Below the pieces are notes generated by a model. The model was not told the origin of the DNA and ran no database searches. It saw nothing but the letters and a program-made list of their open reading frames with translations. Of a stretch of DNA of 64,000 nt, positions 1-64,000 are shown one piece after another. The stretch lies in contig DATJYC010000001.1 of assembly GCA_035499735.1 (NCBI GenBank), positions 46,016 to 110,015 on the forward strand, read 5' to 3'. Made by a program: the position numbers and the translations under genes. The number at the start of each line of letters is the position of its first letter. Within the stretch, counting starts at the first letter, position 1. The stretch is from Burkholderiales bacterium (lineage in GTDB: Bacteria; Pseudomonadota; Gammaproteobacteria; Burkholderiales; SG8-39).

Positions 1-445
1 GCGCCGCGACCACCGTCGGCTCGTCGGAGAACGCCCGGTCGCCGATCACGCCGCTCGATCCGAAGTCGACGTCGAGCACCGGCGCAAAGCTGAAATCCAC
101 GCCGTGCCTGCGCAGCTCGACCGCGATCACGTAGCCGATCGACTCGGCCAGGGCCCGCGCGCCGCCGGCATCGACCTCCCAGCGCTCGCCGAGCAGGCGC
201 ATCGGCGGGATGCGGGTGAAGCCTTCCCTGAAGCGCTGCACCCGCCCGCCCTCGTGGTCCACCGCGATCAGCAGCTCGGGGCGCTGCGTCCTGATGTCGC
301 GAGTAAGCGCGGCGAGCTGCCCCGGCGATTCGAAATTGCGCGCGAACAGGATCACGCCTCCCGTCGATGGGTGGCGCAGGAGCTCCTTCTCCTCCGGGGC
401 GAGTCGAAGGCCCGCGACGTCGAGCATTGCGGCGCCCGCATTCAT
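1..445 (-). CDS. nagZ: beta-N-acetylhexosaminidase NagZ, N-terminal part (rest lies beyond window start)
   Basis: Manual minus-strand translation from ATG 445-443 gives MNAGAAMLDVAGLRLAPEEKELLRHPSTGGVILFARNFESPGQLAALTRDIRTQRPELLIAVDHEGGRVQRFREGFT..., a typical GH3 NagZ N-terminus. The frame is open to position 1. ATGA overlap with the acpS stop. Absent from the ORF track because it runs off the edge. Confidence 0.8.
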   Translation of the reverse strand, partial: MNAGAAMLDVAGLRLAPEEKELLRHPSTGGVILFARNFESPGQLAALTRDIRTQRPELLIAVDHEGGRVQRFREGFTRIPPMRLLGERWEVDAGGARALAESIGYVIAVELRRHGVDFSFAPVLDVDFGSSGVIGDRAFSDEPTVVAA

Positions 446-846
446 CCCGGCGGGCGTCCCGTGGCGTCCTCCCCTTCGATGACCACGAAGGCGCACGCCA
501 TTCCGACCTCGTCGGTGAGCGAAAGGTGGACCCGCTCCACGCCGCGCCGCTCGAGAAGCGCGGCGAGCGCCTGCGAGAACTGGAACGCCGGCTTCCCGGA
601 GCGCTCGTTGACCACCCAGACGTTGTGCCAGCTCACCGGGTAGTGGATGCCTACGCCCAGCGCCTTCGAGAACGCCTCCTTGGCGGCAAAGCGCTTGGCG
701 AGGTAGCCGGCGCGCTTCCTGCGCCGCCGGAAAACCTCGAGCTCGGACGCCACCAGGATCTTCGTCGCGAAGCGCTCGCCGAAGCGCGAAAGCGCCTGCT
801 CGATGCGCTCGACCTCGCACAGATCGGTGCCGATTCCGAGGATCAT
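442..846 (-). CDS. acpS: holo-[acyl-carrier-protein] synthase
   Basis: The internal start MILGIGTDLCEVERIE... of the 442..1305 ORF is the classic AcpS N-terminus (134 aa). The upstream part of that ORF overlaps pdxJ and is Arg/Gly-rich noise. Confidence 0.9.
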   Translation of the reverse strand: MILGIGTDLCEVERIEQALSRFGERFATKILVASELEVFRRRRKRAGYLAKRFAAKEAFSKALGVGIHYPVSWHNVWVVNERSGKPAFQFSQALAALLERRGVERVHLSLTDEVGMACAFVVIEGEDATGRPPG

Positions 847-1586
847 GCGCTCTGGCGGATGATTTCGAGATATCTGCGCACCGCCTCGCCCAGGCCCATT
901 TCGAGCGCGTCGGCGACGAGAGCGTGCCCGATGGACACCTCCAGCACGCCCGGCACGGCGCGCAGGAACACGGGCAAGTTCGCGAGATTGAGGTCGTGGC
1001 CCGCGTTGACCCCGAGGCCCGCCCCCTGCGCGGCGCGGGCCGACTCTGCGTACCGGCGCAGCGCCGCGTGTTGTCCGGGCGTCCCGAAGGCGCGCGCGTA
1101 GGGCTCCGTATACAGCTCCACGCGGTCCGCGCCCAGCCTTGCCGCCGCGTCCATCGCCGCCGGGACCGGATCCATAAAGAGGCTCGCCCTCACCTTGAGC
1201 GCCTTCAGCTCGGCCAGCACCGCCTCCAGCTTGCCGCCGTCCCGCTCGAGGTCCCAGCCATGATCCGAGGTGAACGCGCCGGTCTCGTCGGGCACCAGGG
1301 TACACTGCGCCGGCCGGACCTGCCGCACAAATTCGAGCAGGCCGTGAAAGGGATTGCCCTCGATGTTGAACTCCGCGCCGGGCTTCTCCCTCACGACGCA
1401 GGAAAGTTCGCGCACGTCGTTCGCGCGCACGTGCCGTCCGTCGGGGCGCGGATGAACGGTGATGCCGTGCGCGCCGGCGTCGAGCGCGATGCGCGCCGCG
1501 CGGACCACGTCGGGAATGCCGATCGTGCGCGTGTTCCGCAGCAGGGCGATCTTGTTGATGTTGGCGCTGAGCTGTGTCGCCGCCAT
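843..1586 (-). CDS. pdxJ: pyridoxine 5'-phosphate synthase
   Basis: 247 aa. LSANINKIALLRNTR...GAHGITVHPRPDGRH...GHDLNLANL motifs are typical of PdxJ. 4-nt overlap with acpS. Confidence 0.95.
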   Translation of the reverse strand: MAATQLSANINKIALLRNTRTIGIPDVVRAARIALDAGAHGITVHPRPDGRHVRANDVRELSCVVREKPGAEFNIEGNPFHGLLEFVRQVRPAQCTLVPDETGAFTSDHGWDLERDGGKLEAVLAELKALKVRASLFMDPVPAAMDAAARLGADRVELYTEPYARAFGTPGQHAALRRYAESARAAQGAGLGVNAGHDLNLANLPVFLRAVPGVLEVSIGHALVADALEMGLGEAVRRYLEIIRQSA

Positions 1587-1590
1587 GGCC

Positions 1591-2307
1591 CTAGAGAGAG
1601 AGCAGGTCGCGGAATATGCGCCGGCTCTTCAGCGGCTGGTATTCCAGGCGGTGATCGAGAAGAGCGCGCATCAGCGCCTTTGCCTCCTGCTGGGTCCGCG
1701 GATCGCCGTAGTCGTCCCGCCCCATGTCGAGGAGCGTGCGGCCGGATACTGCCGTGGCCGCCGCGCCGTTGATCTCGACCGGACCGCGCTCCGGGTCATA
1801 GCGGTAGGTCTTGGCCGGGTCGATGGCGCTGCCGCTCGCGCTGTCGCGGTCCAGCGTCATCGCGTAGCCGAGCTCCTTGAGCAGCGCCCGCTCGAAGGAG
1901 CGCAGCGCCGAGGCGGACTCCCAGTGCGAGGCGAGCTGCTCCAGCGCGGCCCGGTAGCGCGCGAACAGGGCATCGTGCGGGTCCTCGCGCGGAAGCAGGC
2001 GCACCAGCAGCTCGTTCACGTAGAACCCGCACATCAGCGCCTCGCCTTGGAGCCGCGGAGCCCCGCCGATCCACTCCGCGCGCGCGAGCGTCCGGACTTC
2101 GCCCTTGCCGAACCAGGAAAGCGCGAGCGGCTGAAAGCCGAGCAGGACGCCGCGCAGCGCCGAGCGCGGGCTGCGCGCGGCGCGGGCCACCATCGACAAG
2201 CGCCCGAAGCCCCGGGCGAACACCTCGAGAAGCAGGCTCGTCTCGCGGTACGGATAGCTGTGCAGGACGAAAGCCTCGCGGCTCTCCTGGCGGGCGCGCT
2301 CAGCCAT
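1591..2307 (-). CDS. recO: DNA repair protein RecO
   Basis: 238 aa. AFVLHSYPYRETSLLLEVF...GFQPL N-terminal OB-fold signature. Conserved era-recO-pdxJ order. Confidence 0.9.
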   Translation of the reverse strand: MAERARQESREAFVLHSYPYRETSLLLEVFARGFGRLSMVARAARSPRSALRGVLLGFQPLALSWFGKGEVRTLARAEWIGGAPRLQGEALMCGFYVNELLVRLLPREDPHDALFARYRAALEQLASHWESASALRSFERALLKELGYAMTLDRDSASGSAIDPAKTYRYDPERGPVEINGAAATAVSGRTLLDMGRDDYGDPRTQQEAKALMRALLDHRLEYQPLKSRRIFRDLLSL

Positions 2308-3187
2308 AGCCCATGCGCCTCAGCGCAGCCTCGTCGTCGGTCCAGCCGCCGCGTACCCGCACCCAGGTCTCGAGGTAGACCTTGCCGCCGAGCAGCTTCT
2401 CGATGTCCCGCCTCGCCTCGGAGGCAATGGTCTTCAGCTTGCTTCCGCCCGCCCCGATGACGATCGCCTTGTGCCCCGCCTTCTCGACGACGATCGACGC
2501 GTGGATCCGCCGCACGCCGCGCTGCTCCTCGTACTTGTCGATTTCGACGTGGGCGCTGTAGGGGAGCTCCTCGCCGAGGTGGCGGAAGAGCTTCTCGCGT
2601 ATGAATTCTGCGGCGAGGAAGCGCTCGTTCCTGTCGGTGAGCTCGTCCGCCGAGTGGATCGCCGGCTGCTCGGGAAGGTGGCGCTCGAACGTGCGCAGCA
2701 ACTCGTCCAGCCCCTTTCGGCGCTTGGCGCTCACCGGCACGATCTCGTCGAACTCCGCCTCGCCCGCGACCTTCTGCAGGAAGGACGGAAGCTGATCCGG
2801 CTCAAGCGCGTCGATCTTGTTCACCACCAGAAACAGCGTCGCGTCAGCGGGAACGAGACTCAGCACCGCGCGGTCCCCGGCGCTGAAGCGCCCCGCCTCG
2901 ACCACCAGCGCGACCACGTCGACGCTGTCGAGCTCAGCCCGCACCGCCCGGTTCATGGCCCGGTTGAGGCCGCCACGGTAGCGGCTCTGGAACCCTGGCG
3001 TGTCGACGAGGATGAACTGAGCGGTCTCCGTCGTGAGGATGCCGCGCAGGGCGAGCCGCGTGGTCTGCGGCTTGCGCGAGGTGATGCTGAGCTTCTGTCC
3101 GAGCAGCGCGTTCTGCAGCGTCGACTTGCCCACGTTCGGCCGCCCGATCAGGGCGATCGCACCGCAACGAAACGAGGCCGATGCCAT
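2300..3187 (-). CDS. era: GTPase Era
   Basis: 295 aa. G1 motif GRPNVGKST, DTPG, NKID, and a C-terminal KH domain. Confidence 0.95.
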   Translation of the reverse strand: MASASFRCGAIALIGRPNVGKSTLQNALLGQKLSITSRKPQTTRLALRGILTTETAQFILVDTPGFQSRYRGGLNRAMNRAVRAELDSVDVVALVVEAGRFSAGDRAVLSLVPADATLFLVVNKIDALEPDQLPSFLQKVAGEAEFDEIVPVSAKRRKGLDELLRTFERHLPEQPAIHSADELTDRNERFLAAEFIREKLFRHLGEELPYSAHVEIDKYEEQRGVRRIHASIVVEKAGHKAIVIGAGGSKLKTIASEARRDIEKLLGGKVYLETWVRVRGGWTDDEAALRRMGYG

Positions 3188-3199
3188 CGCCTGCCGCCT

Positions 3200-3868
3200 T
3201 CAGCCGCGGATCTGCTCGAACGCGCGCATTGCGGCTTCCTGCTCGGCGTTGCGGCGGCTGCTGCCGCTGCCGGTCGTGCGCACCGACAACTGGGGGATGA
3301 GGCACTCGACCTCGAAGTTCTGCTGATGCGCCGCTCCGCGCGTGGCGAGCACCGAGTACTGGGGCAGCGGGATCCTGCGAGCCTGGAGGAGCTCCTGCAG
3401 GAGCGTCTTCGGATCCTTGCCGAGCGACCGCGGGTCGAGGTCCTTGAGCAGGGGCTCGTACAGGCGCCTGACGGTCTCGCGGGCCGCAGCGAAGCCGCCG
3501 TCCAGGAACGCTGCGCCCACCACAGCCTCCAGCGCGTCGGCCAGAATGGACGGACGCGAAGTCCCGCCGCTCCTCATCTCGCCTTCCCCCAAGCGCAGGT
3601 ACTCACCCAGGCCGAGGTCCTGGGCCAGCTGGTGCAGCGCCTCCTGTCGCACCAGGTGCGCGCGCATTCGCGACAGATCGCCCTCGGGCAGGTCCGGAAA
3701 CCGCTCGAACAGCTCCGCCGCCACGACGCAGTTGAGCACGCCGTCGCCGAGAAACTCCAGGCGCTCGTTGTGGGGCGCACCGAAGCTGCGGTGCGTGAGC
3801 GCCTGCGCGAGCAGCTCGGGCCGCGAGAAGCCGTATCCGACGCGCTGCCGCAGGCGCTCCGGGCTCAC
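3200..3868 (-). CDS. rnc: ribonuclease III
   Basis: ALTHRSF...[12 protein letters not shown] catalytic signature plus a dsRBD at the C-terminus. The GTG at 3868 ([14 protein letters not shown]...) is preferred because it avoids overlap with the upstream gene. The ORF-track ATG at 3904 is the alternative. Confidence 0.93.
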
Positions 3869-3875
3869 GGCAAAG

Positions 3876-4226
3876 TCATTCGTTGCTGCTCGCCGCGAAA
3901 TCAATGACGACGTTAACGTTGCCGAATAGCGGAATGCGCTTCGAGTATGCGGTCGAAACGACCAGCTCGTTTCCTTCCTTCGTCACTTCGAGGTCCTTCG
4001 GGCCGATGACGTCGATGTCGTCTATCGCCTGGCGCAGCTGAAACGCGTATCGCACTTCGCCCACGGTCGCCGCCGGATTGGCGACCGCGACCGCTTTGAT
4101 CGCCTTCTTGACCTTGAAATACTCGATGTAGGCGGGCGCGATCTTGAGGCCGCCGATGGCGACGAACACGATCACGATGCACGCCACGATCATCCCCATC
4201 AGGGTCAACCCTCGCTGGTTCCTCAT
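3876..4226 (-). CDS. DUF4845-like small membrane-anchored protein
   Basis: Internal start [43 protein letters not shown] (116 aa), with an N-terminal hydrophobic anchor. Sits in the conserved position between lepB and rnc. The rest of the 3876..4919 ORF is out-of-frame overlap with lepB. Confidence 0.65.
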
Positions 4227-4237
4227 TGGATCACCTC

Positions 4238-5026
4238 TCACTGGAATTTCCCGATGCGCCTGAGCTCGCTGAAATTGAACCAGATGAAAAACGCCTTGCC
4301 CACGATGTTCTCGTCGGGCACGAATCCCCACACGCGGCTGTCGGCCGAATTGTCGCGGTTGTCGCCCATGACGAAGTAGTGCCCGGGCGGGACGGTGCAC
4401 GTCACGCCCTCGGCATTGTAGTTGCAATTCTCCCGGAAGGGGAACGGCTGCGTGAACGGTACCGCGGCCGGCGTGTCGCTTTCCTGGAGGATGGCGTGCT
4501 CCACCCCGCCGAGCGTTTCCTCGAATTGCGACGAATAGTGGACGCGCTCGCGGTTGAGATAGTCGGCCACTTGCTTGCGCGGCTGCGGGACTCCGTCGAT
4601 CGTGAGTCTCTTGTTCTCGTATGCGATCTTGTCTCCCGGGAGGCCGACGACCCGCTTGATGTAGTCGACCGACGGATCCACCGGATAGCGGAACACCATG
4701 ACGTCTCCGCGGTGAGGATCGCCGATGCTGAGGATCTTCTTGTTGAGAAGCGGAAGCCGGATGCCGTAGGCGAACTTGTTGACCAGGATGAAATCTCCGA
4801 CCAGCAGCGTCGGCACCATGGAGCCGGTTGGAATCTTGAACGGCTCCACCAGGAAGGAACGCAGCAGGAAGACGATCAGGATCACCGGAAAGAAGCTCTT
4901 CGGATACTCGATCCACCACGGCTCCTTGTCGTCCTTGCGCCGCTGCTTGCGGAAATAGAGCGCGTCCGCCAGGGCGAACGCCCCAGTGACCACCAGGAGC
5001 ACGAACAGGATCAGGGCAAAATTCAT
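4238..5026 (-). CDS. lepB: signal peptidase I
   Basis: 262 aa. IPTGSMVPTL (catalytic Ser), KRVVGLPGD, and GDNRDNSADSR boxes. Confidence 0.95.
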   Translation of the reverse strand: MNFALILFVLLVVTGAFALADALYFRKQRRKDDKEPWWIEYPKSFFPVILIVFLLRSFLVEPFKIPTGSMVPTLLVGDFILVNKFAYGIRLPLLNKKILSIGDPHRGDVMVFRYPVDPSVDYIKRVVGLPGDKIAYENKRLTIDGVPQPRKQVADYLNRERVHYSSQFEETLGGVEHAILQESDTPAAVPFTQPFPFRENCNYNAEGVTCTVPPGHYFVMGDNRDNSADSRVWGFVPDENIVGKAFFIWFNFSELRRIGKFQ

Positions 5027-5038
5027 CGCGGGATTTCG

Positions 5039-6832
5039 CTACTTGTTTTCGACTTGGAGTATCGCAAGGAAAGCCTCCTGAGGTATTTCAACCGTGCCGA
5101 CCTGCTTCATGCGCTTCTTTCCTGCCTTCTGCTTCTCGAGCAGCTTGCGCTTCCGGGTGATGTCGCCGCCGTAGCATTTCGCCAGCACATTCTTGCGCAG
5201 GGCCTTGACCGTCTCGCGGGCGATGATGTGGGAGCCGATCGCCGCCTGCACTGCAACGTCGAACATCTGCCGCGGAATCAGCTCGCGCATTCGCGAGACC
5301 AGATCCCGGCCACGGTAGGGGGCGTTCTCGCGGTGGACCATGAGGGACAGCGCGTCGACCCGCTCCCCGTTGATGAGGATATCGAGCTTCACCATGTCGG
5401 CCGCGCGGAATTCCCTGAACTCGTAGTCGAGGGACGCATAACCGCGGCTCGCGGACTTGAGCTTGTCGAAGAAATCCATCACCACTTCGTTAAGGGGCAT
5501 CTCGTAGGTGAGCATCACCTGGCGTCCGTGGTACTGCATGTTCCGCTGCACACCGCGCTTCTGGGTGCACAGCGTGATGATGGCGCCGACGTACTCCTGC
5601 GGCACGAAGATGGTGGTCTCGATGATCGGCTCGCGGATCTCCTCGATCTTCGACGGGTCGGGCAGCTTCGCCGGGTTCTCGATCCGCACGACCGTGCCGT
5701 CGCGCAGCTTCACTTCGTAGACCACTGTGGGAGCGGTCGTGACCAGCGTGATCCCGTATTCGCGCTCGAGCCGCTCCTGCACGATGTCCATGTGCAGCAG
5801 TCCGAGAAATCCGCACCGGAATCCGAAGCCGAGCGCCTGCGAGGTCTCCGGCTCGTAGTGCAGCGAGGAGTCGTTCAGCTTGAGCTTCTCGAGGGCGTCG
5901 CGGAACGCCTCGTACTCGTTGGCCTCGACCGGGTAGAGCCCGGCGAACACCTGCGGCTTGATCTCCTTGAAGCCCGGCAGGGGCGCCGCGGCCGGGCGGT
6001 CGGCCGAGGTGATGGTGTCCCCGACGCGCGCGTGCTGGAGTTCCTTCACGCCGGCGATCACGAAGCCCACCTCGCCCGCGGACAGGCGCTCGCGCTCCTG
6101 GCCCTTGGGTGTGAACACGCCGACCTGCTCGCATAGATGCTGGGCCTGGGTAGACATCAGCAGCAGCTTGTCCTTGGGCCGCATCGTCCCGTCGACCAGA
6201 CGCACCAGCATCACAACCCCGACGTAGTTGTCGAACCAGGAATCGATGATCAGCGCCTTGAGCGGGGCCTCGGGGTCGCCCTTCGGCGCCGGAATCCGGT
6301 GAATCACGGCTTCGAGGATGTCATCGACGCCTTCGCCGGTCTTGGCGCTCGCCCGCACCGCATCCTTGGCGGCGATCCCGATGACGTCCTCGATCTCCTG
6401 TATGGCGCGCTCGGGGTTGGCCGAAGGCAGATCGATCTTGTTCAGCACGGGCACGACCTCGACGCCCTGCTCGATCGCCGTGTAGCAGTTCGCGACCGTC
6501 TGTGCTTCCACACCCTGGCTCGCGTCCACCACGAGCAGCGCGCCCTCGCACGCCGCCAGCGATCGCGACACCTCGTACGAGAAATCGACGTGGCCCGGCG
6601 TGTCGATGAGGTTGAGGTTGTAGATGCGACCGTCGCGGGCCGCGTACTGGAGCGCGGCGGTCTGCGCCTTGATGGTGATACCGCGCTCGCGCTCCAGATC
6701 CATCGTGTCCAGAACCTGCTCGGACATCTCGCGGTCGGTCAGCCCTCCGCATCGCTGTATGAAGCGGTCGGCGAGCGTCGACTTCCCGTGGTCGATGTGC
6801 GCGATGATCGAAAAATTGCGGATGTGTTGCAT
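5039..6832 (-). CDS. lepA: translation elongation factor 4 (LepA)
   Basis: 597 aa. [33 protein letters not shown], and the conserved LepA C-terminal domain. Confidence 0.97.
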
Positions 6833-6843
6833 CCCGGCCTACG

Positions 6844-6866
6844 AAAAAGGGTGCCGCTCGGCACCC
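6844..6866 (-). terminator. intrinsic terminator-like hairpin after mucD, 11 nt upstream of the lepA start
   Basis: Minus strand reads GGGTGCC-gagc-GGCACCC followed by TTTTT. This is a perfect 7-bp GC-rich stem, a 4-nt loop and a U-run. Confidence 0.6.
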
Positions 6867-6918
6867 TCGCTGCCCGTCGCAAGACGTTGAATTTTAGCGT
6901 ATCGAGGCGAGATATGCT

Positions 6919-8343
6919 CTACCCGGACGCCGCCTCGCCCCGCACGGTGACGAACAGGTTGCTTTCCCCCCGCCGCACGTGAAGCGTGAGCGTAGTGCCG
7001 GGATTGAGCTGCGCAAGCACTTTGTTGAACTGCTCGGCGGAGCGCACGTCGGACGTCTGGCCTTTGCTCGTGACCGCGGTGATCACGTCGCCCGAGCGTA
7101 CGTCCGCCCGGCGGTTGCTCCGGACCTCCTCGACCATCACCCCGCCACCGACCTTCAGATCGCGCTTCTGCTCGGCCGTCAAGTCGACCACGACGAAGCC
7201 GAGCCGGTTGGCCGCCGCCTCGGGGGGCTTCCCCTTCCGCTCGCTGCGGCTCGCGACGCGGTCCTCGGGCAGCTCGCCCACCGTGACCGTGATCTCCCGC
7301 GTCGTGCCCTTGCGCCATATCTCCACGCTCGCCCTGCTTCCGGGCTTGGTGCCGCCGACGATGCGCGGCAGCTCGTTCGAGCTTGAGACGGCCTTGCCGT
7401 CGAATTTCATGATGATGTCGCCCGCCTCGACTCCGGCCTTATCGGCCGGGCCGCCCTTCTCCACGGCGTTGACCAGGGCGCCAGCCGCCTTGGGGAGGCC
7501 GAACGATTCCGCCAGCTCCTTCGAGACCTCCTGAATGACGACTCCGATCCTGCCCCGGCTAACGCGGCCAAATTGCCGCAGCTGTCCCTGCACCTCCATC
7601 GCGACGTCGATGGGGATGGCAAACGACAGCCCCATGAAGCCGCCTGTGCGGCTGTAGATCTGGGAGTTGATACCGACGACTTCGCCGCGCATGTTGAACA
7701 GCGGCCCGCCGGAATTGCCTGGATTGATGGCGACGTCGGTCTGAATGAACGGGACGAAGTTCTCCTGGGGCAGGCTGCGGCCCTTCGCGCTCACGATCCC
7801 CGCCGTGACCGTGCTCGCGAAGCCGAAGGGCGAGCCGATCGCCACGACCCACTCGCCAACCTTGAGGCGGTTCGGGTCCCCCATGTGCACCGCCGGTAGC
7901 CCAGTCGCGTCGATCTTCAGCAGCGCGAGGTCGGTGCGCTTGTCCGCGCCGATCACGCGCGCCTTGAATTCGCGCTTGTCGGTGAGGCTGACCGTGATCT
8001 CGTCCGCAGCGTCGACCACGTGCGCGTTGGTGAGAACGTACCCGTCCGAGCTGATGATGAAACCTGAGCCAAGCGAACGGCTCTCGAAGTCTCGCGGCGC
8101 CTGCCCGCCGGGACCAGGCGGCCGCGGCGCGAAGCGGCGGAAGAAGTCGTACAGCGGGTCGTCTTCTTCGAGGTTCGGGACCTGGGGCGAGGTGCGGCGC
8201 TCGCGCGTCTGCGTGGTGCTGATATTGACGACGGTGGGACCCTGCTTCTCGGCGAGATCGGTGAAATCGGGAAGGTCCCGGCCCTGCGCATGAAGCGCGG
8301 GCGGCAGCCACAGAAGGAGCCAGACAAGCAGTACTCTCGCCAT
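6919..8343 (-). CDS. mucD: DegP/DegQ/MucD-family periplasmic serine endoprotease (two PDZ domains)
   Basis: 474 aa. Signal peptide, TNAHVV (His), DLALLK (Asp), and GNSGGPL (Ser). Sits downstream of rpoE-rseA-rseB as in algU-mucABD loci. Confidence 0.9.
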   Translation of the reverse strand: MARVLLVWLLLWLPPALHAQGRDLPDFTDLAEKQGPTVVNISTTQTRERRTSPQVPNLEEDDPLYDFFRRFAPRPPGPGGQAPRDFESRSLGSGFIISSDGYVLTNAHVVDAADEITVSLTDKREFKARVIGADKRTDLALLKIDATGLPAVHMGDPNRLKVGEWVVAIGSPFGFASTVTAGIVSAKGRSLPQENFVPFIQTDVAINPGNSGGPLFNMRGEVVGINSQIYSRTGGFMGLSFAIPIDVAMEVQGQLRQFGRVSRGRIGVVIQEVSKELAESFGLPKAAGALVNAVEKGGPADKAGVEAGDIIMKFDGKAVSSSNELPRIVGGTKPGSRASVEIWRKGTTREITVTVGELPEDRVASRSERKGKPPEAAANRLGFVVVDLTAEQKRDLKVGGGVMVEEVRSNRRADVRSGDVITAVTSKGQTSDVRSAEQFNKVLAQLNPGTTLTLHVRRGESNLFVTVRGEAASG

Positions 8344-8389
8344 CGCGCAGTCCTCGGTTGTTCCGCGGGCGGAAGCCCCGGGCTTCTTT

Positions 8390-9373
8390 TTACTTGTGGT
8401 ACTCCACCGCGTTGGCGACGTATTTTACGCTCTCTGGGGGCGCCTCGCCGACCACCGTTACCCAGTAGTTGCCGATCGGGCGGGTATATACGTTGATCGC
8501 CCCTTGGCGCGAGAGGCCGGCCTGCGGGCTCGGCCGCTTGCTGTTAGCCGGCTCTATGAACACCGAGATCGCCGCCAGACCGTCCGACAGCACGATATGT
8601 CCCACGCCCCCCGTGCCCCCGACGGTACGCATCAATTCGGCGACCGTACGGAACCCCGGCGGCTTCGATCGTATCGTCCATCCCGATTCGGCGAGGTTGG
8701 CCCGCGTCGCCGCGGAGTCCTCGATCCGCCAATCCTTGGTCTGGCGGGAGTAGCGCGGCCTGAGCTGGTCTCGGCCCACGGGCCCGATCTTGATCTGGGT
8801 GAAGAAGAACTGCTCCAGCATCTCGTTCTTCTCGTTGTAGGTCTTGGCCTGGAGCAGCATGCCGGTGTTGACGTCCGCCCAGAGCCGGTGGCCGTAGCGC
8901 ATGCGATCCTTGGGTGCCAGGGTAAGGACTTGGCAGCTGTATCCGACGACACGCTCGACGTCGCCCTTCTTGATCGTGTAGTTCTCCGAAACGTCCTTGA
9001 GCTGCTCGGACAGGATCGCCGGAAACGGCCGACGGCCTGGCTGCTTGTCGATCTTCATCGTGCTGCTCGCCGGCAGATAGCAGACCACCTCGTCGCCGGT
9101 GCGCACAATCTCCCGCGGAATCCCGTTGAGGGTTTCGAGCCGCTCGCGCGGCCCGGTGGAGTCGGCGACGTGAACGATGCTCGAGGTCTCGCTGCGCTGG
9201 CCTTGCTGATAGACGAAGGTACCCGTATAGCTGAGCTTCTCCGAGGCGGCATAGATCCGTTGCAGCCATTGCAGCGCGGAGGGGTCGGTCTGGGCGATGG
9301 CCGCCGATACCGGCAGGAGGAAGGGCAGCACCCTGACCGGGTGCCACACTCGGCACGCGAAATCTCCGGTCAT
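8390..9373 (-). CDS. rseB: sigma-E regulatory protein RseB/MucB
   Basis: 327 aa. Signal peptide, ALQWLQRIYAASEKLSYTGTFVY typical of the MucB/RseB N-domain. ATGA overlap with the rseA stop. Confidence 0.85.
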   Translation of the reverse strand: MTGDFACRVWHPVRVLPFLLPVSAAIAQTDPSALQWLQRIYAASEKLSYTGTFVYQQGQRSETSSIVHVADSTGPRERLETLNGIPREIVRTGDEVVCYLPASSTMKIDKQPGRRPFPAILSEQLKDVSENYTIKKGDVERVVGYSCQVLTLAPKDRMRYGHRLWADVNTGMLLQAKTYNEKNEMLEQFFFTQIKIGPVGRDQLRPRYSRQTKDWRIEDSAATRANLAESGWTIRSKPPGFRTVAELMRTVGGTGGVGHIVLSDGLAAISVFIEPANSKRPSPQAGLSRQGAINVYTRPIGNYWVTVVGEAPPESVKYVANAVEYHK

Positions 9374-9885
9374 TTGCTGGCCGCCACGCGTTCCTCGGAC
9401 ACGCCCCGAACGAAGGGGGCCACGCCCTGCATGGCGCTCACGTGCGAGTAGGCCTGGTGCGCGAGCAGGTAGTTCTCCACGTCGGAAGCGGGCCAGTCGA
9501 CGACCACGTTCTCGGACGGAACGTCCGCCGTGGTCGCGACGGTGCCCGCTGCAAGCTGCGGGTCACCATGCCAGCCGGGAAAGGCCGTCCACGCCACCAC
9601 GGCCACGGCCGCGGCGCTCGCCGTCGCGTACATGCCATACCAGCCGAAGCGCTTGGCCGCGCTCGCCGCGCGCTGCCGCGGCGCGAGCACGGTGGGTTCC
9701 TCGCGCAATCGCGAGATGACCCGCGGCGCGATTTCCCGGCATAGATGGCCGCGGAGCGCGTCGCCGATCAGATGATAGGTATCCCAGGCGGCGCGCAGCT
9801 CGGGGTCCGAGCGCAGGCGCGTGATATGCGCCTGGATCTCGCCCTCGAGTTCGCCGTCGATGATCGCAGATAGCTTCTCTTTCAT
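9370..9885 (-). CDS. rseA: anti-sigma-E factor RseA/MucA
   Basis: Internal start MKEKLSAIIDGELEGE...AWDTYHLIGDALRG matches the RseA N-terminal anti-sigma domain, followed by a central TM segment. It starts 2 nt after the rpoE stop. The longer ORF-track start overlaps rpoE. Confidence 0.75.
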   Translation of the reverse strand: MKEKLSAIIDGELEGEIQAHITRLRSDPELRAAWDTYHLIGDALRGHLCREIAPRVISRLREEPTVLAPRQRAASAAKRFGWYGMYATASAAAVAVVAWTAFPGWHGDPQLAAGTVATTADVPSENVVVDWPASDVENYLLAHQAYSHVSAMQGVAPFVRGVSEERVAASK

Positions 9886-9887
9886 GG

Positions 9888-10487
9888 TCACCACCTCTTG
9901 TCCTTGCGAGTATCGAGCAGCGGCCGGAGCCGCTCCGCGATGGCCTCGCGCGCACGGAATATCCGCGACCGGACCGTTCCGATCGGGCAATTCATGATCG
10001 CCGCAATGTCCTCGTAGCTGAGCCCCTCAAGCTCGCGCAGCGTGATGGCGTTGCGCAGCTCTTCGGGCAGTTGCTCCAGGGTGTCGTTGACCGTGCGGGC
10101 GATCTCCGCCGACATCATCATGCTCTCGGGCGTGTTGATGTCGCGCAGCTGGTCGCCGTCCTCGAACGCCTCCGCGTCCTCGGTATCGAACTCGGTCGTG
10201 GTCGGCGCGCGCCGGCCCATGGCGACCAGGTAGTTCTTCGCGGTATTGATGCCGATCCGGTAGAGCCACGTGTAGAAGGCACTGTCGCCTCGGAACGAGG
10301 GGAGCGCCCGATAGGCCTTGATGAATGCTTCCTGTGCCACGTCCTCTACTTCGACCGGGTCCCGTATGAACCGGGACAGCAGCCGTGCCAGTTTACGTTG
10401 GTACTTCGACACCAGCAGCTCGAAAGCATGCTTGTCGCCTCGCTGGGCCCGCTCGACCAGCTGTCGGTCGAGTTCCCTCTCATCCAT
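9888..10487 (-). CDS. rpoE: RNA polymerase sigma-E (ECF sigma, RpoE/AlgU)
   Basis: 199 aa. DKHAFELLVSKYQRKL...DVAQEAFIKAYRAL (region 2) and LEGLSYEDIAAIMNCPIGTVRSRIFRAREAI (region 4). Confidence 0.95.
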   Translation of the reverse strand: MDERELDRQLVERAQRGDKHAFELLVSKYQRKLARLLSRFIRDPVEVEDVAQEAFIKAYRALPSFRGDSAFYTWLYRIGINTAKNYLVAMGRRAPTTTEFDTEDAEAFEDGDQLRDINTPESMMMSAEIARTVNDTLEQLPEELRNAITLRELEGLSYEDIAAIMNCPIGTVRSRIFRAREAIAERLRPLLDTRKDKRW

Positions 10488-10587
10488 CCGCCGCCGTCCC
10501 TGAAGCGGTGCCGCGCTTCTGTCCGAAGTTGTCCACAGGCGGCGGCAGTATACCGTAGTGACTTCATCACCTCGGCGCCCGTGCTGC

Positions 10588-10615
10588 TAGAGACCGGGGC
10601 GCGGGGCAATAGTTC
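10588..10615 (-). promoter_or_regulatory. candidate sigma-E-type (autoregulated) promoter upstream of rpoE
   Basis: Minus strand reads GAACTA-N16-TCTCTA, about 100 nt upstream of the rpoE ATG. It resembles the GAACTT-N16/17-TCTGA RpoE/AlgU consensus as recalled. Confidence 0.35.
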
Positions 10616-10629
10616 AGTATCCCGTAAGG

Positions 10630-11073
10630 TTATTCCGGCCCTTTCCGCGTCGCGCCCGGACGCCATCGCAGCCATACCCGGAGCTTGCGAAAGTCCTCGG
10701 GAGGCACTGAATCAGGCATGAGAACCACTCTTGTGCTTCGGCCGTGGGCATCCTTCAGCCCGACGATAGCCACCGCCGCCGAGACGAAGTGGCTCTCGCC
10801 CAGCGTTCCCTCCTGCCAGCTTCCATCCCGATTCTTCCAGGAAGCACGTCCATCCTCGCGCAACTCCAGCGATACGGCTTGATTCGCCGTGCGAAGGAAC
10901 GCCTGAGCAAGCGACTTTCCCAGGGACGCGAGAAGGAGCGCCCAGACCGCAAAGCGCAGCCAGCCACCCAAGCCGATGGAAGCGGCAGCCAGGGCGAGGC
11001 AGTGCACGACGGCGAGGATCCCGATCAACCTGCGTGACGGCCGCAGATCCAGGCGCAGAAAGGGTGCAGCCAC
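10630..11073 (-). CDS. YgfX/CptA-like (DUF1434) inner-membrane protein
   Basis: 147 aa. Two N-terminal TM helices, then ...LELREDGRASW...VVLMPDSVPPEDFRKLRVWLRW. This parallels E. coli YgfX (...LWLAADSMDEAEWRDLRRIL...) in layout and motif. Confidence 0.55.
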   Translation of the reverse strand: MAAPFLRLDLRPSRRLIGILAVVHCLALAAASIGLGGWLRFAVWALLLASLGKSLAQAFLRTANQAVSLELREDGRASWKNRDGSWQEGTLGESHFVSAAVAIVGLKDAHGRSTRVVLMPDSVPPEDFRKLRVWLRWRPGATRKGPE

Positions 11074-11083
11074 GCCCGAGGGA

Positions 11084-12322
11084 TCAGGCGCGCCGGAAGA
11101 TCAGGGTCCCGTTGGTGCCGCCGAACCCGAACGAGTTGGACAGCGCGGCCCGGATCGGCATGCGCCGAGCGGTGTTGGGCACGTAATCGAGGTCGCAGGC
11201 CGGATCCTGGCTTGCCAGGTTGGCGGTCGGCGGCGCGACCTGGTCGCGAATCGCCAGCGCCGAGAAGATAGCCTCGACGCCGCCAGCCGCGCCGAGCAGG
11301 TGACCGGTCATCGACTTGGTCGAGCTCACCGCGAGCTTCTTCGCGTGATCTCCGAAAGCGCGCTTCACGGCCACCGTCTCCGCGATGTCTCCGAGCGGCG
11401 TCGAGGTTCCGTGCGCGTTGATGTAATCGATATCGTCGCGGTTCATGCCGGCATTGCGCAGCGCATTCTCCATGCAGCGCGCGGCGCCGTCGCCGCTCTC
11501 CTGGGGCGCCGTCATGTGGAAGGCGTCGCCGCTCATGCCGTAGCCGGCGAGCTCGGCGTAGATTCTTGCGCCCCGCTTCTTCGCGTGCTCGATCTCTTCC
11601 AGCACCAAGACGCCCGCTCCTTCGGCAAGGACGAATCCGTCTCTGTCCTTCTCCCAGGGCCGGCTCGCGGTCAGCGGGTCGTCGTTCCTCGTCGACAGAG
11701 CGCGCGCCGAGGAGAAGCCGCCCACGCCGAGCGGAGTAATCGCGGCTTCGGCCCCTCCGGCGACCATGACGTCGCAGTCGCCGTACTCGATCAGGCGGCC
11801 CGACTCGCCGATGCAGTGGGCCGAAGTGGTGCATGCGGTGACCATCGCGAGGTTGGGGCCTTTCAGTCCGTGCATGATCGAGAAATTGCCCGAGATCATG
11901 TTGATGATGGTGCTCGGGATGAAGAAAGGCGAGATCTTGCGTGGCCCGCCCTTGAGCATGTCGTTGTGCGTTTCCTCGATCATCGGCAGCCCTCCGATCC
12001 CCGAGCCGATGTTCACGCCGATGCGCCCGGCATTGGCTTCGGTGACTTCGAGGCCCGAGTCCCTCAGCGCCTGCGTAGCCGCCGCGATGCCGAAGTGGAT
12101 GAAGCGGTCCATGCGACGCGCTTCCTTCGGCGAGAGATACTGTGACACTTCGAAATTCTTCACTTCACCCGCGATCTGGCTGGCGAAGGGGCTCGCATCG
12201 AACAGGGAGATGCGCGCGATTCCCGGCTTGCCGGCGAGCGCGTTCGACCAGGCTTCGGCAACGGTGTTGCCGATCGGGCAGATGATTCCTAGTCCGGTGA
12301 CAACGACACGACGGCGGCTCAA
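11084..12322 (-). CDS. fabF: 3-oxoacyl-ACP synthase II
   Basis: 412 aa. [20 protein letters not shown] (Cys), [11 protein letters not shown] (His), TGHLLGAAG (His). Immediately downstream of acpP. Confidence 0.95.
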
Positions 12323-12346
12323 ATCGACCCCGGCCGTGTGAGAACG

Positions 12347-12589
12347 TCAGGCTTTCTTGGAATGAGCGGAGACGTACGCGATGGCCTGCTGGACCGTCGT
12401 GATCTTTTCGGCCTCCTCGTCCGGAATCTCGGTCTCGAACTCCTCCTCGAGAGCCATCACGAGCTCCACCGTGTCGAGCGAGTCGGCGCCGAGATCGTCC
12501 ACAAAGGAGGATTCGTTCTTGATCTCCGCTTCGTTGACGCCGAGCTGTTCCGCGACGATTTTCTTGACGCGCTGTTCAACGTTTTCCAT
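12347..12589 (-). CDS. acpP: acyl carrier protein (housekeeping)
   Basis: Internal start [18 protein letters not shown]...[23 protein letters not shown] (80 aa), a canonical AcpP with the DSL site. Confidence 0.97.
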
Positions 12590-12663
12590 CGGGTTCTTCC
12601 CCCTTGTCTGCTGAGATCGAAATTCGGAAGGTGCGCATTGTATCAGAATCGCATTGCGCTCTT

Positions 12664-13407
12664 TCAAGTCATGTACATGCCGCCGTTCACGTGCACCGTA
12701 GTTCCGGTGATGTATGCCGCCTGGGGCGAGGCGAGGAAAGCCACGGCCGCCGCGACGTCCTCGGGATTTCCGAGGCGTCCCAGCGGAATCTGCTGCAGCA
12801 GCGCCGTCCGCTGCTCGTCCGACAGCGCGCGGGTCATGTCGGTGTCGATGAATCCCGGCGCGACGCAGTTGACCGTGACGCCGCGGCTCCCGATCTCGCG
12901 GGCGAGCGAGCGCGTCATCCCCGCGATTCCCGCTTTCGCGGCCGCGTAGTTGATCTGTCCCGCGTTTCCGCTCGATCCGACGATCGAGGTGATGTTGATG
13001 ATCCTTCCCGAGCGCGCCTTGAGCATGCCGCGCAGCACCGCCTTGGTGAGGCGAAACACCGACTTCAGGTTGGTGTCGATCACCGCGTCCCATTCCGCCT
13101 CCTTCATCCGCACCGCGAGGTTGTCCTGCGTGATGCCGGCGTTGTTGACGAGGATGGACACCGCGCCGTACGCCTTCTCGAAGTCGGCCACGACCGCATC
13201 AACGTTCGCGTCCACCCTGACGTCGAGCTGCACCCCCTTGCCCTGCACCTTGGCCGCGAGCAGATAGTCGCCGATCGATTGCGCGCCGGCGGCCGTGGTT
13301 GCGGTGCCCACCACGGTTGCGCCGCGCTCCCCGAGCATCAAGGCGACCGCCTTACCGATCCCGCGCGATGCGCCTGTCACCAATGCGCGCTGTCCCTGAA
13401 GATCCAT
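12664..13407 (-). CDS. fabG: 3-oxoacyl-ACP reductase
   Basis: Internal start [22 protein letters not shown]..., ending ...HVNGGMYMT (247 aa). SDR motifs and NYAAAKAG are present. Confidence 0.95.
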
Positions 13408-14342
13408 CACCCTTCCCTCAAAGCTTGCACTCCCGACTCGATCGCCCCCCGGTCGGCGAGCGCCAGAGCCTGGAGCGCGTCGGCGATGCGCTTGGTGAGC
13501 GGCGCGAGGATCTTGCCGGGACCGCATTCGAAGATGTGCGTGACGCCCCGCGCAGCCATCTCCTTCACGCATTGGACCCAGAGCACGGGGTGGTCCGCCT
13601 GCGTCACGAGCGCCTTACGAATCGCGTCCGGATCGTTGTGGCTCTTCGCGTCGACGTTGTGTATCACGGGAATGCGCGGAGGATTGATCGCGATCTTCGA
13701 CAGGGCCTCGCCCAGCCTAATTGCAGCCGGCTTCATGAGCGAGGAGTGGAACGGCGCACTGACCGGAAGCGGAACCGCTCGCTTCGCGCCCAGAGTCTTG
13801 GCGACTTCCATCGCCCGCTTTACCGCTTCGGCATGTCCCGCGATAACGACCTGAGCGGGCGCGTTCCAGTTCACCGGCTCGCAGACCTCGCTTCCTGCGG
13901 CCTTGGCGCACGCGTCCCGCACCTTCTGGTCATCGAGACCGAGAATTGCCGCCATCGCGCCCTGGCCTTGAGGCACCGCCTCCTGCATCGCGCTCGCGCG
14001 CAGGCGCACCAGCGGAAGGCAGTCTGCGAAGGAGATCGTGCCCGACGCCACCAGCGCGGTGTATTCCCCGAGGCTGTGCCCCGCGACGAGCGAAGGCTCC
14101 GCGCCGCCCAGCTCGCGCCACAGACGCCACGCGCAGATCCCCGCTGTGACCATGACCGGCTGCGTGTTGACCGTGCGGTTGAGCTCCTCGGCCGGACCCT
14201 CGGCCATGAGCTTGCCGACGTCCTGCTTGAGAATGTCCGACGCTTCCTGGAGCGTCGCGCGGACCACCGGCGCGTCGCCGTACCCCGCGAGCATCCCGAC
14301 CGACTGCGATCCCTGCCCGGGAAAAACCAAGGCGAGCTTCAT
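13407..14342 (-). CDS. fabD: malonyl-CoA:ACP transacylase
   Basis: Internal start [18 protein letters not shown]..., with active site GHSLGEYTALV. 1-nt TGATG junction with fabG. Confidence 0.95.
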   Translation of the reverse strand: MKLALVFPGQGSQSVGMLAGYGDAPVVRATLQEASDILKQDVGKLMAEGPAEELNRTVNTQPVMVTAGICAWRLWRELGGAEPSLVAGHSLGEYTALVASGTISFADCLPLVRLRASAMQEAVPQGQGAMAAILGLDDQKVRDACAKAAGSEVCEPVNWNAPAQVVIAGHAEAVKRAMEVAKTLGAKRAVPLPVSAPFHSSLMKPAAIRLGEALSKIAINPPRIPVIHNVDAKSHNDPDAIRKALVTQADHPVLWVQCVKEMAARGVTHIFECGPGKILAPLTKRIADALQALALADRGAIESGVQALREG

Positions 14343-15301
14343 TACATCTCCACCAGCGCCGCGCCCCAGGTGAAACCGCCCCCTACGCCCTGCAGCATTA
14401 CCTTGTGACCGGGCCTGACGCGCCCGTCGCGGATTGCCAAGTCGAGCGCAAGCGGGACCGAGGCCGCGGAGGTATTGGCATGGCGGTCCACGGTGACGAT
14501 GAGCTTGGAACGGTCCAGTCCGAGCTTCCTCGCGGTCGCCTCCAGAATGCGCACGTTCGCCTGGTGCGGAATGAGCCAGTCGATGTCCGCAACGTTCAGC
14601 CCGCACTGCGCCAGCGTTTCGCGCGCCGATTCGTCGAGGACCTTCACGGCGAACTTGAACACTGCCTGCCCGTCCATCTGCAGATATGGCGAGCCCACGA
14701 TCTTGCCGCCGCTCACGTTTCCCGGCACCGACAGGATGCCCGCTTGCGACCCGTCGGCGTGGAGCACGCTGCCGAGGATTCCCGGGCTGGCGTCCGCCCG
14801 GAGGACCACGGCGCCGGCACCGTCGCCGAACAGCACCGCCGTGGCACGGTCGTTCCAGTCGAGAATGCGGGAGTACACTTCGCTACCCACGACCAGCGCA
14901 CAGCGATGCTGCCCCGAGCGGATCATCTTGTCCGCGATCGCCAGCGCGTAGACGAAACCGCTGCACACCGCCTGGATGTCGAAAGCGGCGCAACCCTTCG
15001 CTCCGAGCTTCGCCTGCATAATGCAGGCCGTGCTCGGAAAAATGTAGTCAGGGGTCGCGGTAGCGACGATGATGAGGTCGATGTCCTCGACCTGGACGCC
15101 GGCCGCGGCGAGCGCAGCGCGACTCGCTTCAGTGGCGAGATCGCTCGACGCCTGCGAAGCGTCCGCGATGTGTCGCTGCCGGATTCCCGTGCGCGTGCGG
15201 ATCCACTCGTCGGAGGTATCCATGCGCCGCGCCAACTCTTCGTTGGTCACGACTTTGGCGGGTAGGAAGCTCCCTGTGCCGACGATGCGCGACCAGATCA
15301 T
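14342..15301 (-). CDS. fabH: 3-oxoacyl-ACP synthase III
   Basis: Internal start [23 protein letters not shown]..., CSGFVYAL (Cys), HQAN (His), and GGGFTWGA (319 aa). ATGA overlap with plsX. Confidence 0.95.
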
Positions 15302-16323
15302 TGTCCGACCGCCTCGGCGGTCTCGGCGGCTCCAAAGCGCGCCACCAGCCTGCGAAGCACCTCGTTCCTGACCTCCTCGGCGGCGCGTTCGATCGCGCGC
15401 ATGAAGCCCAGAGCATCCGCGGAGCCGTGGCTCTTCACGACGATGCCCTTCAGTCCCAGCAGCGTGGCGCCGTTGAAGTGGCGCGGATCGAGGCGCCTGC
15501 GGAAGGCGAACAACACCGGCAGTACCAGCACGGCAGCAAGCTTGGTGAGCGGGCTGCGCATGAACTCCTGGCGGATGAAGCTGCGCACCATCTGCGCGAT
15601 CCCCTCGGACGCCTTGAGCATGACGTTGCCGACGAAACCGTCGCACACCACGACGTCCGCTGCGCCTTTGTATATGCCGTCGCCCTCGATATTGCCGATG
15701 AAGTTGAGGCCGCTTCCGCGCAACAGCTCTCCCGCCTTCTTGACCACCTCGTTGCCCTTGATGTCCTCTTCGCCGATGTTGAGTAGGCCGACGCTGGGAC
15801 GCTCCTTGTGCTCGACAGCCGACACCAGCGTCGCCCCCATGATCGCGAATTGAAGCAGATGCTCCGGCGCACAATCCACGTTCGCCCCGAGGTCGAGCAC
15901 ATACGTGCTTCCACGCAGCGTGGGCAGGGCCGAGATGATCGCGGGGCGATCGATGCCCGGCAGCGTCTTAAGGACGAAGCGCGAGATCGCCATGAGGGCG
16001 CCGGTGTTGCCCGCGCTGACGCAGGCGTGCGCCCCGCCGTTCTTCACTAGATCGACGGCGACGCGGATGGAGGAATCCTTCTTGCCGCGAAGCGCGAGCG
16101 CCGGCGATTCATCCATGGCCACGACCTCGCTCGCGTGCTGGATGCGAAGCCGAGGACCGGTCTTCGCGCCGCGCGCCTTGAGCTCGGCCTCGATCGCGTC
16201 GTGCAGACCCACCAGGACGATGTCTACTCCCGGGTTGGACTTGAGGAAATTCAGGGCGGCCGGCACCGTTACGTGCGGACCGTGATCGCCGCCCATGCAA
16301 TCGATGGCTACGGTCGTGTCCAT
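15298..16323 (-). CDS. plsX: phosphate acyltransferase PlsX
   Basis: 341 aa. [12 protein letters not shown]...[11 protein letters not shown] signature. Confidence 0.95.
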
Positions 16324-16356
16324 GCGCGGAGGCGCAGCGCGCCTGCCGGTCGGGAT

Positions 16357-16536
16357 TTACTCGCCCTTCGTCTTGACGACCTTCTTGCCGCGGTAGTAGC
16401 CGCTCGGGCTGATATGGTGGCGCAGGTGCACCTCGCCCGTTGTCGGCTCGACCGCGAGCGGCGGGTTGGTCAGAAAGTCATGGGCGCGATGCATCCCGCG
16501 CTTGGAGGGGGATTTCTTGTTCTGCTGAACCGCCAT
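16357..16536 (-). CDS. rpmF: 50S ribosomal protein L32
   Basis: Not in the ORF track (59 aa). Manual translation gives [59 protein letters not shown]. Canonical yceD-rpmF-plsX position. Confidence 0.95.
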
Positions 16537-16548
16537 GTGAAAGCTCCT

Positions 16549-16974
16549 TCAATTCGTATCGCCGTACTGTGCACACTGCTCATGCCGCGTCGCCATCGGC
16601 AGCTCGAGGATCACCTCGTCCTCGACGAGCCACGCCACATCCATGTTCCGGGACGCAAGCACGCGATCGATGTCGTCGTCGGCCTCCGAAATCTCGCGCA
16701 TGTTCTCCGCGAGCTGCAACTCGACGTCGACCGCGATGGGAAACCGGATCGGATCGAGGCAGCGCTGGCAGAGCAGCTTAACCGATCCCCTCACGGAAAG
16801 CCGCAAGCATGGCTTGCCGTTGCCCGCGCGGCCTCCGCGCAGGTGGTACTCCAGCCCTTCGGTCGAGCACTGCAGCTGCGCCAGCCGCGGCAAGCGCTCC
16901 ATGCCCACCACGCCGCGGCGTTCCTGCGCGGCGCGCGCGAATTGGAGGCCGTCGATCACCTCCGCTTGCGACAT
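16549..16974 (-). CDS. yceD: YceD (DUF177) 23S rRNA accumulation protein
   Basis: 141 aa. CQRCLDP...metal-binding-like Cys pairs and an acidic C-terminal part. Conserved just upstream of rpmF. Confidence 0.85.
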   Translation of the reverse strand: MSQAEVIDGLQFARAAQERRGVVGMERLPRLAQLQCSTEGLEYHLRGGRAGNGKPCLRLSVRGSVKLLCQRCLDPIRFPIAVDVELQLAENMREISEADDDIDRVLASRNMDVAWLVEDEVILELPMATRHEQCAQYGDTN

Positions 16975-16983
16975 AGGGGCCGC

Positions 16984-17403
16984 ATGATATTATGTTTGCC
17001 TCGGAGTGTCAAAAGAAATTCCAAGTTGTTCAGAGCGTTAGTGCACTTTTTGATCCTCGCGGGCGCGGTCGCACCGGCGTTCGGCCAAGTATTCAAGTGG
17101 GTGGACGAACGGGGCGTCACGCACTACGGCGAGCGCCCTCCGCAGGGTGGAAAGGCAAGCGAGGTTCCGGACAAGCTCGGGACCCCGGGAGGTATCCCGC
17201 CCAGGGCTTCCCAGGGGGACGCCAAACCCCCGGAGCCCGAGAAAACCGAGGAGACAAAACGCAAGGAGCAATGCGATCAGCAGCGCGAGCTGCTCGACCG
17301 GTTGGTGCAGAACGAGCTCGGCAGCGGCAAGGTACAAATCGACAGGGCCAACGCGATCGCCCGCCAGGAAAAGCTCGTCGCCGAGCGATGCAAAGGGCAA
17401 TGA
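16984..17403 (+). CDS. DUF4124-domain secreted protein
   Basis: Signal peptide ...LVHFLILAGAVAPAFGQ, then VFKWVDERGVTHYGERPP (the DUF4124 hallmark) and a low-complexity charged tail. The start is uncertain: the ATG at 16984 is only 9 nt from the divergent yceD start, so a downstream TTG or GTG is possible. Confidence 0.65.
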   Translation: MILCLPRSVKRNSKLFRALVHFLILAGAVAPAFGQVFKWVDERGVTHYGERPPQGGKASEVPDKLGTPGGIPPRASQGDAKPPEPEKTEETKRKEQCDQQRELLDRLVQNELGSGKVQIDRANAIARQEKLVAERCKGQ

Positions 17404-17987
17404 CGCCCAAGCCCGGACTGGTTCTCGCTTCGACTTCCCCGTATAGACGAGCTCTCCTGCAGCGTCTGGGACTGGAGTTCTCCGTTGCCGACCCTGCGGT
17501 CGCCGAGGAGCGGCGCGCCGACGAAGCGCCGCATGCCATGGCGAAGCGACTCGCCGAGGCCAAGGCAAGGGCGGTCGCCGACCGCTTCCCCGGGAGCCTC
17601 GTCATCGGCAGCGACCAGGTCGCGGTATGCGACGGCGAGATCCTGGACAAGCCCGGAACGCACGCCAATGCGGTACGGCAGCTGCGCCTGCTCTCGGGCC
17701 GGGAAGCGGTGTTCCATACGGCGGTGTGCGTACACGGCGCGCGCGGCGGGCGCACCGGGACCCGCTTGGTGCCCTGCCGCGTCACCTTCCGCGAGCTCGA
17801 CGACGCGGCCATCGCGCGCTATCTCGCGAGAGAGCAACCCTACGACTGCGCCGGCAGCGCCAAGTCGGAAGGGCTGGGCATTTCCCTCATCGCGAGAGTA
17901 GAGAGCGAGGATCCGACCGCTCTTGTCGGGCTACCGCTGATCGCGCTGGTGGAGTTGCTGCACGAGCAGGGCGTCGATGTCCCGTGA
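17400..17987 (+). CDS. maf: Maf-like nucleoside triphosphate pyrophosphatase
   Basis: MTPKPGLVLASTSPYRRALLQRLGL...IGSDQV...YDCAGSAKSEGLG (195 aa). ATGA overlap with the upstream stop. Confidence 0.9.
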   Translation: MTPKPGLVLASTSPYRRALLQRLGLEFSVADPAVAEERRADEAPHAMAKRLAEAKARAVADRFPGSLVIGSDQVAVCDGEILDKPGTHANAVRQLRLLSGREAVFHTAVCVHGARGGRTGTRLVPCRVTFRELDDAAIARYLAREQPYDCAGSAKSEGLGISLIARVESEDPTALVGLPLIALVELLHEQGVDVP

Positions 17988-18696
17988 AGCGGGATCGCTC
18001 TATCTCCTGCCGAACGTCCTGGGCGACACGGCGGCCGAAGCGGTGATTCCCGCTGCCGCGCTTGATCGCGCGCGCTCTCTCGACCATTTCATCGCGGAGA
18101 ATCCGAAATCCGCCCGCGCCTTCCTGAAGCGCATCGGCTATTCGCGGCCTTTGCAGGGCGCCCGCATCGTGCGGCTCGACCACAATACCAGGCCGGCCGA
18201 CGTGACGGCGCTGCTCGAACCGGTCCTCGCCGGCGCGGATGCTGGGCTACTGTCCGATGCCGGCCTCCCGGCCGTCGCCGATCCCGGCGCGGCGCTGGTG
18301 AGGGCCGCGCACGAGAAAGGCGTGCGAGTCATCCCCTTGAGCGGTCCTTCGTCGATATTCCTCGCGCTTGCAGCCTCGGGCCTTGAAGGCCAGCGCTTCG
18401 TGTTCCACGGCTACCTGCCGGTGAAGCGGTCCGATCTCGCCGCGGCATTGAAGGAAATCGAGCGCCAGTCGGGGCGCCTGGGCCAGACGCAGATCTTCAT
18501 CGAGACGCCCTACCGGAACGACGCTACCCTCGCGGCGATGCTCGGGCACCTGCGCGACGACACGCTGGTGTGCATCGCGGCCGATCTGACCCTGCCGTCA
18601 GAAACCGTCAACACGCGGCGGGTCGCCGCATGGCGCAGGAACCCGCCACGGCTCAAGGACCGCCCCGCCGTCTTCCTGGTGCTGTCGATCGACTAG
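17977..18696 (+). CDS. SAM-dependent methyltransferase, tetrapyrrole-methylase (RsmI-like) fold
   Basis: 239 aa. LYLLPNVLGD...LLSDAGLPAVADPGAALVRAAHEKGVRVIPLSGPSSIFLAL is typical of the TP_methylase family. Confidence 0.8.
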   Translation: MSREAGSLYLLPNVLGDTAAEAVIPAAALDRARSLDHFIAENPKSARAFLKRIGYSRPLQGARIVRLDHNTRPADVTALLEPVLAGADAGLLSDAGLPAVADPGAALVRAAHEKGVRVIPLSGPSSIFLALAASGLEGQRFVFHGYLPVKRSDLAAALKEIERQSGRLGQTQIFIETPYRNDATLAAMLGHLRDDTLVCIAADLTLPSETVNTRRVAAWRRNPPRLKDRPAVFLVLSID

Positions 18697-19622
18697 CGCA
18701 GGCCCTGGGAAACCAGCTTGGTCAGCACGCCGGCCATCGCGGCGCCGAAACGCCTCGCGAAGCGCTCGGTTATGTCCTGTCGCTTGGTGAAGTCGAAGAT
18801 GTCCGCAGCCTTGATCACCTCGCGCGCCACGTAGTCGACGCTCCCCAGCCCGTCGGCCAGCCCGAGCTCCACGCTCCTGTCCCCGGTCCACATCAGGCCG
18901 GAGAAGAGCTCCGGGCTTTCCTTCAGCCGCTTGCCCCGCCCTTTCTTCACGACGTCGATGAACTGCTTGTGGATGTCGTCGAGCATCGACTGTGCATGGC
19001 GCTTCTGCTTCTCGTCCACCGGCGAGAAGGGATCGAGGAATGCCTTGTTCTCGCCCGATACCAGCGCGCGCCGCTCCACGCCCAGCTTCTCCATCGTTCC
19101 GGTGAAGCCCCAGCCGTCCATGATCACGCCGATCGAACCGACGATGCTCGCCTTATCGACGTAGATCTTGTCGGTGGCGGCCGCAACGTAGTAGCCGCCC
19201 GACGCGCAGATGTCCTCCACCACCGCGTACACGGGAATGTTCGGATAGAGCCCGCGGAGCCTGCGGATCTCGTCGTAGATGATTCCCGCCTGTACCGGGC
19301 TGCCGCCGGGCGAGTTGATGCGCAAGATCACCCCGACAGTGTTCTTGTTCTTGAAGGCGTTCTGCAGCGCCTCGGTCACGCGGTCCGCGCTCGCGTCGCC
19401 CTTGGCGTCTATCACGCCGACCATGTCGACGAGCGCCGTGTGCCTGCCCGCGCCCAGCGATTCGGGGCTGCGCCAGTCGATCAGGAGGAGAATGAGGACC
19501 GTGAGGTAAGCGAAGAAGAGGAGCTTGAAGAAGATGCCCCAGCGGCGCGCGCGCCGCTGCTCCCGGAGGGCTGCGCCCGCCAGCTTCTCGATCAGTCCTC
19601 TCTCCCAGTCAGCTTCGGCCAT
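18693..19622 (-). CDS. sppA: S49-family signal peptide peptidase SppA (36K type)
   Basis: 309 aa. N-terminal TM, INSPGGSPVQAG, ASGGYYVAAA, and ASIVGSIGV motifs. Confidence 0.85.
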   Translation of the reverse strand: MAEADWERGLIEKLAGAALREQRRARRWGIFFKLLFFAYLTVLILLLIDWRSPESLGAGRHTALVDMVGVIDAKGDASADRVTEALQNAFKNKNTVGVILRINSPGGSPVQAGIIYDEIRRLRGLYPNIPVYAVVEDICASGGYYVAAATDKIYVDKASIVGSIGVIMDGWGFTGTMEKLGVERRALVSGENKAFLDPFSPVDEKQKRHAQSMLDDIHKQFIDVVKKGRGKRLKESPELFSGLMWTGDRSVELGLADGLGSVDYVAREVIKAADIFDFTKRQDITERFARRFGAAMAGVLTKLVSQGLR

Positions 19623-19971
19623 ACGAATCGCCTTTCACGAAGACTTGGCCGTCGCGCTCCTCGACGGGGACGGAAACAAGCCCTTCCTCGAAGCAGGGCC
19701 CGCGAACGCATCGGCCCGTGTCCGGCGCATAGGTCGCGCCGTGCGTCGAGCATATCAAATGCAAGCCCCAGGCATCAAAGAACTTGCCGGGCTTCCAGTC
19801 CAGCTCCATCGGCATGTGCGCGCAGCGGTTGAGGTAGGCGTAGACCCGCCCGCCGTAGCGGACGGCAAACGCCGGCTCCGGCCGGCCATCGACCTGGACC
19901 TCGAAACGTACGCCGTTTCCGCCGTCGACGAGATCGGCGCTCGCGCAGATCAGGCGTTCCGCTGCAGCCAT
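19609..19971 (-). CDS. Rieske [2Fe-2S] domain protein
   Basis: 120 aa. CAH...(21 aa)...CSTH Rieske ligand motif, plus a downstream ...RCVRGPC. Confidence 0.85.
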   Translation of the reverse strand: MAAAERLICASADLVDGGNGVRFEVQVDGRPEPAFAVRYGGRVYAYLNRCAHMPMELDWKPGKFFDAWGLHLICSTHGATYAPDTGRCVRGPCFEEGLVSVPVEERDGQVFVKGDSYGRS

Positions 19972-20600
19972 TCGTCGAGCTCATCGACGCTGTCGACGCT
20001 GGCGACCGGCTCCAGGACCTCGAGGTCGGCCTTCGCATGGGCGCCGTAGCTGACCGCCACCGCCGGCACGCCGGCGTGCGCCGCCATCTGCAGGTCGTGC
20101 ACTGTGTCGCCGATCATGAGCGTGTTCGCTTCGTTCGCGCCCAGCTCGCCCATCAGCTCGAGCAGCATGTCCGGAGCGGGCTTGGGCGCGCACTGGTCGG
20201 CGCAGCGCGAGGAGGCGAACAGCGGCCGCAAGCCGGTGTTGTCCAGCGCCCGCTGCAGGCCCGCACGGCTCTTTCCGGTGGCGATCGCGAGCGTGTGGCC
20301 GCGGCCGCGAAGCAAGGAGAGCATCTGCGCGACACCGTGGAACAGCGGGATCTCCGCATCGCGAGCAAGAAAGTGCTTGCGGTAGCGCTCGACCATCCGG
20401 CCGTAGTCGGCCGGGGGAAGCCCCGGCACCGCGTAGGCGAGCGCGTCTTGCAGTCCCAGCCCGATTACATGGCTCGCGCGCGCGGCGTCGGGCACGGGCA
20501 GCCCGAGATCGCGGCAGGCGGACTGGATGCACCAGACGATGGCGCCTGCCGAATCGATCAGCGTACCGTCCCAGTCGAAAACCAGCAGCTCGTAGCGCAT
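19950..20600 (-). CDS. HAD-superfamily hydrolase (phosphoglycolate-phosphatase-like)
   Basis: 216 aa. LVFDWDGTLIDS (DxDGT), ATGKSR, and IGDTVHD motifs. Confidence 0.85.
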   Translation of the reverse strand: MRYELLVFDWDGTLIDSAGAIVWCIQSACRDLGLPVPDAARASHVIGLGLQDALAYAVPGLPPADYGRMVERYRKHFLARDAEIPLFHGVAQMLSLLRGRGHTLAIATGKSRAGLQRALDNTGLRPLFASSRCADQCAPKPAPDMLLELMGELGANEANTLMIGDTVHDLQMAAHAGVPAVAVSYGAHAKADLEVLEPVASVDSVDELDEWLQRNA

Positions 20601-21529
20601 CAGCGGGGGAGTGAATCGAGAAAGCGCCGAAGGGCCTCGGGAAGCGGCGAGGAAAGTTTGATTTCCCTGCCGGTGGCCGGGTGCACGAAATCCAGTTCCG
20701 CCGCGTGAAGAAAGAGGCGCGCCAGCCCCTGCCTCGCGAGCACCCGGTTGTTCTCATAGTCGCCGTACTTCTCGTCCCCGGCGACCGGAAAGCCCAGATG
20801 CGCCAGATGCACGCGGATCTGGTGGGTGCGGCCGGTGAGCAGATCCGCCGAAAGCAGCGTGAAGTCGCGCAGCGACCGCTCGCGGCGAAACACCGTCCGC
20901 GACTCGCGCCCCTCGCGGTGCACGCTGACCCGCCGCTCGCCCGATTTCGTCAGGTACTTCTTCAGGGGCAGGTCGATGCGGCGTTCCTCCTCGCGCCATT
21001 TCCCCGGTACCAGGGCAAGGTAGCGCTTGTGCACCCTGCCCTCGCGCAGCGCCGCGTGGAGCGCGGTAAGCGCGGAGCGCTTCTTGGCGAGAATGAGCAG
21101 CCCAGAGGTGTCCCGGTCGAGGCGATGAGCGAGCTCGAGAAACTTGAGCTGCGGCCTCGCCGCGCGGAACTGCTCGATCACGCCGAAGCTCACTCCGCTC
21201 CCCCCGTGCACCGCGAGTCCGGCGGGCTTGTCGACGACGAGCAGCGCCTCGTCCTCGTGAACGACCGCGGGTAGGGAGGCGGTCCGGGGTACGGGCCTGG
21301 AGGTCCGCCCGGCTATGCGCAGCGGCGGAATACGGACCTTGTCGCCGGGCCGAAGCCGATAGGTCGGGTCCACGCGCCGGCTGTTGACCCTGACCTCCCC
21401 GGTGCGCAGGACACGGTAGATATGGCTGCGCGGCACCCCCTTGCAAACGCGCATCAGAAAGTTGTCGACCCGCTGCCCCTCACTCGCGGAATCGACCTCC
21501 ATCGAGGCCACGTTGCTTAAATCCTTCAT
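20600..21529 (-). CDS. rluC: 23S rRNA pseudouridine synthase, RluC type
   Basis: 309 aa. S4 domain (GQRVDNFL), HRLDRDTSGLLILAK catalytic Asp motif. Conserved position divergent from rne. Confidence 0.9.
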   Translation of the reverse strand: MKDLSNVASMEVDSASEGQRVDNFLMRVCKGVPRSHIYRVLRTGEVRVNSRRVDPTYRLRPGDKVRIPPLRIAGRTSRPVPRTASLPAVVHEDEALLVVDKPAGLAVHGGSGVSFGVIEQFRAARPQLKFLELAHRLDRDTSGLLILAKKRSALTALHAALREGRVHKRYLALVPGKWREEERRIDLPLKKYLTKSGERRVSVHREGRESRTVFRRERSLRDFTLLSADLLTGRTHQIRVHLAHLGFPVAGDEKYGDYENNRVLARQGLARLFLHAAELDFVHPATGREIKLSSPLPEALRRFLDSLPR

Positions 21530-21896
21530 TTTGTTTATGATCTGCGCGCTGCTTCCGTCGCGGGACGGCTGCTTGTATATGCGAAGGTGCGGATGGTTCG
21601 CCCCCAGACAAGACTGGCTACCCTGTCCCCGGTTCCGATGCCGCCGATGGCAACGCCATCGCTCCGCGCAGGGACCCGAAGCCGCAAAGGCGGTTGGTTA
21701 TCCAACCAGTGGAGATTAACTAGATAGTAATAGAACAGCGCGCCGACAGCATATCGGCAGATTCAGCGGGTCCTGTGCTCAGCGGCCCGAAAGACAAACC
21801 ACCCACGCGTTCTCATGATCCAACGATCGATGATGCGAGACTAGCCTTCACAACAGGCCTTGGTTTGTCCTGCCCGTGCGCGCGGGAGATAGAAAA
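21530..21896 (+). promoter_or_regulatory. rluC-rne divergent promoter region and long structured rne 5' leader
   Basis: 367-bp non-coding gap. It contains an AT-rich island (GAGATTAACTAGATAGTAATAGAAC around 21712-21740) and several hairpins (CGATGGC-aac-GCCATCG, GGTTGG-ttat-CCAACC, GCCGA-cagcata-TCGGC). RNase E genes typically carry autoregulatory leaders. Confidence 0.5.
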
Positions 21897-24464
21897 ATGA
21901 AGCGCATGCTTTTCAATGCGACACAGGCCGAAGAACTCCGTGTCGCGATTGTCGACGGTCAGAAGCTCATAGACCTCGACATTGAATCGGCCGCGAAGGA
22001 GCAGAGGAAGAGCAACATCTACAAGGGTGTTATCACCCGCGTAGAGCCCAGCCTCGAAGCCGCGTTCGTCGACTACGGCACCGAGCGCCACGGCTTCCTG
22101 CCGTTCAAGGAAGTCGCTCGCCAGTACTTCAAGCCCGGCATCGACGTCGGCCGCGCCCGCATCCAAGACGCGATCTCCGAGGGCGACGAGATGATCGTCC
22201 AGGTGGAAAAGGACGAGCGCGGCAACAAGGGCGCCGCCCTCACCACCTTCATCAGCCTTGCCGGACGCTACCTCGTCCTCATGCCCAACAACCCACGCGG
22301 CGGGGGCGTCTCGCGCCGCGTCGAGGGGGAGGACCGCGACGAGCTGCGCGAGATCATGGACAGGCTCGAGACCCCGGCCGGGATGAGCCTCATCGGGCGC
22401 ACCGCTGGGATCGGGCGTTCCTACGAGGAGCTGCAGTGGGACCTCAGCTACCTGCTCAAGCTCTGGGGCAAGATCGTCGAGGCTACGCAGCCCGCGCGCG
22501 ATTCCGACGGGAAGCTGCTCAACCCTGCCCCCTTCCTGATCTACCAGGAGGGCAGCCTCGTGATCCGCGCCGTGCGCGACTACTTTCAGCCGGACATCGG
22601 CGAGATCCTGATCGACACCGACGCGATCCACGAGCAGACGCTCGCCTTCATGAGCAACGTTATGCCCGACAACGTCGGGCGGGTGAAGCGCTACCACGAC
22701 GACGTGCCGCTGTTTTCGCGCTTCCAGATCGAGCACCAGATCGAGACGGCCTATTCGCGCCAGGTATCGCTGCCGGCCGGCGGCGCGGTCGTGATCGACC
22801 ATACCGAAGCACTCGTTTCGATCGACGTCAATTCCGCCCGCGCCACGCGTGGGCACGACATCGAGCAGACCGCGTTCAACACCAATCTCGAGGCCGCCGA
22901 CGAGATCGCCAGGCAGCTCCGCCTGCGCGACCTCGGGGGGCTGATCGTCATCGACTTCATCGACATGGAGAATCAGCGCAACCAGCGCGAGGTCGAGAAC
23001 CGGCTGCGCGATGCGTTGCGCTACGACCGCGCCCGCGTGCAGATGGGGAAGATATCGCGCTTCGGTCTGATGGAGCTCTCGCGCCAGCGGCTGCGGCCTT
23101 CGCTCGGCGAGGGCAGCAACATCACCTGCCCGCGCTGCAACGGCACCGGCCACATCCGCGGAACCGAGTCCACGGCGCTTCATATCCTGCGCATCATCCA
23201 GGAGGAGGCGATGAAGGAGAACAGCGCCGCCGTGCACGCGCAGGTGCCCGTGGACGTCGCGACCTTCCTGCTGAACGAGAAGCGCGCCGACATCCATTCG
23301 ATCGAGGCGCGGCTTAAGGTGAACGTGGTGCTGATCCCGAACACCCACCTCGAGACCCCGAACTACAAGGTTGAGCGCCTGCGCCACGACGACCTGAACC
23401 AGGCGGACGCGCTTCCCGCCAGCTACAACCTGGTCAGCGTGCCCGCCGAGGAAGAGGTGAAGGAAGAGGCGTCGGAAGAGGTCATCCCCCAGCGCCTTCA
23501 GCCTGCGGTCCGGGGCGTCACGCCCGAGCGCCCCGCTCCAGTGGGCACGCCTGCGCGGCCGCCGCGACCGGAGTCTCCGCCAGTGCGCGCCGAAGCGCGT
23601 CCGGCGGCTGCCCCCCAGCAGGGACTATTAGGCAAGTTCTTGAGCTGGCTCGCCGGCGAAAATGCGCCCCAGGCGGCGCCGCAACCGCAACCCGCGCCGG
23701 CCCAGGCTCCGCGCCGCGAAGGACGGCCCGACCGCCAGGAGCCGCGCCGCGATCGCGGCGACCGCGATCGTTTCCGCCAGCGGGGCGAAGGCCGCGGCGA
23801 GGGCCGCGAAGACCGGCGCGAAGGTCGCGGTGACCGTCCGCGCCGTCAGGACCGGGGAGATCGCCAGCAACACCGCGATCGGCAGCAGCGCGACCAGCAA
23901 CAACGCGACCAGCAGCAGCGCCAGGAGCACCGGCCCAACGACCAACCGCCCCAGCCCGACCGGCCGCCGCAGCAAGGGAACGAGCGCAGGGAAGGCGAGC
24001 ACGGAGGCCGGCGCAGACGCCGGGGCGGTCACGACCGCGGAGATCGCGGAGAGCGCCGCGACGCCCAGGGCAACCGCAACGACGACCAGCGTCAAAGACA
24101 GCCGCGGCCGGACGCTCCGCCTTCGGCCGGACCGACCGCGGCGGAGCTCGCCTCGCTCGAGGCGACTACGCAGAGCGCGCCCGAGGTGCCGCCGGCGCCC
24201 GTCGAAGCGCGCGAGGCGCAGCCCGCATCCGCGCCGAGGCGCGAAGCCCCGCCCCCTCCGCGCGAGCCGGATCCCGCCGAGATCGAGCGCGCCCTGCGCG
24301 AGAGCGGACTCGAAATGGTCCAGACCCGCGAATCCGGCCCGATTGAGCTTCCGCCTGACGCGGAATTCGTTCCTGCCAGGCGCACGCGCCGCCCGCCGCC
24401 GCCGGACAGCAGCGAGCCCCTCGTGCAGGTCGAGACGGTACGTCCGCCGGAATCGAAGGGCTGA
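21897..24464 (+). CDS. rne: ribonuclease E
   Basis: [24 protein letters not shown]...S1 domain, DNase-I-like core, and the CPRCNGTG Zn-link. The C-terminal half is Arg/Asp/Gln/Pro-rich and looks disordered. The ATG at 21897 is preferred over the GTG at 21876. Confidence 0.95.
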
Positions 24465-24473
24465 TCCGGGCGC

Positions 24474-24962
24474 TTATTCGCGGGACGCCCTGGTCAGCGA
24501 GTCGAGCAGGCCGCGCGACGCGTCCTCGAGCATGTCGAGCACCCGCTCGAAATCCTGCGACCCTCCGTAATAGGGATCGGGGACGTCGTCCTGCGCGAAC
24601 GACTTCGCGTACGACATCATGAGCTTCATCTTCCCGGCGGCGACCGGCTGCGCCAGCCGCGAGAGCGCTCGCAGGTGGCCGCGGTCCATTGCGATGACCA
24701 CGTCGAAGCGCTCGAAGTCCGCGCGCTCGACCCTGCGGGCGCGCAAGCCGCTCAGGTCGTAGCCGCGCTGCGAGGCCGCCTCCTGGGCGCGCGGGTCGGG
24801 CGGCTGGCCGACGTGATAGTCGTGCGTCCCGGCGGAATCGGCGACGATCGCCTCCGACATTCCCGCGTCGGCGACGAGCTTGCGAAAGATCCCTTCGGCG
24901 GTCGGCGAGCGGCAGATGTTCCCGGTACAGACGAACAGAACGCCTATCGGCCTCGCGCGCAT
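24474..24962 (-). CDS. low-molecular-weight protein-tyrosine phosphatase
   Basis: Internal start MRARPIGVLFVCTGNICRSPTAEG (CX5R(S) P-loop), plus a DPYYG Asp loop near the C-terminus. Confidence 0.85.
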   Translation of the reverse strand: MRARPIGVLFVCTGNICRSPTAEGIFRKLVADAGMSEAIVADSAGTHDYHVGQPPDPRAQEAASQRGYDLSGLRARRVERADFERFDVVIAMDRGHLRALSRLAQPVAAGKMKLMMSYAKSFAQDDVPDPYYGGSQDFERVLDMLEDASRGLLDSLTRASRE

Positions 24963-25018
24963 CGCACACCCAACCTTGGATAGAATCTCGAAGCGCACAC
25001 TATAGCCGCTGAGGACAT

Positions 25019-25993
25019 ATGGACCGCAATCACCTACTGGCGATCGCCGCGGCGGGATGCATCGCGCTCTCGCCCGGCGCCGGCGTGGCCCAGGACTGGC
25101 CGGCCCGGCCGATACGCGTGGTCATCCCTTTCGCCGCGGGAAGCGTCTCCGAGGCCCTGTTCCGCACCATGACGCCCGGTGTCGAGTCCGATCTGGGACA
25201 GCGGTTCGTCCTCGAGAGCAAGCCCGGGGCCGACGGAGCAATAGGCGCGGGTGAGGTCGTGCGCGCGGCGCCCGACGGATACACGCTGCTGCTCGGGCCC
25301 ACCGCCGTGTTCGCCGTCATCCAGCACATGTTCCCGGGCCTGGGTTTCGACCCGCTCGCCGCGCTCGATCCGATCTCGCTGCTCGCCGATGCGCCGCTGC
25401 TCGCCGTGGTCGGCGCGGACGTCCCTGCAAAGTCGCTCGAGGATCTTGCGCGCTACGTGCGAGCGAGCCCCGGAAAGTACAACTACGGATCCCCCGGATC
25501 GGGGTCGCCCGCCCACCTCACCGGCGCGGCATTCTCGCAGCAGACGGGCAACGCGGTGGTCTACGTCCCCTACAAGGGCACGCCGCCCATGGTCCAGGCG
25601 CTGCTCGCCGGCGATATCCAGATGGCCTTTCCCACCTTGACCGGCATCATCGGACCGATAAGGGCAGGAAAGCTGCGCGTCCTCGCGGTGATGGCGCGCG
25701 AGCGCATGGCGGAGCTTCCCGATGTGCCGACCACGATCGAGGCCGGATTCCCGCAGCTGGTCGGCGGCAACTGGTGGGTCCTGGCCGCGCCCCACGGCAC
25801 CCCTGCGCGCATCATCGAGCGCCTCGCCGCAGATTTCCGCAGGGCGCTCGCCGACGGCGCGGTGCGCAAGCGCCTCGGCGAGCTCGGCCATGTCCCGATT
25901 GGACTCGCACCCGCCGAAACCGCTGCCTTCCTCAAGTCGGAGTCGGCGCGCTACAAGGCCATCGTCGAGCGCGGCGGCATCAAGCCGGAGTGA
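25019..25993 (+). CDS. Bug-family (TctC-like) tripartite tricarboxylate transporter substrate-binding protein
   Basis: 324 aa. Signal peptide, RPIRVVIPFAAGS...ESKPGADGAIGAGEVVRAAPDGYTLLLG Bug signature. Confidence 0.85.
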   Translation: MDRNHLLAIAAAGCIALSPGAGVAQDWPARPIRVVIPFAAGSVSEALFRTMTPGVESDLGQRFVLESKPGADGAIGAGEVVRAAPDGYTLLLGPTAVFAVIQHMFPGLGFDPLAALDPISLLADAPLLAVVGADVPAKSLEDLARYVRASPGKYNYGSPGSGSPAHLTGAAFSQQTGNAVVYVPYKGTPPMVQALLAGDIQMAFPTLTGIIGPIRAGKLRVLAVMARERMAELPDVPTTIEAGFPQLVGGNWWVLAAPHGTPARIIERLAADFRRALADGAVRKRLGELGHVPIGLAPAETAAFLKSESARYKAIVERGGIKPE

Positions 25994-27108
25994 GCGCCTT
26001 GCCCGAGCGACTTCGCGCCGAGCGGCGAGCGCGCCTCGCCGCAGCGATGGCGACGGAGGGCATGGATGTCCTCGTCGTTGCCGGAGACCCGTGGCGCAGC
26101 GACTACCTGCGTTACGCGGCCGACCTCGCCCCGGGCGAAGGTCAGGTCTTCGCTTTCGTCGAGGCAGGACGGGCGGTTCGCGTGGTCGCGGACTCCCCCG
26201 CCGAAGCGGAGCGCTTCCGCGCGGAGCAGCGCGACCTGCAGGTCACCTGGTCGCTTTCGCCGATCGAAGAAGCCGAAGCCGCCATACGTTCGCTGGCTGG
26301 CGCGCGGATCGCGCTCGCCCCGGCCGCTGCGATCCCCTTTCGCCTCGCCGCCGGCCCCCTGCGCTCCAGCGTTGCGTCCGCGACGGCGTTGCTCGATCGG
26401 CTCATGCTGCGCAAGTCCTCCCTCGAGATCGACGCGCTCCGCCGCGCCGCGGCCCTCGCCGACGACGGCTACGCCGTATTCCGCGAAGCGGCGCGCCCGG
26501 GCCGCCCGGAATATGCCCTGGTCGCGGAGGTCGAGGCCTTCTTTCGCTCGCGCGGCTGCCCGGAGAATTTTCAGATTCTCGGCTCCGGCGGCCGCGAGGT
26601 TCGCGGCATGCACCCGCCGACCGAGAGGCGCCTCGCGCCGGGCGACCTCGTGACGACCGAGCTGACGCCATGCATCCAGGGCTACTACGCGCAGATCTGC
26701 CGCACACTGGTGCTCGGCGCGGCGAGCGAGGCCCAGCTGCGCGCCTTCGCCGTGTACGACGAGGCGCTCGCTGCGGGGATCGCCGCCGTGCGCCCCGGAG
26801 CGACCGCCGGAGAAATCGCACGCGCCCAGAACGAAGTGTTCCGCCGCCGCGGCCTGGGCGAATACGTGACTTCGGAGTACACGCGGGTTCGCGGGCACGG
26901 CCTCGGGCTGTACGTGGACGGGCGCCCGGCGCTGCTCGAGGACGTCGGGCTCGTTCTCGAGCCCGACATGACCCTCGTTGTGCATCCGAACACCTACCAC
27001 CCCGAGGTCGGCTACTTCGTTCACGGCGATTCGGTCCGGGTCACCGAAAACGGGTGCGAAGTGCTGACCCGCGCCCCGCGGCGGCTGTTTTCCGTTTCTC
27101 CCGGGTGA
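25990..27108 (+). CDS. M24-fold (creatinase/Xaa-Pro peptidase family) protein with atypical metal-ligand positions
   Basis: GTG start overlapping the Bug stop (GTGA). It has a creatinase_N-like N-domain and a pita-bread C-domain with ...GYYAQICRT...RGHGLGL...LEPDM...VTENGCEVLT. By-eye alignment puts E and Q where the two canonical Asp ligands sit. Confidence 0.7.
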   Translation: MSALPERLRAERRARLAAAMATEGMDVLVVAGDPWRSDYLRYAADLAPGEGQVFAFVEAGRAVRVVADSPAEAERFRAEQRDLQVTWSLSPIEEAEAAIRSLAGARIALAPAAAIPFRLAAGPLRSSVASATALLDRLMLRKSSLEIDALRRAAALADDGYAVFREAARPGRPEYALVAEVEAFFRSRGCPENFQILGSGGREVRGMHPPTERRLAPGDLVTTELTPCIQGYYAQICRTLVLGAASEAQLRAFAVYDEALAAGIAAVRPGATAGEIARAQNEVFRRRGLGEYVTSEYTRVRGHGLGLYVDGRPALLEDVGLVLEPDMTLVVHPNTYHPEVGYFVHGDSVRVTENGCEVLTRAPRRLFSVSPG

Positions 27109-27112
27109 GCGC

Positions 27113-28159
27113 GTGCGGCGCGGACTGATCAGCTGGTCGCGCGAGGAGGTTCCGGCCCCGGTGCTCGACGGCCGCCTCGCGCGCCTCCAGGCAAGAATGC
27201 GTGAGGCGGGACTCGGCGTGCTCCTGATCTACACTTCTTTCGCCCGTCCGAGCGCCGTCGCCTGGCTCACGCACTTCGTTCCCTACTGGAACGAAGGCCT
27301 CCTCGTCGTGCCGCCGGCGGGCGCACCCACGCTGCTCGCGGCGTTCTCGAAACGCATGCACGACTGGATCCGCAGCGTGAGCCACGTGGGCGAGGTCAGG
27401 TCGGTCGCAGCCCTAGGCCGCGCCGCGGTCGACATGGTCGAGAACCTCCCGGCGGCTTCGGCGGTCGGGGTAATTGAGCTCGACGCCCTGCCCTGGACGG
27501 TGGCCGAGCCCCTGCTCGCTTGCTGCGGAGAGCGCCTGACAGACGCGAGCGAGCTCTTCGCGTCGATACGCCAGCCCGCGGACGATACCGAGATCAGGCT
27601 CGCGCAGAAAGCCGCGGACATCGCCGGAAGGGCGATCGCCTCGATTCCACACGGGGCGGTGCGCGCATCCGAAGTCCTCGCCGCAATCGAAAGGTCGGTG
27701 CGGCACGACGGCGCGGAGGAAGTGCTGCAGCGGATCGCACCGGACCTCGGCGGGGGAACGACGCTGCGGCGCCTCGAAGGCGACTGCCATCTCGGCGGGC
27801 GCTATGCGATCGAGCTGTCGATCGCGTACAAGGCGGCCTGGGTGCGCGTCGCGCGCTGCCTTTCCCCGAACGCTCCGCCATCGTGGAAGCAGGCGCAGCG
27901 ATGGACCTCGGACTGGGCGACCGGGACTACCGGCGTATCGGGCGGACCGCCTCCGGGCGCCTTGGCATTCTGGACGCTAGAAGCCTGCGTAGGGACCCGT
28001 CCGTTCTCGGTCGTAGGAAGCGCCATAGGCCCGCGCGGGACGGTGGCCCCCGGCACCCTCGCCTGCTACGCCGTCCAGCTTCAGCTCGCGGACGGCCCCT
28101 GGCTGAGCGGCGGGCCGGTAGTCGTCGGGGGCGAGGGGCCCGGGCGGCTCCTCGCCTAG
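27113..28159 (+). CDS. second, more degenerate M24/creatinase-N-like protein
   Basis: 348 aa, starting 4 nt after the upstream stop. The N-terminal region resembles a creatinase_N domain ([21 protein letters not shown]...). No recognisable HGxG or metal motifs in the C-terminal half. The functional call is weak. Confidence 0.45.
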
Positions 28160-30207
28160 CCCGGAGTGCTCGCCGGCGCCTCGTCCTCGGGCGAGGCGCC
28201 GAAGAAGCCGCGCCTGAGCTCGCCCAGGCGGTCGCGCGCCTCCGCCGCCTTCTCGAACTCCAGATTGCGAGCGTACTCGAGCATCTGCCTTTCCAGTCGC
28301 TTGATCTCCCGCCCGAGCTGCCTCTCCGACATCGACTCGTAGCGCGCCCGTTCCTGCGCGGCTTTCAGCTGCAGCCCTCCGCCCTCAATGTCGCGCGCAC
28401 CCTCGATCATGTCGCGCACCTGCTTCGAGATGCCGGTGGGCGTGATGCCGCGCTTCGCGTTGAACTCGATCTGCTTGGCCCGGCGCCGGTCCGTCTCCCC
28501 GATCGCCCGCTCCATCGAGTCGGTAACGGTATCCGCGTAGAGGATGGCCATTCCGTTCAGGTGGCGCGCCGCCCTGCCTATGGTCTGGATGAGCGAGCGC
28601 TCCGAGCGCAGGAACCCTTCCTTGTCCGCGTCGAGAATGGCGACCAGCGACACCTCCGGGAGATCCAACCCCTCGCGCAGCAGATTGATGCCGACGAGCA
28701 CGTCGAATTTTCCCAAACGCAGGTCCCGGATGATCTCGACCCGCTCGACCGTCTCGACCTCCGAATGCAGGTAGCGGACCTTGACGCCGTGCTCGGCGAG
28801 GTAGTCGGTAAGCTCCTCGGCCATGCGCTTGGTCAGCGTGGTGACTAGCACGCGTTCGTCGCGCCCGACACGCAGGTTGATCTCGCCGAGGAGGTCGTCG
28901 ACTTGCGTCGAGGCGGGACGCACCTCGAGCACCGGATCGACAAGCCCTGTCGGCCGCACCACCTGCTCCACGATCTGCCCTGACCGTTCGCGCTCGTAAT
29001 CCGCCGGCGTGGCCGAAACGAACACGGTCTGGCGCATCACTCTTTCGAACTCCTCGAACTTGAGCGGACGATTGTCGAGCGCCGAGGGCAGCCGGAAGCC
29101 GTACGCGACGAGGTTCTCCTTGCGTGAGCGGTCGCCCCGGTACATGCCTCCGAGCTGCCCGATGGTGACGTGCGACTCGTCGATGAACATGAGGGCGTTC
29201 GGAGGGAGGTAGTCGATGAGGGTCGGCGGGGGCTCGCCTTCCTTCCTGCCCGAGAGGTGACGCGAGTAGTTCTCTATTCCCTTGCAGAAGCCGAGCTCGT
29301 TCAGCATCTCCAGGTCGAAGCGCGTGCGCTGCTCTAACCTCTGCGCCTCGAGGAGCTTGCCCGCCTTCTGGAAGTGGTCGATGCGCTCGGCGAGCTCGAC
29401 CTTGATGGCCTCGATCGCCCTCAGCGTCGTCGCGCGCGGCGTCACGTAGTGGCTCGACGGATAGACCGTGAAGCGCGGCACCCTCTGGCTCGCGTGACCG
29501 GTGAGCGGATCGAACAGAGTCAGGCTCTCCACCTCGTCGTCCTCGAGCGAGATGCGCAGCGCCGTCTCGGAATTCTCCGCCGGAAAGACGTCGAGGACGT
29601 CTCCCCGCACGCGGAACGCTCCCCGCTTGAACTCGAGCTCGTTCCTCGTGTACTGCATCGCCACGAGGCGCGCGATGATGTCGCGCTGCGACAGCTCCTC
29701 TTTCTCGCGAACGTGGAGGATCATGCCGTGGTAGTCGACCGGGTCGCCGATTCCGTAGATGCACGACACCGTCGCCACGATCACCGCGTCCTCGCGCTCC
29801 AGCAGGGACTTGGTTGCCGAGAGCCTCATCTGCTCGATGTGCTCGTTGATGCTCGAGTCCTTCTCGATGTAGAGGTCGCGAGACGGGACGTAGGCCTCGG
29901 GCTGATAATAATCGTAGTAGGAGACGAAGTACTCGATCGCGTTCTCGGGGAAGAACTCGCGCATCTCGGCGTAGAGCTGCGCCGCCAGCGTCTTGTTCGG
30001 GGCGAGCACCAGCGCCGGCCGTCCGAGGCGCGCGATGACGTTCGCCATCGTGAACGTCTTCCCCGAGCCGGTGACGCCGAGCAGCGTCTGGTAGGAGAGC
30101 CCGTCGCGGATGCCTTCAACGAGCTTCTCGATCGCCTCGGGCTGGTCGCCCGCCGGCGGGAAGGCCTGGGCGAGCCGGAACGGGCTGTCGGGGAAGGCGA
30201 GCATCAT
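28156..30207 (-). CDS. uvrB: excinuclease ABC subunit B
   Basis: Internal start [23 protein letters not shown]...[13 protein letters not shown] (Walker A), DESH, and a C-terminal UVR domain (683 aa). The 1064-aa ORF in the track is a 5' extension running through bioA in another frame. Confidence 0.95.
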
Positions 30208-31517
30208 GTCGAGTCGAGGAGCCTGGCCACGGTGTCCAGCAGGAAATCGATTTCTGCCGTGCCGATGGCGTACGGCGGCATCCAGTATACGGTCGAGCCC
30301 AGAGGCCGGAGCAGTACCCCGGCGTCGAGCGCCTTCCGCGAGAAATCCCTCGCGAATCCCGGCCCGGCGCCTTTCACGTCGAACGCCCAGATCATCCCGG
30401 TGTTGCGGAAGTGCTCGACCCGGGGATGGGAGCGGACCGCCACGGCGCGCTGGTTGAGATAGGCCGCGGTGCCACGGTTGCGCTCGAGGACGCCTTCTTC
30501 CTCCATGACATCGAGCACGGCGAGCGCTGCGCGGCAGGCGAGCGGGTTGCCGCTGTAGGAATGCGAATGCAGGAACGCGCGCTCCAGGGCGTCGTCGTAG
30601 AACGCCCGGTATACGCGCTCGCTCGCCATCACCACCGACAGGGGCAGGTAGCCCCCGGTGATGCCCTTGGACAGGCACAGCAGGTCCGGCGCGATCCCCG
30701 CCTGCTCGCACGCGAACAACGTGCCCGTGCGCCCGAAGCCGACAGCGATCTCGTCGGCGATGAGGAGCACCTCGAAGCGGTCGCAGATTTCCCGCGCCCG
30801 CCGCAGGTATTCCGGGTGGTGCATCGCCATGCCCCCGGCGCATTGCACCAGAGGTTCGACGATCACGGCGGCGGTGCGCTCGGCGTGCCGGTCGAGATGT
30901 GCCTGGAGCGCGAGCGCGCAGCGGGCGCCGAACTCCGCGGGCGTCTCGCCCTCGCGCGCGAGGCGCCAGTCGGGCGACGGCAGCCACGCGCCACTGCGAA
31001 GCAGAGGCTCGTAGCAGTCGCGGTACAGCGCGATGTCCGTCACCGACAGCGCGCCGAGTGTCTCGCCGTGATAGCCGTTGGCGAGAGCCAGGAACTCCGT
31101 CTTCCGCGGCCTGCCGGCGTTCCTCCAGTACTGGTGGCTCATCTTGAGCGCGATCTCGACGGCGGATGCGCCATCCGAGCCGAAGGAGCAGTGGCCCAGG
31201 CCGCCCGGCGCGAGCCGCCCCAGCCGCTCGGCGAGCTGGACCGCGGGCGCATGGGTCAGTCCCGCGAGCATGACGTGCTCCAGCGAGTCGAGCTGAGCGC
31301 GGAGCGCCGCGCCGATTCGCGGGTGGCCGTGCCCGAGCAGGTTGACCCACCAGGAGCTGATCGCGTCCAGAATGCGCCGGCCCTCGAAGTCGTGGAGCCA
31401 GACCCCTTGCGCGAGGCTGATCGGCACCGGCGGCAGCGCCTCATGGTGCTTCATCTGGGTACACGGATGCCAGACCGCATGCACACTGCGTTCGGCGAGT
31501 CCGGCATTCGAACTCAC
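30204..31517 (-). CDS. bioA: adenosylmethionine-8-amino-7-oxononanoate aminotransferase
   Basis: GTG start ([22 protein letters not shown]...). [24 protein letters not shown], and [14 protein letters not shown] (PLP Lys) are present. GTGA overlap with the bioD stop and ATGA overlap with the uvrB start. Confidence 0.9.
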
Positions 31518-32188
31518 GCCGCCGCCTCGATCAGGTGTCTTCGCAGGAGAGGAGCGACGTTTTCGGAATGCGGCTCCCTCAGGAAGGGCACGACGCCGAG
31601 CAGCGGGCAGCCCAGCCTGTCGTCGAGAGCGCGGATGTTCGCCTCGAGCTGCGGCATGCGGGGCGCGATGCAGTTCGCCACCCATCCCGCGCAGCGCAGG
31701 CCGCTCGCGGCGACCTGCGCACCGGTGAGGAGCGCGTGGTTGAGGCAGCCCAGGCGCATTCCCACCACCAGCACGACCGGAAGGGCGAGGCGGCGCGCGA
31801 GGTCGGAGCCATTGGCGCGCCCGTTGAGCGGCACGAGAAAGCCGCCGACGCCTTCGACCACGACGACATCGGCGCGCCGCGACAGGTCTTCATAGGCGCG
31901 CGCGATCGCATCGATCTCGATCGCGACACCGGCGAGCTCGGCCGCGATGTGCGGGGCGATTGCGGCATCGAAGGCGTAGGGGTTCACGAGACTCACGGGT
32001 GCCTCGACGGTGCTCGCCGCAACCAGGGCGTCCACGTCGGCCCAGCGGCCTTCTTCGCTTCCCGCGGCGACCGGCTTCATTCCGACCGTCGAGTTCCCGG
32101 CCGACGCGAAGGCCCGCAGGAGCGCGCAAGCAACGAGCGTCTTGCCGACCCCCGTGTCGGTCCCCGTCACGAAGTAGCCCCGGCCCAC
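31514..32188 (-). CDS. bioD: dethiobiotin synthase
   Basis: (V)GRGYFVTGTDTGVGKTLVACALL P-loop. GTG at 32188 is preferred. A TTG at 32200 overlapping the bioF stop is an alternative start. Confidence 0.85.
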   Translation of the reverse strand: MGRGYFVTGTDTGVGKTLVACALLRAFASAGNSTVGMKPVAAGSEEGRWADVDALVAASTVEAPVSLVNPYAFDAAIAPHIAAELAGVAIEIDAIARAYEDLSRRADVVVVEGVGGFLVPLNGRANGSDLARRLALPVVLVVGMRLGCLNHALLTGAQVAASGLRCAGWVANCIAPRMPQLEANIRALDDRLGCPLLGVVPFLREPHSENVAPLLRRHLIEAAA

Positions 32189-32196
32189 GTCGTCGC

Positions 32197-33372
32197 TCAA
32201 GCGTGAGCCTCGGCGCCGCGGGCGCAGGCTTCGCGCAGTGCCCCCGTGAGGCGGGCAATGTCCTCCTCGCTGTGCGCCGCCGAAAGCGAGATCCGCAGGC
32301 GCGCCGTGCCCTCGGGTACGGTCGGCGGGCGGATCGCCGGAACCAGTATCCCTCGCTCGCGCAGCGCGCCGGCCGCGTCGAGCGCCCTGGCGTTGGCGCC
32401 GAGGACGAGCGGCTGGATCGGCGTATCCGATCGCCCGAGGCGGGGCTCGACGTCGCTCAGCAGGCGCTTGAGAGACCCGATGTGCGCCCTCAGCCGTTCC
32501 CGCCGCCATTCGTCGTCGCGGATCAGCTGGAGGCTGGCCTCCACGGCGGCGCAGAGCAACGCGGGCGTCGCCGTGGTGTAGATATAGGTTCGCGCCCGCT
32601 GCAGCACGGTCTCGACGATGTCCGGCGCGCCGGCGACAAAGGCGCCGGAAACCCCTGCGGCCTTTCCCAGGGTACCGACATAGACGAGACGCGGCGATTG
32701 CGCGGAGAAATACGCCGGCGAGCCCCGTCCTTCGGGACCGAGGACGCCGAAGCCGTGCGCATCGTCGAGCACCAGCAGCGCGTCGTGGCGCTCGCACAGA
32801 TCCAGCAGACCCGGGAGCGGCGCGATGTCGCCGTCCATGCTGAACACGCCGTCGGTGACGACGAGCCTGGCCCCGCCGCCGTAGGACGCTAGCGCGCGAG
32901 ACAGGAAATCGACGTCGCCATGCGGATAGCGCACAACCTGGGCGCGCGACAGGCGAACCCCGTCGATCAGAGACGCATGGTTCAGGGCGTCGGAGTACAC
33001 GACATCCTCCGGTCCCGCGAGGGCTGTGATGACGCCGATATTCGCCTGATAACCGCTCGAGAAGAGGAGCGCCCGCGGCATCCGAACAAATTCGGCGAGC
33101 GCAGACTCGAGGCGATCGTGCTCCGCGCTGTGCCCGCTCAGGAGGTGCGACGCTCCCTGCCCTATTCCGTGGCGCCGCGCCGCGACGACCGCTGCTTCCA
33201 CGACGCGCGGGTGATTGGCAAGCCCAAGGTAGTCGTTGCTGCAGAACGCGACGTACTCTCGCCCCTCGACCCGTATGCGGGGCCCCTGAGCGCCCTCACG
33301 CGCAAGGCGGCGCCGCATCAGGCCCGCGCGACCGATCGCGGCGAGCCGGTCGGCGATGAGTTCGAAGATCAC
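32197..33372 (-). CDS. bioF: 8-amino-7-oxononanoate synthase
   Basis: The GTG start (VIFELIADRL...) lies 1 nt after the aldolase stop. FCSNDYLGLANHP, DDAHGFGVLG, and GTLGKAAG (PLP Lys) are present (391 aa). Confidence 0.9.
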   Translation of the reverse strand: MIFELIADRLAAIGRAGLMRRRLAREGAQGPRIRVEGREYVAFCSNDYLGLANHPRVVEAAVVAARRHGIGQGASHLLSGHSAEHDRLESALAEFVRMPRALLFSSGYQANIGVITALAGPEDVVYSDALNHASLIDGVRLSRAQVVRYPHGDVDFLSRALASYGGGARLVVTDGVFSMDGDIAPLPGLLDLCERHDALLVLDDAHGFGVLGPEGRGSPAYFSAQSPRLVYVGTLGKAAGVSGAFVAGAPDIVETVLQRARTYIYTTATPALLCAAVEASLQLIRDDEWRRERLRAHIGSLKRLLSDVEPRLGRSDTPIQPLVLGANARALDAAGALRERGILVPAIRPPTVPEGTARLRISLSAAHSEEDIARLTGALREACARGAEAHA

Positions 33373-33373
33373 G

Positions 33374-34087
33374 TCATCCCGGCGACTTGAGCCCGGCGAG
33401 GGCCCTGGCGCGCCACATCGGCCACGCGCGGTTATATTCCTGCACCGGGACCGAGGCGCGGATTTCGGCTTCGTCGAGGTAGACGATCTTGCCACCGGGC
33501 CCGGCGATCGTCATCGCCTGCAGCTGCATGCGCGCGCTCAGCTCCAGGTAGATGCTGCGCCCGACCGCGCGCGGCAGGGTCTCGCCCACGGTGACGGAGC
33601 CATGCCCTCGCATGAGCGCCGCGGGACTCCTGCCCAGCGTCTTCGCCAGCGCCTGGCCGAGGTAGGGGGTCTTGACCAGCAGATCGCTACCCTTTTCCGC
33701 GTCGCGGATCTCGAAGTTCGGGACGCCCTGCCCTACGAACGCGGCCATGTGGAACAGCGGCCGCATCGCGACCGCCGTGACGCTGAACGGCACCACCGAG
33801 GGGGAGTGATTGTGGACGACGGCGTTCACCTCGGACCGAGCCTTGTAGATCTCACCGTGGATGAAACGCTCGCGGACCGACTCCCGGCCGCGCGGGTCGA
33901 TCGGGTTGCTGTCTAGGTCATACTCCAGAATGTCGCCATGGGTCACGAGCTCCGGCGCGACCGAGCGCGCGAGCAGGTAGCGCAGGGGATCGCTCGCGGA
34001 GCGCACGCTGACGTGCCCGTAGGCGTCGATCACCCCCTGCTCCGCGAGTATCCGGTACGCAGCGACGAGGTCTTCAACCTGATTCAT
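33374..34087 (-). CDS. class II aldolase/adducin-family protein
   Basis: 237 aa. YGHVSVR...VVHNHSPSVVPFS...MRGHGSVTVG is the typical class II aldolase His-ligand pattern. Confidence 0.85.
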   Translation of the reverse strand: MNQVEDLVAAYRILAEQGVIDAYGHVSVRSASDPLRYLLARSVAPELVTHGDILEYDLDSNPIDPRGRESVRERFIHGEIYKARSEVNAVVHNHSPSVVPFSVTAVAMRPLFHMAAFVGQGVPNFEIRDAEKGSDLLVKTPYLGQALAKTLGRSPAALMRGHGSVTVGETLPRAVGRSIYLELSARMQLQAMTIAGPGGKIVYLDEAEIRASVPVQEYNRAWPMWRARALAGLKSPG

Positions 34088-34105
34088 CTGCTCCCCCGCA
34101 TCCGT

Positions 34106-35134
34106 CTAGTCGGCCTTGATGCCGGCGGCGGCCACGACGCGCGACCAGCGTGCGAGCTCCCTGCGCACCAGTTCGCCGAAGTGCTCGGAGCTTCCCCCTA
34201 CCGCGTTCATGCCCTGCTTTGCGAGCAGCGCGCGCGTGTCCGGCTGCGCGAGCAAAGCGTTCAACTCGGCGTTCAGCTTGGCGACGACCGGCGCGCTCGT
34301 GCCCGCAGGAGCGAAGACGCCGTACCACGTGTCCACCTCGAGATCGGTGAGGCCCAGCTCCTTGAGCGTCGGCACTTCCGGGAAGGCCGGGGAGCGTTCG
34401 GCGCTCATCACGGCCAGCATGCGCAGCTTGCCGCTCTGAACATAGGGAGCAACCGTCTGAAGCGACACGATCATCGCCTGCACGTGACCTCCGACGAGAT
34501 CCGTGAGCGCGCCCCCCGATCCCTTATACGGAACATGTACCAGGTCGATGTGCGCATTCTGCTTCAGGAGCTCCATCGCCAGGTGCTGCGGCCCGCCGCT
34601 CCCGGGAGAAGAATAGTAGAGCTTGCCCGGCTGGCTGCGCGCCAGCTCCACGAATTCGCTCATCGACTTGGCTGGCAGCGCCGTTGTGACGATGACGGCG
34701 ACGGAGCTGCTCGCGAGCTGGATCACCGGAACGAAGCTCTTGATGGGATCGAAGGGCAGCTTCCGGTTGACAGCCGGACTGGTGCCGAACGAGGTCGCGG
34801 TGCACAGCAGCGTGTAGCCGTCGGGCGGGGCCTTGGCGACGAAGTCGGTTCCGATATTGCCCGACGCGCCGGCCCTGTTCTCGGTAACCACCGCTACCTT
34901 CCAGCGCTCCGCGAGCTTCGGCCCGAGGATACGCGCGAGAATGTCCGCGCCTGTGCCGGGCGTGTACGGCACCACGATCTGGATCGTGCGGCCCGGCCAG
35001 TCTACTTCCTGCGCGACGCATGGAGCGGGAGCCAGGAGCAGCAGCGCGAACGCCGCGATAGCTGTACCGATCGTCCGAAGCAATGGAATTTCCTCCGGTG
35101 CGCGAATCTCTAAGCCCCAATTATGCCTAAGCAT
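34106..35134 (-). CDS. Bug-family (TctC-like) substrate-binding protein
   Basis: 342 aa. Signal peptide ...LLLLAPAPCVAQ, TIQIVVPYTPGTGADILARIL...ENRAGASGNIGTDFVAKAPPDGYTLL. The exact start is uncertain. Confidence 0.8.
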   Translation of the reverse strand: MLRHNWGLEIRAPEEIPLLRTIGTAIAAFALLLLAPAPCVAQEVDWPGRTIQIVVPYTPGTGADILARILGPKLAERWKVAVVTENRAGASGNIGTDFVAKAPPDGYTLLCTATSFGTSPAVNRKLPFDPIKSFVPVIQLASSSVAVIVTTALPAKSMSEFVELARSQPGKLYYSSPGSGGPQHLAMELLKQNAHIDLVHVPYKGSGGALTDLVGGHVQAMIVSLQTVAPYVQSGKLRMLAVMSAERSPAFPEVPTLKELGLTDLEVDTWYGVFAPAGTSAPVVAKLNAELNALLAQPDTRALLAKQGMNAVGGSSEHFGELVRRELARWSRVVAAAGIKAD

Positions 35135-35158
35135 CGAGGCTTCCGCGTGGCCCTTTCG

Positions 35159-35187
35159 TTGACCGGGCTCCTAGCGCGAATTAGAAT
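35159..35187 (+). promoter_or_regulatory. candidate sigma-70 promoter for tRNA-Asn
   Basis: TTGACC-N17-TAGAAT, about 47 nt upstream of the mature tRNA 5' end. Confidence 0.45.
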
Positions 35188-35233
35188 ACGCGCCTTCAAA
35201 TCTTCTGGCCTGACGCTCGGCCGAAGACCCGAT

Positions 35234-35309
35234 TCCCCGATAGCTCAGCTGGTAGAGCGACGGACTGTTAATCCGCAGGTCCCAGGTTCGAGCCCTGGTC
35301 GGGGAGCCA
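35234..35309 (+). tRNA. tRNA-Asn (anticodon GTT)
   Basis: Acceptor stem TCCCCGA/TCGGGGA, D-arm AGCTCAGCTGGTAGAGC, anticodon loop CTGTTAA, T-arm GGTTCGAGCCC, and an encoded CCA end. Confidence 0.95.
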
Positions 35310-35321
35310 CGTTTCTTGCCC

Positions 35322-36929
35322 TCACGCGACCACCGTCCCGTTGCGGTGGCCGACGACCACCCGGTTGCGGCCGGCCCCCTTTGCCGCGTAGAGCGCCATG
35401 TCGGCGACGCGCAGCAGTCCGTCGGCGTCCTGCGCATGATCGGGGTACAGTGCGACGCCGAAAGACGCAGCGATCCGTCCGAGGCCTTTCCCCTCGTAGC
35501 TGAGCTCTAGACCCCAGATCGAACCGCGGATGTCCTCGGCGCGTCGCTCGGCCGCCTCCAGGCCGGTTTCCGGAAGCACCAGAGCGAACTCCTCCCCTCC
35601 GTAGCGGCACGCGATGTCGCTTCCCCGCACCTTGCCTTTCAGCAGATTCCCTACTGAATTGAGCACGAGGTCCCCCGCTTCGTGCCCGAAGGAATCGTTG
35701 ATCCGCTTGAACCGGTCGAGGTCCAGCAGGATGACGGCGACCGGCGCGGTGTTCCGCCCGGATCGAGCCAGCTCGCGCGGCAGGAATTCGCTGATGTAGC
35801 GGCGGTTGTAGAGGCCGGTCAGCGGGTCCGATATCGCCTGCTCCTGCAGGCGCCTTTCGCGCTGTTGCAGCGCTCCGGCCATATCGTCGAAAGCGTGCGC
35901 AAGCTGGCCGAGCTCCTCGTTGCCGTAGACGATTCCAGTACGGGCGTTCAGATCGCCGCCACGCATCCGCTCGGCCGCGCGAAGAAGCGCCCTGAACTTG
36001 CGCAGCATGAACAGCTCCGCTCCGAACCAGGCGGCGACCAGCAGGAACAGCGTGGCCAGGGTTATGCCGAGCAGGTCACGGACCAGCGCACGATTGGCCT
36101 CGGCGAAAACCCGGCTGAGCGGCACCGTGATCAGGACGCGCAGCGGAAAGGCGCCGTCGGGGTTCTTGTAGATCACCTGGTGGGCGAGCAGCCACGCGAC
36201 TCCGTCCTCGCCCTTGACCTCGAGCACGCCCTCGCTGCCGGCGAGTATCGACTCGATCACCTGCGGGTTCCAAAGCTTTTGTCCGATTCGCTCCTTCAAG
36301 GCCGGCTTTCGCGAGAGAATCGTGCCCTTGACGTCGATCACGCTCAGGATGCCCTCGGGGGGCAGCGGGGTCGCCTCGGCCATGCGCGCGAGATTCTCGA
36401 GGTCGAGTCCGGCGAACGCCACTGCACGTACCTTCTTGTCCGCGTCCGTCACAGGAAATCCGAAATTGATCCCGGCCTGCCTCGTCACGCGTCCGATCTG
36501 ATATCCGCCCACGGCAAAACGGCCGGTCTCCTTGGCCAACCTGAAGTAGAGGCGGTCGCCGCTGTACACCTTGGCCTGCCATGTCACCGCGTTGCAAAGC
36601 AGGTTGCCGGTCTCGTCGAACAACCCCATGGCGTGATAGCTGTTCCGGTTCTGAGCAAGCAGATTCCTGAAGTAGTCCGTGCAACGCTTCCTGTCCTCGA
36701 GCAGCGTAACGAGAATGGGCAGCGAAGCCACCATCATCTGCCTTGCGCTCTCCACGACCTGCCACTGCTGCATCGCGGCCAGCTTCACCAGACGGACAAG
36801 CTCGGCACGCGCCTGCCTCTCCTGCGATTCGCGGCGCTCCAGCGCGCTGTAGACGGTGAAAGCCAGCGCGGGAAGAGCCGCAAGTACCACGAGCAGCAGT
36901 ATCCGTGCGCGGGTCTTGAGGTTGGTCAT
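35322..36929 (-). CDS. membrane diguanylate cyclase: periplasmic Cache-like sensor - HAMP - GGDEF
   Basis: Internal start MTNLKTRARILLLVVLAALPALA (TM1), an approximately 280-aa periplasmic domain, TM2, a HAMP domain (...GDLNARTG...LAHAFDDMAGAL), and a GGDEF domain with RGSDIACRYGGEEF (RxxD I-site plus GGEEF). Confidence 0.9.
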   Translation of the reverse strand: MTNLKTRARILLLVVLAALPALAFTVYSALERRESQERQARAELVRLVKLAAMQQWQVVESARQMMVASLPILVTLLEDRKRCTDYFRNLLAQNRNSYHAMGLFDETGNLLCNAVTWQAKVYSGDRLYFRLAKETGRFAVGGYQIGRVTRQAGINFGFPVTDADKKVRAVAFAGLDLENLARMAEATPLPPEGILSVIDVKGTILSRKPALKERIGQKLWNPQVIESILAGSEGVLEVKGEDGVAWLLAHQVIYKNPDGAFPLRVLITVPLSRVFAEANRALVRDLLGITLATLFLLVAAWFGAELFMLRKFRALLRAAERMRGGDLNARTGIVYGNEELGQLAHAFDDMAGALQQRERRLQEQAISDPLTGLYNRRYISEFLPRELARSGRNTAPVAVILLDLDRFKRINDSFGHEAGDLVLNSVGNLLKGKVRGSDIACRYGGEEFALVLPETGLEAAERRAEDIRGSIWGLELSYEGKGLGRIAASFGVALYPDHAQDADGLLRVADMALYAAKGAGRNRVVVGHRNGTVVA

Positions 36930-37025
36930 GTTGGGCACGCACCTCGGCACGCCCTGCCCGGGTGCCAAATTTTCACGCAGTCCCCGGGGCACGGCGCCGT
37001 CCATTCCCGCACGGCGCCTATGACG

Positions 37026-37048
37026 ATGGAATACGACAATGGAATACG
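37026..37048 (+). repeat. tandem direct repeat ATGGAATACG x2 (13-nt period) abutting the rpfF -35 region
   Basis: Exact 10-mers at 37026-37035 and 37039-37048. Confidence 0.6.
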
Positions 37049-37054
37049 CCTCCC

Positions 37055-37082
37055 TTGCGAGCTTTCGATTTGGGAGTATAGT
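37055..37082 (+). promoter_or_regulatory. candidate sigma-70 promoter of the rpfF-like gene
   Basis: TTGCGA-N16-TATAGT, followed by a roughly 55-nt leader and AAGGGA 7 nt before the ATG at 37145. Confidence 0.4.
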
Positions 37083-37144
37083 CTGCGCAAGACGTACTTC
37101 TTCTGCAATCCGCTTCTCCACCACACTAACGAAAGGGAAAAATC

Positions 37145-38068
37145 ATGAACGCACCGGTCGATTTTGGAGCAATACAGGGGATTTTTCAAAAGCAATACCG
37201 GCAAATCGAAGTCCGTTTCGATCCCGACTTGAGCGCCGCTTGGACCTACATGAAGCCCTCCGGCGCACCCTGCTTCAACCTGGGCATGCTCGAAGAGCTG
37301 CGCGCCCACGATAGCGCGATCGAGTCCTCCGGAGGACGCGTGCTCCACCACGGGGAGCTCCACCAGATCCACTACTACGTCGGCGCCTCCAGAATAGAGG
37401 GCATCTTCAGCCTCGGCGGGAATCTCGCGAATCTCGTGCAGCTGATCCGCTCGGGCGACCGTGACACTCTCGTCCGCTATGCCAAGCTGTGCGTCGACAA
37501 CATGTACCCGAGGTTGTGCAACTACAACAGCCCGATCACCACGATCTCGCTGGTACAGGGAGAGGCGCTCGGGGGAGGTTTCGAGACCGCGCTCGCTTCG
37601 AACGTCATCATCGCCGAGCGTCGCTCGCAGATGGGCCTGCCGGAAATCCTGTTCAACCTCTTCCCCGGCAACGGCGCCTACAGCCTGCTCGCGCGGCGCG
37701 TCGGGATCAGGCGCGCCGAGGAGATGATCCTCTCGGGACGAGTCTATACCGCGGTCCAGCTTAGGGACATGGGCGTAGTGGACGTGATCGCGGAAAACGG
37801 CGACGGCGAGGCGGCAGTTCGCGCCTATATCCGCGGCAACGAGCGGCGTCGCAACGGCATGCAGGCGATGTTCGAGTGCCGTCGGCACCTCGATCCCGTG
37901 AGCTACGAAGAGCTGCTCAACATCGCGAATGTCTGGGTCGACGCCGCGCTGCGCGTCGAGGAAAAGGATCTCAAGCTGATGAGCCGTCTCGGACGCTCGC
38001 AGATCCGGCGCACGGAAGGGCCCGCCGTCGAGGAACCTGCCCGCGAATTCCGCTTCGCGATGGCCTGA
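37145..38068 (+). CDS. rpfF: RpfF-like DSF-family signal synthase (crotonase/enoyl-CoA hydratase fold)
   Basis: 307 aa. IFSLGGNLANLVQLIRSGDRDTLVRYAKLCV parallels Xanthomonas RpfF ...FNLGGDLALFCQLIREGDRARLLDYAQRCV. ALGGGFETAL and GLPEILFNLFPGNGAYS carry the two catalytic Glu positions (Xcc sequence recalled from memory). Confidence 0.85.
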   Translation: MNAPVDFGAIQGIFQKQYRQIEVRFDPDLSAAWTYMKPSGAPCFNLGMLEELRAHDSAIESSGGRVLHHGELHQIHYYVGASRIEGIFSLGGNLANLVQLIRSGDRDTLVRYAKLCVDNMYPRLCNYNSPITTISLVQGEALGGGFETALASNVIIAERRSQMGLPEILFNLFPGNGAYSLLARRVGIRRAEEMILSGRVYTAVQLRDMGVVDVIAENGDGEAAVRAYIRGNERRRNGMQAMFECRRHLDPVSYEELLNIANVWVDAALRVEEKDLKLMSRLGRSQIRRTEGPAVEEPAREFRFAMA

Positions 38069-38232
38069 GCAACGCCTCGAGCCGGCTCCCGAGTGAACCG
38101 AGGGGGCCGGTCTTGGCCGCGAATCCGCGGCCTGCCGGGGCGGCTCTGGTCCGTCTTGACCGGTGCGTCCAGACGCGCCCCGGCAGTACTTTCCCGCTTG
38201 GCCCGTTGCGGGCGCGCAAGCCCGCGCTTCCA

Positions 38233-39501
38233 TCAGGGCCGAAAACCAGCAAGAAGCAGGCTCGCATTGGTACCGCCGAATCCGAAGCTATTGGAGAGAA
38301 TCGTGCGCAGCTCGGTCTGGCGCGTGGACCGAACGACGGGCAACCCTTCGAAGTCGGGGTCCAGCGTCTCGATGTTGATCGAAGGCGCGATGAAGCCGTG
38401 CTCAAGCATGGCCACGCAGAAAATCGTCTCCAGTGCGCCCGCCGCGCCCAGAGGATGGCCAGTCATCGACTTCGTGGATGAGAACGGCGGGAGCGCCCCA
38501 CCGAACACCGTCTTCATCGCGATCACCTCGGCGAGGTCGCCCTTGGACGTCGAAGTGCCGTGGGTCTTCACCGCGCCGACGTCGCCGGGGCCGATCCCCG
38601 CGTCGCGCATGGCGCTGAGCATGCACTTCGCGGCGTGAGCGCCAGTCGGCTCCGGCATCACCATGTCGAACCCGTCCGAGCTGGTGCCAAAGCCGATGAC
38701 CTCGGCGCGCACTCTGGCACCCCGCGCGAGCGCAAGATCGAGAGCCTCCAGAACGACGATGCCCGCTCCGCCGCCGATCACGAAGCCGTCGCGCTCGCGA
38801 TCGTACGGGCGGGATGCGCGTTCCGGGGTGTCGTTGTACTTCGAGGAGAGTGCGAATCTCAGTGCCTGGAATCCCGCGGTGATCAGCGGGTGCACCTCCT
38901 CCCCTCCTCCGGCGATCACGCGCTCCACGAGACCATTGCGGATGAGCTCGTACGCCGTCCCGATGCTGTGCGAGGATGTCGAGCAGGCCGAGCTGATCGA
39001 GTAGCTGCGACCGTGGACCTTGAGCAGGTTGGCCACCGCCGCGCTCGAGGAGCTCGCCATGCCTTTCAGCACGACGAAGGGGCTGAGCTTGGAGATCTCG
39101 CCGGCGTAGACCTGCCGTCCCCCGGCGTAGATCGATTCGACGCTCCCGATACCCGTCCCGACGATGCAGGCTGTGGCATCCGACTGCACTTCGGCCTCCG
39201 AGAGGCCGGAATCCCCGACCGCATCGAGCGCGGCGATGCAGCAGTACTTGGACGCTTCCGACATCGTCGGCAGCAGTCTCTTCGGGATCGGCGTGCGCTC
39301 GAGCTTGGACTCCACTCCGGCAATCGCACCCGCCACCCGGCTCTTGAGGCCCAAACCTTCCCATTCCGGCATGCCGCGCACGCCACTCGCTCCGGCCCGA
39401 AGAGCTTCGACGACCCGGGGATACTCGTGCCCCAGACACGAGACCAGACCCACTCCGGTGATCGCCACGCGCCGAGAGGCCATCGATCGGAACCGCGTCA
39501 C
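38233..39501 (-). CDS. dedicated beta-ketoacyl-ACP synthase (FabB/FabF-type, intact Cys-His-His triad)
   Basis: RRVAITGVGLVS, YSISSACSTSSHSIG (Cys), KTHGTSTSKGD (His), TGHPLGAAG (His), and [15 protein letters not shown]. The GTG at 39501 overlaps the ACP stop (GTGA). An ATG at 39483 (MASRRVAITG) is an alternative start. Confidence 0.85.
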   Translation of the reverse strand: MTRFRSMASRRVAITGVGLVSCLGHEYPRVVEALRAGASGVRGMPEWEGLGLKSRVAGAIAGVESKLERTPIPKRLLPTMSEASKYCCIAALDAVGDSGLSEAEVQSDATACIVGTGIGSVESIYAGGRQVYAGEISKLSPFVVLKGMASSSSAAVANLLKVHGRSYSISSACSTSSHSIGTAYELIRNGLVERVIAGGGEEVHPLITAGFQALRFALSSKYNDTPERASRPYDRERDGFVIGGGAGIVVLEALDLALARGARVRAEVIGFGTSSDGFDMVMPEPTGAHAAKCMLSAMRDAGIGPGDVGAVKTHGTSTSKGDLAEVIAMKTVFGGALPPFSSTKSMTGHPLGAAGALETIFCVAMLEHGFIAPSINIETLDPDFEGLPVVRSTRQTELRTILSNSFGFGGTNASLLLAGFRP

Positions 39502-39761
39502 GCCGACCGCGAGCGCCGCTGGCTTTTCTCGATCGCCTCGAACAGCTCGCCTATGCTCTGGATGCGGCTCAGCTCCTCGTCGTCGAATTCGACACCCAAG
39601 GCGCCCTCCAGCTCGGACGCGAGCGTGATGAGAATCAGAGAGCTGATGTCCAGATCGTCTCGGAGTGAAGTCGCGTCGGTGACCTCCGCCGCGGAGATTT
39701 TGGCATCGGATGAGGCAAGGAGGCGGTGGATTACCTGATCCCGCAGTGCTGAATCGATCAT
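39498..39761 (-). CDS. dedicated acyl carrier protein
   Basis: 87 aa. MIDSALRDQVIHRLL...LRDDLDISSLILITLASELEGALGVEFDDEEL, an ACP four-helix pattern with the Ser attachment motif (D-I-S-S-L in place of D-S-L). It starts 20 nt after the rpfC stop. Confidence 0.8.
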   Translation of the reverse strand: MIDSALRDQVIHRLLASSDAKISAAEVTDATSLRDDLDISSLILITLASELEGALGVEFDDEELSRIQSIGELFEAIEKSQRRSRSA

Positions 39762-39781
39762 TTGACCCGAACCCTGATCCG

Positions 39782-42292
39782 CTAGCGCGCGGCGCTTTGG
39801 CTCTTCCTCAGATACTCCAGCAGCGACGCGCGTGTCTGCTGGAAGTGTTCGCGCACCAGCTTGAGCGCCCTCGGCGCGCTCGCTTCCAGCTCCGAGCTCG
39901 TCTGTGCATTGATGCCCACGCACGTCTTGCACAGCTGATCCGCACCCAGCGTCACCGCCGAGCCCTTCATCGCGTGAACCAGATCCTTCAAGCCGTCGTA
40001 CTGCTTGGCGGCTATCGCGGCCTCCATCTGCCGCAGCAGGGCCTCGCCGTCCTGGATGAAGCCGTTGACGAGTTCCGGCATGAAACTGCCTCCCGAGCCG
40101 ATCAGCTCGAGCTCGGCCAGCGCGGCCGCGTTGATGATCGCTGGCTCGGCTTCCGCGACGCTCTCGGCCGCGGCCGCCTGCTCGCTCGCCCGCTTGGAGA
40201 CGAGGTGCGCGATCGTATCCAGCAGCCGGCGCGCCTCGACCGGCTTGGATAGGAACGCGTCCACGCCCGCATCCTCGCATTCCTTTCGAGCTTCCGCGGT
40301 CACGTCCGCGGACAGCATGATGATCGGAACATGCACCGCTTCCGGATCCATGAAACGGTAGGCGCGCGCCGCGTCCAGCCCGCCCAGCTCCGGCATGTTC
40401 AGGTCCATGATCACGACGTCGAAACGCTCGTTCTCAAGAACGTCGAGCGCCTGCTCGCCGTCGCCCACCACCCTGACTCTGTGTCCCGCGCGCTCCAGTA
40501 TCCCCACGATGACACGCTGGTTGACCGCGTTGTCTTCCGCCACGAGTACCTGATAGCGGCGCTTGTTGGCGTCGCGCGCCGCGTAGTAGTCGCTGAGCGA
40601 TATGACCCCTTCCTGGCTTTCCTGGACGGCGGTCGCGGAATGGATCGCGTTGAACAGCAGCCGCTTCTTGAAAGGCAACTCGAGCACCGCCGCGAACCCG
40701 CTGGCCAGCGCCGCGGCCGTGCGATCCTGGGAAAGGCCACGCCCGCATAGCACCAAGGGAGGATGCTTCTGGCCGCGAAGACTGCTCAGGCGACCGACAA
40801 GGCGCGCGTGCTCGATCTCCCCTGCCTCACGAATCAGCACAAGATGGTAGGGGTGCCCGAGTGACTGTGCTTCCGCGAGCCGCGCCCCCGCTGCGTCCGG
40901 CCCCGCTTCACGCCCGGTACGCGCTCCCCACGTGGAGAGGTCGTGCTCGAGCGCGCGAAGCTCCGCCTCCGCAAAGCCGAGGAGCATGATGCGGGTGTCG
41001 TTCAGCCGGAAGGATGTCTCGGGGGCCTGACCCGCGATCTGCTTCTTGAGCTGCAGTTCAAACCAGAAAGTGCTGCCCTTGCCCGGCGTGCTCTGCAACC
41101 CGATCTGGCCTCCCATCATCTCCACCAGCTGCTTGGAGATCGTGGTTCCCAATCCGGTTCCGCCGTAGCGCCGCGTGGTCGATTCGTCCGCCTGCGTGAA
41201 GCTCTCGAAGATTCGGTCTTGCGCCTCCGGCGCGATGCCGATGCCCGTATCCTCGATGGAGAACCTCAGGCGGACCGCATGGTCGCTTTCACCCAGGCTG
41301 GAAACCGTGAGGCTGACGCTGCCCGCCTGGGTGAACTTGATGCCGTTCCCGATGAGGTTGTAGAGCACCTGCCGCAGGTGGTACGGATCTCCCCGCAGCG
41401 CATGCGGAACCTCCGGCATGACGTGCGCCCTGAACTGCAGGCCCCGGATCTCGGCTTGTGGGCCGAGCACTACCGCTGTCCCGTTGATTAGGCTGTGCAG
41501 GTCAAAATCGGTCTCCTCGATGCTGACCTTGCCTGCCTCGATCTTCGAGATGTCCAGCACGTCCTCGATGAGCTTGAGCATGGCGTGCGATGCTTCGTGC
41601 ATCGCCTTCACCATCTCCGCCTGCTCGGCGTTCAACTGCGTATCGCGCAGCAGATCGTTCATGCCGATGATTGCGTTCAGCGGAGTGCGCATCTCGTGGC
41701 TGACGGTGGACAGGAACCTGCGCTTCGCCTGGTTCGCGGCTTCCTCGCGACGCAACGAGTCGAACAGACGCGTCACCATCTTTCCGACCCAAAACGCGAG
41801 CACGATCATTCCCACGAGAAGCCCGAGGCCGAGCGTTCGGTTTTCGATCCAGTACTCGCTGAACGAGAGGACAAGGCCGAAGCCGAGGACGCTCAGGGCC
41901 AGTGCGTTGTACAGGTACGGCTTTCCGTAGCGGAACCCGTGTCCGAACATGACCACGAGATAAATGGTGTACAGAACCGCCCCCGACTCCCCCAAGTAGT
42001 ACATGAACGCGGAAGTCGAGCCGATGTCCAGGAAGGCGGCGAAAACGCGCCGCGGAGGCGTCGCTCGCGGCGCGACCTGGATCCAGGCCAGGACCGTCAC
42101 GCATAGGACCAGATAGCAACCCATCGCGGCGAACAGCAGGGCGTTCGGCCCGCCCTCGCCGACAGCGTGGGGCAGAAGGTAAAGGAACAGCACCAGCCCG
42201 ACGCCGAGGCGCAGTTTCGCCTGCTCCTGCTCGGTGTCCGCGCCGCCGGTTATGCGACCGCGGAGGCGCGCGAGGAGCGAGTTCGACGCCAT
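39782..42292 (-). CDS. rpfC: RpfC-like hybrid sensor kinase: polytopic membrane sensor - HisKA - HATPase - pseudo-receiver - REC - HPt
   Basis: Internal start [40 protein letters not shown] (836 aa). About 5-6 TM helices with a GHGFRYG loop, an H-box [14 protein letters not shown] (His199), and G-boxes EDTGIGI/GGTGLG. The REC domain has VVIMDLNMP (Asp630) and the HPt has HAMKGSA (His773). Confidence 0.85.
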
Positions 42293-42303
42293 CGGGGTTG
42301 CGG

Positions 42304-43413
42304 TTACTCCGCGATCTGGTCGGCGAAGCGCTCGCCGATAGACAGGACTTCGTCGCGCTCGCGCGAAAGGATTTCCACGAGCTTCGGATCGAAGTGGCGT
42401 CCAGCGTGGTCTTCCATGTACGCGAGCGCCTCGTCGACCGGCCACGCCGGCTTATAAGGGCGCACCGACGTCAGAGCGTCGTAGACGTCCGCGATCGCGA
42501 CGATGCGCGCCTCCAGGGGGATGTGCTCGCCCCGCAGCCCCGTGGGGTAGCCGCTGCCGTCGTACTTCTCGTGATGCCCGAGCGCGATCACGGCGGCCAT
42601 CTGCAGATAACCGGAGGAGCTGTCCTTGAGCATGTCGTACCCGATTCGCGCATGCGATTGCATGACGCGCAGGTCGTTGCCGTCGAGCCTGCCAGGGTTC
42701 TGCAAGATGCGGTCGGGAATGCCGATCTTTCCGATGTCGTGCATCGGAGCTGCAAGCTCGATCGCGTCCTGCTCGGCGGCAGACAGGCCCACCCCTCTGG
42801 CGATGAGGGCAGAGTACTTTGCCATGCGCACCAAGTGCATACCGGTGACCTTGTCGCGCTGTTCCGCGGCCTTGGCGAGCCGAAACAGCGTTTCCACCTC
42901 GCGCCGGCGCAGCTCGCGCGTCGCCTCGTCGATCTTCTGTTCGAGGATCCGCGTGCGGTTCTTCTTCAGGATCTCATGGCGGCGCAGACTCAGCAGATTG
43001 CGGCACCTGGCACCGCATTCCAGCCGGTCGATGGGGCGGATGAGGAAGTCGGTCGCCCCGGCCTCGAGAGCACGGTACCGCACCTCGCGATCGTTCACGA
43101 CAGTGATGCATACGATGGGCACGTCCTCGTAGCCGAAGATGCGCCGCAAGCGCCGGATCACCTCGATTCCGTCCAGGTTCGGCATTTTGTAATCGGTGAG
43201 CACCATGTCGACGGCATGCCGGCGTGCGAACTCAATGGCCTCGAGCGGATCGGCAAAGGTGGTGACTTCGAGGCTGGCGTCCAAGCCTCTCATGATTTCG
43301 CTGAGGACGATGCGCCCCGTAGACTGATCGTCTATGACCAGCACTTTCAGGGGCGCGAGCTTCGCCTCGACCGAATCGTGAACCAGCGTTAGCGGTCTAG
43401 ATGTAGTTTTCAT
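42304..43413 (-). CDS. rpfG: RpfG-like response regulator with HD-GYP c-di-GMP phosphodiesterase domain
   Basis: Internal start MKTTSRPL... (369 aa). REC domain (VLVIDDQ...[13 protein letters not shown]). HD-GYP domain ([13 protein letters not shown]...[14 protein letters not shown]). Confidence 0.9.
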
Positions 43414-43479
43414 GGTTTTCCTGCCCTGGAACTGGAACAGGCCGCCCCCAGCCCGCTCCCTCCCTGAACTTCGCATTAC

Positions 43480-43512
43480 ACTATATTTGCCGTGGAATGG
43501 CGAGGAATTCCA
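43480..43512 (-). promoter_or_regulatory. candidate rpfG operon promoter (-10 TATAGT) with overlapping TGGAAT-N8-ATTCCA inverted repeat
   Basis: On the minus strand, TATAGT at 43485-43480. A perfect 6-bp-arm palindrome sits at 43493-43512 over the -35 position. AGGAAA lies 5 nt before the ATG at 43413. Confidence 0.35.
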
Positions 43513-43528
43513 GACCGTTACATTTCCG

Positions 43529-44902
43529 TCATACCACGTTGTCATATGTGGTGCGCTGCATCGGCACCCTGAATCCGTCCTCCATCTCCCGGCGTAGCCT
43601 CACGGCGGCGCTGGAGCCGTCGACGGCCACGTCGCTCCACAGCAAGGGCGCACCAGCCCGAACGGGCCTGAGGACCTTGGCTTCATGCGCGAGCCCCAGG
43701 GGCAGCGCCCCCAAGCGGAGGGACTCGGCCGCCGGCATCAACCTACCCACCACAGTGTAACCCCCTTCGCCGTCAAGCAATTCTCCCGTTCGCAGGTCCC
43801 GTTTCGCCGTCGCGACGGCGTCCGCGCGGAATCCCGACGGGCAGCCCGTAGCCTCGCCACGGAGTCCAACGGAGGCCACGGAGATGCCGACTTCGAGCCC
43901 GATGAGGTGCCACCGCTTGTACATGCATGCGTAGCGCCCCGAGGGGTCGGTACGCACCCCGTATTCCAGGAAGCAGCGGCGGATGTAGTCCGATTCCCCC
44001 TCGAATACCACCCAGACGCCGAAGCGGATGTCGTAGGGTATCGCGGTTCCGTCGCGCTCCAGCGACGAAACCACCTCCACCTGGCCCTTGTGGTGGAGGC
44101 ATCCTCCCTCGGACCTGGGCCGCATGATCGCAGGCAACGCGTCGATCGACGCGCTCGGATACGCCAGACCATCCGGCGCGGGCGTCAACCCCGTCGCGTT
44201 GCTCACGGCGGTGCACTCGATCGCAGGCTTCGAGCCGTCCAGAAAGGAATTGAAGATCTTCGGGTTCAGCCCGCCGAGGCGTGCCTGCTCGGAGGTGAGC
44301 CCGTAGTGCTGCCATACCGTCTCGGGCGTCGATTGCGCGAAGTGCGGGAGCCATTTGTGGCCGCGCCCCGCGGCGACGACCGGAAATCCGGCTGCGCGGG
44401 CCCAATCGACGAGGTCACAGATGATCGCCGGCTGATCGCCGTAGGCCAGGCTGTAGACCACCCCCGCTTCTCGGGCCTTTTTCGCGAGCAGCGGTCCGCA
44501 GACCGCGTCGGCCTCCACGGTGACCATGATTACGTGCTTGCGGTTGTGGAATGCCGCGAGCGCGTGCGCGACGGCTGCAATCGGGTTTCCCGTCGCCTCG
44601 ATCACTATGTCGATCGACGGGTGGGATACCAAGCCCTCCCAGTCCTCCGAAAGGTGCGTCTTTCTTTCCTTCAGCGCCGCGTCCAGTGATGCCGCGGCGT
44701 AGCTCTCGGGCTTCCATCCCACTCGGGCAAGGTTCGCACGCGCGCCTTCGGGCGAGAGATCGGCGATTCCCGCAATGTGTACGCCCGGCGTGCGCGTGGC
44801 CTGGGCGAGGTACATCGCCGCGAACTTGCCTGCGCCGATCACGCCGACGCGGAGGGGCCTGCCCTGAGCCTCGCGCTCCTGCAGCTTCGCGTGGAGGTTC
44901 AT
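43529..44902 (-). CDS. NAD(P)-binding, SAF-domain oxidoreductase (homoserine-dehydrogenase-like, COG4091-type)
   Basis: 457 aa. Rossmann motif VGVIGAGKFAAMY at the N-terminus, a central dehydrogenase-like region, and a C-terminal SAF-like beta-clip (...LLDGEGGYTVVGRLMPA...). Confidence 0.65.
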   Translation of the reverse strand: MNLHAKLQEREAQGRPLRVGVIGAGKFAAMYLAQATRTPGVHIAGIADLSPEGARANLARVGWKPESYAAASLDAALKERKTHLSEDWEGLVSHPSIDIVIEATGNPIAAVAHALAAFHNRKHVIMVTVEADAVCGPLLAKKAREAGVVYSLAYGDQPAIICDLVDWARAAGFPVVAAGRGHKWLPHFAQSTPETVWQHYGLTSEQARLGGLNPKIFNSFLDGSKPAIECTAVSNATGLTPAPDGLAYPSASIDALPAIMRPRSEGGCLHHKGQVEVVSSLERDGTAIPYDIRFGVWVVFEGESDYIRRCFLEYGVRTDPSGRYACMYKRWHLIGLEVGISVASVGLRGEATGCPSGFRADAVATAKRDLRTGELLDGEGGYTVVGRLMPAAESLRLGALPLGLAHEAKVLRPVRAGAPLLWSDVAVDGSSAAVRLRREMEDGFRVPMQRTTYDNVV

Positions 44903-44908
44903 CGGAGT

Positions 44909-45751
44909 CTACGCCGCGGCGAGCGGCTTGAGGGCCTCCGCCGGGGTGCCGTCCTTCCAGGGAAGCGGCACTTCGTAGTCCTCGAGCAGGCAATCGTCCG
45001 GCAGGCAGCGCAGCGGCGTGAAATCCCGGTGCGCAATGTATTCGGGACGCTTGAATCGCCGGATGTGATTCGACACAGCGCACAGGCTCAGATAGACGCT
45101 CACCCGGTTCCAGGGCGACAGGTTGGATGTGGACGCGTGCACCAGGCACGAGTGGAACAGGATCATCGATCCGGGCGGACCCTTGGGGGCGACGAGGCCG
45201 CCGCGCTGCACGAGCTTCGCGATCGTTTCGTGGTCGATGGTCCACAGGGGATAGCTGGTCGTGGAAAGATCGTGCCTCGCCTCGAGGACGCCGCGCTCGT
45301 GGCTCCCCGGGATCAGCATCAGCGGACCGTTGAACTCGTTCACCTCGTCCAGGAATATGGCGACATTCATCGCTCGGGCCTCGGGCATCCAGTCATCGTT
45401 CTTCCATGTGCCGTAGTCTTGGTGCCACTGCCAGACGTCGCCGTCGAAGGCCATCTTCCCGTTGATCTTGAACTGGTGCATGTACACATCTTCGCCGAAG
45501 ATCTGGACAATCGGCTCGACCATGCGCGGATGACGGGCGAGCTTCGCGAACGGAAGGCTGTAAAGGTGCGCGGCGAAATTCGTTCGAACGGCATCGCTGC
45601 CCTTCTCGCGCACGTTCTCCGGCCGGCGTTGAGCGTAAAGTCGCGGGACCTCCTCGGTCAGCACCTTGATCTCCTCCGCTCGGAACAGACTCGGAAAGAA
45701 GAGATAGCCGTCGCGCTCGAACTGTCTAACGTGCTCGTGGCTGAGCTTCAT
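44909..45751 (-). CDS. Fe(II)/2-oxoglutarate dioxygenase, PhyH/EctD-like
   Basis: 280 aa. FERDGYLFFPSLF, WQWHQDYGTWKNDDWMP (HxD facial-triad motif, resembling the ectoine-hydroxylase signature), and a distal His in ILFHSCLVHAS. Confidence 0.8.
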   Translation of the reverse strand: MKLSHEHVRQFERDGYLFFPSLFRAEEIKVLTEEVPRLYAQRRPENVREKGSDAVRTNFAAHLYSLPFAKLARHPRMVEPIVQIFGEDVYMHQFKINGKMAFDGDVWQWHQDYGTWKNDDWMPEARAMNVAIFLDEVNEFNGPLMLIPGSHERGVLEARHDLSTTSYPLWTIDHETIAKLVQRGGLVAPKGPPGSMILFHSCLVHASTSNLSPWNRVSVYLSLCAVSNHIRRFKRPEYIAHRDFTPLRCLPDDCLLEDYEVPLPWKDGTPAEALKPLAAA

Positions 45752-45944
45752 GGCGAAAACTCCTCACCGCGGCGGGCTGATCCGTGAGATGCGGCCGATT
45801 ATAGACGCCGGCCGGGGAACGCGACTGATAGGTGGTATCTCACTGATGCCGCGGTGCTTTTGAGTGGCGGCCGGACTGTGGAGTCAGCGCTCGGGGCGTG
45901 AATAAGTCACGCTTAGAGCCCGGCTCTCCAGTCTCCGGGACGCC

Positions 45945-45960
45945 TGGCATCCCCGTTGCT
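45945..45960 (+). promoter_or_regulatory. candidate sigma-54 (-24/-12) promoter
   Basis: TGGCAT-ccccg-TTGCT with exact GG-N10-GC spacing, 54 nt upstream of the ATG at 46014. The leader carries a GGCCGG-aaag-CCGGCC hairpin and a strong GGAGGA Shine-Dalgarno. Confidence 0.45.
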
Positions 45961-46013
45961 TTATACCCCTTGGGGCCGGAAAGCCGGCCATGATCTGGAT
46001 ACCCGGAGGAACG

Positions 46014-46376
46014 ATGAAGACGCGCACGCTGTACATGCTGACCGCGCTGCTGCTTTCCGCGGCGGCGATCGAACCGTCGTCGGCTGACTCGCGCGGGAAT
46101 CTGAGCTATGCCCTCGAGCAGGCAGTGCCCTCGCTCGCCGCGGCGCAGGACTACTGGTCGGCGAGCAGGCTCTCCCTCCAGCTTGCACATGAGCGGAACC
46201 GACTCCACGAAACACCGGCAGCCTGCGATGCGCTGGCGAAGTCCCTCGACTACTACCGCATGGCGCTGGCAAGGGAAACGCGCACTTCCTTGGGCGAATT
46301 CGGCGCAGGCCTGGGCGATGACGACGGCATGCGGGAAATTCGCACACGATTTGGCTGCGCCGGCGCGACCGCCTGA
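46014..46376 (+). CDS. small secreted hypothetical protein
   Basis: MKTRTLYMLTALLLSAAAIEPSSA signal peptide. 120 aa, two Cys, no family recognised. GGAGGA lies 6 nt upstream, which supports this start over the track's 45990. Confidence 0.5.
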   Translation: MKTRTLYMLTALLLSAAAIEPSSADSRGNLSYALEQAVPSLAAAQDYWSASRLSLQLAHERNRLHETPAACDALAKSLDYYRMALARETRTSLGEFGAGLGDDDGMREIRTRFGCAGATA

Positions 46377-46611
46377 CCGGTCTTCTCTCCAACCGGAAAT
46401 CCTCCATAGCGGTCCAACGCGCTTCTTGAGACCCTATTCGCGGTCTCAAAGTGCGCCGCTTTCCGGGAATACCTGACAGCAAGTGTCTTGAATGCCCGAC
46501 GGGATTTAATCCCTCGGGTTAGCTAGATTCCCTCAAGCGGACCTGATCCGGCTCGCGGATCTCAGTGATCGGATCACGGTCTGAGCTGACAACACAAGAA
46601 GGGGGGACAGC

Positions 46612-47631
46612 ATGCTTCGGCGTGTCGGGCGTCTCGTCACGAACATCGTTGCGTCGTTCTGGTGCTGCTTGCCCACCGCAGGGCTCGGCCAATCTCGAGA
46701 CACTCTCGTTTGGCCTCCGGAGCTCCCCGAGGCGCTCTCGCCTCAGGCCAAACCGTACGTCTCAGAGAAGTCGAATGTCGTCCTCGATCTCCACGGGAGC
46801 GTCCAGAGTCCGGACTTGGTCATTTTCATGGCCGGGAATCAGTACCGCGTATTCCCCGAGCTGTTGCCGGCGTTCCGCGAATGGGCAAAAGGACACCCGC
46901 CTCATCAGAACGTGAGGACAGAGCGGATCTTCTATGCGACGACGCCTCCGGGCAGACTGATCGATGCGATGCAAACCGGGGAGTTCGTGATGGGCAACCT
47001 TTGGATCGAGGTGCGCCCCGACAAACTGTGGCCGGACGTCTTCATGACTGGACCGCGGCAGCAAAAGCGGCTGGCCGCGGCGAAATACATCGACCAATGG
47101 TCGATCTATACGCGTAACAGGGGCGTCGTGCTCCTGATCAGGGCCGGCAACCCTAAGAATATTCGCGGGATCGCCGACCTCGCCAGAGACGATGTCCGCG
47201 TCGCGATATCTTCCCCAGTGCGCGAGCCCGCGTCCTTCGAGAGCTACTCGAACACGCTCCGTGCACAGGGCGGGAACGGATTCCCCGAGCTGATCCTCGG
47301 CAAAGCAAACACGATCTCGCCCGTAGCGGTGCATCACCGCGAAAACCCGCAGTTCATCGCCGATGGGAAAGCGGATGTCGCGCCGATGTACTATCACTTC
47401 GGCGACTACCTGAAGTCCAGGCTTCCGGAGCAATTCGACTACGTTCCCCTTCCTCCTGAAGGCAATTTCAGGGACGAGCTGGCGGTTTCCGTGATCCGCA
47501 ATGCGCCTCATCCGGACACGGCCAAGGCGTGGCTGGACTTCCTCCGCAGCGATGCGGCTGCCGCGGTGTTCAACCGGAACGGCTTCGACTACGCCACTAC
47601 GGAAGAGCGCCTGAGGATCGTCAGGCCATGA
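46612..47631 (+). CDS. periplasmic substrate-binding-protein-fold protein (type 2 PBP, molybdate/sulfate-like)
   Basis: 339 aa. N-terminal hydrophobic leader, DLVIFMAGNQYRVFPELLPAF... and ...VAISSPVREPAS..., which resembles ModA/PBP_like_2 proteins. The specific ligand is unknown. Confidence 0.6.
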   Translation: MLRRVGRLVTNIVASFWCCLPTAGLGQSRDTLVWPPELPEALSPQAKPYVSEKSNVVLDLHGSVQSPDLVIFMAGNQYRVFPELLPAFREWAKGHPPHQNVRTERIFYATTPPGRLIDAMQTGEFVMGNLWIEVRPDKLWPDVFMTGPRQQKRLAAAKYIDQWSIYTRNRGVVLLIRAGNPKNIRGIADLARDDVRVAISSPVREPASFESYSNTLRAQGGNGFPELILGKANTISPVAVHHRENPQFIADGKADVAPMYYHFGDYLKSRLPEQFDYVPLPPEGNFRDELAVSVIRNAPHPDTAKAWLDFLRSDAAAAVFNRNGFDYATTEERLRIVRP

Positions 47632-48485
47632 TTGTCCGCGCCGCGCTGCTGGCCCTGCACGTCGGCTTGCTGAGTGCGGGTCCTTCGATTGCCCAGGGTC
47701 CCTCTTCGAGAGGGGCGCAGCCTCTCATTCTCGCGGTCAACGAGGGCGCAGCGGGGAATGTCGACGCCACCGAGATCGCGTTGCGCTACGAAGGATTCAA
47801 GGCGACCCTCCAGAGGGCGCTGGGCGCACCCGTGTCGCTGGTCGCCGTGCGTGACGTCAAGGTGTTGCGAAGCTCGGTGCGCGCGCGCTCGTACTCCCTG
47901 ATCCTTTCCCGGCCGGTCGACGTACTGGCCGAGGCCATTCGCGACTTCGGGTACCAGCCCGTCGTCGTCGCGAAGGAGACGGGATACGCGTTCTTCATCG
48001 TCCCGAAGGATTCGCCTATCCGGTCGATCATGCAAGTCGACGGAAAGACCCTCGTCACGCCCGACCGGTATTCCTACATGTGGCGTATCGCCGCGGCGAT
48101 GCTGCGCGACAACCAGATCGCCATCGCCAAGCAGAACGTTCGCAGCATGCGCGACCAGGCGGCGATCGGATGGTCCGTTGAAAACGGATTTTTCGACGTC
48201 GGCGTGGTCGCTTCGTTCTCCGCGGTAGGACGTACCTGGGAGAAGAAAGGTGGGAGAGTAATAGCGCGCAGCCGCGATCTCGTGACCGTACCCCTTGTAG
48301 CTTCACCCAGGATCTCCACCGCGCAGATCGAAAGGCTCCGTGCGGTCCTGATCAAGATGGATTCGAACGAAGAAGGCGCGGCGATCCTGAAGCAGATCGG
48401 GGTAGGCGGCTTCCGAGAAACTTCGCCAGGGCCGTTTCTCGACCTGCTGGCGTGGCTGGGCGACCTCGAGGCCCCGAAGGAGTAG
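47628..48485 (+). CDS. PhnD/SsuA-like periplasmic substrate-binding protein
   Basis: Internal start MIVRAALLALHVGLLSAGPSIAQ (signal peptide), 285 aa. ATGA overlap with the upstream stop. LILAVNEG...YQPVVVAKE...FIVPKDSPI pattern is typical of phosphonate-type SBPs. Confidence 0.65.
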   Translation: MIVRAALLALHVGLLSAGPSIAQGPSSRGAQPLILAVNEGAAGNVDATEIALRYEGFKATLQRALGAPVSLVAVRDVKVLRSSVRARSYSLILSRPVDVLAEAIRDFGYQPVVVAKETGYAFFIVPKDSPIRSIMQVDGKTLVTPDRYSYMWRIAAAMLRDNQIAIAKQNVRSMRDQAAIGWSVENGFFDVGVVASFSAVGRTWEKKGGRVIARSRDLVTVPLVASPRISTAQIERLRAVLIKMDSNEEGAAILKQIGVGGFRETSPGPFLDLLAWLGDLEAPKE

Positions 48486-48490
48486 TCCGG

Positions 48491-54624
<6,134 letters not shown>

Positions 54625-54662
54625 GCATTATAATTTGCCGAGCCCACAATATCGGAGAGCCG

Positions 54663-56306
54663 GTGGCCCGCGAATCGATGCACTTCGACGTCGTCGTGGT
54701 CGGCGGAGGCCCCGCCGGGCTTGCCGCCGCCATACGCCTGAAGCAGCTCGCCGCCGAACGGAAGTCCGAAGTCGGGGTGTGCGTGATCGAGAAGGGCTCG
54801 GAGATCGGGGCCCACGTCCTCTCGGGGGCCGTCATGGATCCGCGCGCCTTGAGCGAGCTTCTTCCAGAATGGAAGGAGCGCGGCGCGCCCCTCAGCACGC
54901 CGGTCGTCGAGGATCGGTTTCTCTTTCTTGGGAAATCAGGCGCCTTCAGAGTCCCCGGCGCCTTTCTTCCCGCGTGCTTCCTCAACCACGGCAACTATGT
55001 GGTGAGCCTCGGCAACGTGTGCCGCTGGCTGGGAAAGCAGGCGGAGGCGCTCGGCGTCGAGATCTATCCGGGCTTTGCCGCGTCCGAAGTCCTCTACGAC
55101 GGCAAAGGCGCGGTGCGCGGCGTCGCGACGGGAGACATGGGAATCGGTCGCGACGGCAAACCCACCGATCAGTACCAGCCGGGGATCGAGTTGCTGGGGA
55201 AGTACACGTTGTTCGCCGAGGGTTGCCGCGGACACCTGGGCCGGCGGCTGATGGCGAGATTCCGCCTAGGCGCGGAGTGCGATCCGCAGGTTTACGGACT
55301 CGGGATCAAGGAGCTCTGGGAGATCGAAGCGGGCAGGCATCAGCCGGGCCTTGTCATCCACTCCGCGGGCTGGCCGCTCGAACCCGGCACGTACGGCGGC
55401 TCCTTTCTGTACCACATGGAAGACCGCCTGGTGGCGGTCGGCTTCATCGTCGGACTGGCGTACGCCAACCCCTATCTGAGCCCTTACGAGGAATTCCAGC
55501 GGTACAAGACCCATCCCTACGTCCGCCGCTTCCTCGAGGGAGGCAAGCGCCTCGCCTACGGTGCCCGCGCGATCGCAGCGGGCGGCATCATGTCGCTTCC
55601 CCGCCTCGTCTTCCCCGGCGGCGCGCTCGTCGGCGACGAGGCGGGTTTCCTCAATGCGGCGCGCATCAAGGGCAGCCATGCGGCCATCAAGTCGGGAATG
55701 CTCGCGGCCGAGGCGGCCTTCGCGGCGCTCGGAGCGGGCCGCTCGGGTGACGAGCTCGCCGCCTATCCGGATGCATTCCGGGAATCCTGGCTCTTCGACG
55801 AACTTTACCGCGCGCGCAACTTCAAGCAGTGGATGTCGAAGGGCCTCTACGCGGGCACCATGATGGTCGGCGTTGAGCAGTATCTCCTCGGAGGGAAGTT
55901 TCCCTGGACCCTTCACCATCGGCACGCCGACCACGAGTGCCTGCGGCCCGCGGCCGAGTCCCGAGCGATCGACTATCCAAAGCCCGACGGCAGGCTCACC
56001 TTCGATCGCCTGTCTTCGGTGTTCATCTCAAACACCAATCACGAGGAGAACCAGCCTGTTCACCTCACGCTGAAGGACGCGTCGCTCCCGGTCAACCTCA
56101 ACCTCGCGAAATACGCCGGCCCGGAGAGCCGTTACTGCCCCGCGGGCGTCTATGAATTCGTGAAGGCAGCGGATGGCTCCGATCGCTTGCAGATCAACGC
56201 GCAGAACTGCGTGCACTGCAAGACCTGCGACATCAAGGATCCGGGCCAGAACATCGTCTGGGTCGCTCCGCAAGGCGGCGGAGGGCCGAATTACCCGAAC
56301 ATGTGA
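54663..56306 (+). CDS. electron-transfer flavoprotein:ubiquinone oxidoreductase
   Basis: 547 aa. FDVVVVGGGPAGL FAD motif and a C-terminal 4Fe-4S motif CPAGVYEF...NCVHCKTCDIKDP. Confidence 0.95.
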   Translation: MARESMHFDVVVVGGGPAGLAAAIRLKQLAAERKSEVGVCVIEKGSEIGAHVLSGAVMDPRALSELLPEWKERGAPLSTPVVEDRFLFLGKSGAFRVPGAFLPACFLNHGNYVVSLGNVCRWLGKQAEALGVEIYPGFAASEVLYDGKGAVRGVATGDMGIGRDGKPTDQYQPGIELLGKYTLFAEGCRGHLGRRLMARFRLGAECDPQVYGLGIKELWEIEAGRHQPGLVIHSAGWPLEPGTYGGSFLYHMEDRLVAVGFIVGLAYANPYLSPYEEFQRYKTHPYVRRFLEGGKRLAYGARAIAAGGIMSLPRLVFPGGALVGDEAGFLNAARIKGSHAAIKSGMLAAEAAFAALGAGRSGDELAAYPDAFRESWLFDELYRARNFKQWMSKGLYAGTMMVGVEQYLLGGKFPWTLHHRHADHECLRPAAESRAIDYPKPDGRLTFDRLSSVFISNTNHEENQPVHLTLKDASLPVNLNLAKYAGPESRYCPAGVYEFVKAADGSDRLQINAQNCVHCKTCDIKDPGQNIVWVAPQGGGGPNYPNM

Positions 56307-56377
56307 AGGCGGGTGACGTGTCCCGGCCCGGAAAGATCTCATTCTAGCGATCTGAAAACAATGGAATCTGCGCAGAC

Positions 56378-56389
56378 ACGAACGTTCGT
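56378..56389. promoter_or_regulatory. perfect 12-bp palindrome ACGAACGTTCGT, candidate TetR operator
   Basis: Lies 15 nt upstream of the TetR GTG and is immediately followed by, and overlaps, a TATTAT -10-like hexamer (56389-56394). Confidence 0.4.
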
Positions 56390-56403
56390 ATTATGATCGC
56401 CAA

Positions 56404-57003
56404 GTGGGTAAAGGCGAGCAGACCCGGACCCTGATCCTCGACGAGGCGGTCAGCCTCGCCAGCCGGGTCGGGCTCGAAGGCCTGACCATAGGCGCGCTAG
56501 CCCGCAGGCTCGATCTCTCGAAGAGCGGACTCTTCGCCCACTTCGGCTCCAAAGAAGATCTCCAGCTCCTCGCGCTCAAGCGCGCACAGGCACTCTTCCA
56601 GGATCGCGTGTTCTCGGGCACGCCCGAGCAAGCGCGCGGGCTGACGCGCTTGCGCGCCCTGCTCTCCAATTGGCTCGTGTCGATCGAGGCGGACGATCCC
56701 GGCGGCGCGAGCCTGATCCTTTCCGCCTCGGCCGAATACGACGATCGTCCGGGCCCCATCCGCGACTTGCTCGCCGCCGGGCAGCGCGAGCTGCGCGGCG
56801 CTGTCGCCAAGGCGATTCGCCTCGCCGTCGACGAGGGCCACCTCGATGCTCAGACCGACCCTTGGCAGCTGACCTTCGAGCTCTTCGGAATCGTGCTTGC
56901 CGCCCATCATGACCGCCGGCTGCTTCAGGACACCCGCTCGGCCGCACGAGCACACACCGCGATCGAGCGCCTGATCCAGGCTCATCGCCCATCGGCCGAC
57001 TAG
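56404..57003 (+). CDS. TetR/AcrR-family transcriptional regulator
   Basis: 199 aa. N-terminal HTH ...GLEGLTIGALARRLDLSKSGLFAHFGSKEDLQ. Confidence 0.85.
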   Translation: MGKGEQTRTLILDEAVSLASRVGLEGLTIGALARRLDLSKSGLFAHFGSKEDLQLLALKRAQALFQDRVFSGTPEQARGLTRLRALLSNWLVSIEADDPGGASLILSASAEYDDRPGPIRDLLAAGQRELRGAVAKAIRLAVDEGHLDAQTDPWQLTFELFGIVLAAHHDRRLLQDTRSAARAHTAIERLIQAHRPSAD

Positions 57004-57017
57004 ACAGCCGGCCCGGT

Positions 57018-57620
57018 TCAGCCGTGCGGCGGCGTGGCCGGCACCTCCTTCCACCCCTCCTTGCATTCGGATACGTACGGGTAGTAGGTCTTGGACGACT
57101 CGCAGTAGTACCAGACCGCGCTTCCCCCCGGCGGTGCGGTTGCCGGTGCCGCGGCCTGGGCTGGAGCCTCGCCCTGCTCCACGTATCCCGCCGGCGGCGC
57201 CACGACCGCGTAGCCTCCGCTGGCCTGCTCGTAAAACACGTCGTTCGCGTAGTAGTAAGGCGCAGTGCCTACCCAGACTATCGTGTAGGAAGGCGGCAGC
57301 ACGGGAACGACGATACCGATCGGCGGCCTGACCACGACGAAACCCGGTCCGTTCGGACGGTACCACACCCCCGCCTGGAAAAAGAACGGCGCGCCGCGAA
57401 ATGTGACCGCGACCCGGCTCGAAGGCAGCGCCCTCACGGAGTAGCCGATCTGCGGGTAATAATGATCGTGGTGGAAGCGATTGTCGTACGTCCAGTGCGG
57501 TGTGCTGAAGTGCTCGCGCCTGACTTCGTGGCGGGCTTGCGCATGGGCCATGGAGGCCAGACACAGCACACCGAGGACGACGGCCCCCAGACGGACGGAC
57601 AGCGGCAGCGTCTTGTTCAT
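57018..57620 (-). CDS. secreted Tyr/Pro-rich hypothetical protein with C-terminal two-Cys motif
   Basis: Internal start [27 protein letters not shown] (signal peptide), 200 aa. YYYANDVFY repeat-like core and a C-terminal [24 protein letters not shown]. The rest of the 716-aa ORF is a spurious upstream extension. Confidence 0.6.
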
Positions 57621-57730
57621 CGTGAACCCCTGGCTAGGACACCATAGGATGGTGCCGGGGTTAGACCGCAAGATCCGTGAAAAATTGTATCGATCGGTAA
57701 CGCGATATTGCGAGGCGGTTGCCGTCCCGC

Positions 57731-59512
57731 TCAGAATTGCTCCTCGGCCAGCGCCATCACCGCGGCGGCACCGTGAACCACGGTGTTGCGGAGCGCCGGT
57801 GCCTGTGTGAGCACGTGGTCGGCGTAAAACCGCGCGGTCTTGATCTTCGCTTCGTAGAAGGACTTGTCGCCCTTGCCCTCCGAGAGGCGCTGCTGCGCGA
57901 CGAGCGCCGAGCGCGCGAGCTGCCACCCGCCGCAGACGATTCCCATGAGCTTGAGAAAGGGCACCGCACCCGCGTGCGCTGCACGGATGTCGTTGCCGTA
58001 GGTGATCACCATCCACGACACGCATTCCTCGGCGGCGGTCAGCGCCGCCGAGAAGGCCTCGCGGGTCGCCGCCAGGTCTTCCCCGGGCGCCCTCCCGAGC
58101 TCGGCTTCGACCTCGCGCATCACCTTGATGACCTCTTTCGCGGTCGCGCCGCCCTCGCGGGCGATCTTGCGGCCGATCAGGTCGTTCGCCTGGATTCCGG
58201 TCGTGCCCTCGTAGATGGTCGTGATCCTCGCGTCGCGCAGATGCTGCGCGGCGCCGGTCTCCTCTATGAACCCCATGCCGCCGTGCACCTGGATCCCGGT
58301 AGACGCAATCTCGATCCCGGTCTCGGTAAACCAGCCCTTCACGATCGGGATCATCAGGTCGACGAAGGCCTGGCTGCGGGCGCGCTCGGCCTTGTCGGGG
58401 TGCCTCAGCGACCGGTCCACGGCCGCCGCGACAACGTAGGCGAGCGCGCGCATCGCCTCGACCTGCGATTTCATGCTCATCAGCATACGTCGGACGTCCG
58501 GGTGGTGGATGATGGTCACGGGCTTGCCGCCGCCCGCCACGTCGCGGCTCTGAACTCTTTCCTTGGCGTATGCCAGCGCCTGCTGGTACGCGCGCTCCGA
58601 AATCGACAGGCCCTCCATGCCGACCGCGAAGCGCGCAAGATTCATCATGATGAACATGTACTCCAGGCCGCGGTTCTCCTCGCCCACGAGGTAGCCGACC
58701 GCGTTCTCGTATACGAGCACTGCGGTCGGACTCGCGTGGATGCCGAGCTTGTGCTCGATCGAGGCGCATTGCACGCCGTTCCTCTCCCCGATCGAGCCGT
58801 CCGGGTTCGGCAGAAACTTCGGCACGAGAAGCATCGAAATGCCCTTCACGCCCTCGGGCGCGCCCTCGACCCTCGCGAGCACGAGGTGCACGATGTTCTC
58901 GGTCAGATCGTGCTCGCCGTAGGTGATGAAGATCTTCTGCCCCGAGACGCGGTAGTAGTCTCCCTCGCGCACCGCCTTGGTCCGCACCAGCGCGAGGTCC
59001 GTCCCGGCCTGCGGCTCGGTGAGGTTCATCGTCCCGGACCAAGTGCCCTTGATCATCCTGGGCAGGTACTGCTTCTTCTGCGCTTCGGAGCCGCGCAGGA
59101 TCAGCGCCTCGGCGGCGCCCGCGGTGAGCATGGTCACCAGGGAGAAGGAAAGATTGGCCGACTTCCACATCTCGACGACCGGAGTCGAAACGATCTTCGG
59201 CAGCCCCTGCCCGCCGTACTCGGCCGGCGCCTGCAGCGAGTTCCAGCCGCCCTCGATGAACTGCCTGTACGCTTCCTTGAAACCCTTGGGCGTGGTGACC
59301 CTGCCCTTGTCCCAGTGGGAGCCTTCCTCGTCGGCAGGCCGATTGAGAGGCGAAAGCACGCCTGTCGCGAACTTCGCGCTCTCGTCGAGAATCTGGTCGA
59401 CGAGCTCCGCGTTGACTTCCTCGCAGCCGGGAAGGCGCGCGACTTCGGCGAGCCCGGCCAGCTCGTTCAGTACGAAGTGCATGTCGCGCAGCGGCGCCTT
59501 GTATTCGCTCAT
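57731..59512 (-). CDS. long-form acyl-CoA dehydrogenase (about 590 aa, with C-terminal extension domain)
   Basis: 593 aa. N-terminal ...[15 protein letters not shown]..., ACAD core (GMGFIEETG...[13 protein letters not shown]). Confidence 0.9.
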
Positions 59513-59527
59513 GAATGCCTCCGAATC

Positions 59528-60460
59528 CTACCCCAGCTCCTTGACCAGTTCCGGAACGACCTGGAACAGATCTCCGACCACGCCGTAGTCCGCGACCTGG
59601 AAGATGGGCGCTTCCTCGTCCTTGTTGATCGCCACGATGACCCGGCTGTCCTTCATGCCCGCGAGGTGCTGGATCGCCCCCGAGATCCCGACCGCGATGT
59701 ACAGGTCGGGCGCAACGATCTTCCCGGTCTGCCCGACCTGCCAGTCATTCGGGACGAATCCCGCGTCCACCGCCGCCCGCGAGGCCCCCATCGCCGCGTG
59801 CAGCTTGTCGGCGAGCGGCTCGAGCAGCTTGAAATTCTCGCCCGATCCCATGCCCCGCCCGCCCGAGACGATGACGCGCGCGGAGGTCAGCTCGGGACGC
59901 TCCGACTTCGTCAGGGCGCGCCCGACCAGCGACGACAGCCCGCTGTCCGCGAGCGCCGCCGAATTCTCCGCCGGAGCGGAGCCCCCGCTCGCCGCGACCG
60001 CGTCGAATCCGGTCGTCCGCACGGTGATGACCTTGATCCTGTCCAGCGACTGCACCGTGGCGAGCGCATTGCCTGCGTAGATCGGCCGGACGAAGGTGTC
60101 GGGGCTCTTGACGTCGACGATGTCCGAGATCTGCGCGACATCGAGCAGCGCGGCGATCCGCGGCGCAACGTTCTTTCCGAAGGAGGTCGCAGGCGCCAGA
60201 ATGTGCGTGTAAGCGCCGGACAGCCCGGCGACGAGCGCGGCGAGATTCTCGGCGAGCTGGTCCTTGTAGTGCTCGGCGTCGACGAGGAGCACCCTCTTCA
60301 CGCCCGCCACCGCTCCCGCCGCTTTCGCGACGGCCGCGCAACCCGACCCCGCTACCAGGATCGCAACCTCGCCGCCTATCCTCGCGGCGGCGGCAACGGT
60401 GTTCAGCGTCGACGGCCGGAGTGTCGCGTTGTCGTGCTCGGCGATGACGAGGACGCTCAC
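59528..60460 (-). CDS. etfA: electron transfer flavoprotein subunit alpha
   Basis: 310 aa. [11 protein letters not shown]... and C-terminal FAD motif ...[28 protein letters not shown]. Confidence 0.95.
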
Positions 60461-61209
60461 GCGATCACCTTCGCCTCGCCCCTCAGCTTCTGCACCAGGG
60501 ACTTGGCATCGGGCACCTTGACGCCCGCCTTGCGCTTGGGCGGCTCCTCGACCTTGAGCGTCTTCAGACGCGACGCCACGTCGACGCCCAGGGCGTCGGG
60601 CTTGAGGACCTCGAGGGGCTTCTTCTTCGCTTTCATGATGTTGGGCAGCGTGACGTAGCGCGGTTCGTTCAGCCGCAGGTCGGTCGTCATGACCGCGGGC
60701 AGCTTCACCTCAATCGTCTCAAGGCCCCCGTCCACCTCGCGGGTCACTTCGGCCTTGTCGCCCGCGATCTTCAGCTTCGAGGCGAAGGTCGCCTGCGGCC
60801 ACCCCAGCAGCGCGGCGAGCATCTGCCCGGTCTGGTTGCAGTCGTCGTCGATCGCCTGCTTGCCGAGAATGACGAGGCTCGGGCTCTCCTTCTGCGCGAT
60901 CGCGCGCAGCAGCTTGGCCACGGCGAGCGGCTGCAGCTCGGCCTCGGTCTCGACGAGCACGGCCCGGTCGGCGCCGAGGGCGAGCGCGGTGCGCAGGGTC
61001 TCCTGGCAGGCTTGGACGCCGCAGGACACGGCGACGATCTCCGTGGCGGTGCCGGCTTCCTTCAGCCGCACCGCCTCCTCCACCGCGATCTCGTCGAAAG
61101 GATTCATCGACATTTTTACATTCGCCGTCTCGACGCCGGAGCCGTCGGCCCTCACGCGCACCTTGACGTTGAAATCCACCACGCGCTTGACCGCTACCAG
61201 GATTTTCAT
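60457..61209 (-). CDS. etfB: electron transfer flavoprotein subunit beta
   Basis: Internal start [19 protein letters not shown]...[17 protein letters not shown] (250 aa). 4-nt overlap with etfA. Confidence 0.95.
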
Positions 61210-61267
61210 TGAAGTCGTCTTGGAGAAAACGACACGGATTATAATCGCCCCGTCCTGAATCGTCCCC

Positions 61268-62497
61268 ATGGCGCGTCCCCTATCTCACATCCGTGTGCTC
61301 GATCTGACTCGCGTGCTCGCCGGCCCCTGGGCGTCGCAGAACCTCGCCGACCTCGGCGCCGAGGTGATCAAGATCGAGCGTCCCGGGTCGGGCGACGACA
61401 CGCGCAGCTGGGGTCCGCCTTTCCTGAGGGACAAGGAGGGGAAGGAGACCGGCGAATCGGCCTACTTCCTCTCGGTGAACCGCGGCAAGAAATCGGTGAC
61501 GCTGGACATCTCCACGGCCGAGGGCGCGCAGATCGCGCGCGACCTCGCCGCGAAGTCCGACGTGCTGCTCGAGAACTACAAGGTCGGCGGCCTCGCGAAA
61601 TACCGGCTCGGCTACGACGACGTGCGGGCGACCAACCCCGGCATCGTGTACTGCTCGGTCACGGGGTACGGGCAGAGCGGCCCCTGCGCGCACCTTCCGG
61701 GGTACGACTTCATCTTCCAGGGCATGGGCGGCCTGATGAGCATCACGGGCGAGCGCGACGAGCTGCCGGGGGGCGGACCGCAGAAAGTCGGCATCGCGAT
61801 CACTGACGTGATGGCCGGCATGTACGCGAGCCTCGCGATCACGGCCGCGCTGCTGCACCGGGAGCGCACCGGCAAGGGCCAGTATATCGACATGGCGCTC
61901 CTCGACACGATAGTCGCGTTCGGCGCCAACCAGATCTCCAACTACTTTCATTCTGGGAAGATTCCGGTGCGCTGGGGCAACGCGCACCCGAACCTCCTTC
62001 CCTACGAGGTGTTTCCCACCGCCGACGGGCACCTCATCCTCGGCGCGGGCAACGACAGCCAGTGGGCGAGCCTGTGCGCGGCCGCGGAGCACCCGGAGCT
62101 CGCGTCCGATCCGCGCTTCAGGACGATGCCGGACCGCATCCGCAACCGCGGGGCGTTGATCCCCCTCCTTCAGGAAATCATCCGGCAGCGCACCAGCCGG
62201 GACTGGATCGCGCGGTTCGACGCCGCCAACGTGCCCTGCGGGCCGATCAACAACTACAAGGAAGTCTTCGAGAACCCGCAGGTGCAACACCGCCGGTTGA
62301 AGATCGAGCAGCCGCACCCCCTGTCGGGCACCCTCGCCGGCGTGGCCAGCCCGATGCGCTTCTCCGAGACGCCCGTCGAGTACGGCATGCCCCCGCCCCT
62401 CCTCGGCCAGCACACGCGAGAGGTGCTCTCGGGCGTGCTGGGCATGAGCGAGGCGGAGATGGACCGCCTCGCCGCGCGGAAGATCACCAGTCCTTGA
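61268..62497 (+). CDS. CaiB/BaiF-family (class III) CoA-transferase
   Basis: 409 aa. [39 protein letters not shown] signature. Confidence 0.9.
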
Positions 62498-63191
62498 ACG
62501 AGTACCCCACCGAGAGCACGATCGCGCTCGGGTTGAAGTTGATCGTCGTGGTGCGAACGATGCCGGCGGTCGTCAAAGTGGCATCGCTCTTGACCTTGGC
62601 GTAGTTGTACGAGGCGTAGGCGTGCCACGGCCCGTCGATGTGCCAGGCGACGCCTACATTCACCGCCGGGCCGAACGAGTTCGTCAGCTTCAGCGTGGTC
62701 GGGCCGCCCGTCGCCGCGTTGCCCGCGTCCGTCGGCTGGATGTCGTAGAAGTGCGTGAAGTTGACGCCTACCCCGACGTAGGGACGCCAGGCCGAGGATT
62801 CCTCCAGAAACTTGTACTGGAGAAGCAACGAGGGCGAGAACCACTTCGCCGTGGCGAGCACCTGCCCATCGTAGGGCGCCGACCCCAGCGTCGCCGGTCC
62901 CTTTCCGACCGTCTCCGTCTTCGGCGGATTGCCGAACGCCAGCTCGACATCCCAGTCCTTGTTGATGCGGCGGGCGTACGCAAGGTACAGCGTGTTCGTA
63001 TCGTTCACGTCGAGGTTCGTGCCCGGCGGCACGAAGGGACCCTGGATGTCGTCCGCCTTGACGTTGTACTTGATGATGTAGATGCCTGCCCGCAGCGAGT
63101 TGTCGTACGTCTGCGTCTGAGCGGACGCGTAGCCTGCCCAGAATCCCAGCGCGATGGCGGCGAGGATCGTGATCGGCGTCGTTTTTTTCAT
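62484..63191 (-). CDS. ompW: OmpW-family outer-membrane protein
   Basis: 235 aa. Signal peptide ...GYASA, alternating beta-strand pattern, and a C-terminal ...[11 protein letters not shown]. Confidence 0.85.
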   Translation of the reverse strand: MKKTTPITILAAIALGFWAGYASAQTQTYDNSLRAGIYIIKYNVKADDIQGPFVPPGTNLDVNDTNTLYLAYARRINKDWDVELAFGNPPKTETVGKGPATLGSAPYDGQVLATAKWFSPSLLLQYKFLEESSAWRPYVGVGVNFTHFYDIQPTDAGNAATGGPTTLKLTNSFGPAVNVGVAWHIDGPWHAYASYNYAKVKSDATLTTAGIVRTTTINFNPSAIVLSVGYSFKDW

Positions 63192-63206
63192 GTTGGGATC
63201 CTCCGC

Positions 63207-64000
63207 TCAGAATTGGCTGAAGAAGCCGCGCACCGCAGCGGCGCAGAACGGCGGCACCAGCGTGCCGTGGTAGGCCTGCGTGACGGCCGCTGCACCACCG
63301 TCGGTTGCGCCCGCGTTTATCGCCGCCTGGGCTGTCGCTTGTTTGGCCCCTGCAAAACCGACCTTCGCTGCAGCGAACGGATCGCTCGGCCCGGTTGGCG
63401 CAGAGTCAACGTCGAGCACAGTTAGGGCATTGGGCGGCAAAACCCCTGCCCAGTAAGCCTGCATGGTGAGAGCGTTTACACTGAAATAGATGGTTGGATC
63501 AGCGTTCCCGCCGCACAGCAGAGTCGCCGCGTTCGGAGCCCAGGCGGTGCGCAGGTCGTTGGTGTAGAGGGCGAGGCGCGCGGGTTGGGTGGGAGGTACC
63601 GCAGCCCTCGGTACGCCTGCGGTCGGCGGCGTCGTCAGCGCACCGTCTGGATTCCCGAATACATCTTCCATATAAGCCAGACGCCAACTGTTTTGCGTCA
63701 GAAAACCCGTCGCGGCGAAGCCGAGCGCGAACAGGGGCGCCTGCGCCGGCGGCGTGGTCGGCGGCGTGTTGGCGACGAAGAAGGCGTCGAGCTGGGGTAT
63801 CGCGCCGTTGGTCGTCGGCGGCGTGCTGCTGAACGCCGCAGTCTGCGGGAGCTTCCCTTGCTGGAACAGCGTCGCGAGCGGCGTATTGCTCGGCAGGATC
63901 GCGTCGATCGTGGCGGCGTACGGGGCCGCATAGATATTGCTCGCGTCTGTCGGAGATTGGTAGAAGTTTCCGTAAGCCCGCTGATAGCTCGTCGAGAGCA
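63207..64000 (-). CDS. putative secreted alpha/beta-hydrolase (lipase/esterase-like), C-terminal part; 5' end beyond window
   Basis: Manual translation shows the frame stays open upstream of the track's Met (63671) to position 64000 (...NIYAAPYAATIDAILPSN...). The C-terminal LLCGGNADPTIYFSVN and QAYHGTLVPPFC resemble the Asp and His strands of a hydrolase triad. The family is not firmly recognised. Confidence 0.45.
   Translation of the reverse strand, partial: LSTSYQRAYGNFYQSPTDASNIYAAPYAATIDAILPSNTPLATLFQQGKLPQTAAFSSTPPTTNGAIPQLDAFFVANTPPTTPPAQAPLFALGFAATGFLTQNSWRLAYMEDVFGNPDGALTTPPTAGVPRAAVPPTQPARLALYTNDLRTAWAPNAATLLCGGNADPTIYFSVNALTMQAYWAGVLPPNALTVLDVDSAPTGPSDPFAAAKVGFAGAKQATAQAAINAGATDGGAAAVTQAYHGTLVPPFCAAAVRGFFSQF

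Follow-up and report, generated by a model that had tools for sequence, protein, structure and literature searches.

An rpf locus of DSF type with its own acyl carrier protein and ketoacyl-ACP synthase genes in an uncultured soil betaproteobacterium

The window analyzed here, a 64,000-nt stretch of DNA from Burkholderiales bacterium (GCA_035499735.1 DATJYC010000001.1:46016-110015), contains at positions 37145-43413 an rpf locus that probably encodes a DSF-type circuit feeding into c-di-GMP, with a synthase supplied by a dedicated module of an acyl carrier protein (ACP) and a beta-ketoacyl-ACP synthase (KAS). The RpfF/RpfC/RpfG circuit is of an already known kind; the new part is the locus's own ACP and KAS together with a changed pocket residue of RpfF, a combination that, judging from the sequence, may mean that a different signal is made. 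The original prediction placed rpfF, rpfC, and rpfG correctly: ORFs were found for all three, and the likely start of the regulator gene, 43413, is the end assigned to the locus. All motifs quoted in it were also found: the crotonase has LGGGFE and MGLPE, the input region of the kinase has EQEQAKLRL and GHGFRYG, and the regulator has [11 protein letters not shown]. Its description of the locus as complete holds for the three core genes; it overlooked the ACP and KAS genes, which lie inside the span and occupy 1.5 kb of its 6.3 kb.

Table 1. Features of the rpf locus and its borders (window coordinates)
Feature	Position	Strand	Basis or remark
Sensor diguanylate cyclase (dCache_1-HAMP-GGDEF)	35322..36929	-	Pfam; divergent from rpfF
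Sigma-70-like promoter match, 5' of rpfF	37055..37082	+	Consensus match only
RpfF-family DSF synthase homologue (crotonase)	37145..38068	+	PRK08788, PDB matches; Glu147, Glu167, Asn176
Inverted repeat, candidate bidirectional terminator hairpin	38132..38186	.	rpfF/KAS gap
FabB-like beta-ketoacyl-ACP synthase (KAS I type), last in rpfG-rpfC-acp-kas	38233..39483	-	Pfam, NCBIfam, PDB
Divergent acyl carrier protein, 87 aa	39498..39761	-	Pfam PP-binding
RpfC-type hybrid sensor kinase	39782..42292	-	Pfam, PDB receiver match, sensor motif
RpfG-type REC + HD-GYP regulator, first gene of the putative operon	42304..43413	-	Pfam, PDB match

In the order rpfG-rpfC-acp-kas, successive genes lie 11, 20, and 14 nt apart, which suggests a single operon with acp and kas co-transcribed after rpfC. 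By coordinates and strands, rpfG and rpfC converge on rpfF. This geometry, which had been likened to that of Xanthomonas, indeed matches it, and it is kept in 18 related genomes as well as in the distant metagenomic homologues L030 and L031, where the three genes are still together at about 43-58% protein identity. The candidate rpfF promoter (TTGCGA-16-TATAGT) matches 9 of 12 consensus positions. The convergent rpfF and KAS genes are separated by 164 bp, within which lies an inverted repeat (18 nt, 89% complementary, 19-nt loop) that could serve both directions as a terminator hairpin; no T-run adjoins it. The host is an uncultured soil betaproteobacterium, labelled 'Burkholderiales bacterium' by NCBI and represented by MAGs only. 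The lineage of the locus comprises 18 species-level MAGs and dozens of soil metagenome contigs.

The crotonase (307 aa) gives generic Pfam matches (ECH_1, 5e-21; ECH_2, 1e-8) and scores 347 bits with the NCBIfam model PRK08788 (cut-off 177), a model with which three solved sequences of RpfF type score 396-408 bits: Xcc RpfF (3m6m), the RpfF entry 6dgn, and 7zq7. It falls below the narrow RpfF equivalog NF053515 (206 vs. 550 bits), as does the solved RpfF 6dgn (184 bits); 7zq7, deposited only as a crotonase-family protein, passes that model at 569 bits. The top PDB matches are of RpfF type (7zq7, 3m6m, 6dgn, and 5fus, 171-184 bits, aligned across 250-280 residues), ordinary crotonases reaching at most 61 bits, so the motif and family matches are far beyond chance. 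Identity is 39% to Xcc RpfF and 34% to 6dgn. The two catalytic glutamates claimed for the protein are kept: Glu147 (LGGGFE) and Glu167 (MGLPE) stand opposite Glu141 and Glu161 of the Xcc protein, in columns that do not vary across a family alignment of eight sequences. The roles of these glutamates and of the pocket residues in Xcc RpfF have been described (PMC9864630). Six of the seven pocket residues (Gly85, Leu136, Gly137, Gly138, Met170, Trp258, and Leu276) are conserved, counting Leu282, which is placed at Leu276 by offset only, with no independently numbered Xcc residue, and whose column is not invariant; G91/G92, L142, G143, G144, and W264, the equivalents of Gly85, Leu136, Gly137, Gly138, and Trp258, stand in invariant columns. 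The seventh, Met170, is replaced by Asn176. By analogy, the protein is predicted to be an RpfF-type synthase with dehydratase and thioesterase activity.

The kinase ORF (39782-42445, minus strand) probably starts at 42292, which makes the protein 836 aa long, like its relatives. All four expected Pfam domains score above cut-off (HisKA, 8e-22; HATPase_c, 1.5e-30; Response_reg, 9e-25; Hpt, 4e-10), and they follow a 26-aa N-terminal sensor stretch and a polytopic membrane input, as in RpfC. The phospho-accepting His/Asp/His architecture is present, with [19 protein letters not shown] and HAMKGSA, and the receiver is closest to that of Xcc RpfC (3m6m_D, 6e-31). By hydropathy, four membrane segments are strong and one or two more are weaker; Xcc has five. 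A search with the input domain gave 1743 representative clusters (E<=1e-3); nine of these were looked up, and five of the nine have members that JGI labels RpfC. Its sensor region keeps the family motif D-[ST]-E-x-E-Q and the loop G-x-G-F-R-Y-G; the consensus from 157 segments of the best 150 representatives is R-P-D-[ST]-E-H-E-Q-A-x-x-R with a G-N-G-F-R-Y-G loop. Five residues are essential in Xcc RpfC (Arg15, Asp17, Ser18, Glu19, and Gln22), of which Ser18 may be exchanged for Thr (PMC5391125). Aligning residues 17-24 of the window protein (G-A-D-T-E-Q-E-Q) with Xcc 15-22 (R-A-D-S-E-H-A-Q) shows Asp19, Glu21, and Gln24 to be identical, Ser18 to be replaced by Thr20, and the essential Arg15 by Gly17, a residue found at this position in only four of 129 aligned family sequences. 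We conclude by analogy that the kinase, as originally claimed, is of RpfC type, a predicted sensor of a DSF-family acid.

The regulator ORF (42304-43545, minus strand) has its likely start at 43413, giving 369 aa. It matches Response_reg (3e-22), HD_5 (1.4e-36), and HD, and among PDB entries it is closest to the HD-GYP protein 4mcw (1e-54), with which MHDIGK and the GYP-containing motif align; both motifs are intact, which bears out its description as a REC-HD-GYP protein and, by analogy, makes the HD-GYP domain a predicted c-di-GMP phosphodiesterase. No curated NCBIfam model of RpfC or RpfG was matched above cut-off. On the other side of rpfF lies a diguanylate cyclase (GGDEF, 6e-47; HAMP, 1e-9; dCache_1, 7e-8, the last under the Pfam cut-off), whose start at 36929 (MTNLK...) was picked to fit relatives of 532-547 aa. 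Most related MAG loci carry such a gene at this place. The cyclase is probably the c-di-GMP source adjoining the HD-GYP phosphodiesterase and has a presumed tie to the rpf locus.

The only unusual feature of the locus is the ACP and KAS pair. The KAS, whose start is fixed by a MAG protein (P0121, 416 aa, 100% identical), matches ketoacyl-synt (4e-38) and Ketoacyl-synt_C (1e-31) in Pfam and KAS I in NCBIfam (434 bits, under the cut-off of 630). Its best PDB matches are FabB proteins (3oyt, 360 bits) vs. about 280 bits for FabF, and the Cys-His-His triad aligns. The ACP matches PP-binding (2e-8) and carries its attachment-site Ser in LDISSL, as read from the translation; all AcpP-type models stay under cut-off (best 36.5 vs. 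71), so that both proteins score below the NCBIfam cut-offs for housekeeping FabB and AcpP. The pair occurs in 11 of the 18 related species-level genomes, and in more than 50 loci it lies without exception between rpfF and rpfC. In related soil MAGs and metagenome contigs it is either present or absent at this constant position, and at least five gains or losses can be mapped on the RpfF tree. Because about half of the close relatives lack the pair, it is not required for the circuit. Neither FabG nor FabD nor a phosphopantetheinyl transferase was found within the locus, and no Clp-type effector or rpfB among the scanned subset of the window's ORFs.

The pocket substitution varies together with this pair. 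Asn at RpfF position 176 is seen in KAS-bearing loci only (48 of 48 determinable). All but two of the KAS-lacking loci have Met, the two exceptions having Ala; Met is also found in L030, L031, and the three alignable solved RpfF-type sequences. The association is phylogenetically confounded, since the Asn-type RpfFs form a single clade and ten Met-type loci carry KAS too.

A mechanism can be outlined. RpfF takes 3-hydroxyacyl-ACP from the fatty-acid synthesis cycle, the Xcc substrates coming from the housekeeping cycle and AcpP (PMC4542539). By analogy, the RpfF of the window would convert 3-hydroxyacyl-ACP to cis-2-enoyl-ACP and then cleave the thioester, freeing a cis-2-unsaturated fatty acid. 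This acid would be sensed by the short N-terminus and membrane input of RpfC, which would autophosphorylate and relay the phosphate from H-box to REC, HPt, and the RpfG receiver; the HD-GYP domain of RpfG would then hydrolyze c-di-GMP, probably supplied by the neighboring cyclase. The acyl chain may be built on the private ACP, with KAS condensing, host FabG reducing, and RpfF dehydrating and releasing. Such a module could either fix the chain of the signal or insulate housekeeping fatty-acid synthesis from the RpfF thioesterase, and the change from Met to Asn would adapt RpfF to that substrate or carrier. A further possibility, which we put forward tentatively, is that the ACP, KAS, and Asn176 RpfF form a self-contained line whose re-tuned RpfF frees a structurally new acid of the DSF family, for example one of other chain length or one with a 2,5-dienoic or otherwise polar-substituted chain. 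In that case, with acp and kas transcribed together with the receptor genes, sensing would directly boost synthesis. It would also be the first DSF system in which the signal does not depend on housekeeping fatty-acid synthesis, and it would be widespread in a soil lineage that is abundant but uncultured.

An unlikely alternative leaves the core DSF circuit standing and treats the pair as a separate small lipid-modification module. The pair would make an unusual acyl chain for a membrane lipid, would be only regulated by, or hitch-hike in, the rpf operon, and would leave RpfF to draw its substrate from elsewhere. Eight KAS-bearing loci encode, between rpfF and KAS, a PlsC-type acyl-ACP acyltransferase matching AGP acyltransferase, acyl-ACP-phospholipid O-acyltransferase, and OlsA models, a hint that the private acyl-ACP may feed lipid rather than signal. 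The many relatives with an rpf locus lacking the pair fit this explanation, as does an outgroup ACP-KAS-FabZ-like cassette with no signalling genes nearby. However, the window and the entire Asn-type clade lack the acyltransferase, the pair keeps its place between rpfF and rpfC in more than 50 loci and in the window follows rpfC after 20 nt, and the pocket residue is altered in KAS-bearing loci only.

Two other explanations are very improbable. HMG-type beta-branching cassettes of trans-AT PKS systems combine an ACP, a KS, and an enoyl-CoA-hydratase-type protein, and the ACP, KAS, and crotonase genes recall this set. They could then be a polyketide or other secondary-metabolite cassette merely regulated by the two-component system, and KAS and ACP do give weak NCBIfam matches to the cispentacin AmcF and AmcB models; but the flanking genes scanned include neither an HMG-CoA synthase nor a second ECH nor a PKS gene, the KAS is closest to FabB and retains the active-site Cys, unlike decarboxylating KS proteins, and the crotonase is specifically RpfF-like and present without the pair in many relatives. 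That the crotonase is an ordinary beta-oxidation or CoA-dependent hydratase beside an unrelated two-component pair, the likeness to rpf being coincidental, accords with the generic Pfam matches, the missed xanthomonad equivalog, and the lack of curated RpfC and RpfG matches, but is already disfavoured by RpfF-type PDB scores three times those of any other crotonase, by a PRK08788 score twice the cut-off in a model giving solved RpfF-type sequences about 400 bits, by the sensor motif of the kinase, and by the linkage kept as far as L030 and L031.

Nearly all work on DSF signalling concerns pathogens of plants and humans, which draw the signal off their general fatty-acid synthase. In the present case a circuit of this type is chromosomally fixed in a common, uncultured soil lineage, a large subclade of which gained the pair and the polar pocket substitution. 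If the module feeds RpfF, it would show a way to give a quorum signal a chemistry of its own, shielded from primary metabolism, and would point to an undescribed DSF-family molecule in soil; if it does not, this is merely another automatically annotatable rpf cluster.

Among known systems, the rpf locus of Xanthomonas (Xcc) is alike in having an RpfF with both glutamates, an RpfC hybrid kinase, a REC-HD-GYP RpfG, and rpfG and rpfC convergent on rpfF (PMC4504480, PMC5391125). It differs in that the window RpfF is only 39% identical, acp and the gene of a FabB-like KAS extend the rpfGC operon at its end, Asn replaces pocket Met170 and Gly replaces sensor Arg15, and a dCache-HAMP-GGDEF gene stands beside rpfF. 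Neither rpfB nor rpfH is present in the locus, and no AMP-binding gene adjoins rpfF, the sole such gene among the window ORFs scanned (52642-54624) being acetyl-CoA-synthetase-like. Both rpfB and rpfH are variable even among xanthomonads.

The original prediction considered an RpfC/RpfG circuit remarkable in such a genome. This does not hold, as rpfF-rpfG-rpfC clusters are already known outside xanthomonads, in the betaproteobacteria Thiobacillus and Methylobacillus and in Methylophaga and Leptospirillum (PMC4504480, PMC9040794), and JGI pipelines already label close relatives 'DSF synthase' and 'sensor histidine kinase RpfC'. These clusters, compared by published description only, have the same three-gene circuit; in Leptospirillum the layout is unidirectional, and DSF-family compounds have been detected in cultures (PMC8357829). 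In the literature searched we found no description of a carrier protein or condensing enzyme inside an rpf cluster.

The prediction was right that the Burkholderia BDSF system uses RpfR rather than RpfC/RpfG (PMC4504480). In Burkholderia cenocepacia and Cronobacter the synthase belongs, as here, to the PRK08788 umbrella family and the output is c-di-GMP turnover (PMC4504480), as predicted here too, whereas the receptor is a soluble PAS-GGDEF-EAL RpfR in place of a membrane RpfC and an HD-GYP RpfG. RpfR is convergent with rpfF; the GGDEF protein of the window is divergent, and Pfam found no PAS or EAL domain in it. The nearest outgroup of the ACP (39-48%) and KAS (59-63%) is a cassette in Thermoanaerobaculia (Acidobacteriota) MAGs, where the two genes lie side by side in unchanged order and together with a gene for a 3-hydroxyacyl-ACP dehydratase make up the same triad. 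There, a hot-dog dehydratase of FabZ/FabA type takes the place of RpfF, rpf signalling genes are absent, and genes for aldehyde dehydrogenases and a gene resembling an NAD-dependent reductase lie around the cassette.

The interval 37145-43413 contains the crotonase, hybrid kinase and REC-HD-GYP regulator genes that the original prediction had placed there as a DSF-type signalling locus. Pfam searches recovered all the corresponding domains, and every motif quoted in the prediction, [25 protein letters not shown] and [11 protein letters not shown], was found. The Xanthomonas-like geometry is also as described: the rpfG-rpfC operon is convergent on rpfF, matching the published layout in Xanthomonas (PMC4504480), and the same arrangement is seen in two distant metagenomic loci, L030 and L031 (about 43-58% identity over the three proteins). 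The identification was right, but the reason given for its interest, the occurrence of such a circuit in this kind of genome, was wrong, as betaproteobacterial clusters are known (PMC4504480, PMC9040794). Two genes between rpfF and rpfC, encoding a FabB-like beta-ketoacyl-ACP synthase (KAS) and an acyl carrier protein (ACP), were missed, and this overlooked ACP/KAS feature is the part of the locus worth following up.

The intergenic gaps rpfG-rpfC, rpfC-acp and acp-kas measure 11, 20 and 14 nt, respectively, and the four genes thus form one tight co-directional string. The most likely kinase start is the ATG at 42292, giving 836 aa (834-836 aa in relatives), and the likely regulator start is 43413, giving 369 aa and coinciding with the end of the predicted interval.

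Features of the window and of comparison loci (L-numbers; own coordinates)
Feature	Sequence	Position	Strand	Basis or remark
TctC-family (Bug-type) periplasmic receptor gene	window	25019-25993	+	
Class-III and class-I/II aminotransferase genes	window	30204-33495	-	
TctC-family (Bug-type) periplasmic receptor gene	window	34106-35134	-	
tRNA-Asn (GTT)	window	35234-35309	+	sole Rfam/ARAGORN match in the 64-kb window
dCache-HAMP-GGDEF gene	window	35322-36929	-	divergent from rpfF
Sigma-70-like match	window	37055-37082		sequence match
rpfF crotonase, 307 aa	window	37145-38068	+	ORF, Pfam ECH_1
Inverted repeat, 18-nt	window			inside the 164-bp gap separating convergent rpfF and kas
Beta-ketoacyl-ACP synthase (kas), 416 aa	window	38233-39483	-	start set by the 100%-identical MAG protein P0121
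Acyl carrier protein (acp), 87 aa	window	39498-39761	-	between kas and rpfC
Hybrid histidine kinase (rpfC)	window	ORF 39782-42445	-	Pfam HisKA, HATPase_c, Response_reg, Hpt
REC-HD-GYP regulator (rpfG)	window	ORF 42304-43545	-	Pfam Response_reg plus HD_5/HD
DRL-type oxidoreductase	window	43529-44902	-	directly upstream of rpfG
PhyH-family dioxygenase	window	44909-45751	-	
PlsC-family acyltransferase	L020	9955-10851	+	others in L072, L090, L097, L099, L100, L101, L034
Mosaic RpfF	L034	574-1530		
Haem_oxygenas_2-family gene	L031	5198-5839		between rpfC and rpfF
ACP / FabB-like KAS / FabZ-like dehydratase cassette	L026-L029	about 7730-9760		Thermoanaerobaculia

The window crotonase scores 347 bits on the NCBIfam model PRK08788 (cut-off 177) and 206 bits on NF053515, the model named RpfF (cut-off 550). 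On NF053515, the Xanthomonas reference (Xcc) RpfF structure 3m6m and 7zq7, the latter deposited merely as a crotonase-family protein, score 525-569 bits, and both reach about 400 on PRK08788; 6dgn, a solved RpfF entry, scores 396 on PRK08788 and just 184 on NF053515. This calibration on three solved sequences identifies PRK08788 as the umbrella of RpfF-type enzymes and NF053515 as a narrower model. Judged by these scores, the window crotonase is a member of the PRK08788 umbrella. Its top four PDB matches are 7zq7, 3m6m, 6dgn and 5fus (171-184 bits), the next crotonase scoring 61 bits, and its identity is 39% to Xcc RpfF and 34% to 6dgn. Glu147 and Glu167 align to Glu141 and Glu161 of Xcc RpfF, both catalytic (PMC9864630), and six of the seven residues proposed for pocket lining or substrate binding are kept.

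No curated RpfC- or RpfG-specific NCBIfam model was matched at or above its cut-off. The regulator combines a receiver with an HD-GYP domain in which HDIGK and [11 protein letters not shown] are present; among PDB entries it matches the HD-GYP protein 4mcw best (1e-54). For the kinase receiver, the best PDB match is chain D of 3m6m, the receiver of Xcc RpfC (6e-31). At E<=1e-3, an exhaustive search with the 181-aa input region of the kinase reached 1743 representative clusters, of which 935 remained at E<=1e-10; nine clusters were looked up, and five of them have members that JGI labels RpfC. A putative Xcc RpfC sequence, which had no exact database match and served solely as a lead, had its best match in the representative P0408, whose cluster is labelled RpfC by JGI. 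The membrane sensor of this type is matched three times in tandem in the N-terminal half of one metagenomic protein (P0279, 1257 aa) and occurs in two copies in three others (P0299, P0325, and P0322).

A search for full-length Xanthomonas RpfC, seeded with the solved receiver domain of Xcc, returned short fragments only, and the input domains were compared via published Xcc residues (PMC5391125) and the family consensus. Residues 15-22 of Xcc RpfC are R-A-D-S-E-H-A-Q; DSF sensing requires Arg15, Asp17, Ser18, Glu19, and Gln22, and the S18T variant is functional (PMC5391125). Alignment of 157 sensor segments taken from the top 150 representatives gives the consensus R-P-D-[ST]-E-H-E-Q-A-x-x-R and, further along, G-N-G-F-R-Y-G; positions 17-24 of the window kinase read G-A-D-T-E-Q-E-Q. 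As aligned, the RpfC-family sensor signature is present in the window kinase except for a single unusual Arg-to-Gly change, which is found in four of 129 aligned sequences. This change does not track with the presence of ACP/KAS: Arg, Ser, Gln, and Gly are found at this position in both groups. Hydropathy of the input region indicates four strong membrane segments plus one or two weaker ones, a number compatible with the five-helix Xcc model.

The locus is syntenic across 18 species-level genomes. Its close relatives come solely from soil, as MAGs or metagenome contigs that bear the label Burkholderiales or Betaproteobacteria bacterium. For some related MAG records the label is "uncultured Enterobacteriaceae" or "Gammaproteobacteria", apparently noise in the labelling. 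The locus is flanked by ordinary backbone genes of the chromosome (RNase E, biotin-synthesis-like aminotransferases, two TctC-family receptors, enolase, a DAHP-synthase-family gene, and CTP synthase); the TctC receptors and the high G+C content (62-71%) fit with a betaproteobacterial backbone. The tRNA gene lies between the TctC-family and GGDEF genes. The aminotransferase genes are syntenic in relatives, where they form an Aminotran_3 / CbiA-AAA_26 / Aminotran_1_2 row, probably bioA, bioD, and bioF, a housekeeping context outside the present finding. The oxidoreductase and dioxygenase genes on the rpfG strand are kept in nearly all close relatives and absent at L030 and L031; the best NCBIfam match of the dioxygenase is ectoine hydroxylase (178 bits, below the cut-off of 336).

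The KAS is nearest to KAS I (FabB), with 360 bits to 3oyt versus about 280 to FabF, and its Cys-His-His triad is intact; on the curated FabB model it scores 434 bits (cut-off 630). The phosphopantetheine serine of the ACP lies within LDISSL, and all AcpP-type cut-offs are unreached. The pair is found in 11 of the 18 related genomes and missing in seven, always in the position between rpfF and rpfC, and is therefore accessory. Sub-cut-off scores and variable presence among close relatives rule out the housekeeping acpP and fabB, and a PKS beta-branching cassette is ruled out because no HMGS was found among the flanking genes scanned and the KAS has its active Cys. With 80 metagenome loci added, mapping of the pair on a neighbour-joining tree of 67 distinct RpfF sequences requires at least five gain or loss events. 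KAS-lacking loci contain no ACP/KAS remnants in their rpfF-to-rpfC gaps (48-252 bp). The Haem_oxygenas_2-family gene in the same slot of L031 suggests that the space between rpfC and rpfF serves as a landing site for accessory genes in general.

The RpfF motif LFPGMG is identical in L030, L031, and three alignable solved RpfF-type sequences, and reads LFPGNG in the window. The changed residue, Asn176, takes the place of Met170 in Xcc, where this Met and a second hydrophobic residue are the proposed contacts of the DSF precursor (PMC9864630). Among loci with a determinable downstream gene, KAS follows RpfF in all 48 of the Asn type; of the Met-type loci, 10 carry KAS and 22 lack it, as do the two Ala-type loci. 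Asn-type sequences form a single clade on the RpfF tree; hence, this is one evolutionary event within a KAS-bearing lineage and not 48 independent observations. The RpfF of L034 is a mosaic, with both ends identical to the Met-type protein of L100 and an Asn-type centre, and may reflect either recombination within the lineage or a chimeric metagenome assembly.

Domain content, the conservation of catalytic and sensor residues, the order and spacing of the genes, and distribution are direct observations, and the activities are taken from homologues. By analogy with the characterised proteins, RpfF would convert 3-hydroxyacyl-ACP to a free cis-2-enoic acid (PMC4542539), RpfC would sense this acid and phosphorylate RpfG, RpfG would then lower c-di-GMP (PMC4504480), and the neighbouring GGDEF sensor would be a c-di-GMP source. 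The anatomy of the locus suggests that ACP and KAS may together assemble the precursor, with ACP as its private carrier: KAS would condense an acyl primer with malonyl-ACP, the housekeeping FabG would reduce the product, and RpfF would dehydrate and release it. Such a carrier would set the chain of the signal and shield the housekeeping acyl-ACP pool from the RpfF thioesterase. In Xanthomonas, RpfB makes up for the drain by this thioesterase (PMC4504480); the window locus has no RpfB. Because acp-kas follow rpfGC in one string, the receptor and the precursor supply would be co-expressed.

In the chief competing explanation, ACP and KAS, joined in some relatives by an acyltransferase, would produce a membrane lipid and have only the operon in common with the signalling genes. 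Eight Met-type KAS-bearing loci indeed contain, between rpfF and KAS, an extra PlsC-family acyl-ACP-dependent acyltransferase with the motifs NHxxxxD and FPEGT, and with sub-cut-off matches to the AGP acyltransferase, acyl-ACP-phospholipid O-acyltransferase, and OlsA models. A tblastn search of the window found no PlsC-type acyltransferase (best E above 0.01). We consider the lipid explanation unlikely and favour precursor supply by ACP and KAS.

The core circuit belongs to a known kind and has precedents among betaproteobacteria: Thiobacillus, Methylobacillus, Methylophaga, and Leptospirillum are reported to have rpfF-rpfG-rpfC clusters (PMC4504480, PMC9040794), and cultures of Leptospirillum contained DSF-family compounds (PMC8357829). 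No carrier protein or condensing enzyme within any rpf cluster is described in the literature searched; with incomplete coverage, including few subscription papers, this absence is weak evidence. Characterised DSF systems draw their substrates from the general fatty acid synthesis cycle (PMC4542539), and in Xcc an unlinked specialised reductase, FabG2, contributes too (PMC5941067). The nearest outgroup of the pair is provided by Thermoanaerobaculia MAGs, in which adjacent ACP (39-48% identical) and KAS (59-63%) genes are followed by one for a FabZ-like 3-hydroxyacyl-ACP dehydratase. The neighbours of this cassette are two aldehyde dehydrogenases, an NAD-dependent reductase/epimerase-like gene, and a metallophosphatase. 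Both loci share the triad of carrier, condensing enzyme, and dehydratase, but the Thermoanaerobaculia cassette has a hot-dog dehydratase where the window has the RpfF-type crotonase, RpfF itself being a 3-hydroxyacyl-ACP dehydratase/thioesterase.

Follow-up and report, generated by a model that had tools for sequence, protein, structure and literature searches.

A conserved, apparently undescribed layout of a DSF-type locus, with a private acyl carrier protein and a FabB-like ketoacyl-ACP synthase encoded behind the sensor kinase

In the prevailing view, RpfF alone diverts DSF-family signals from bulk fatty-acid synthesis; it is a crotonase that acts on 3-hydroxyacyl-ACP and whose promiscuous thioesterase activity is a known cost, offset by RpfB. 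In the rpf cluster of Xanthomonas campestris (Xcc), rpfB-rpfF converges with rpfC-rpfH-rpfG, whereas in the RpfF-RpfR systems of Burkholderia cenocepacia and Cronobacter the receptor is the cytoplasmic PAS-GGDEF-EAL protein RpfR rather than RpfC/RpfG, and no acyl carrier protein (ACP) or ketoacyl-ACP synthase (KAS) is known to be associated. A signal-synthesis gene also lies beside a kinase sensing a hydrophobic, fatty-acyl-derived autoinducer in Vibrio (cqsA-cqsS) and Ralstonia (phcBSR), but CqsA is a PLP-dependent acyl-CoA transferase and PhcB a methyltransferase, neither of them a KAS with a private ACP. A precedent for a non-housekeeping type II fatty-acid synthesis paralogue that aids DSF-family signal production is Xcc FabG2 (XCC0416), which specifically reduces long-chain 3-oxoacyl-ACP and takes part in DSF synthesis (PMC5941067). 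FabG2 is, however, a reductase encoded by a lone gene outside the rpf cluster and works with the housekeeping ACP, whereas the locus analyzed here holds a condensing enzyme together with its own carrier, in the operon of the sensor.

The locus lies in a 64,000-nucleotide stretch of the genome of an uncultured soil Burkholderiales bacterium (GenBank assembly GCA_035499735.1), hereafter the window. As in Xanthomonas, an RpfF-family crotonase gene converges with genes for a multi-TM hybrid kinase and a REC-HD-GYP regulator, but the order is rpfG-rpfC-acp-kas, rpfB and rpfH are missing, and a private ACP and a FabB-like KAS are encoded between rpfC and rpfF. Our literature search for ACP or KAS genes within rpf clusters or on conjugative elements turned up no published layout of this kind, in agreement with the original prediction, which likewise knew of none. 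The arrangement of a DSF locus with a private ACP-KAS pair behind the sensor kinase is conserved and, it appears, undescribed.

The crotonase (307 aa; positions 37145-38068, plus strand) scores 347 bits on the DSF-synthase family model NF006452, with a cut-off of 177; partial sequences of PDB 6dgn, named RpfF, and of 7zq7, named a crotonase family protein and passing the xanthomonad RpfF equivalog, reach 396 and 408 bits when taken from the alignments. On that equivalog, NF053515, the window protein stays below the cut-off (206.5 versus 550 bits), but the model is clade-specific and no test of function, since the RpfF of 6dgn also fails it (184.5 bits); the crotonases of the RpfF-RpfR systems (5fus, 6dgn) share both features, belonging to the NF006452 family and failing the xanthomonad model. 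The best PDB matches, 7zq7, 3m6m, 6dgn and 5fus, are all structures of RpfF or RpfF-like crotonases, and the GGGFE and GLPEI motifs align with those of 3m6m and 7zq7. All 21 orthologues compared keep Glu147 and Glu167, the counterparts of the two catalytic glutamates of DSF synthases (Glu141 and Glu161 in Xcc numbering). From its sequence, the protein belongs to the DSF-synthase (RpfF) family, with putative conversion of 3-hydroxyacyl-ACP to a cis-2-unsaturated fatty acid; the description of the locus as DSF-type, for which placement of the crotonase had been proposed as a check, is borne out by the family model and by both retained glutamates.

The kinase gene (39782-42292, minus strand) probably starts at M52 of an 887-aa open reading frame that reaches 42445. 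Pfam searches recognize HisKA, HATPase, REC and HPt domains behind a multi-TM input region, which in the translation shows five to six hydrophobic segments before HisKA and no periplasmic domain. In Xcc RpfC, residues R15, D17, S18, E19 and Q22 adjoin TM1; D17, S18, E19 and Q22 are essential, and the change S18T is tolerated (PMC5391125). The window kinase carries D-T-E-Q-E-Q just before TM1, aligning with D17, S18, E19 and Q22 at the correct spacing; the position of R15 is occupied by Gly, whereas roughly half of the orthologues in the alignment have Arg there (R-P-D-[ST]-E-x-E-Q). The RpfC domain architecture and the D-[ST]-E-x-x-Q motif, shared with Xcc, support the rpfC-like label that the gene had received. 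The RpfG-type regulator (42304-43413, minus strand; likely start M45 of a frame reaching 43545) fuses a receiver domain (PF00072) to an HD-GYP domain (PF13487/PF01966) with HDIGK and GSGYP motifs. Divergent from the crotonase is a gene for a dCache-HAMP-GGDEF diguanylate cyclase recognized by Pfam (35322-37124, minus strand), another difference from the Xanthomonas cluster; the cyclase gene occupies the same position in most, though not all, of the related loci whose contigs extend that far. No rpfB-like ligase adjoins the crotonase, in line with what had been claimed; the only open reading frame in the window with an AMP-binding signature encodes an acetoacetate-CoA ligase (52642-54624).

The private ACP (87 aa; 39498-39761, minus strand) matches PF00550 with an E-value of 2e-8 and has a predicted phosphopantetheine site at Ser41 in DLDISSL. 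All 12 Burkholderiales orthologues have LDISSL unchanged, and an acidobacterial homologue has LDLSSL; the attachment motif is SSL, versus the DSL expected of AcpP. Helix II reads SSLILITLASELE, a sequence different from that of AcpP at this helix, and the protein stays below the cut-off of every AcpP-type NCBIfam model (best 36.5 bits versus 71). By these criteria it is a PP-binding carrier but not AcpP, from which it has diverged very far.

The KAS (38233-39501, minus strand; 422 aa from a GTG start) matches PF00109 (E-value 4e-38) and PF02801 (1e-31) and contains the motifs SSACSTS, THGTSTSKGD and TGHPLGAAG. In an alignment of 115 sequences (113 members of the clade plus the KAS and FabF of the window), Cys173, His314, His349 and two Thr are invariant and Lys344 is found in 114; judged by these residues, the active site is complete for decarboxylating condensation and of the elongating KAS I/II class. 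Scores of 433.9 bits on the FabB model NF005935 (cut-off 630) and 385.9 bits on the FabF model TIGR03150 (cut-off 493.75), together with a best solved relative that is a FabB (3oyt, 360 bits) and a best FabF at about 282 bits, place the sequence nearer FabB than FabF, yet it passes neither cut-off; placement relative to these two families had been another suggested check. FabB (KAS I) proteins are the best-scoring solved group, with those of Yersinia and Vibrio at 360 and 353 bits and that of E. coli at about 345; the E. coli enzyme has the same Cys-His-His-Lys site and a similar length, but the window KAS has its own ACP, no fabA partner nearby, and is missing from many sister species. An identical database protein (P0121, 416 aa) is annotated from an ATG at 39483, 18 nt downstream of the GTG. 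Carrier and condensing enzyme, with intact motifs, are located where they had been described. They had also been called second copies, and the window does contain a housekeeping fabG-acpP-fabF cluster at about 11.08-13.6 kb (fabF 11084-12322 and acpP 12347-12589, minus strand); the private KAS is 36% identical to this FabF, and the private ACP gives no tblastn match to AcpP at an E-value of 1e-3. Median pairwise dN/dS values of 0.18 for acp and 0.12 for kas, similar to those of neighbouring genes, indicate real genes under purifying selection rather than chance open reading frames.

The four genes are tightly packed. After an 11-nt gap between rpfG and rpfC, the rpfC-like stop codon (39782-39784) is followed 20 nt further on by the ATG of acp, whose TGA overlaps the GTG of kas as GTGA (4 nt). 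Seventeen of 23 loci retain this overlap, some of them with no in-frame ATG just downstream, and it suggests translational coupling of the two genes. A scan for promoters and terminators gave no excess of sites over chance, and neither the rpfC-acp nor the acp-kas junction contained one; the spacing and the lack of terminator-like sites at the junctions agree with the predicted operon-like arrangement behind rpfG-rpfC, as far as sequence can tell. The convergent intergenic region contains a conserved GC-rich, hairpin-like element of 56 nt (38131-38186, no strand assigned), which has no Rfam match, the region as a whole giving only a chance-level match to a miRNA. The element lies 3' of the crotonase gene in loci with and without the pair alike, forms one edge of the ACP-KAS presence/absence polymorphism, and may be a shared terminator.

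Eleven of 18 related species carry the pair at this very position, as do, beyond these species representatives, L009 and five metagenome contigs; all carriers of the chromosomal pair are uncultured soil Burkholderiales. The other 7 species, and L001, keep rpfF, rpfC and rpfG without it. These absences are clean, since tblastn detected no acp or kas remnants in the pair-less intergenic regions of 41-160 nt, and presence and absence are interleaved among close species. Loss of the pair has occurred repeatedly. The RpfC sensor motif is alike in loci with and without the pair and thus gives no sign that the pair alters the identity of the signal. Two proposals about the cassette were rejected: residue 261 of the crotonase, Ala or Ser with the pair and Thr without, separated 21 of 21 loci, but the independent metagenome contig L036 has the KAS and Thr; and a recombination scar in rpfC is not supported, the C-terminal similarity to mobile-element kinases being no higher in loci with the pair than in those without. 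In one locus (L023) a PlsC-type acyltransferase gene is inserted between the crotonase and KAS genes. Genes for a PhyH dioxygenase and a DRL oxidoreductase are as syntenic as the pair, and positional conservation within this one clade could partly reflect inherited synteny.

Outside rpf loci, we examined five contexts, taken from those KAS lineages that are closest to the rpf type; all five are modules on conjugative elements, with genes for an Xre protein, a receiver-only regulator, an RpfC-like kinase, the ACP and the KAS. In these modules the KAS is 71-80% identical and the kinase only about 32-36%, with the sensor motif NYGEFAQ instead of D[ST]ExEQ. No RpfF-type crotonase is encoded within 10 kb of these modules, the genes 3' of the KAS are not conserved, and a releasing enzyme is not among the encoded genes. 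On conjugative elements the module adjoins the trbC end of the type IV secretion operon; a tblastn search of PLSDB plasmids with the mobile-element KAS retrieved only true fabB, at no more than 47% identity. In a neighbor-joining tree the mobile-element KASs are basal to the rpf-linked ones, and throughout this rpf-near lineage, in chromosomal loci as on mobile elements, the ACP-KAS genes always follow the gene of an RpfC-type hybrid kinase. A more distant sister clade (59-64% identity) belongs to an acidobacterial module of ACP, KAS, FabZ-like dehydratase and metallophosphoesterase (L005-L008, L029-L031); it shares with the window a homologous private ACP and a dehydrating partner enzyme, but the dehydratase has a hot-dog fold, no two-component system is present, and the divergent neighbours are a thioester-reductase-type SDR and an aldehyde dehydrogenase. 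In a metagenome scan with the KAS, 73 of 80 loci were ordinary FabB (43-49% identity), none with an ACP, crotonase or RpfC neighbour. The neighbourhood survey that had been called for thus links the pair to RpfC-like kinases. The original prediction went further and suggested that a dedicated carrier keeps assembly of the signal's acyl chain apart from lipid synthesis. Both this insulation and the feeding of RpfF by the pair are hypothetical, and the feeder role is weakened by the same survey: RpfF can do without the pair, as the seven species and L001 demonstrate, and the mobile-element relatives demonstrate that the pair requires no RpfF next to it. The firmest association is accordingly of kinase, ACP and KAS, not of crotonase, ACP and KAS.

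With somewhat less than even confidence, we favor the view that the pair serves the DSF-type locus as a functional accessory module, maintained by selection, and builds the acyl chain of the signal on a private carrier, for RpfF to process. The private ACP would be converted to the holo form by the phosphopantetheinyl transferase of the host and loaded with malonate by host FabD; the KAS would then condense the malonyl-private-ACP with a medium-chain acyl group supplied by acyl-AcpP or acyl-CoA, moving the chain to the private carrier as 3-oxoacyl-ACP. Host FabG would reduce this to 3-hydroxyacyl-ACP, which the convergent crotonase would dehydrate and hydrolyze to a cis-2-enoic acid sensed by RpfC. 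As the pair sits in the putative sensor/regulator transcript, we propose that supply of the precursor is tied to how strongly the sensor and regulator are expressed. The module is dispensable, and relatives without it presumably use bulk 3-hydroxyacyl-AcpP directly, like Xanthomonas. Support comes from the conserved domains and residues, the operon packing, purifying selection, the shared position of the pair in 11 of 18 species and the FabB-like controls; from the independent recurrence of the linkage with an RpfC-like kinase on five conjugative elements; and from the acidobacterial module, where an ACP-KAS pair with a FabZ-like dehydratase parallels a KAS with the dehydrating RpfF. The scheme does demand that four host enzymes accept a very divergent private ACP, since the locus encodes no ketoreductase, malonyl transferase or phosphopantetheinyl transferase.

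The mobile-element modules, in which kinase, regulator, ACP and KAS occur without a nearby crotonase, and the chromosomal loci with RpfF alone show that RpfF and ACP-KAS are separable, each individually linked to a kinase. This, along with the basal position of the mobile-element KASs, favors an unlikely though still appreciable alternative, that ACP-KAS makes a signal or co-signal by itself, bypassing RpfF; its product, a 3-oxo- or 3-hydroxy-fatty acid or a derived methyl ketone, would be freed by a host thioesterase or spontaneous hydrolysis and sensed by the adjacent RpfC-like kinase, so that the window locus would hold two synthases and one sensor. Against it, the product of a Cys-His-His KAS stays bound to the ACP, the mobile modules encode no releasing enzyme and no conserved gene 3' of the KAS, the NYGEFAQ motif allows that their kinases sense another ligand, and their hosts may carry rpfF elsewhere in the genome. 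A bolder form, which we consider rather unlikely, would make kinase, ACP and KAS with a cognate receiver a self-contained cassette that moves horizontally and both produces and detects a fatty-acid signal, with FabB-type synthase and private ACP as a new class of autoinducer synthase; on conjugative elements it would make transfer depend on cell density, in the manner of TraI/TraR on Ti plasmids, and in these soil Burkholderiales its ACP-KAS part would have been captured into a chromosomal RpfF/RpfC/RpfG locus. Crotonase, KAS and ACP may also form a minimal synthase for a different fatty-acid-derived signal, as the original prediction allowed. Polyketide beta-branching cassettes combine an ACP, a decarboxylating KS without the active-site Cys, HMG-CoA synthase and ECH1/ECH2; we rejected this identification, as the crotonase is of the RpfF family, the KS keeps its Cys and no HMG-CoA synthase is encoded at 33-46 kb, and on the same grounds we rejected a FabM-type isomerase acting with KS and ACP.

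That the pair plays no part in signalling we regard as improbable. It would then be either cargo left behind by a mobile element or a module for lipids or unsaturated fatty acids, FabB-like in function or supplying acyl chains to a specialised lipid, that happens to lie behind rpfC and is inherited by synteny. The FabB-like character of the KAS, the PlsC-type acyltransferase in L023, the repeated loss of the pair and the equal synteny of the unrelated-looking DRL and PhyH genes are in line with such a role, but the pair stands directly behind an RpfC-type kinase in two genomic settings that differ greatly and whose kinases are only distantly related, the spacing is tight and the overlap suggestive of translational coupling, none of the 73 FabB-like control loci adjoins an ACP or such a kinase, and a housekeeping role needs no private ACP and sits poorly with absence from 7 of 18 species. 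Least probable, in our judgment, is that the pair tunes the structure of the signal, whether in chain length or through another double bond like that of cis,cis-dienoic members of the DSF family, so that species with and without it would speak different dialects. FabB-type enzymes are those that elongate cis-unsaturated intermediates, as known from FabA/FabB of E. coli, and the interleaved presence and absence among close species would fit, but the RpfC sensor motif does not co-vary with the cassette and residue 261, the lone crotonase position to set the groups apart, did not do so on the independent contig.

If the accessory-module reading is correct, the pair would be the first dedicated supply line, with its own carrier and condensing enzyme, for the DSF class of signals, and would offer a direct handle on how the chain length and amount of the signal are set. 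The carriers identified are all uncultured, but the genes are small and open to synthesis and heterologous expression. The presence of kinase-ACP-KAS modules near conjugation genes further points to the possibility that conjugative elements of soil bacteria carry fatty-acid quorum sensing and are perhaps controlled by it.

Gene calls from an ORF listing with Pfam and NCBIfam scans, covering 35.2–45.8 kb of the window, place the private acyl carrier protein (ACP; 39498–39761) and the ketoacyl-ACP synthase (KAS; 38233–39501) directly behind a hybrid kinase gene (39782–42292; ORF reaching 42445), itself separated by 11 nt from a REC-HD-GYP regulator gene (42304–43413; ORF reaching 43545), all on the minus strand. 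The kinase TAG is followed after 20 nt by the ACP ATG, and the GTG that opens the KAS frame overlaps the ACP TGA as GTGA, so that the layout described in the original prediction is confirmed in every particular; the housekeeping fabG-acpP-fabF genes lie at about 11.08–13.6 kb, which makes the pair second copies, as had been claimed. For the database protein identical to this KAS (P0121), the annotated start is an ATG 18 nt beyond the GTG. Of 23 related loci, however, 17 retain the GTGA/ATGA overlap, several of them with no in-frame ATG shortly after it, and the overlapping GTG is therefore probably the real start. No terminator-like site was seen at the rpfC-acp or acp-kas junction, in a scan whose total did not exceed that of shuffled sequence. 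The convergent RpfF-family crotonase gene (37145–38068, plus strand) ends 164 nt from the KAS gene, and the locus is bounded by a dCache-HAMP-GGDEF cyclase gene (35322–37124, minus), directly outside which lies a tRNA-Asn gene (35234–35309, plus). tRNA genes are common integration sites of islands; neither integrase nor repeat evidence was found beside this one. Upstream of rpfG, a DRL-type oxidoreductase gene with a SAF domain (43529–44902) and a PhyH-family dioxygenase gene (44909–45751; ectoine-hydroxylase-like, scoring under the cut-off) form a minus-strand block (43529–45751) that holds this place in every related chromosomal locus with a long enough contig, even where outer flanks differ; both may form one functional island with the locus and might, for instance, modify the signal.

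By sequence, the KAS is nearer to FabB than to FabF (434 versus 386 bits with the NCBIfam models; 360 versus about 282 bits for the best matches among solved structures). It falls short of both model cut-offs and shares 36% identity with the FabF of the window. In an alignment of 115 sequences (113 clade members, the window KAS and the window FabF), the Cys, two His and two Thr are invariant and the Lys is present in 114; by its active site the KAS is a true decarboxylating condensing enzyme. The ACP is a PP-binding carrier with a conserved DLDISSL motif, scoring under every AcpP-type cut-off. Median pairwise dN/dS values, at dS near 1, are 0.18 for the ACP, 0.12 for the KAS, 0.17 for the crotonase, 0.18 for the kinase and 0.08 for the regulator, which indicates that the pair has been kept by selection across a long divergence.

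The locus itself is assigned to the DSF type on the basis of the crotonase family, the kinase sensor motif and architecture, and the REC and HD-GYP domains of the regulator. With 347 bits, the crotonase clears the NF006452 cut-off of 177; on the xanthomonad RpfF equivalog NF053515 it reaches 206 bits, below the 550 required. The coverage of NF006452 was gauged with partial sequences of two solved structures, read from alignments to the crotonase: 6dgn, which bears the name RpfF, reaches 396 bits with NF006452 and fails NF053515 with 184 bits, and 7zq7 scores 408 bits and passes NF053515 with 569. NF006452 therefore stands for the broad DSF-synthase-type family, of which the crotonase is a member. 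The glutamates of its GGGFE and GLPEI motifs line up with those of the best PDB matches (7zq7, 3m6m, 6dgn and 5fus) and are invariant in 21 orthologues. In the kinase, which has the RpfC architecture, D-T-E-Q-E-Q stands just ahead of the first transmembrane segment, and about half of the aligned orthologues carry the form R-P-D-[ST]-E-x-E-Q. This appears to be a specific match to the membrane-adjacent residues essential for DSF sensing by Xanthomonas RpfC (Arg15, Asp17, Ser18 with Thr tolerated, Glu19 and Gln22; PMC5391125). The locus shares the backbone of the Xanthomonas rpf paradigm but lacks rpfB and rpfH and adds, within the sensor operon, a carrier protein with a condensing enzyme. The only window ORF with an AMP-binding signature, an acetoacetate-CoA ligase (52642–54624, minus), is not a candidate rpfB. 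The original prediction knew of no DSF system so organized; we too found no published description, although the search was incomplete and absence is not proof.

The evidence throughout is comparative, and every carrier is a MAG or metagenome contig; relatives of the locus are all uncultured soil Burkholderiales/Betaproteobacteria MAGs. Among 18 GTDB species representatives carrying the crotonase, the pair occupies exactly the same slot in 11 (one contig stops inside the KAS) and is cleanly absent from seven, where just 41–160 nt separate crotonase and kinase; two further long contigs have one locus of each kind. As a control, 73 ordinary FabB-like loci from a metagenome scan with the KAS have neither an ACP nor a crotonase nor such a kinase beside them. 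In neighbor-joining trees of small samples, loci that have the pair intermingle with loci that lack it, and the branching of the KAS broadly matches that of the crotonase and kinase, a pattern compatible with an ancestral cassette that was lost several times. A conserved 56-nt GC-rich element downstream of the crotonase (38131–38186; CCTGCCGGGG...TTGACCGGTGCGT...CCCCGGCAG) is common to both kinds of locus, and the insertion/deletion boundary therefore lies between it and the kinase stop. It has a predicted hairpin with almost no covariation and no Rfam match, and may be a shared terminator or binding site. The kinase sensor motif does not co-vary with the cassette in the aligned loci, and a single crotonase position that seemed to track it failed on independent data. 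One locus (L023) carries, between crotonase and KAS, a PlsC-type acyltransferase gene (7955–8851, plus; PF01553, HX4D motif NHASFLD) present in no other related locus, a hint that, at least there, an acyl chain might be passed to a lipid acceptor.

KAS homologues fall into identity tiers. In the near tier (71–80%), the metagenome scan returned two odd contigs with a KAS 76–80%, an ACP 47–48% and a kinase about 33–36% identical, and no crotonase. Five loci sampled from this group and from basal branches (L112, 5536–11215; L113, 5503–11212; L114, 5873–11263; L115/L116, 5594–11251; L117, 738–11269) share one five-gene module, which encodes an Xre-type HTH protein, a divergent receiver-only regulator (about 238 aa; closest in its receiver domain to the window RpfG, at 39–41% identity), a hybrid kinase of RpfC architecture, the ACP and the KAS. 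Their surroundings are conjugative-element backbones, among whose components are TrbC-VirB3-VirB4/TrbE-TrbL-VirB8-CagX-TrbI, TraG and a TraI relaxase, an FlhC-like regulator, and ParA/ParB/KorB. Four of the five modules lie immediately next to trbC of a Trb/VirB type IV secretion operon (in L115, trbC follows 120 nt past the KAS on the same strand). Neither a crotonase nor an HD-GYP domain lies within 10 kb of any of the five, the kinases keep the sensor motif only in part (N-Y-G-E-F-A-Q), and PLSDB plasmids yielded no close relative of the KAS. The module, the most surprising by-product of the analysis, may be a mobile signaling cassette. Individual copies differ: L117 has a 1457-aa TIR-CHAT-TPR protein (1407–5780, minus), which looks like a defense gene, between the Xre and receiver genes; in L115 a LuxR-type regulator with autoinducer-binding and GerE domains (4386–5165, minus) adjoins the Xre gene, with no LuxI-type synthase in view; and the L112 KAS (10001–11215, equivalent to L037 6001–7215) has a 12-residue internal deletion relative to its relatives (EQASRPYDVARD segment after KYNDRP) and may be impaired.

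RpfF-type crotonases act on 3-hydroxyacyl-ACP. In the simplest scheme that we infer, the KAS would condense an acyl primer with malonyl-private-ACP, host FabG would reduce the product, the crotonase would dehydrate and hydrolyze it, and the kinase would sense the resulting acid. A sister module in the distant KAS tier (59–64% identity, Acidobacteriota) likewise joins ACP and KAS to a dehydratase, which is in line with this scheme: ACP, KAS, a FabZ-like dehydratase and a metallophosphoesterase are fixed (L005, 7736–10664; also L006–L008 and L029–L031), with a thioester-reductase-type SDR and an aldehyde dehydrogenase as divergent neighbors. A precedent is Xcc FabG2, a specialized fatty acid synthesis paralogue that contributes to DSF synthesis (PMC5941067). 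The scheme is tempered by two facts: RpfF loci do well where the pair is absent, and the modules on mobile elements carry the pair with no RpfF within 10 kb. The pair may therefore be an independent synthase or may alter the signal dialect; that it is unrelated cargo is less likely.

The pair's lineage is found repeatedly directly behind RpfC-type kinase genes, in chromosomal loci and on conjugative elements, and this recurrence in both backgrounds argues for a functional tie to signaling rather than chance adjacency. As judged from sequence, the pair is real, intact, under selection and embedded in the operon of a DSF-type locus, an arrangement of real interest for specialists in DSF and quorum sensing.
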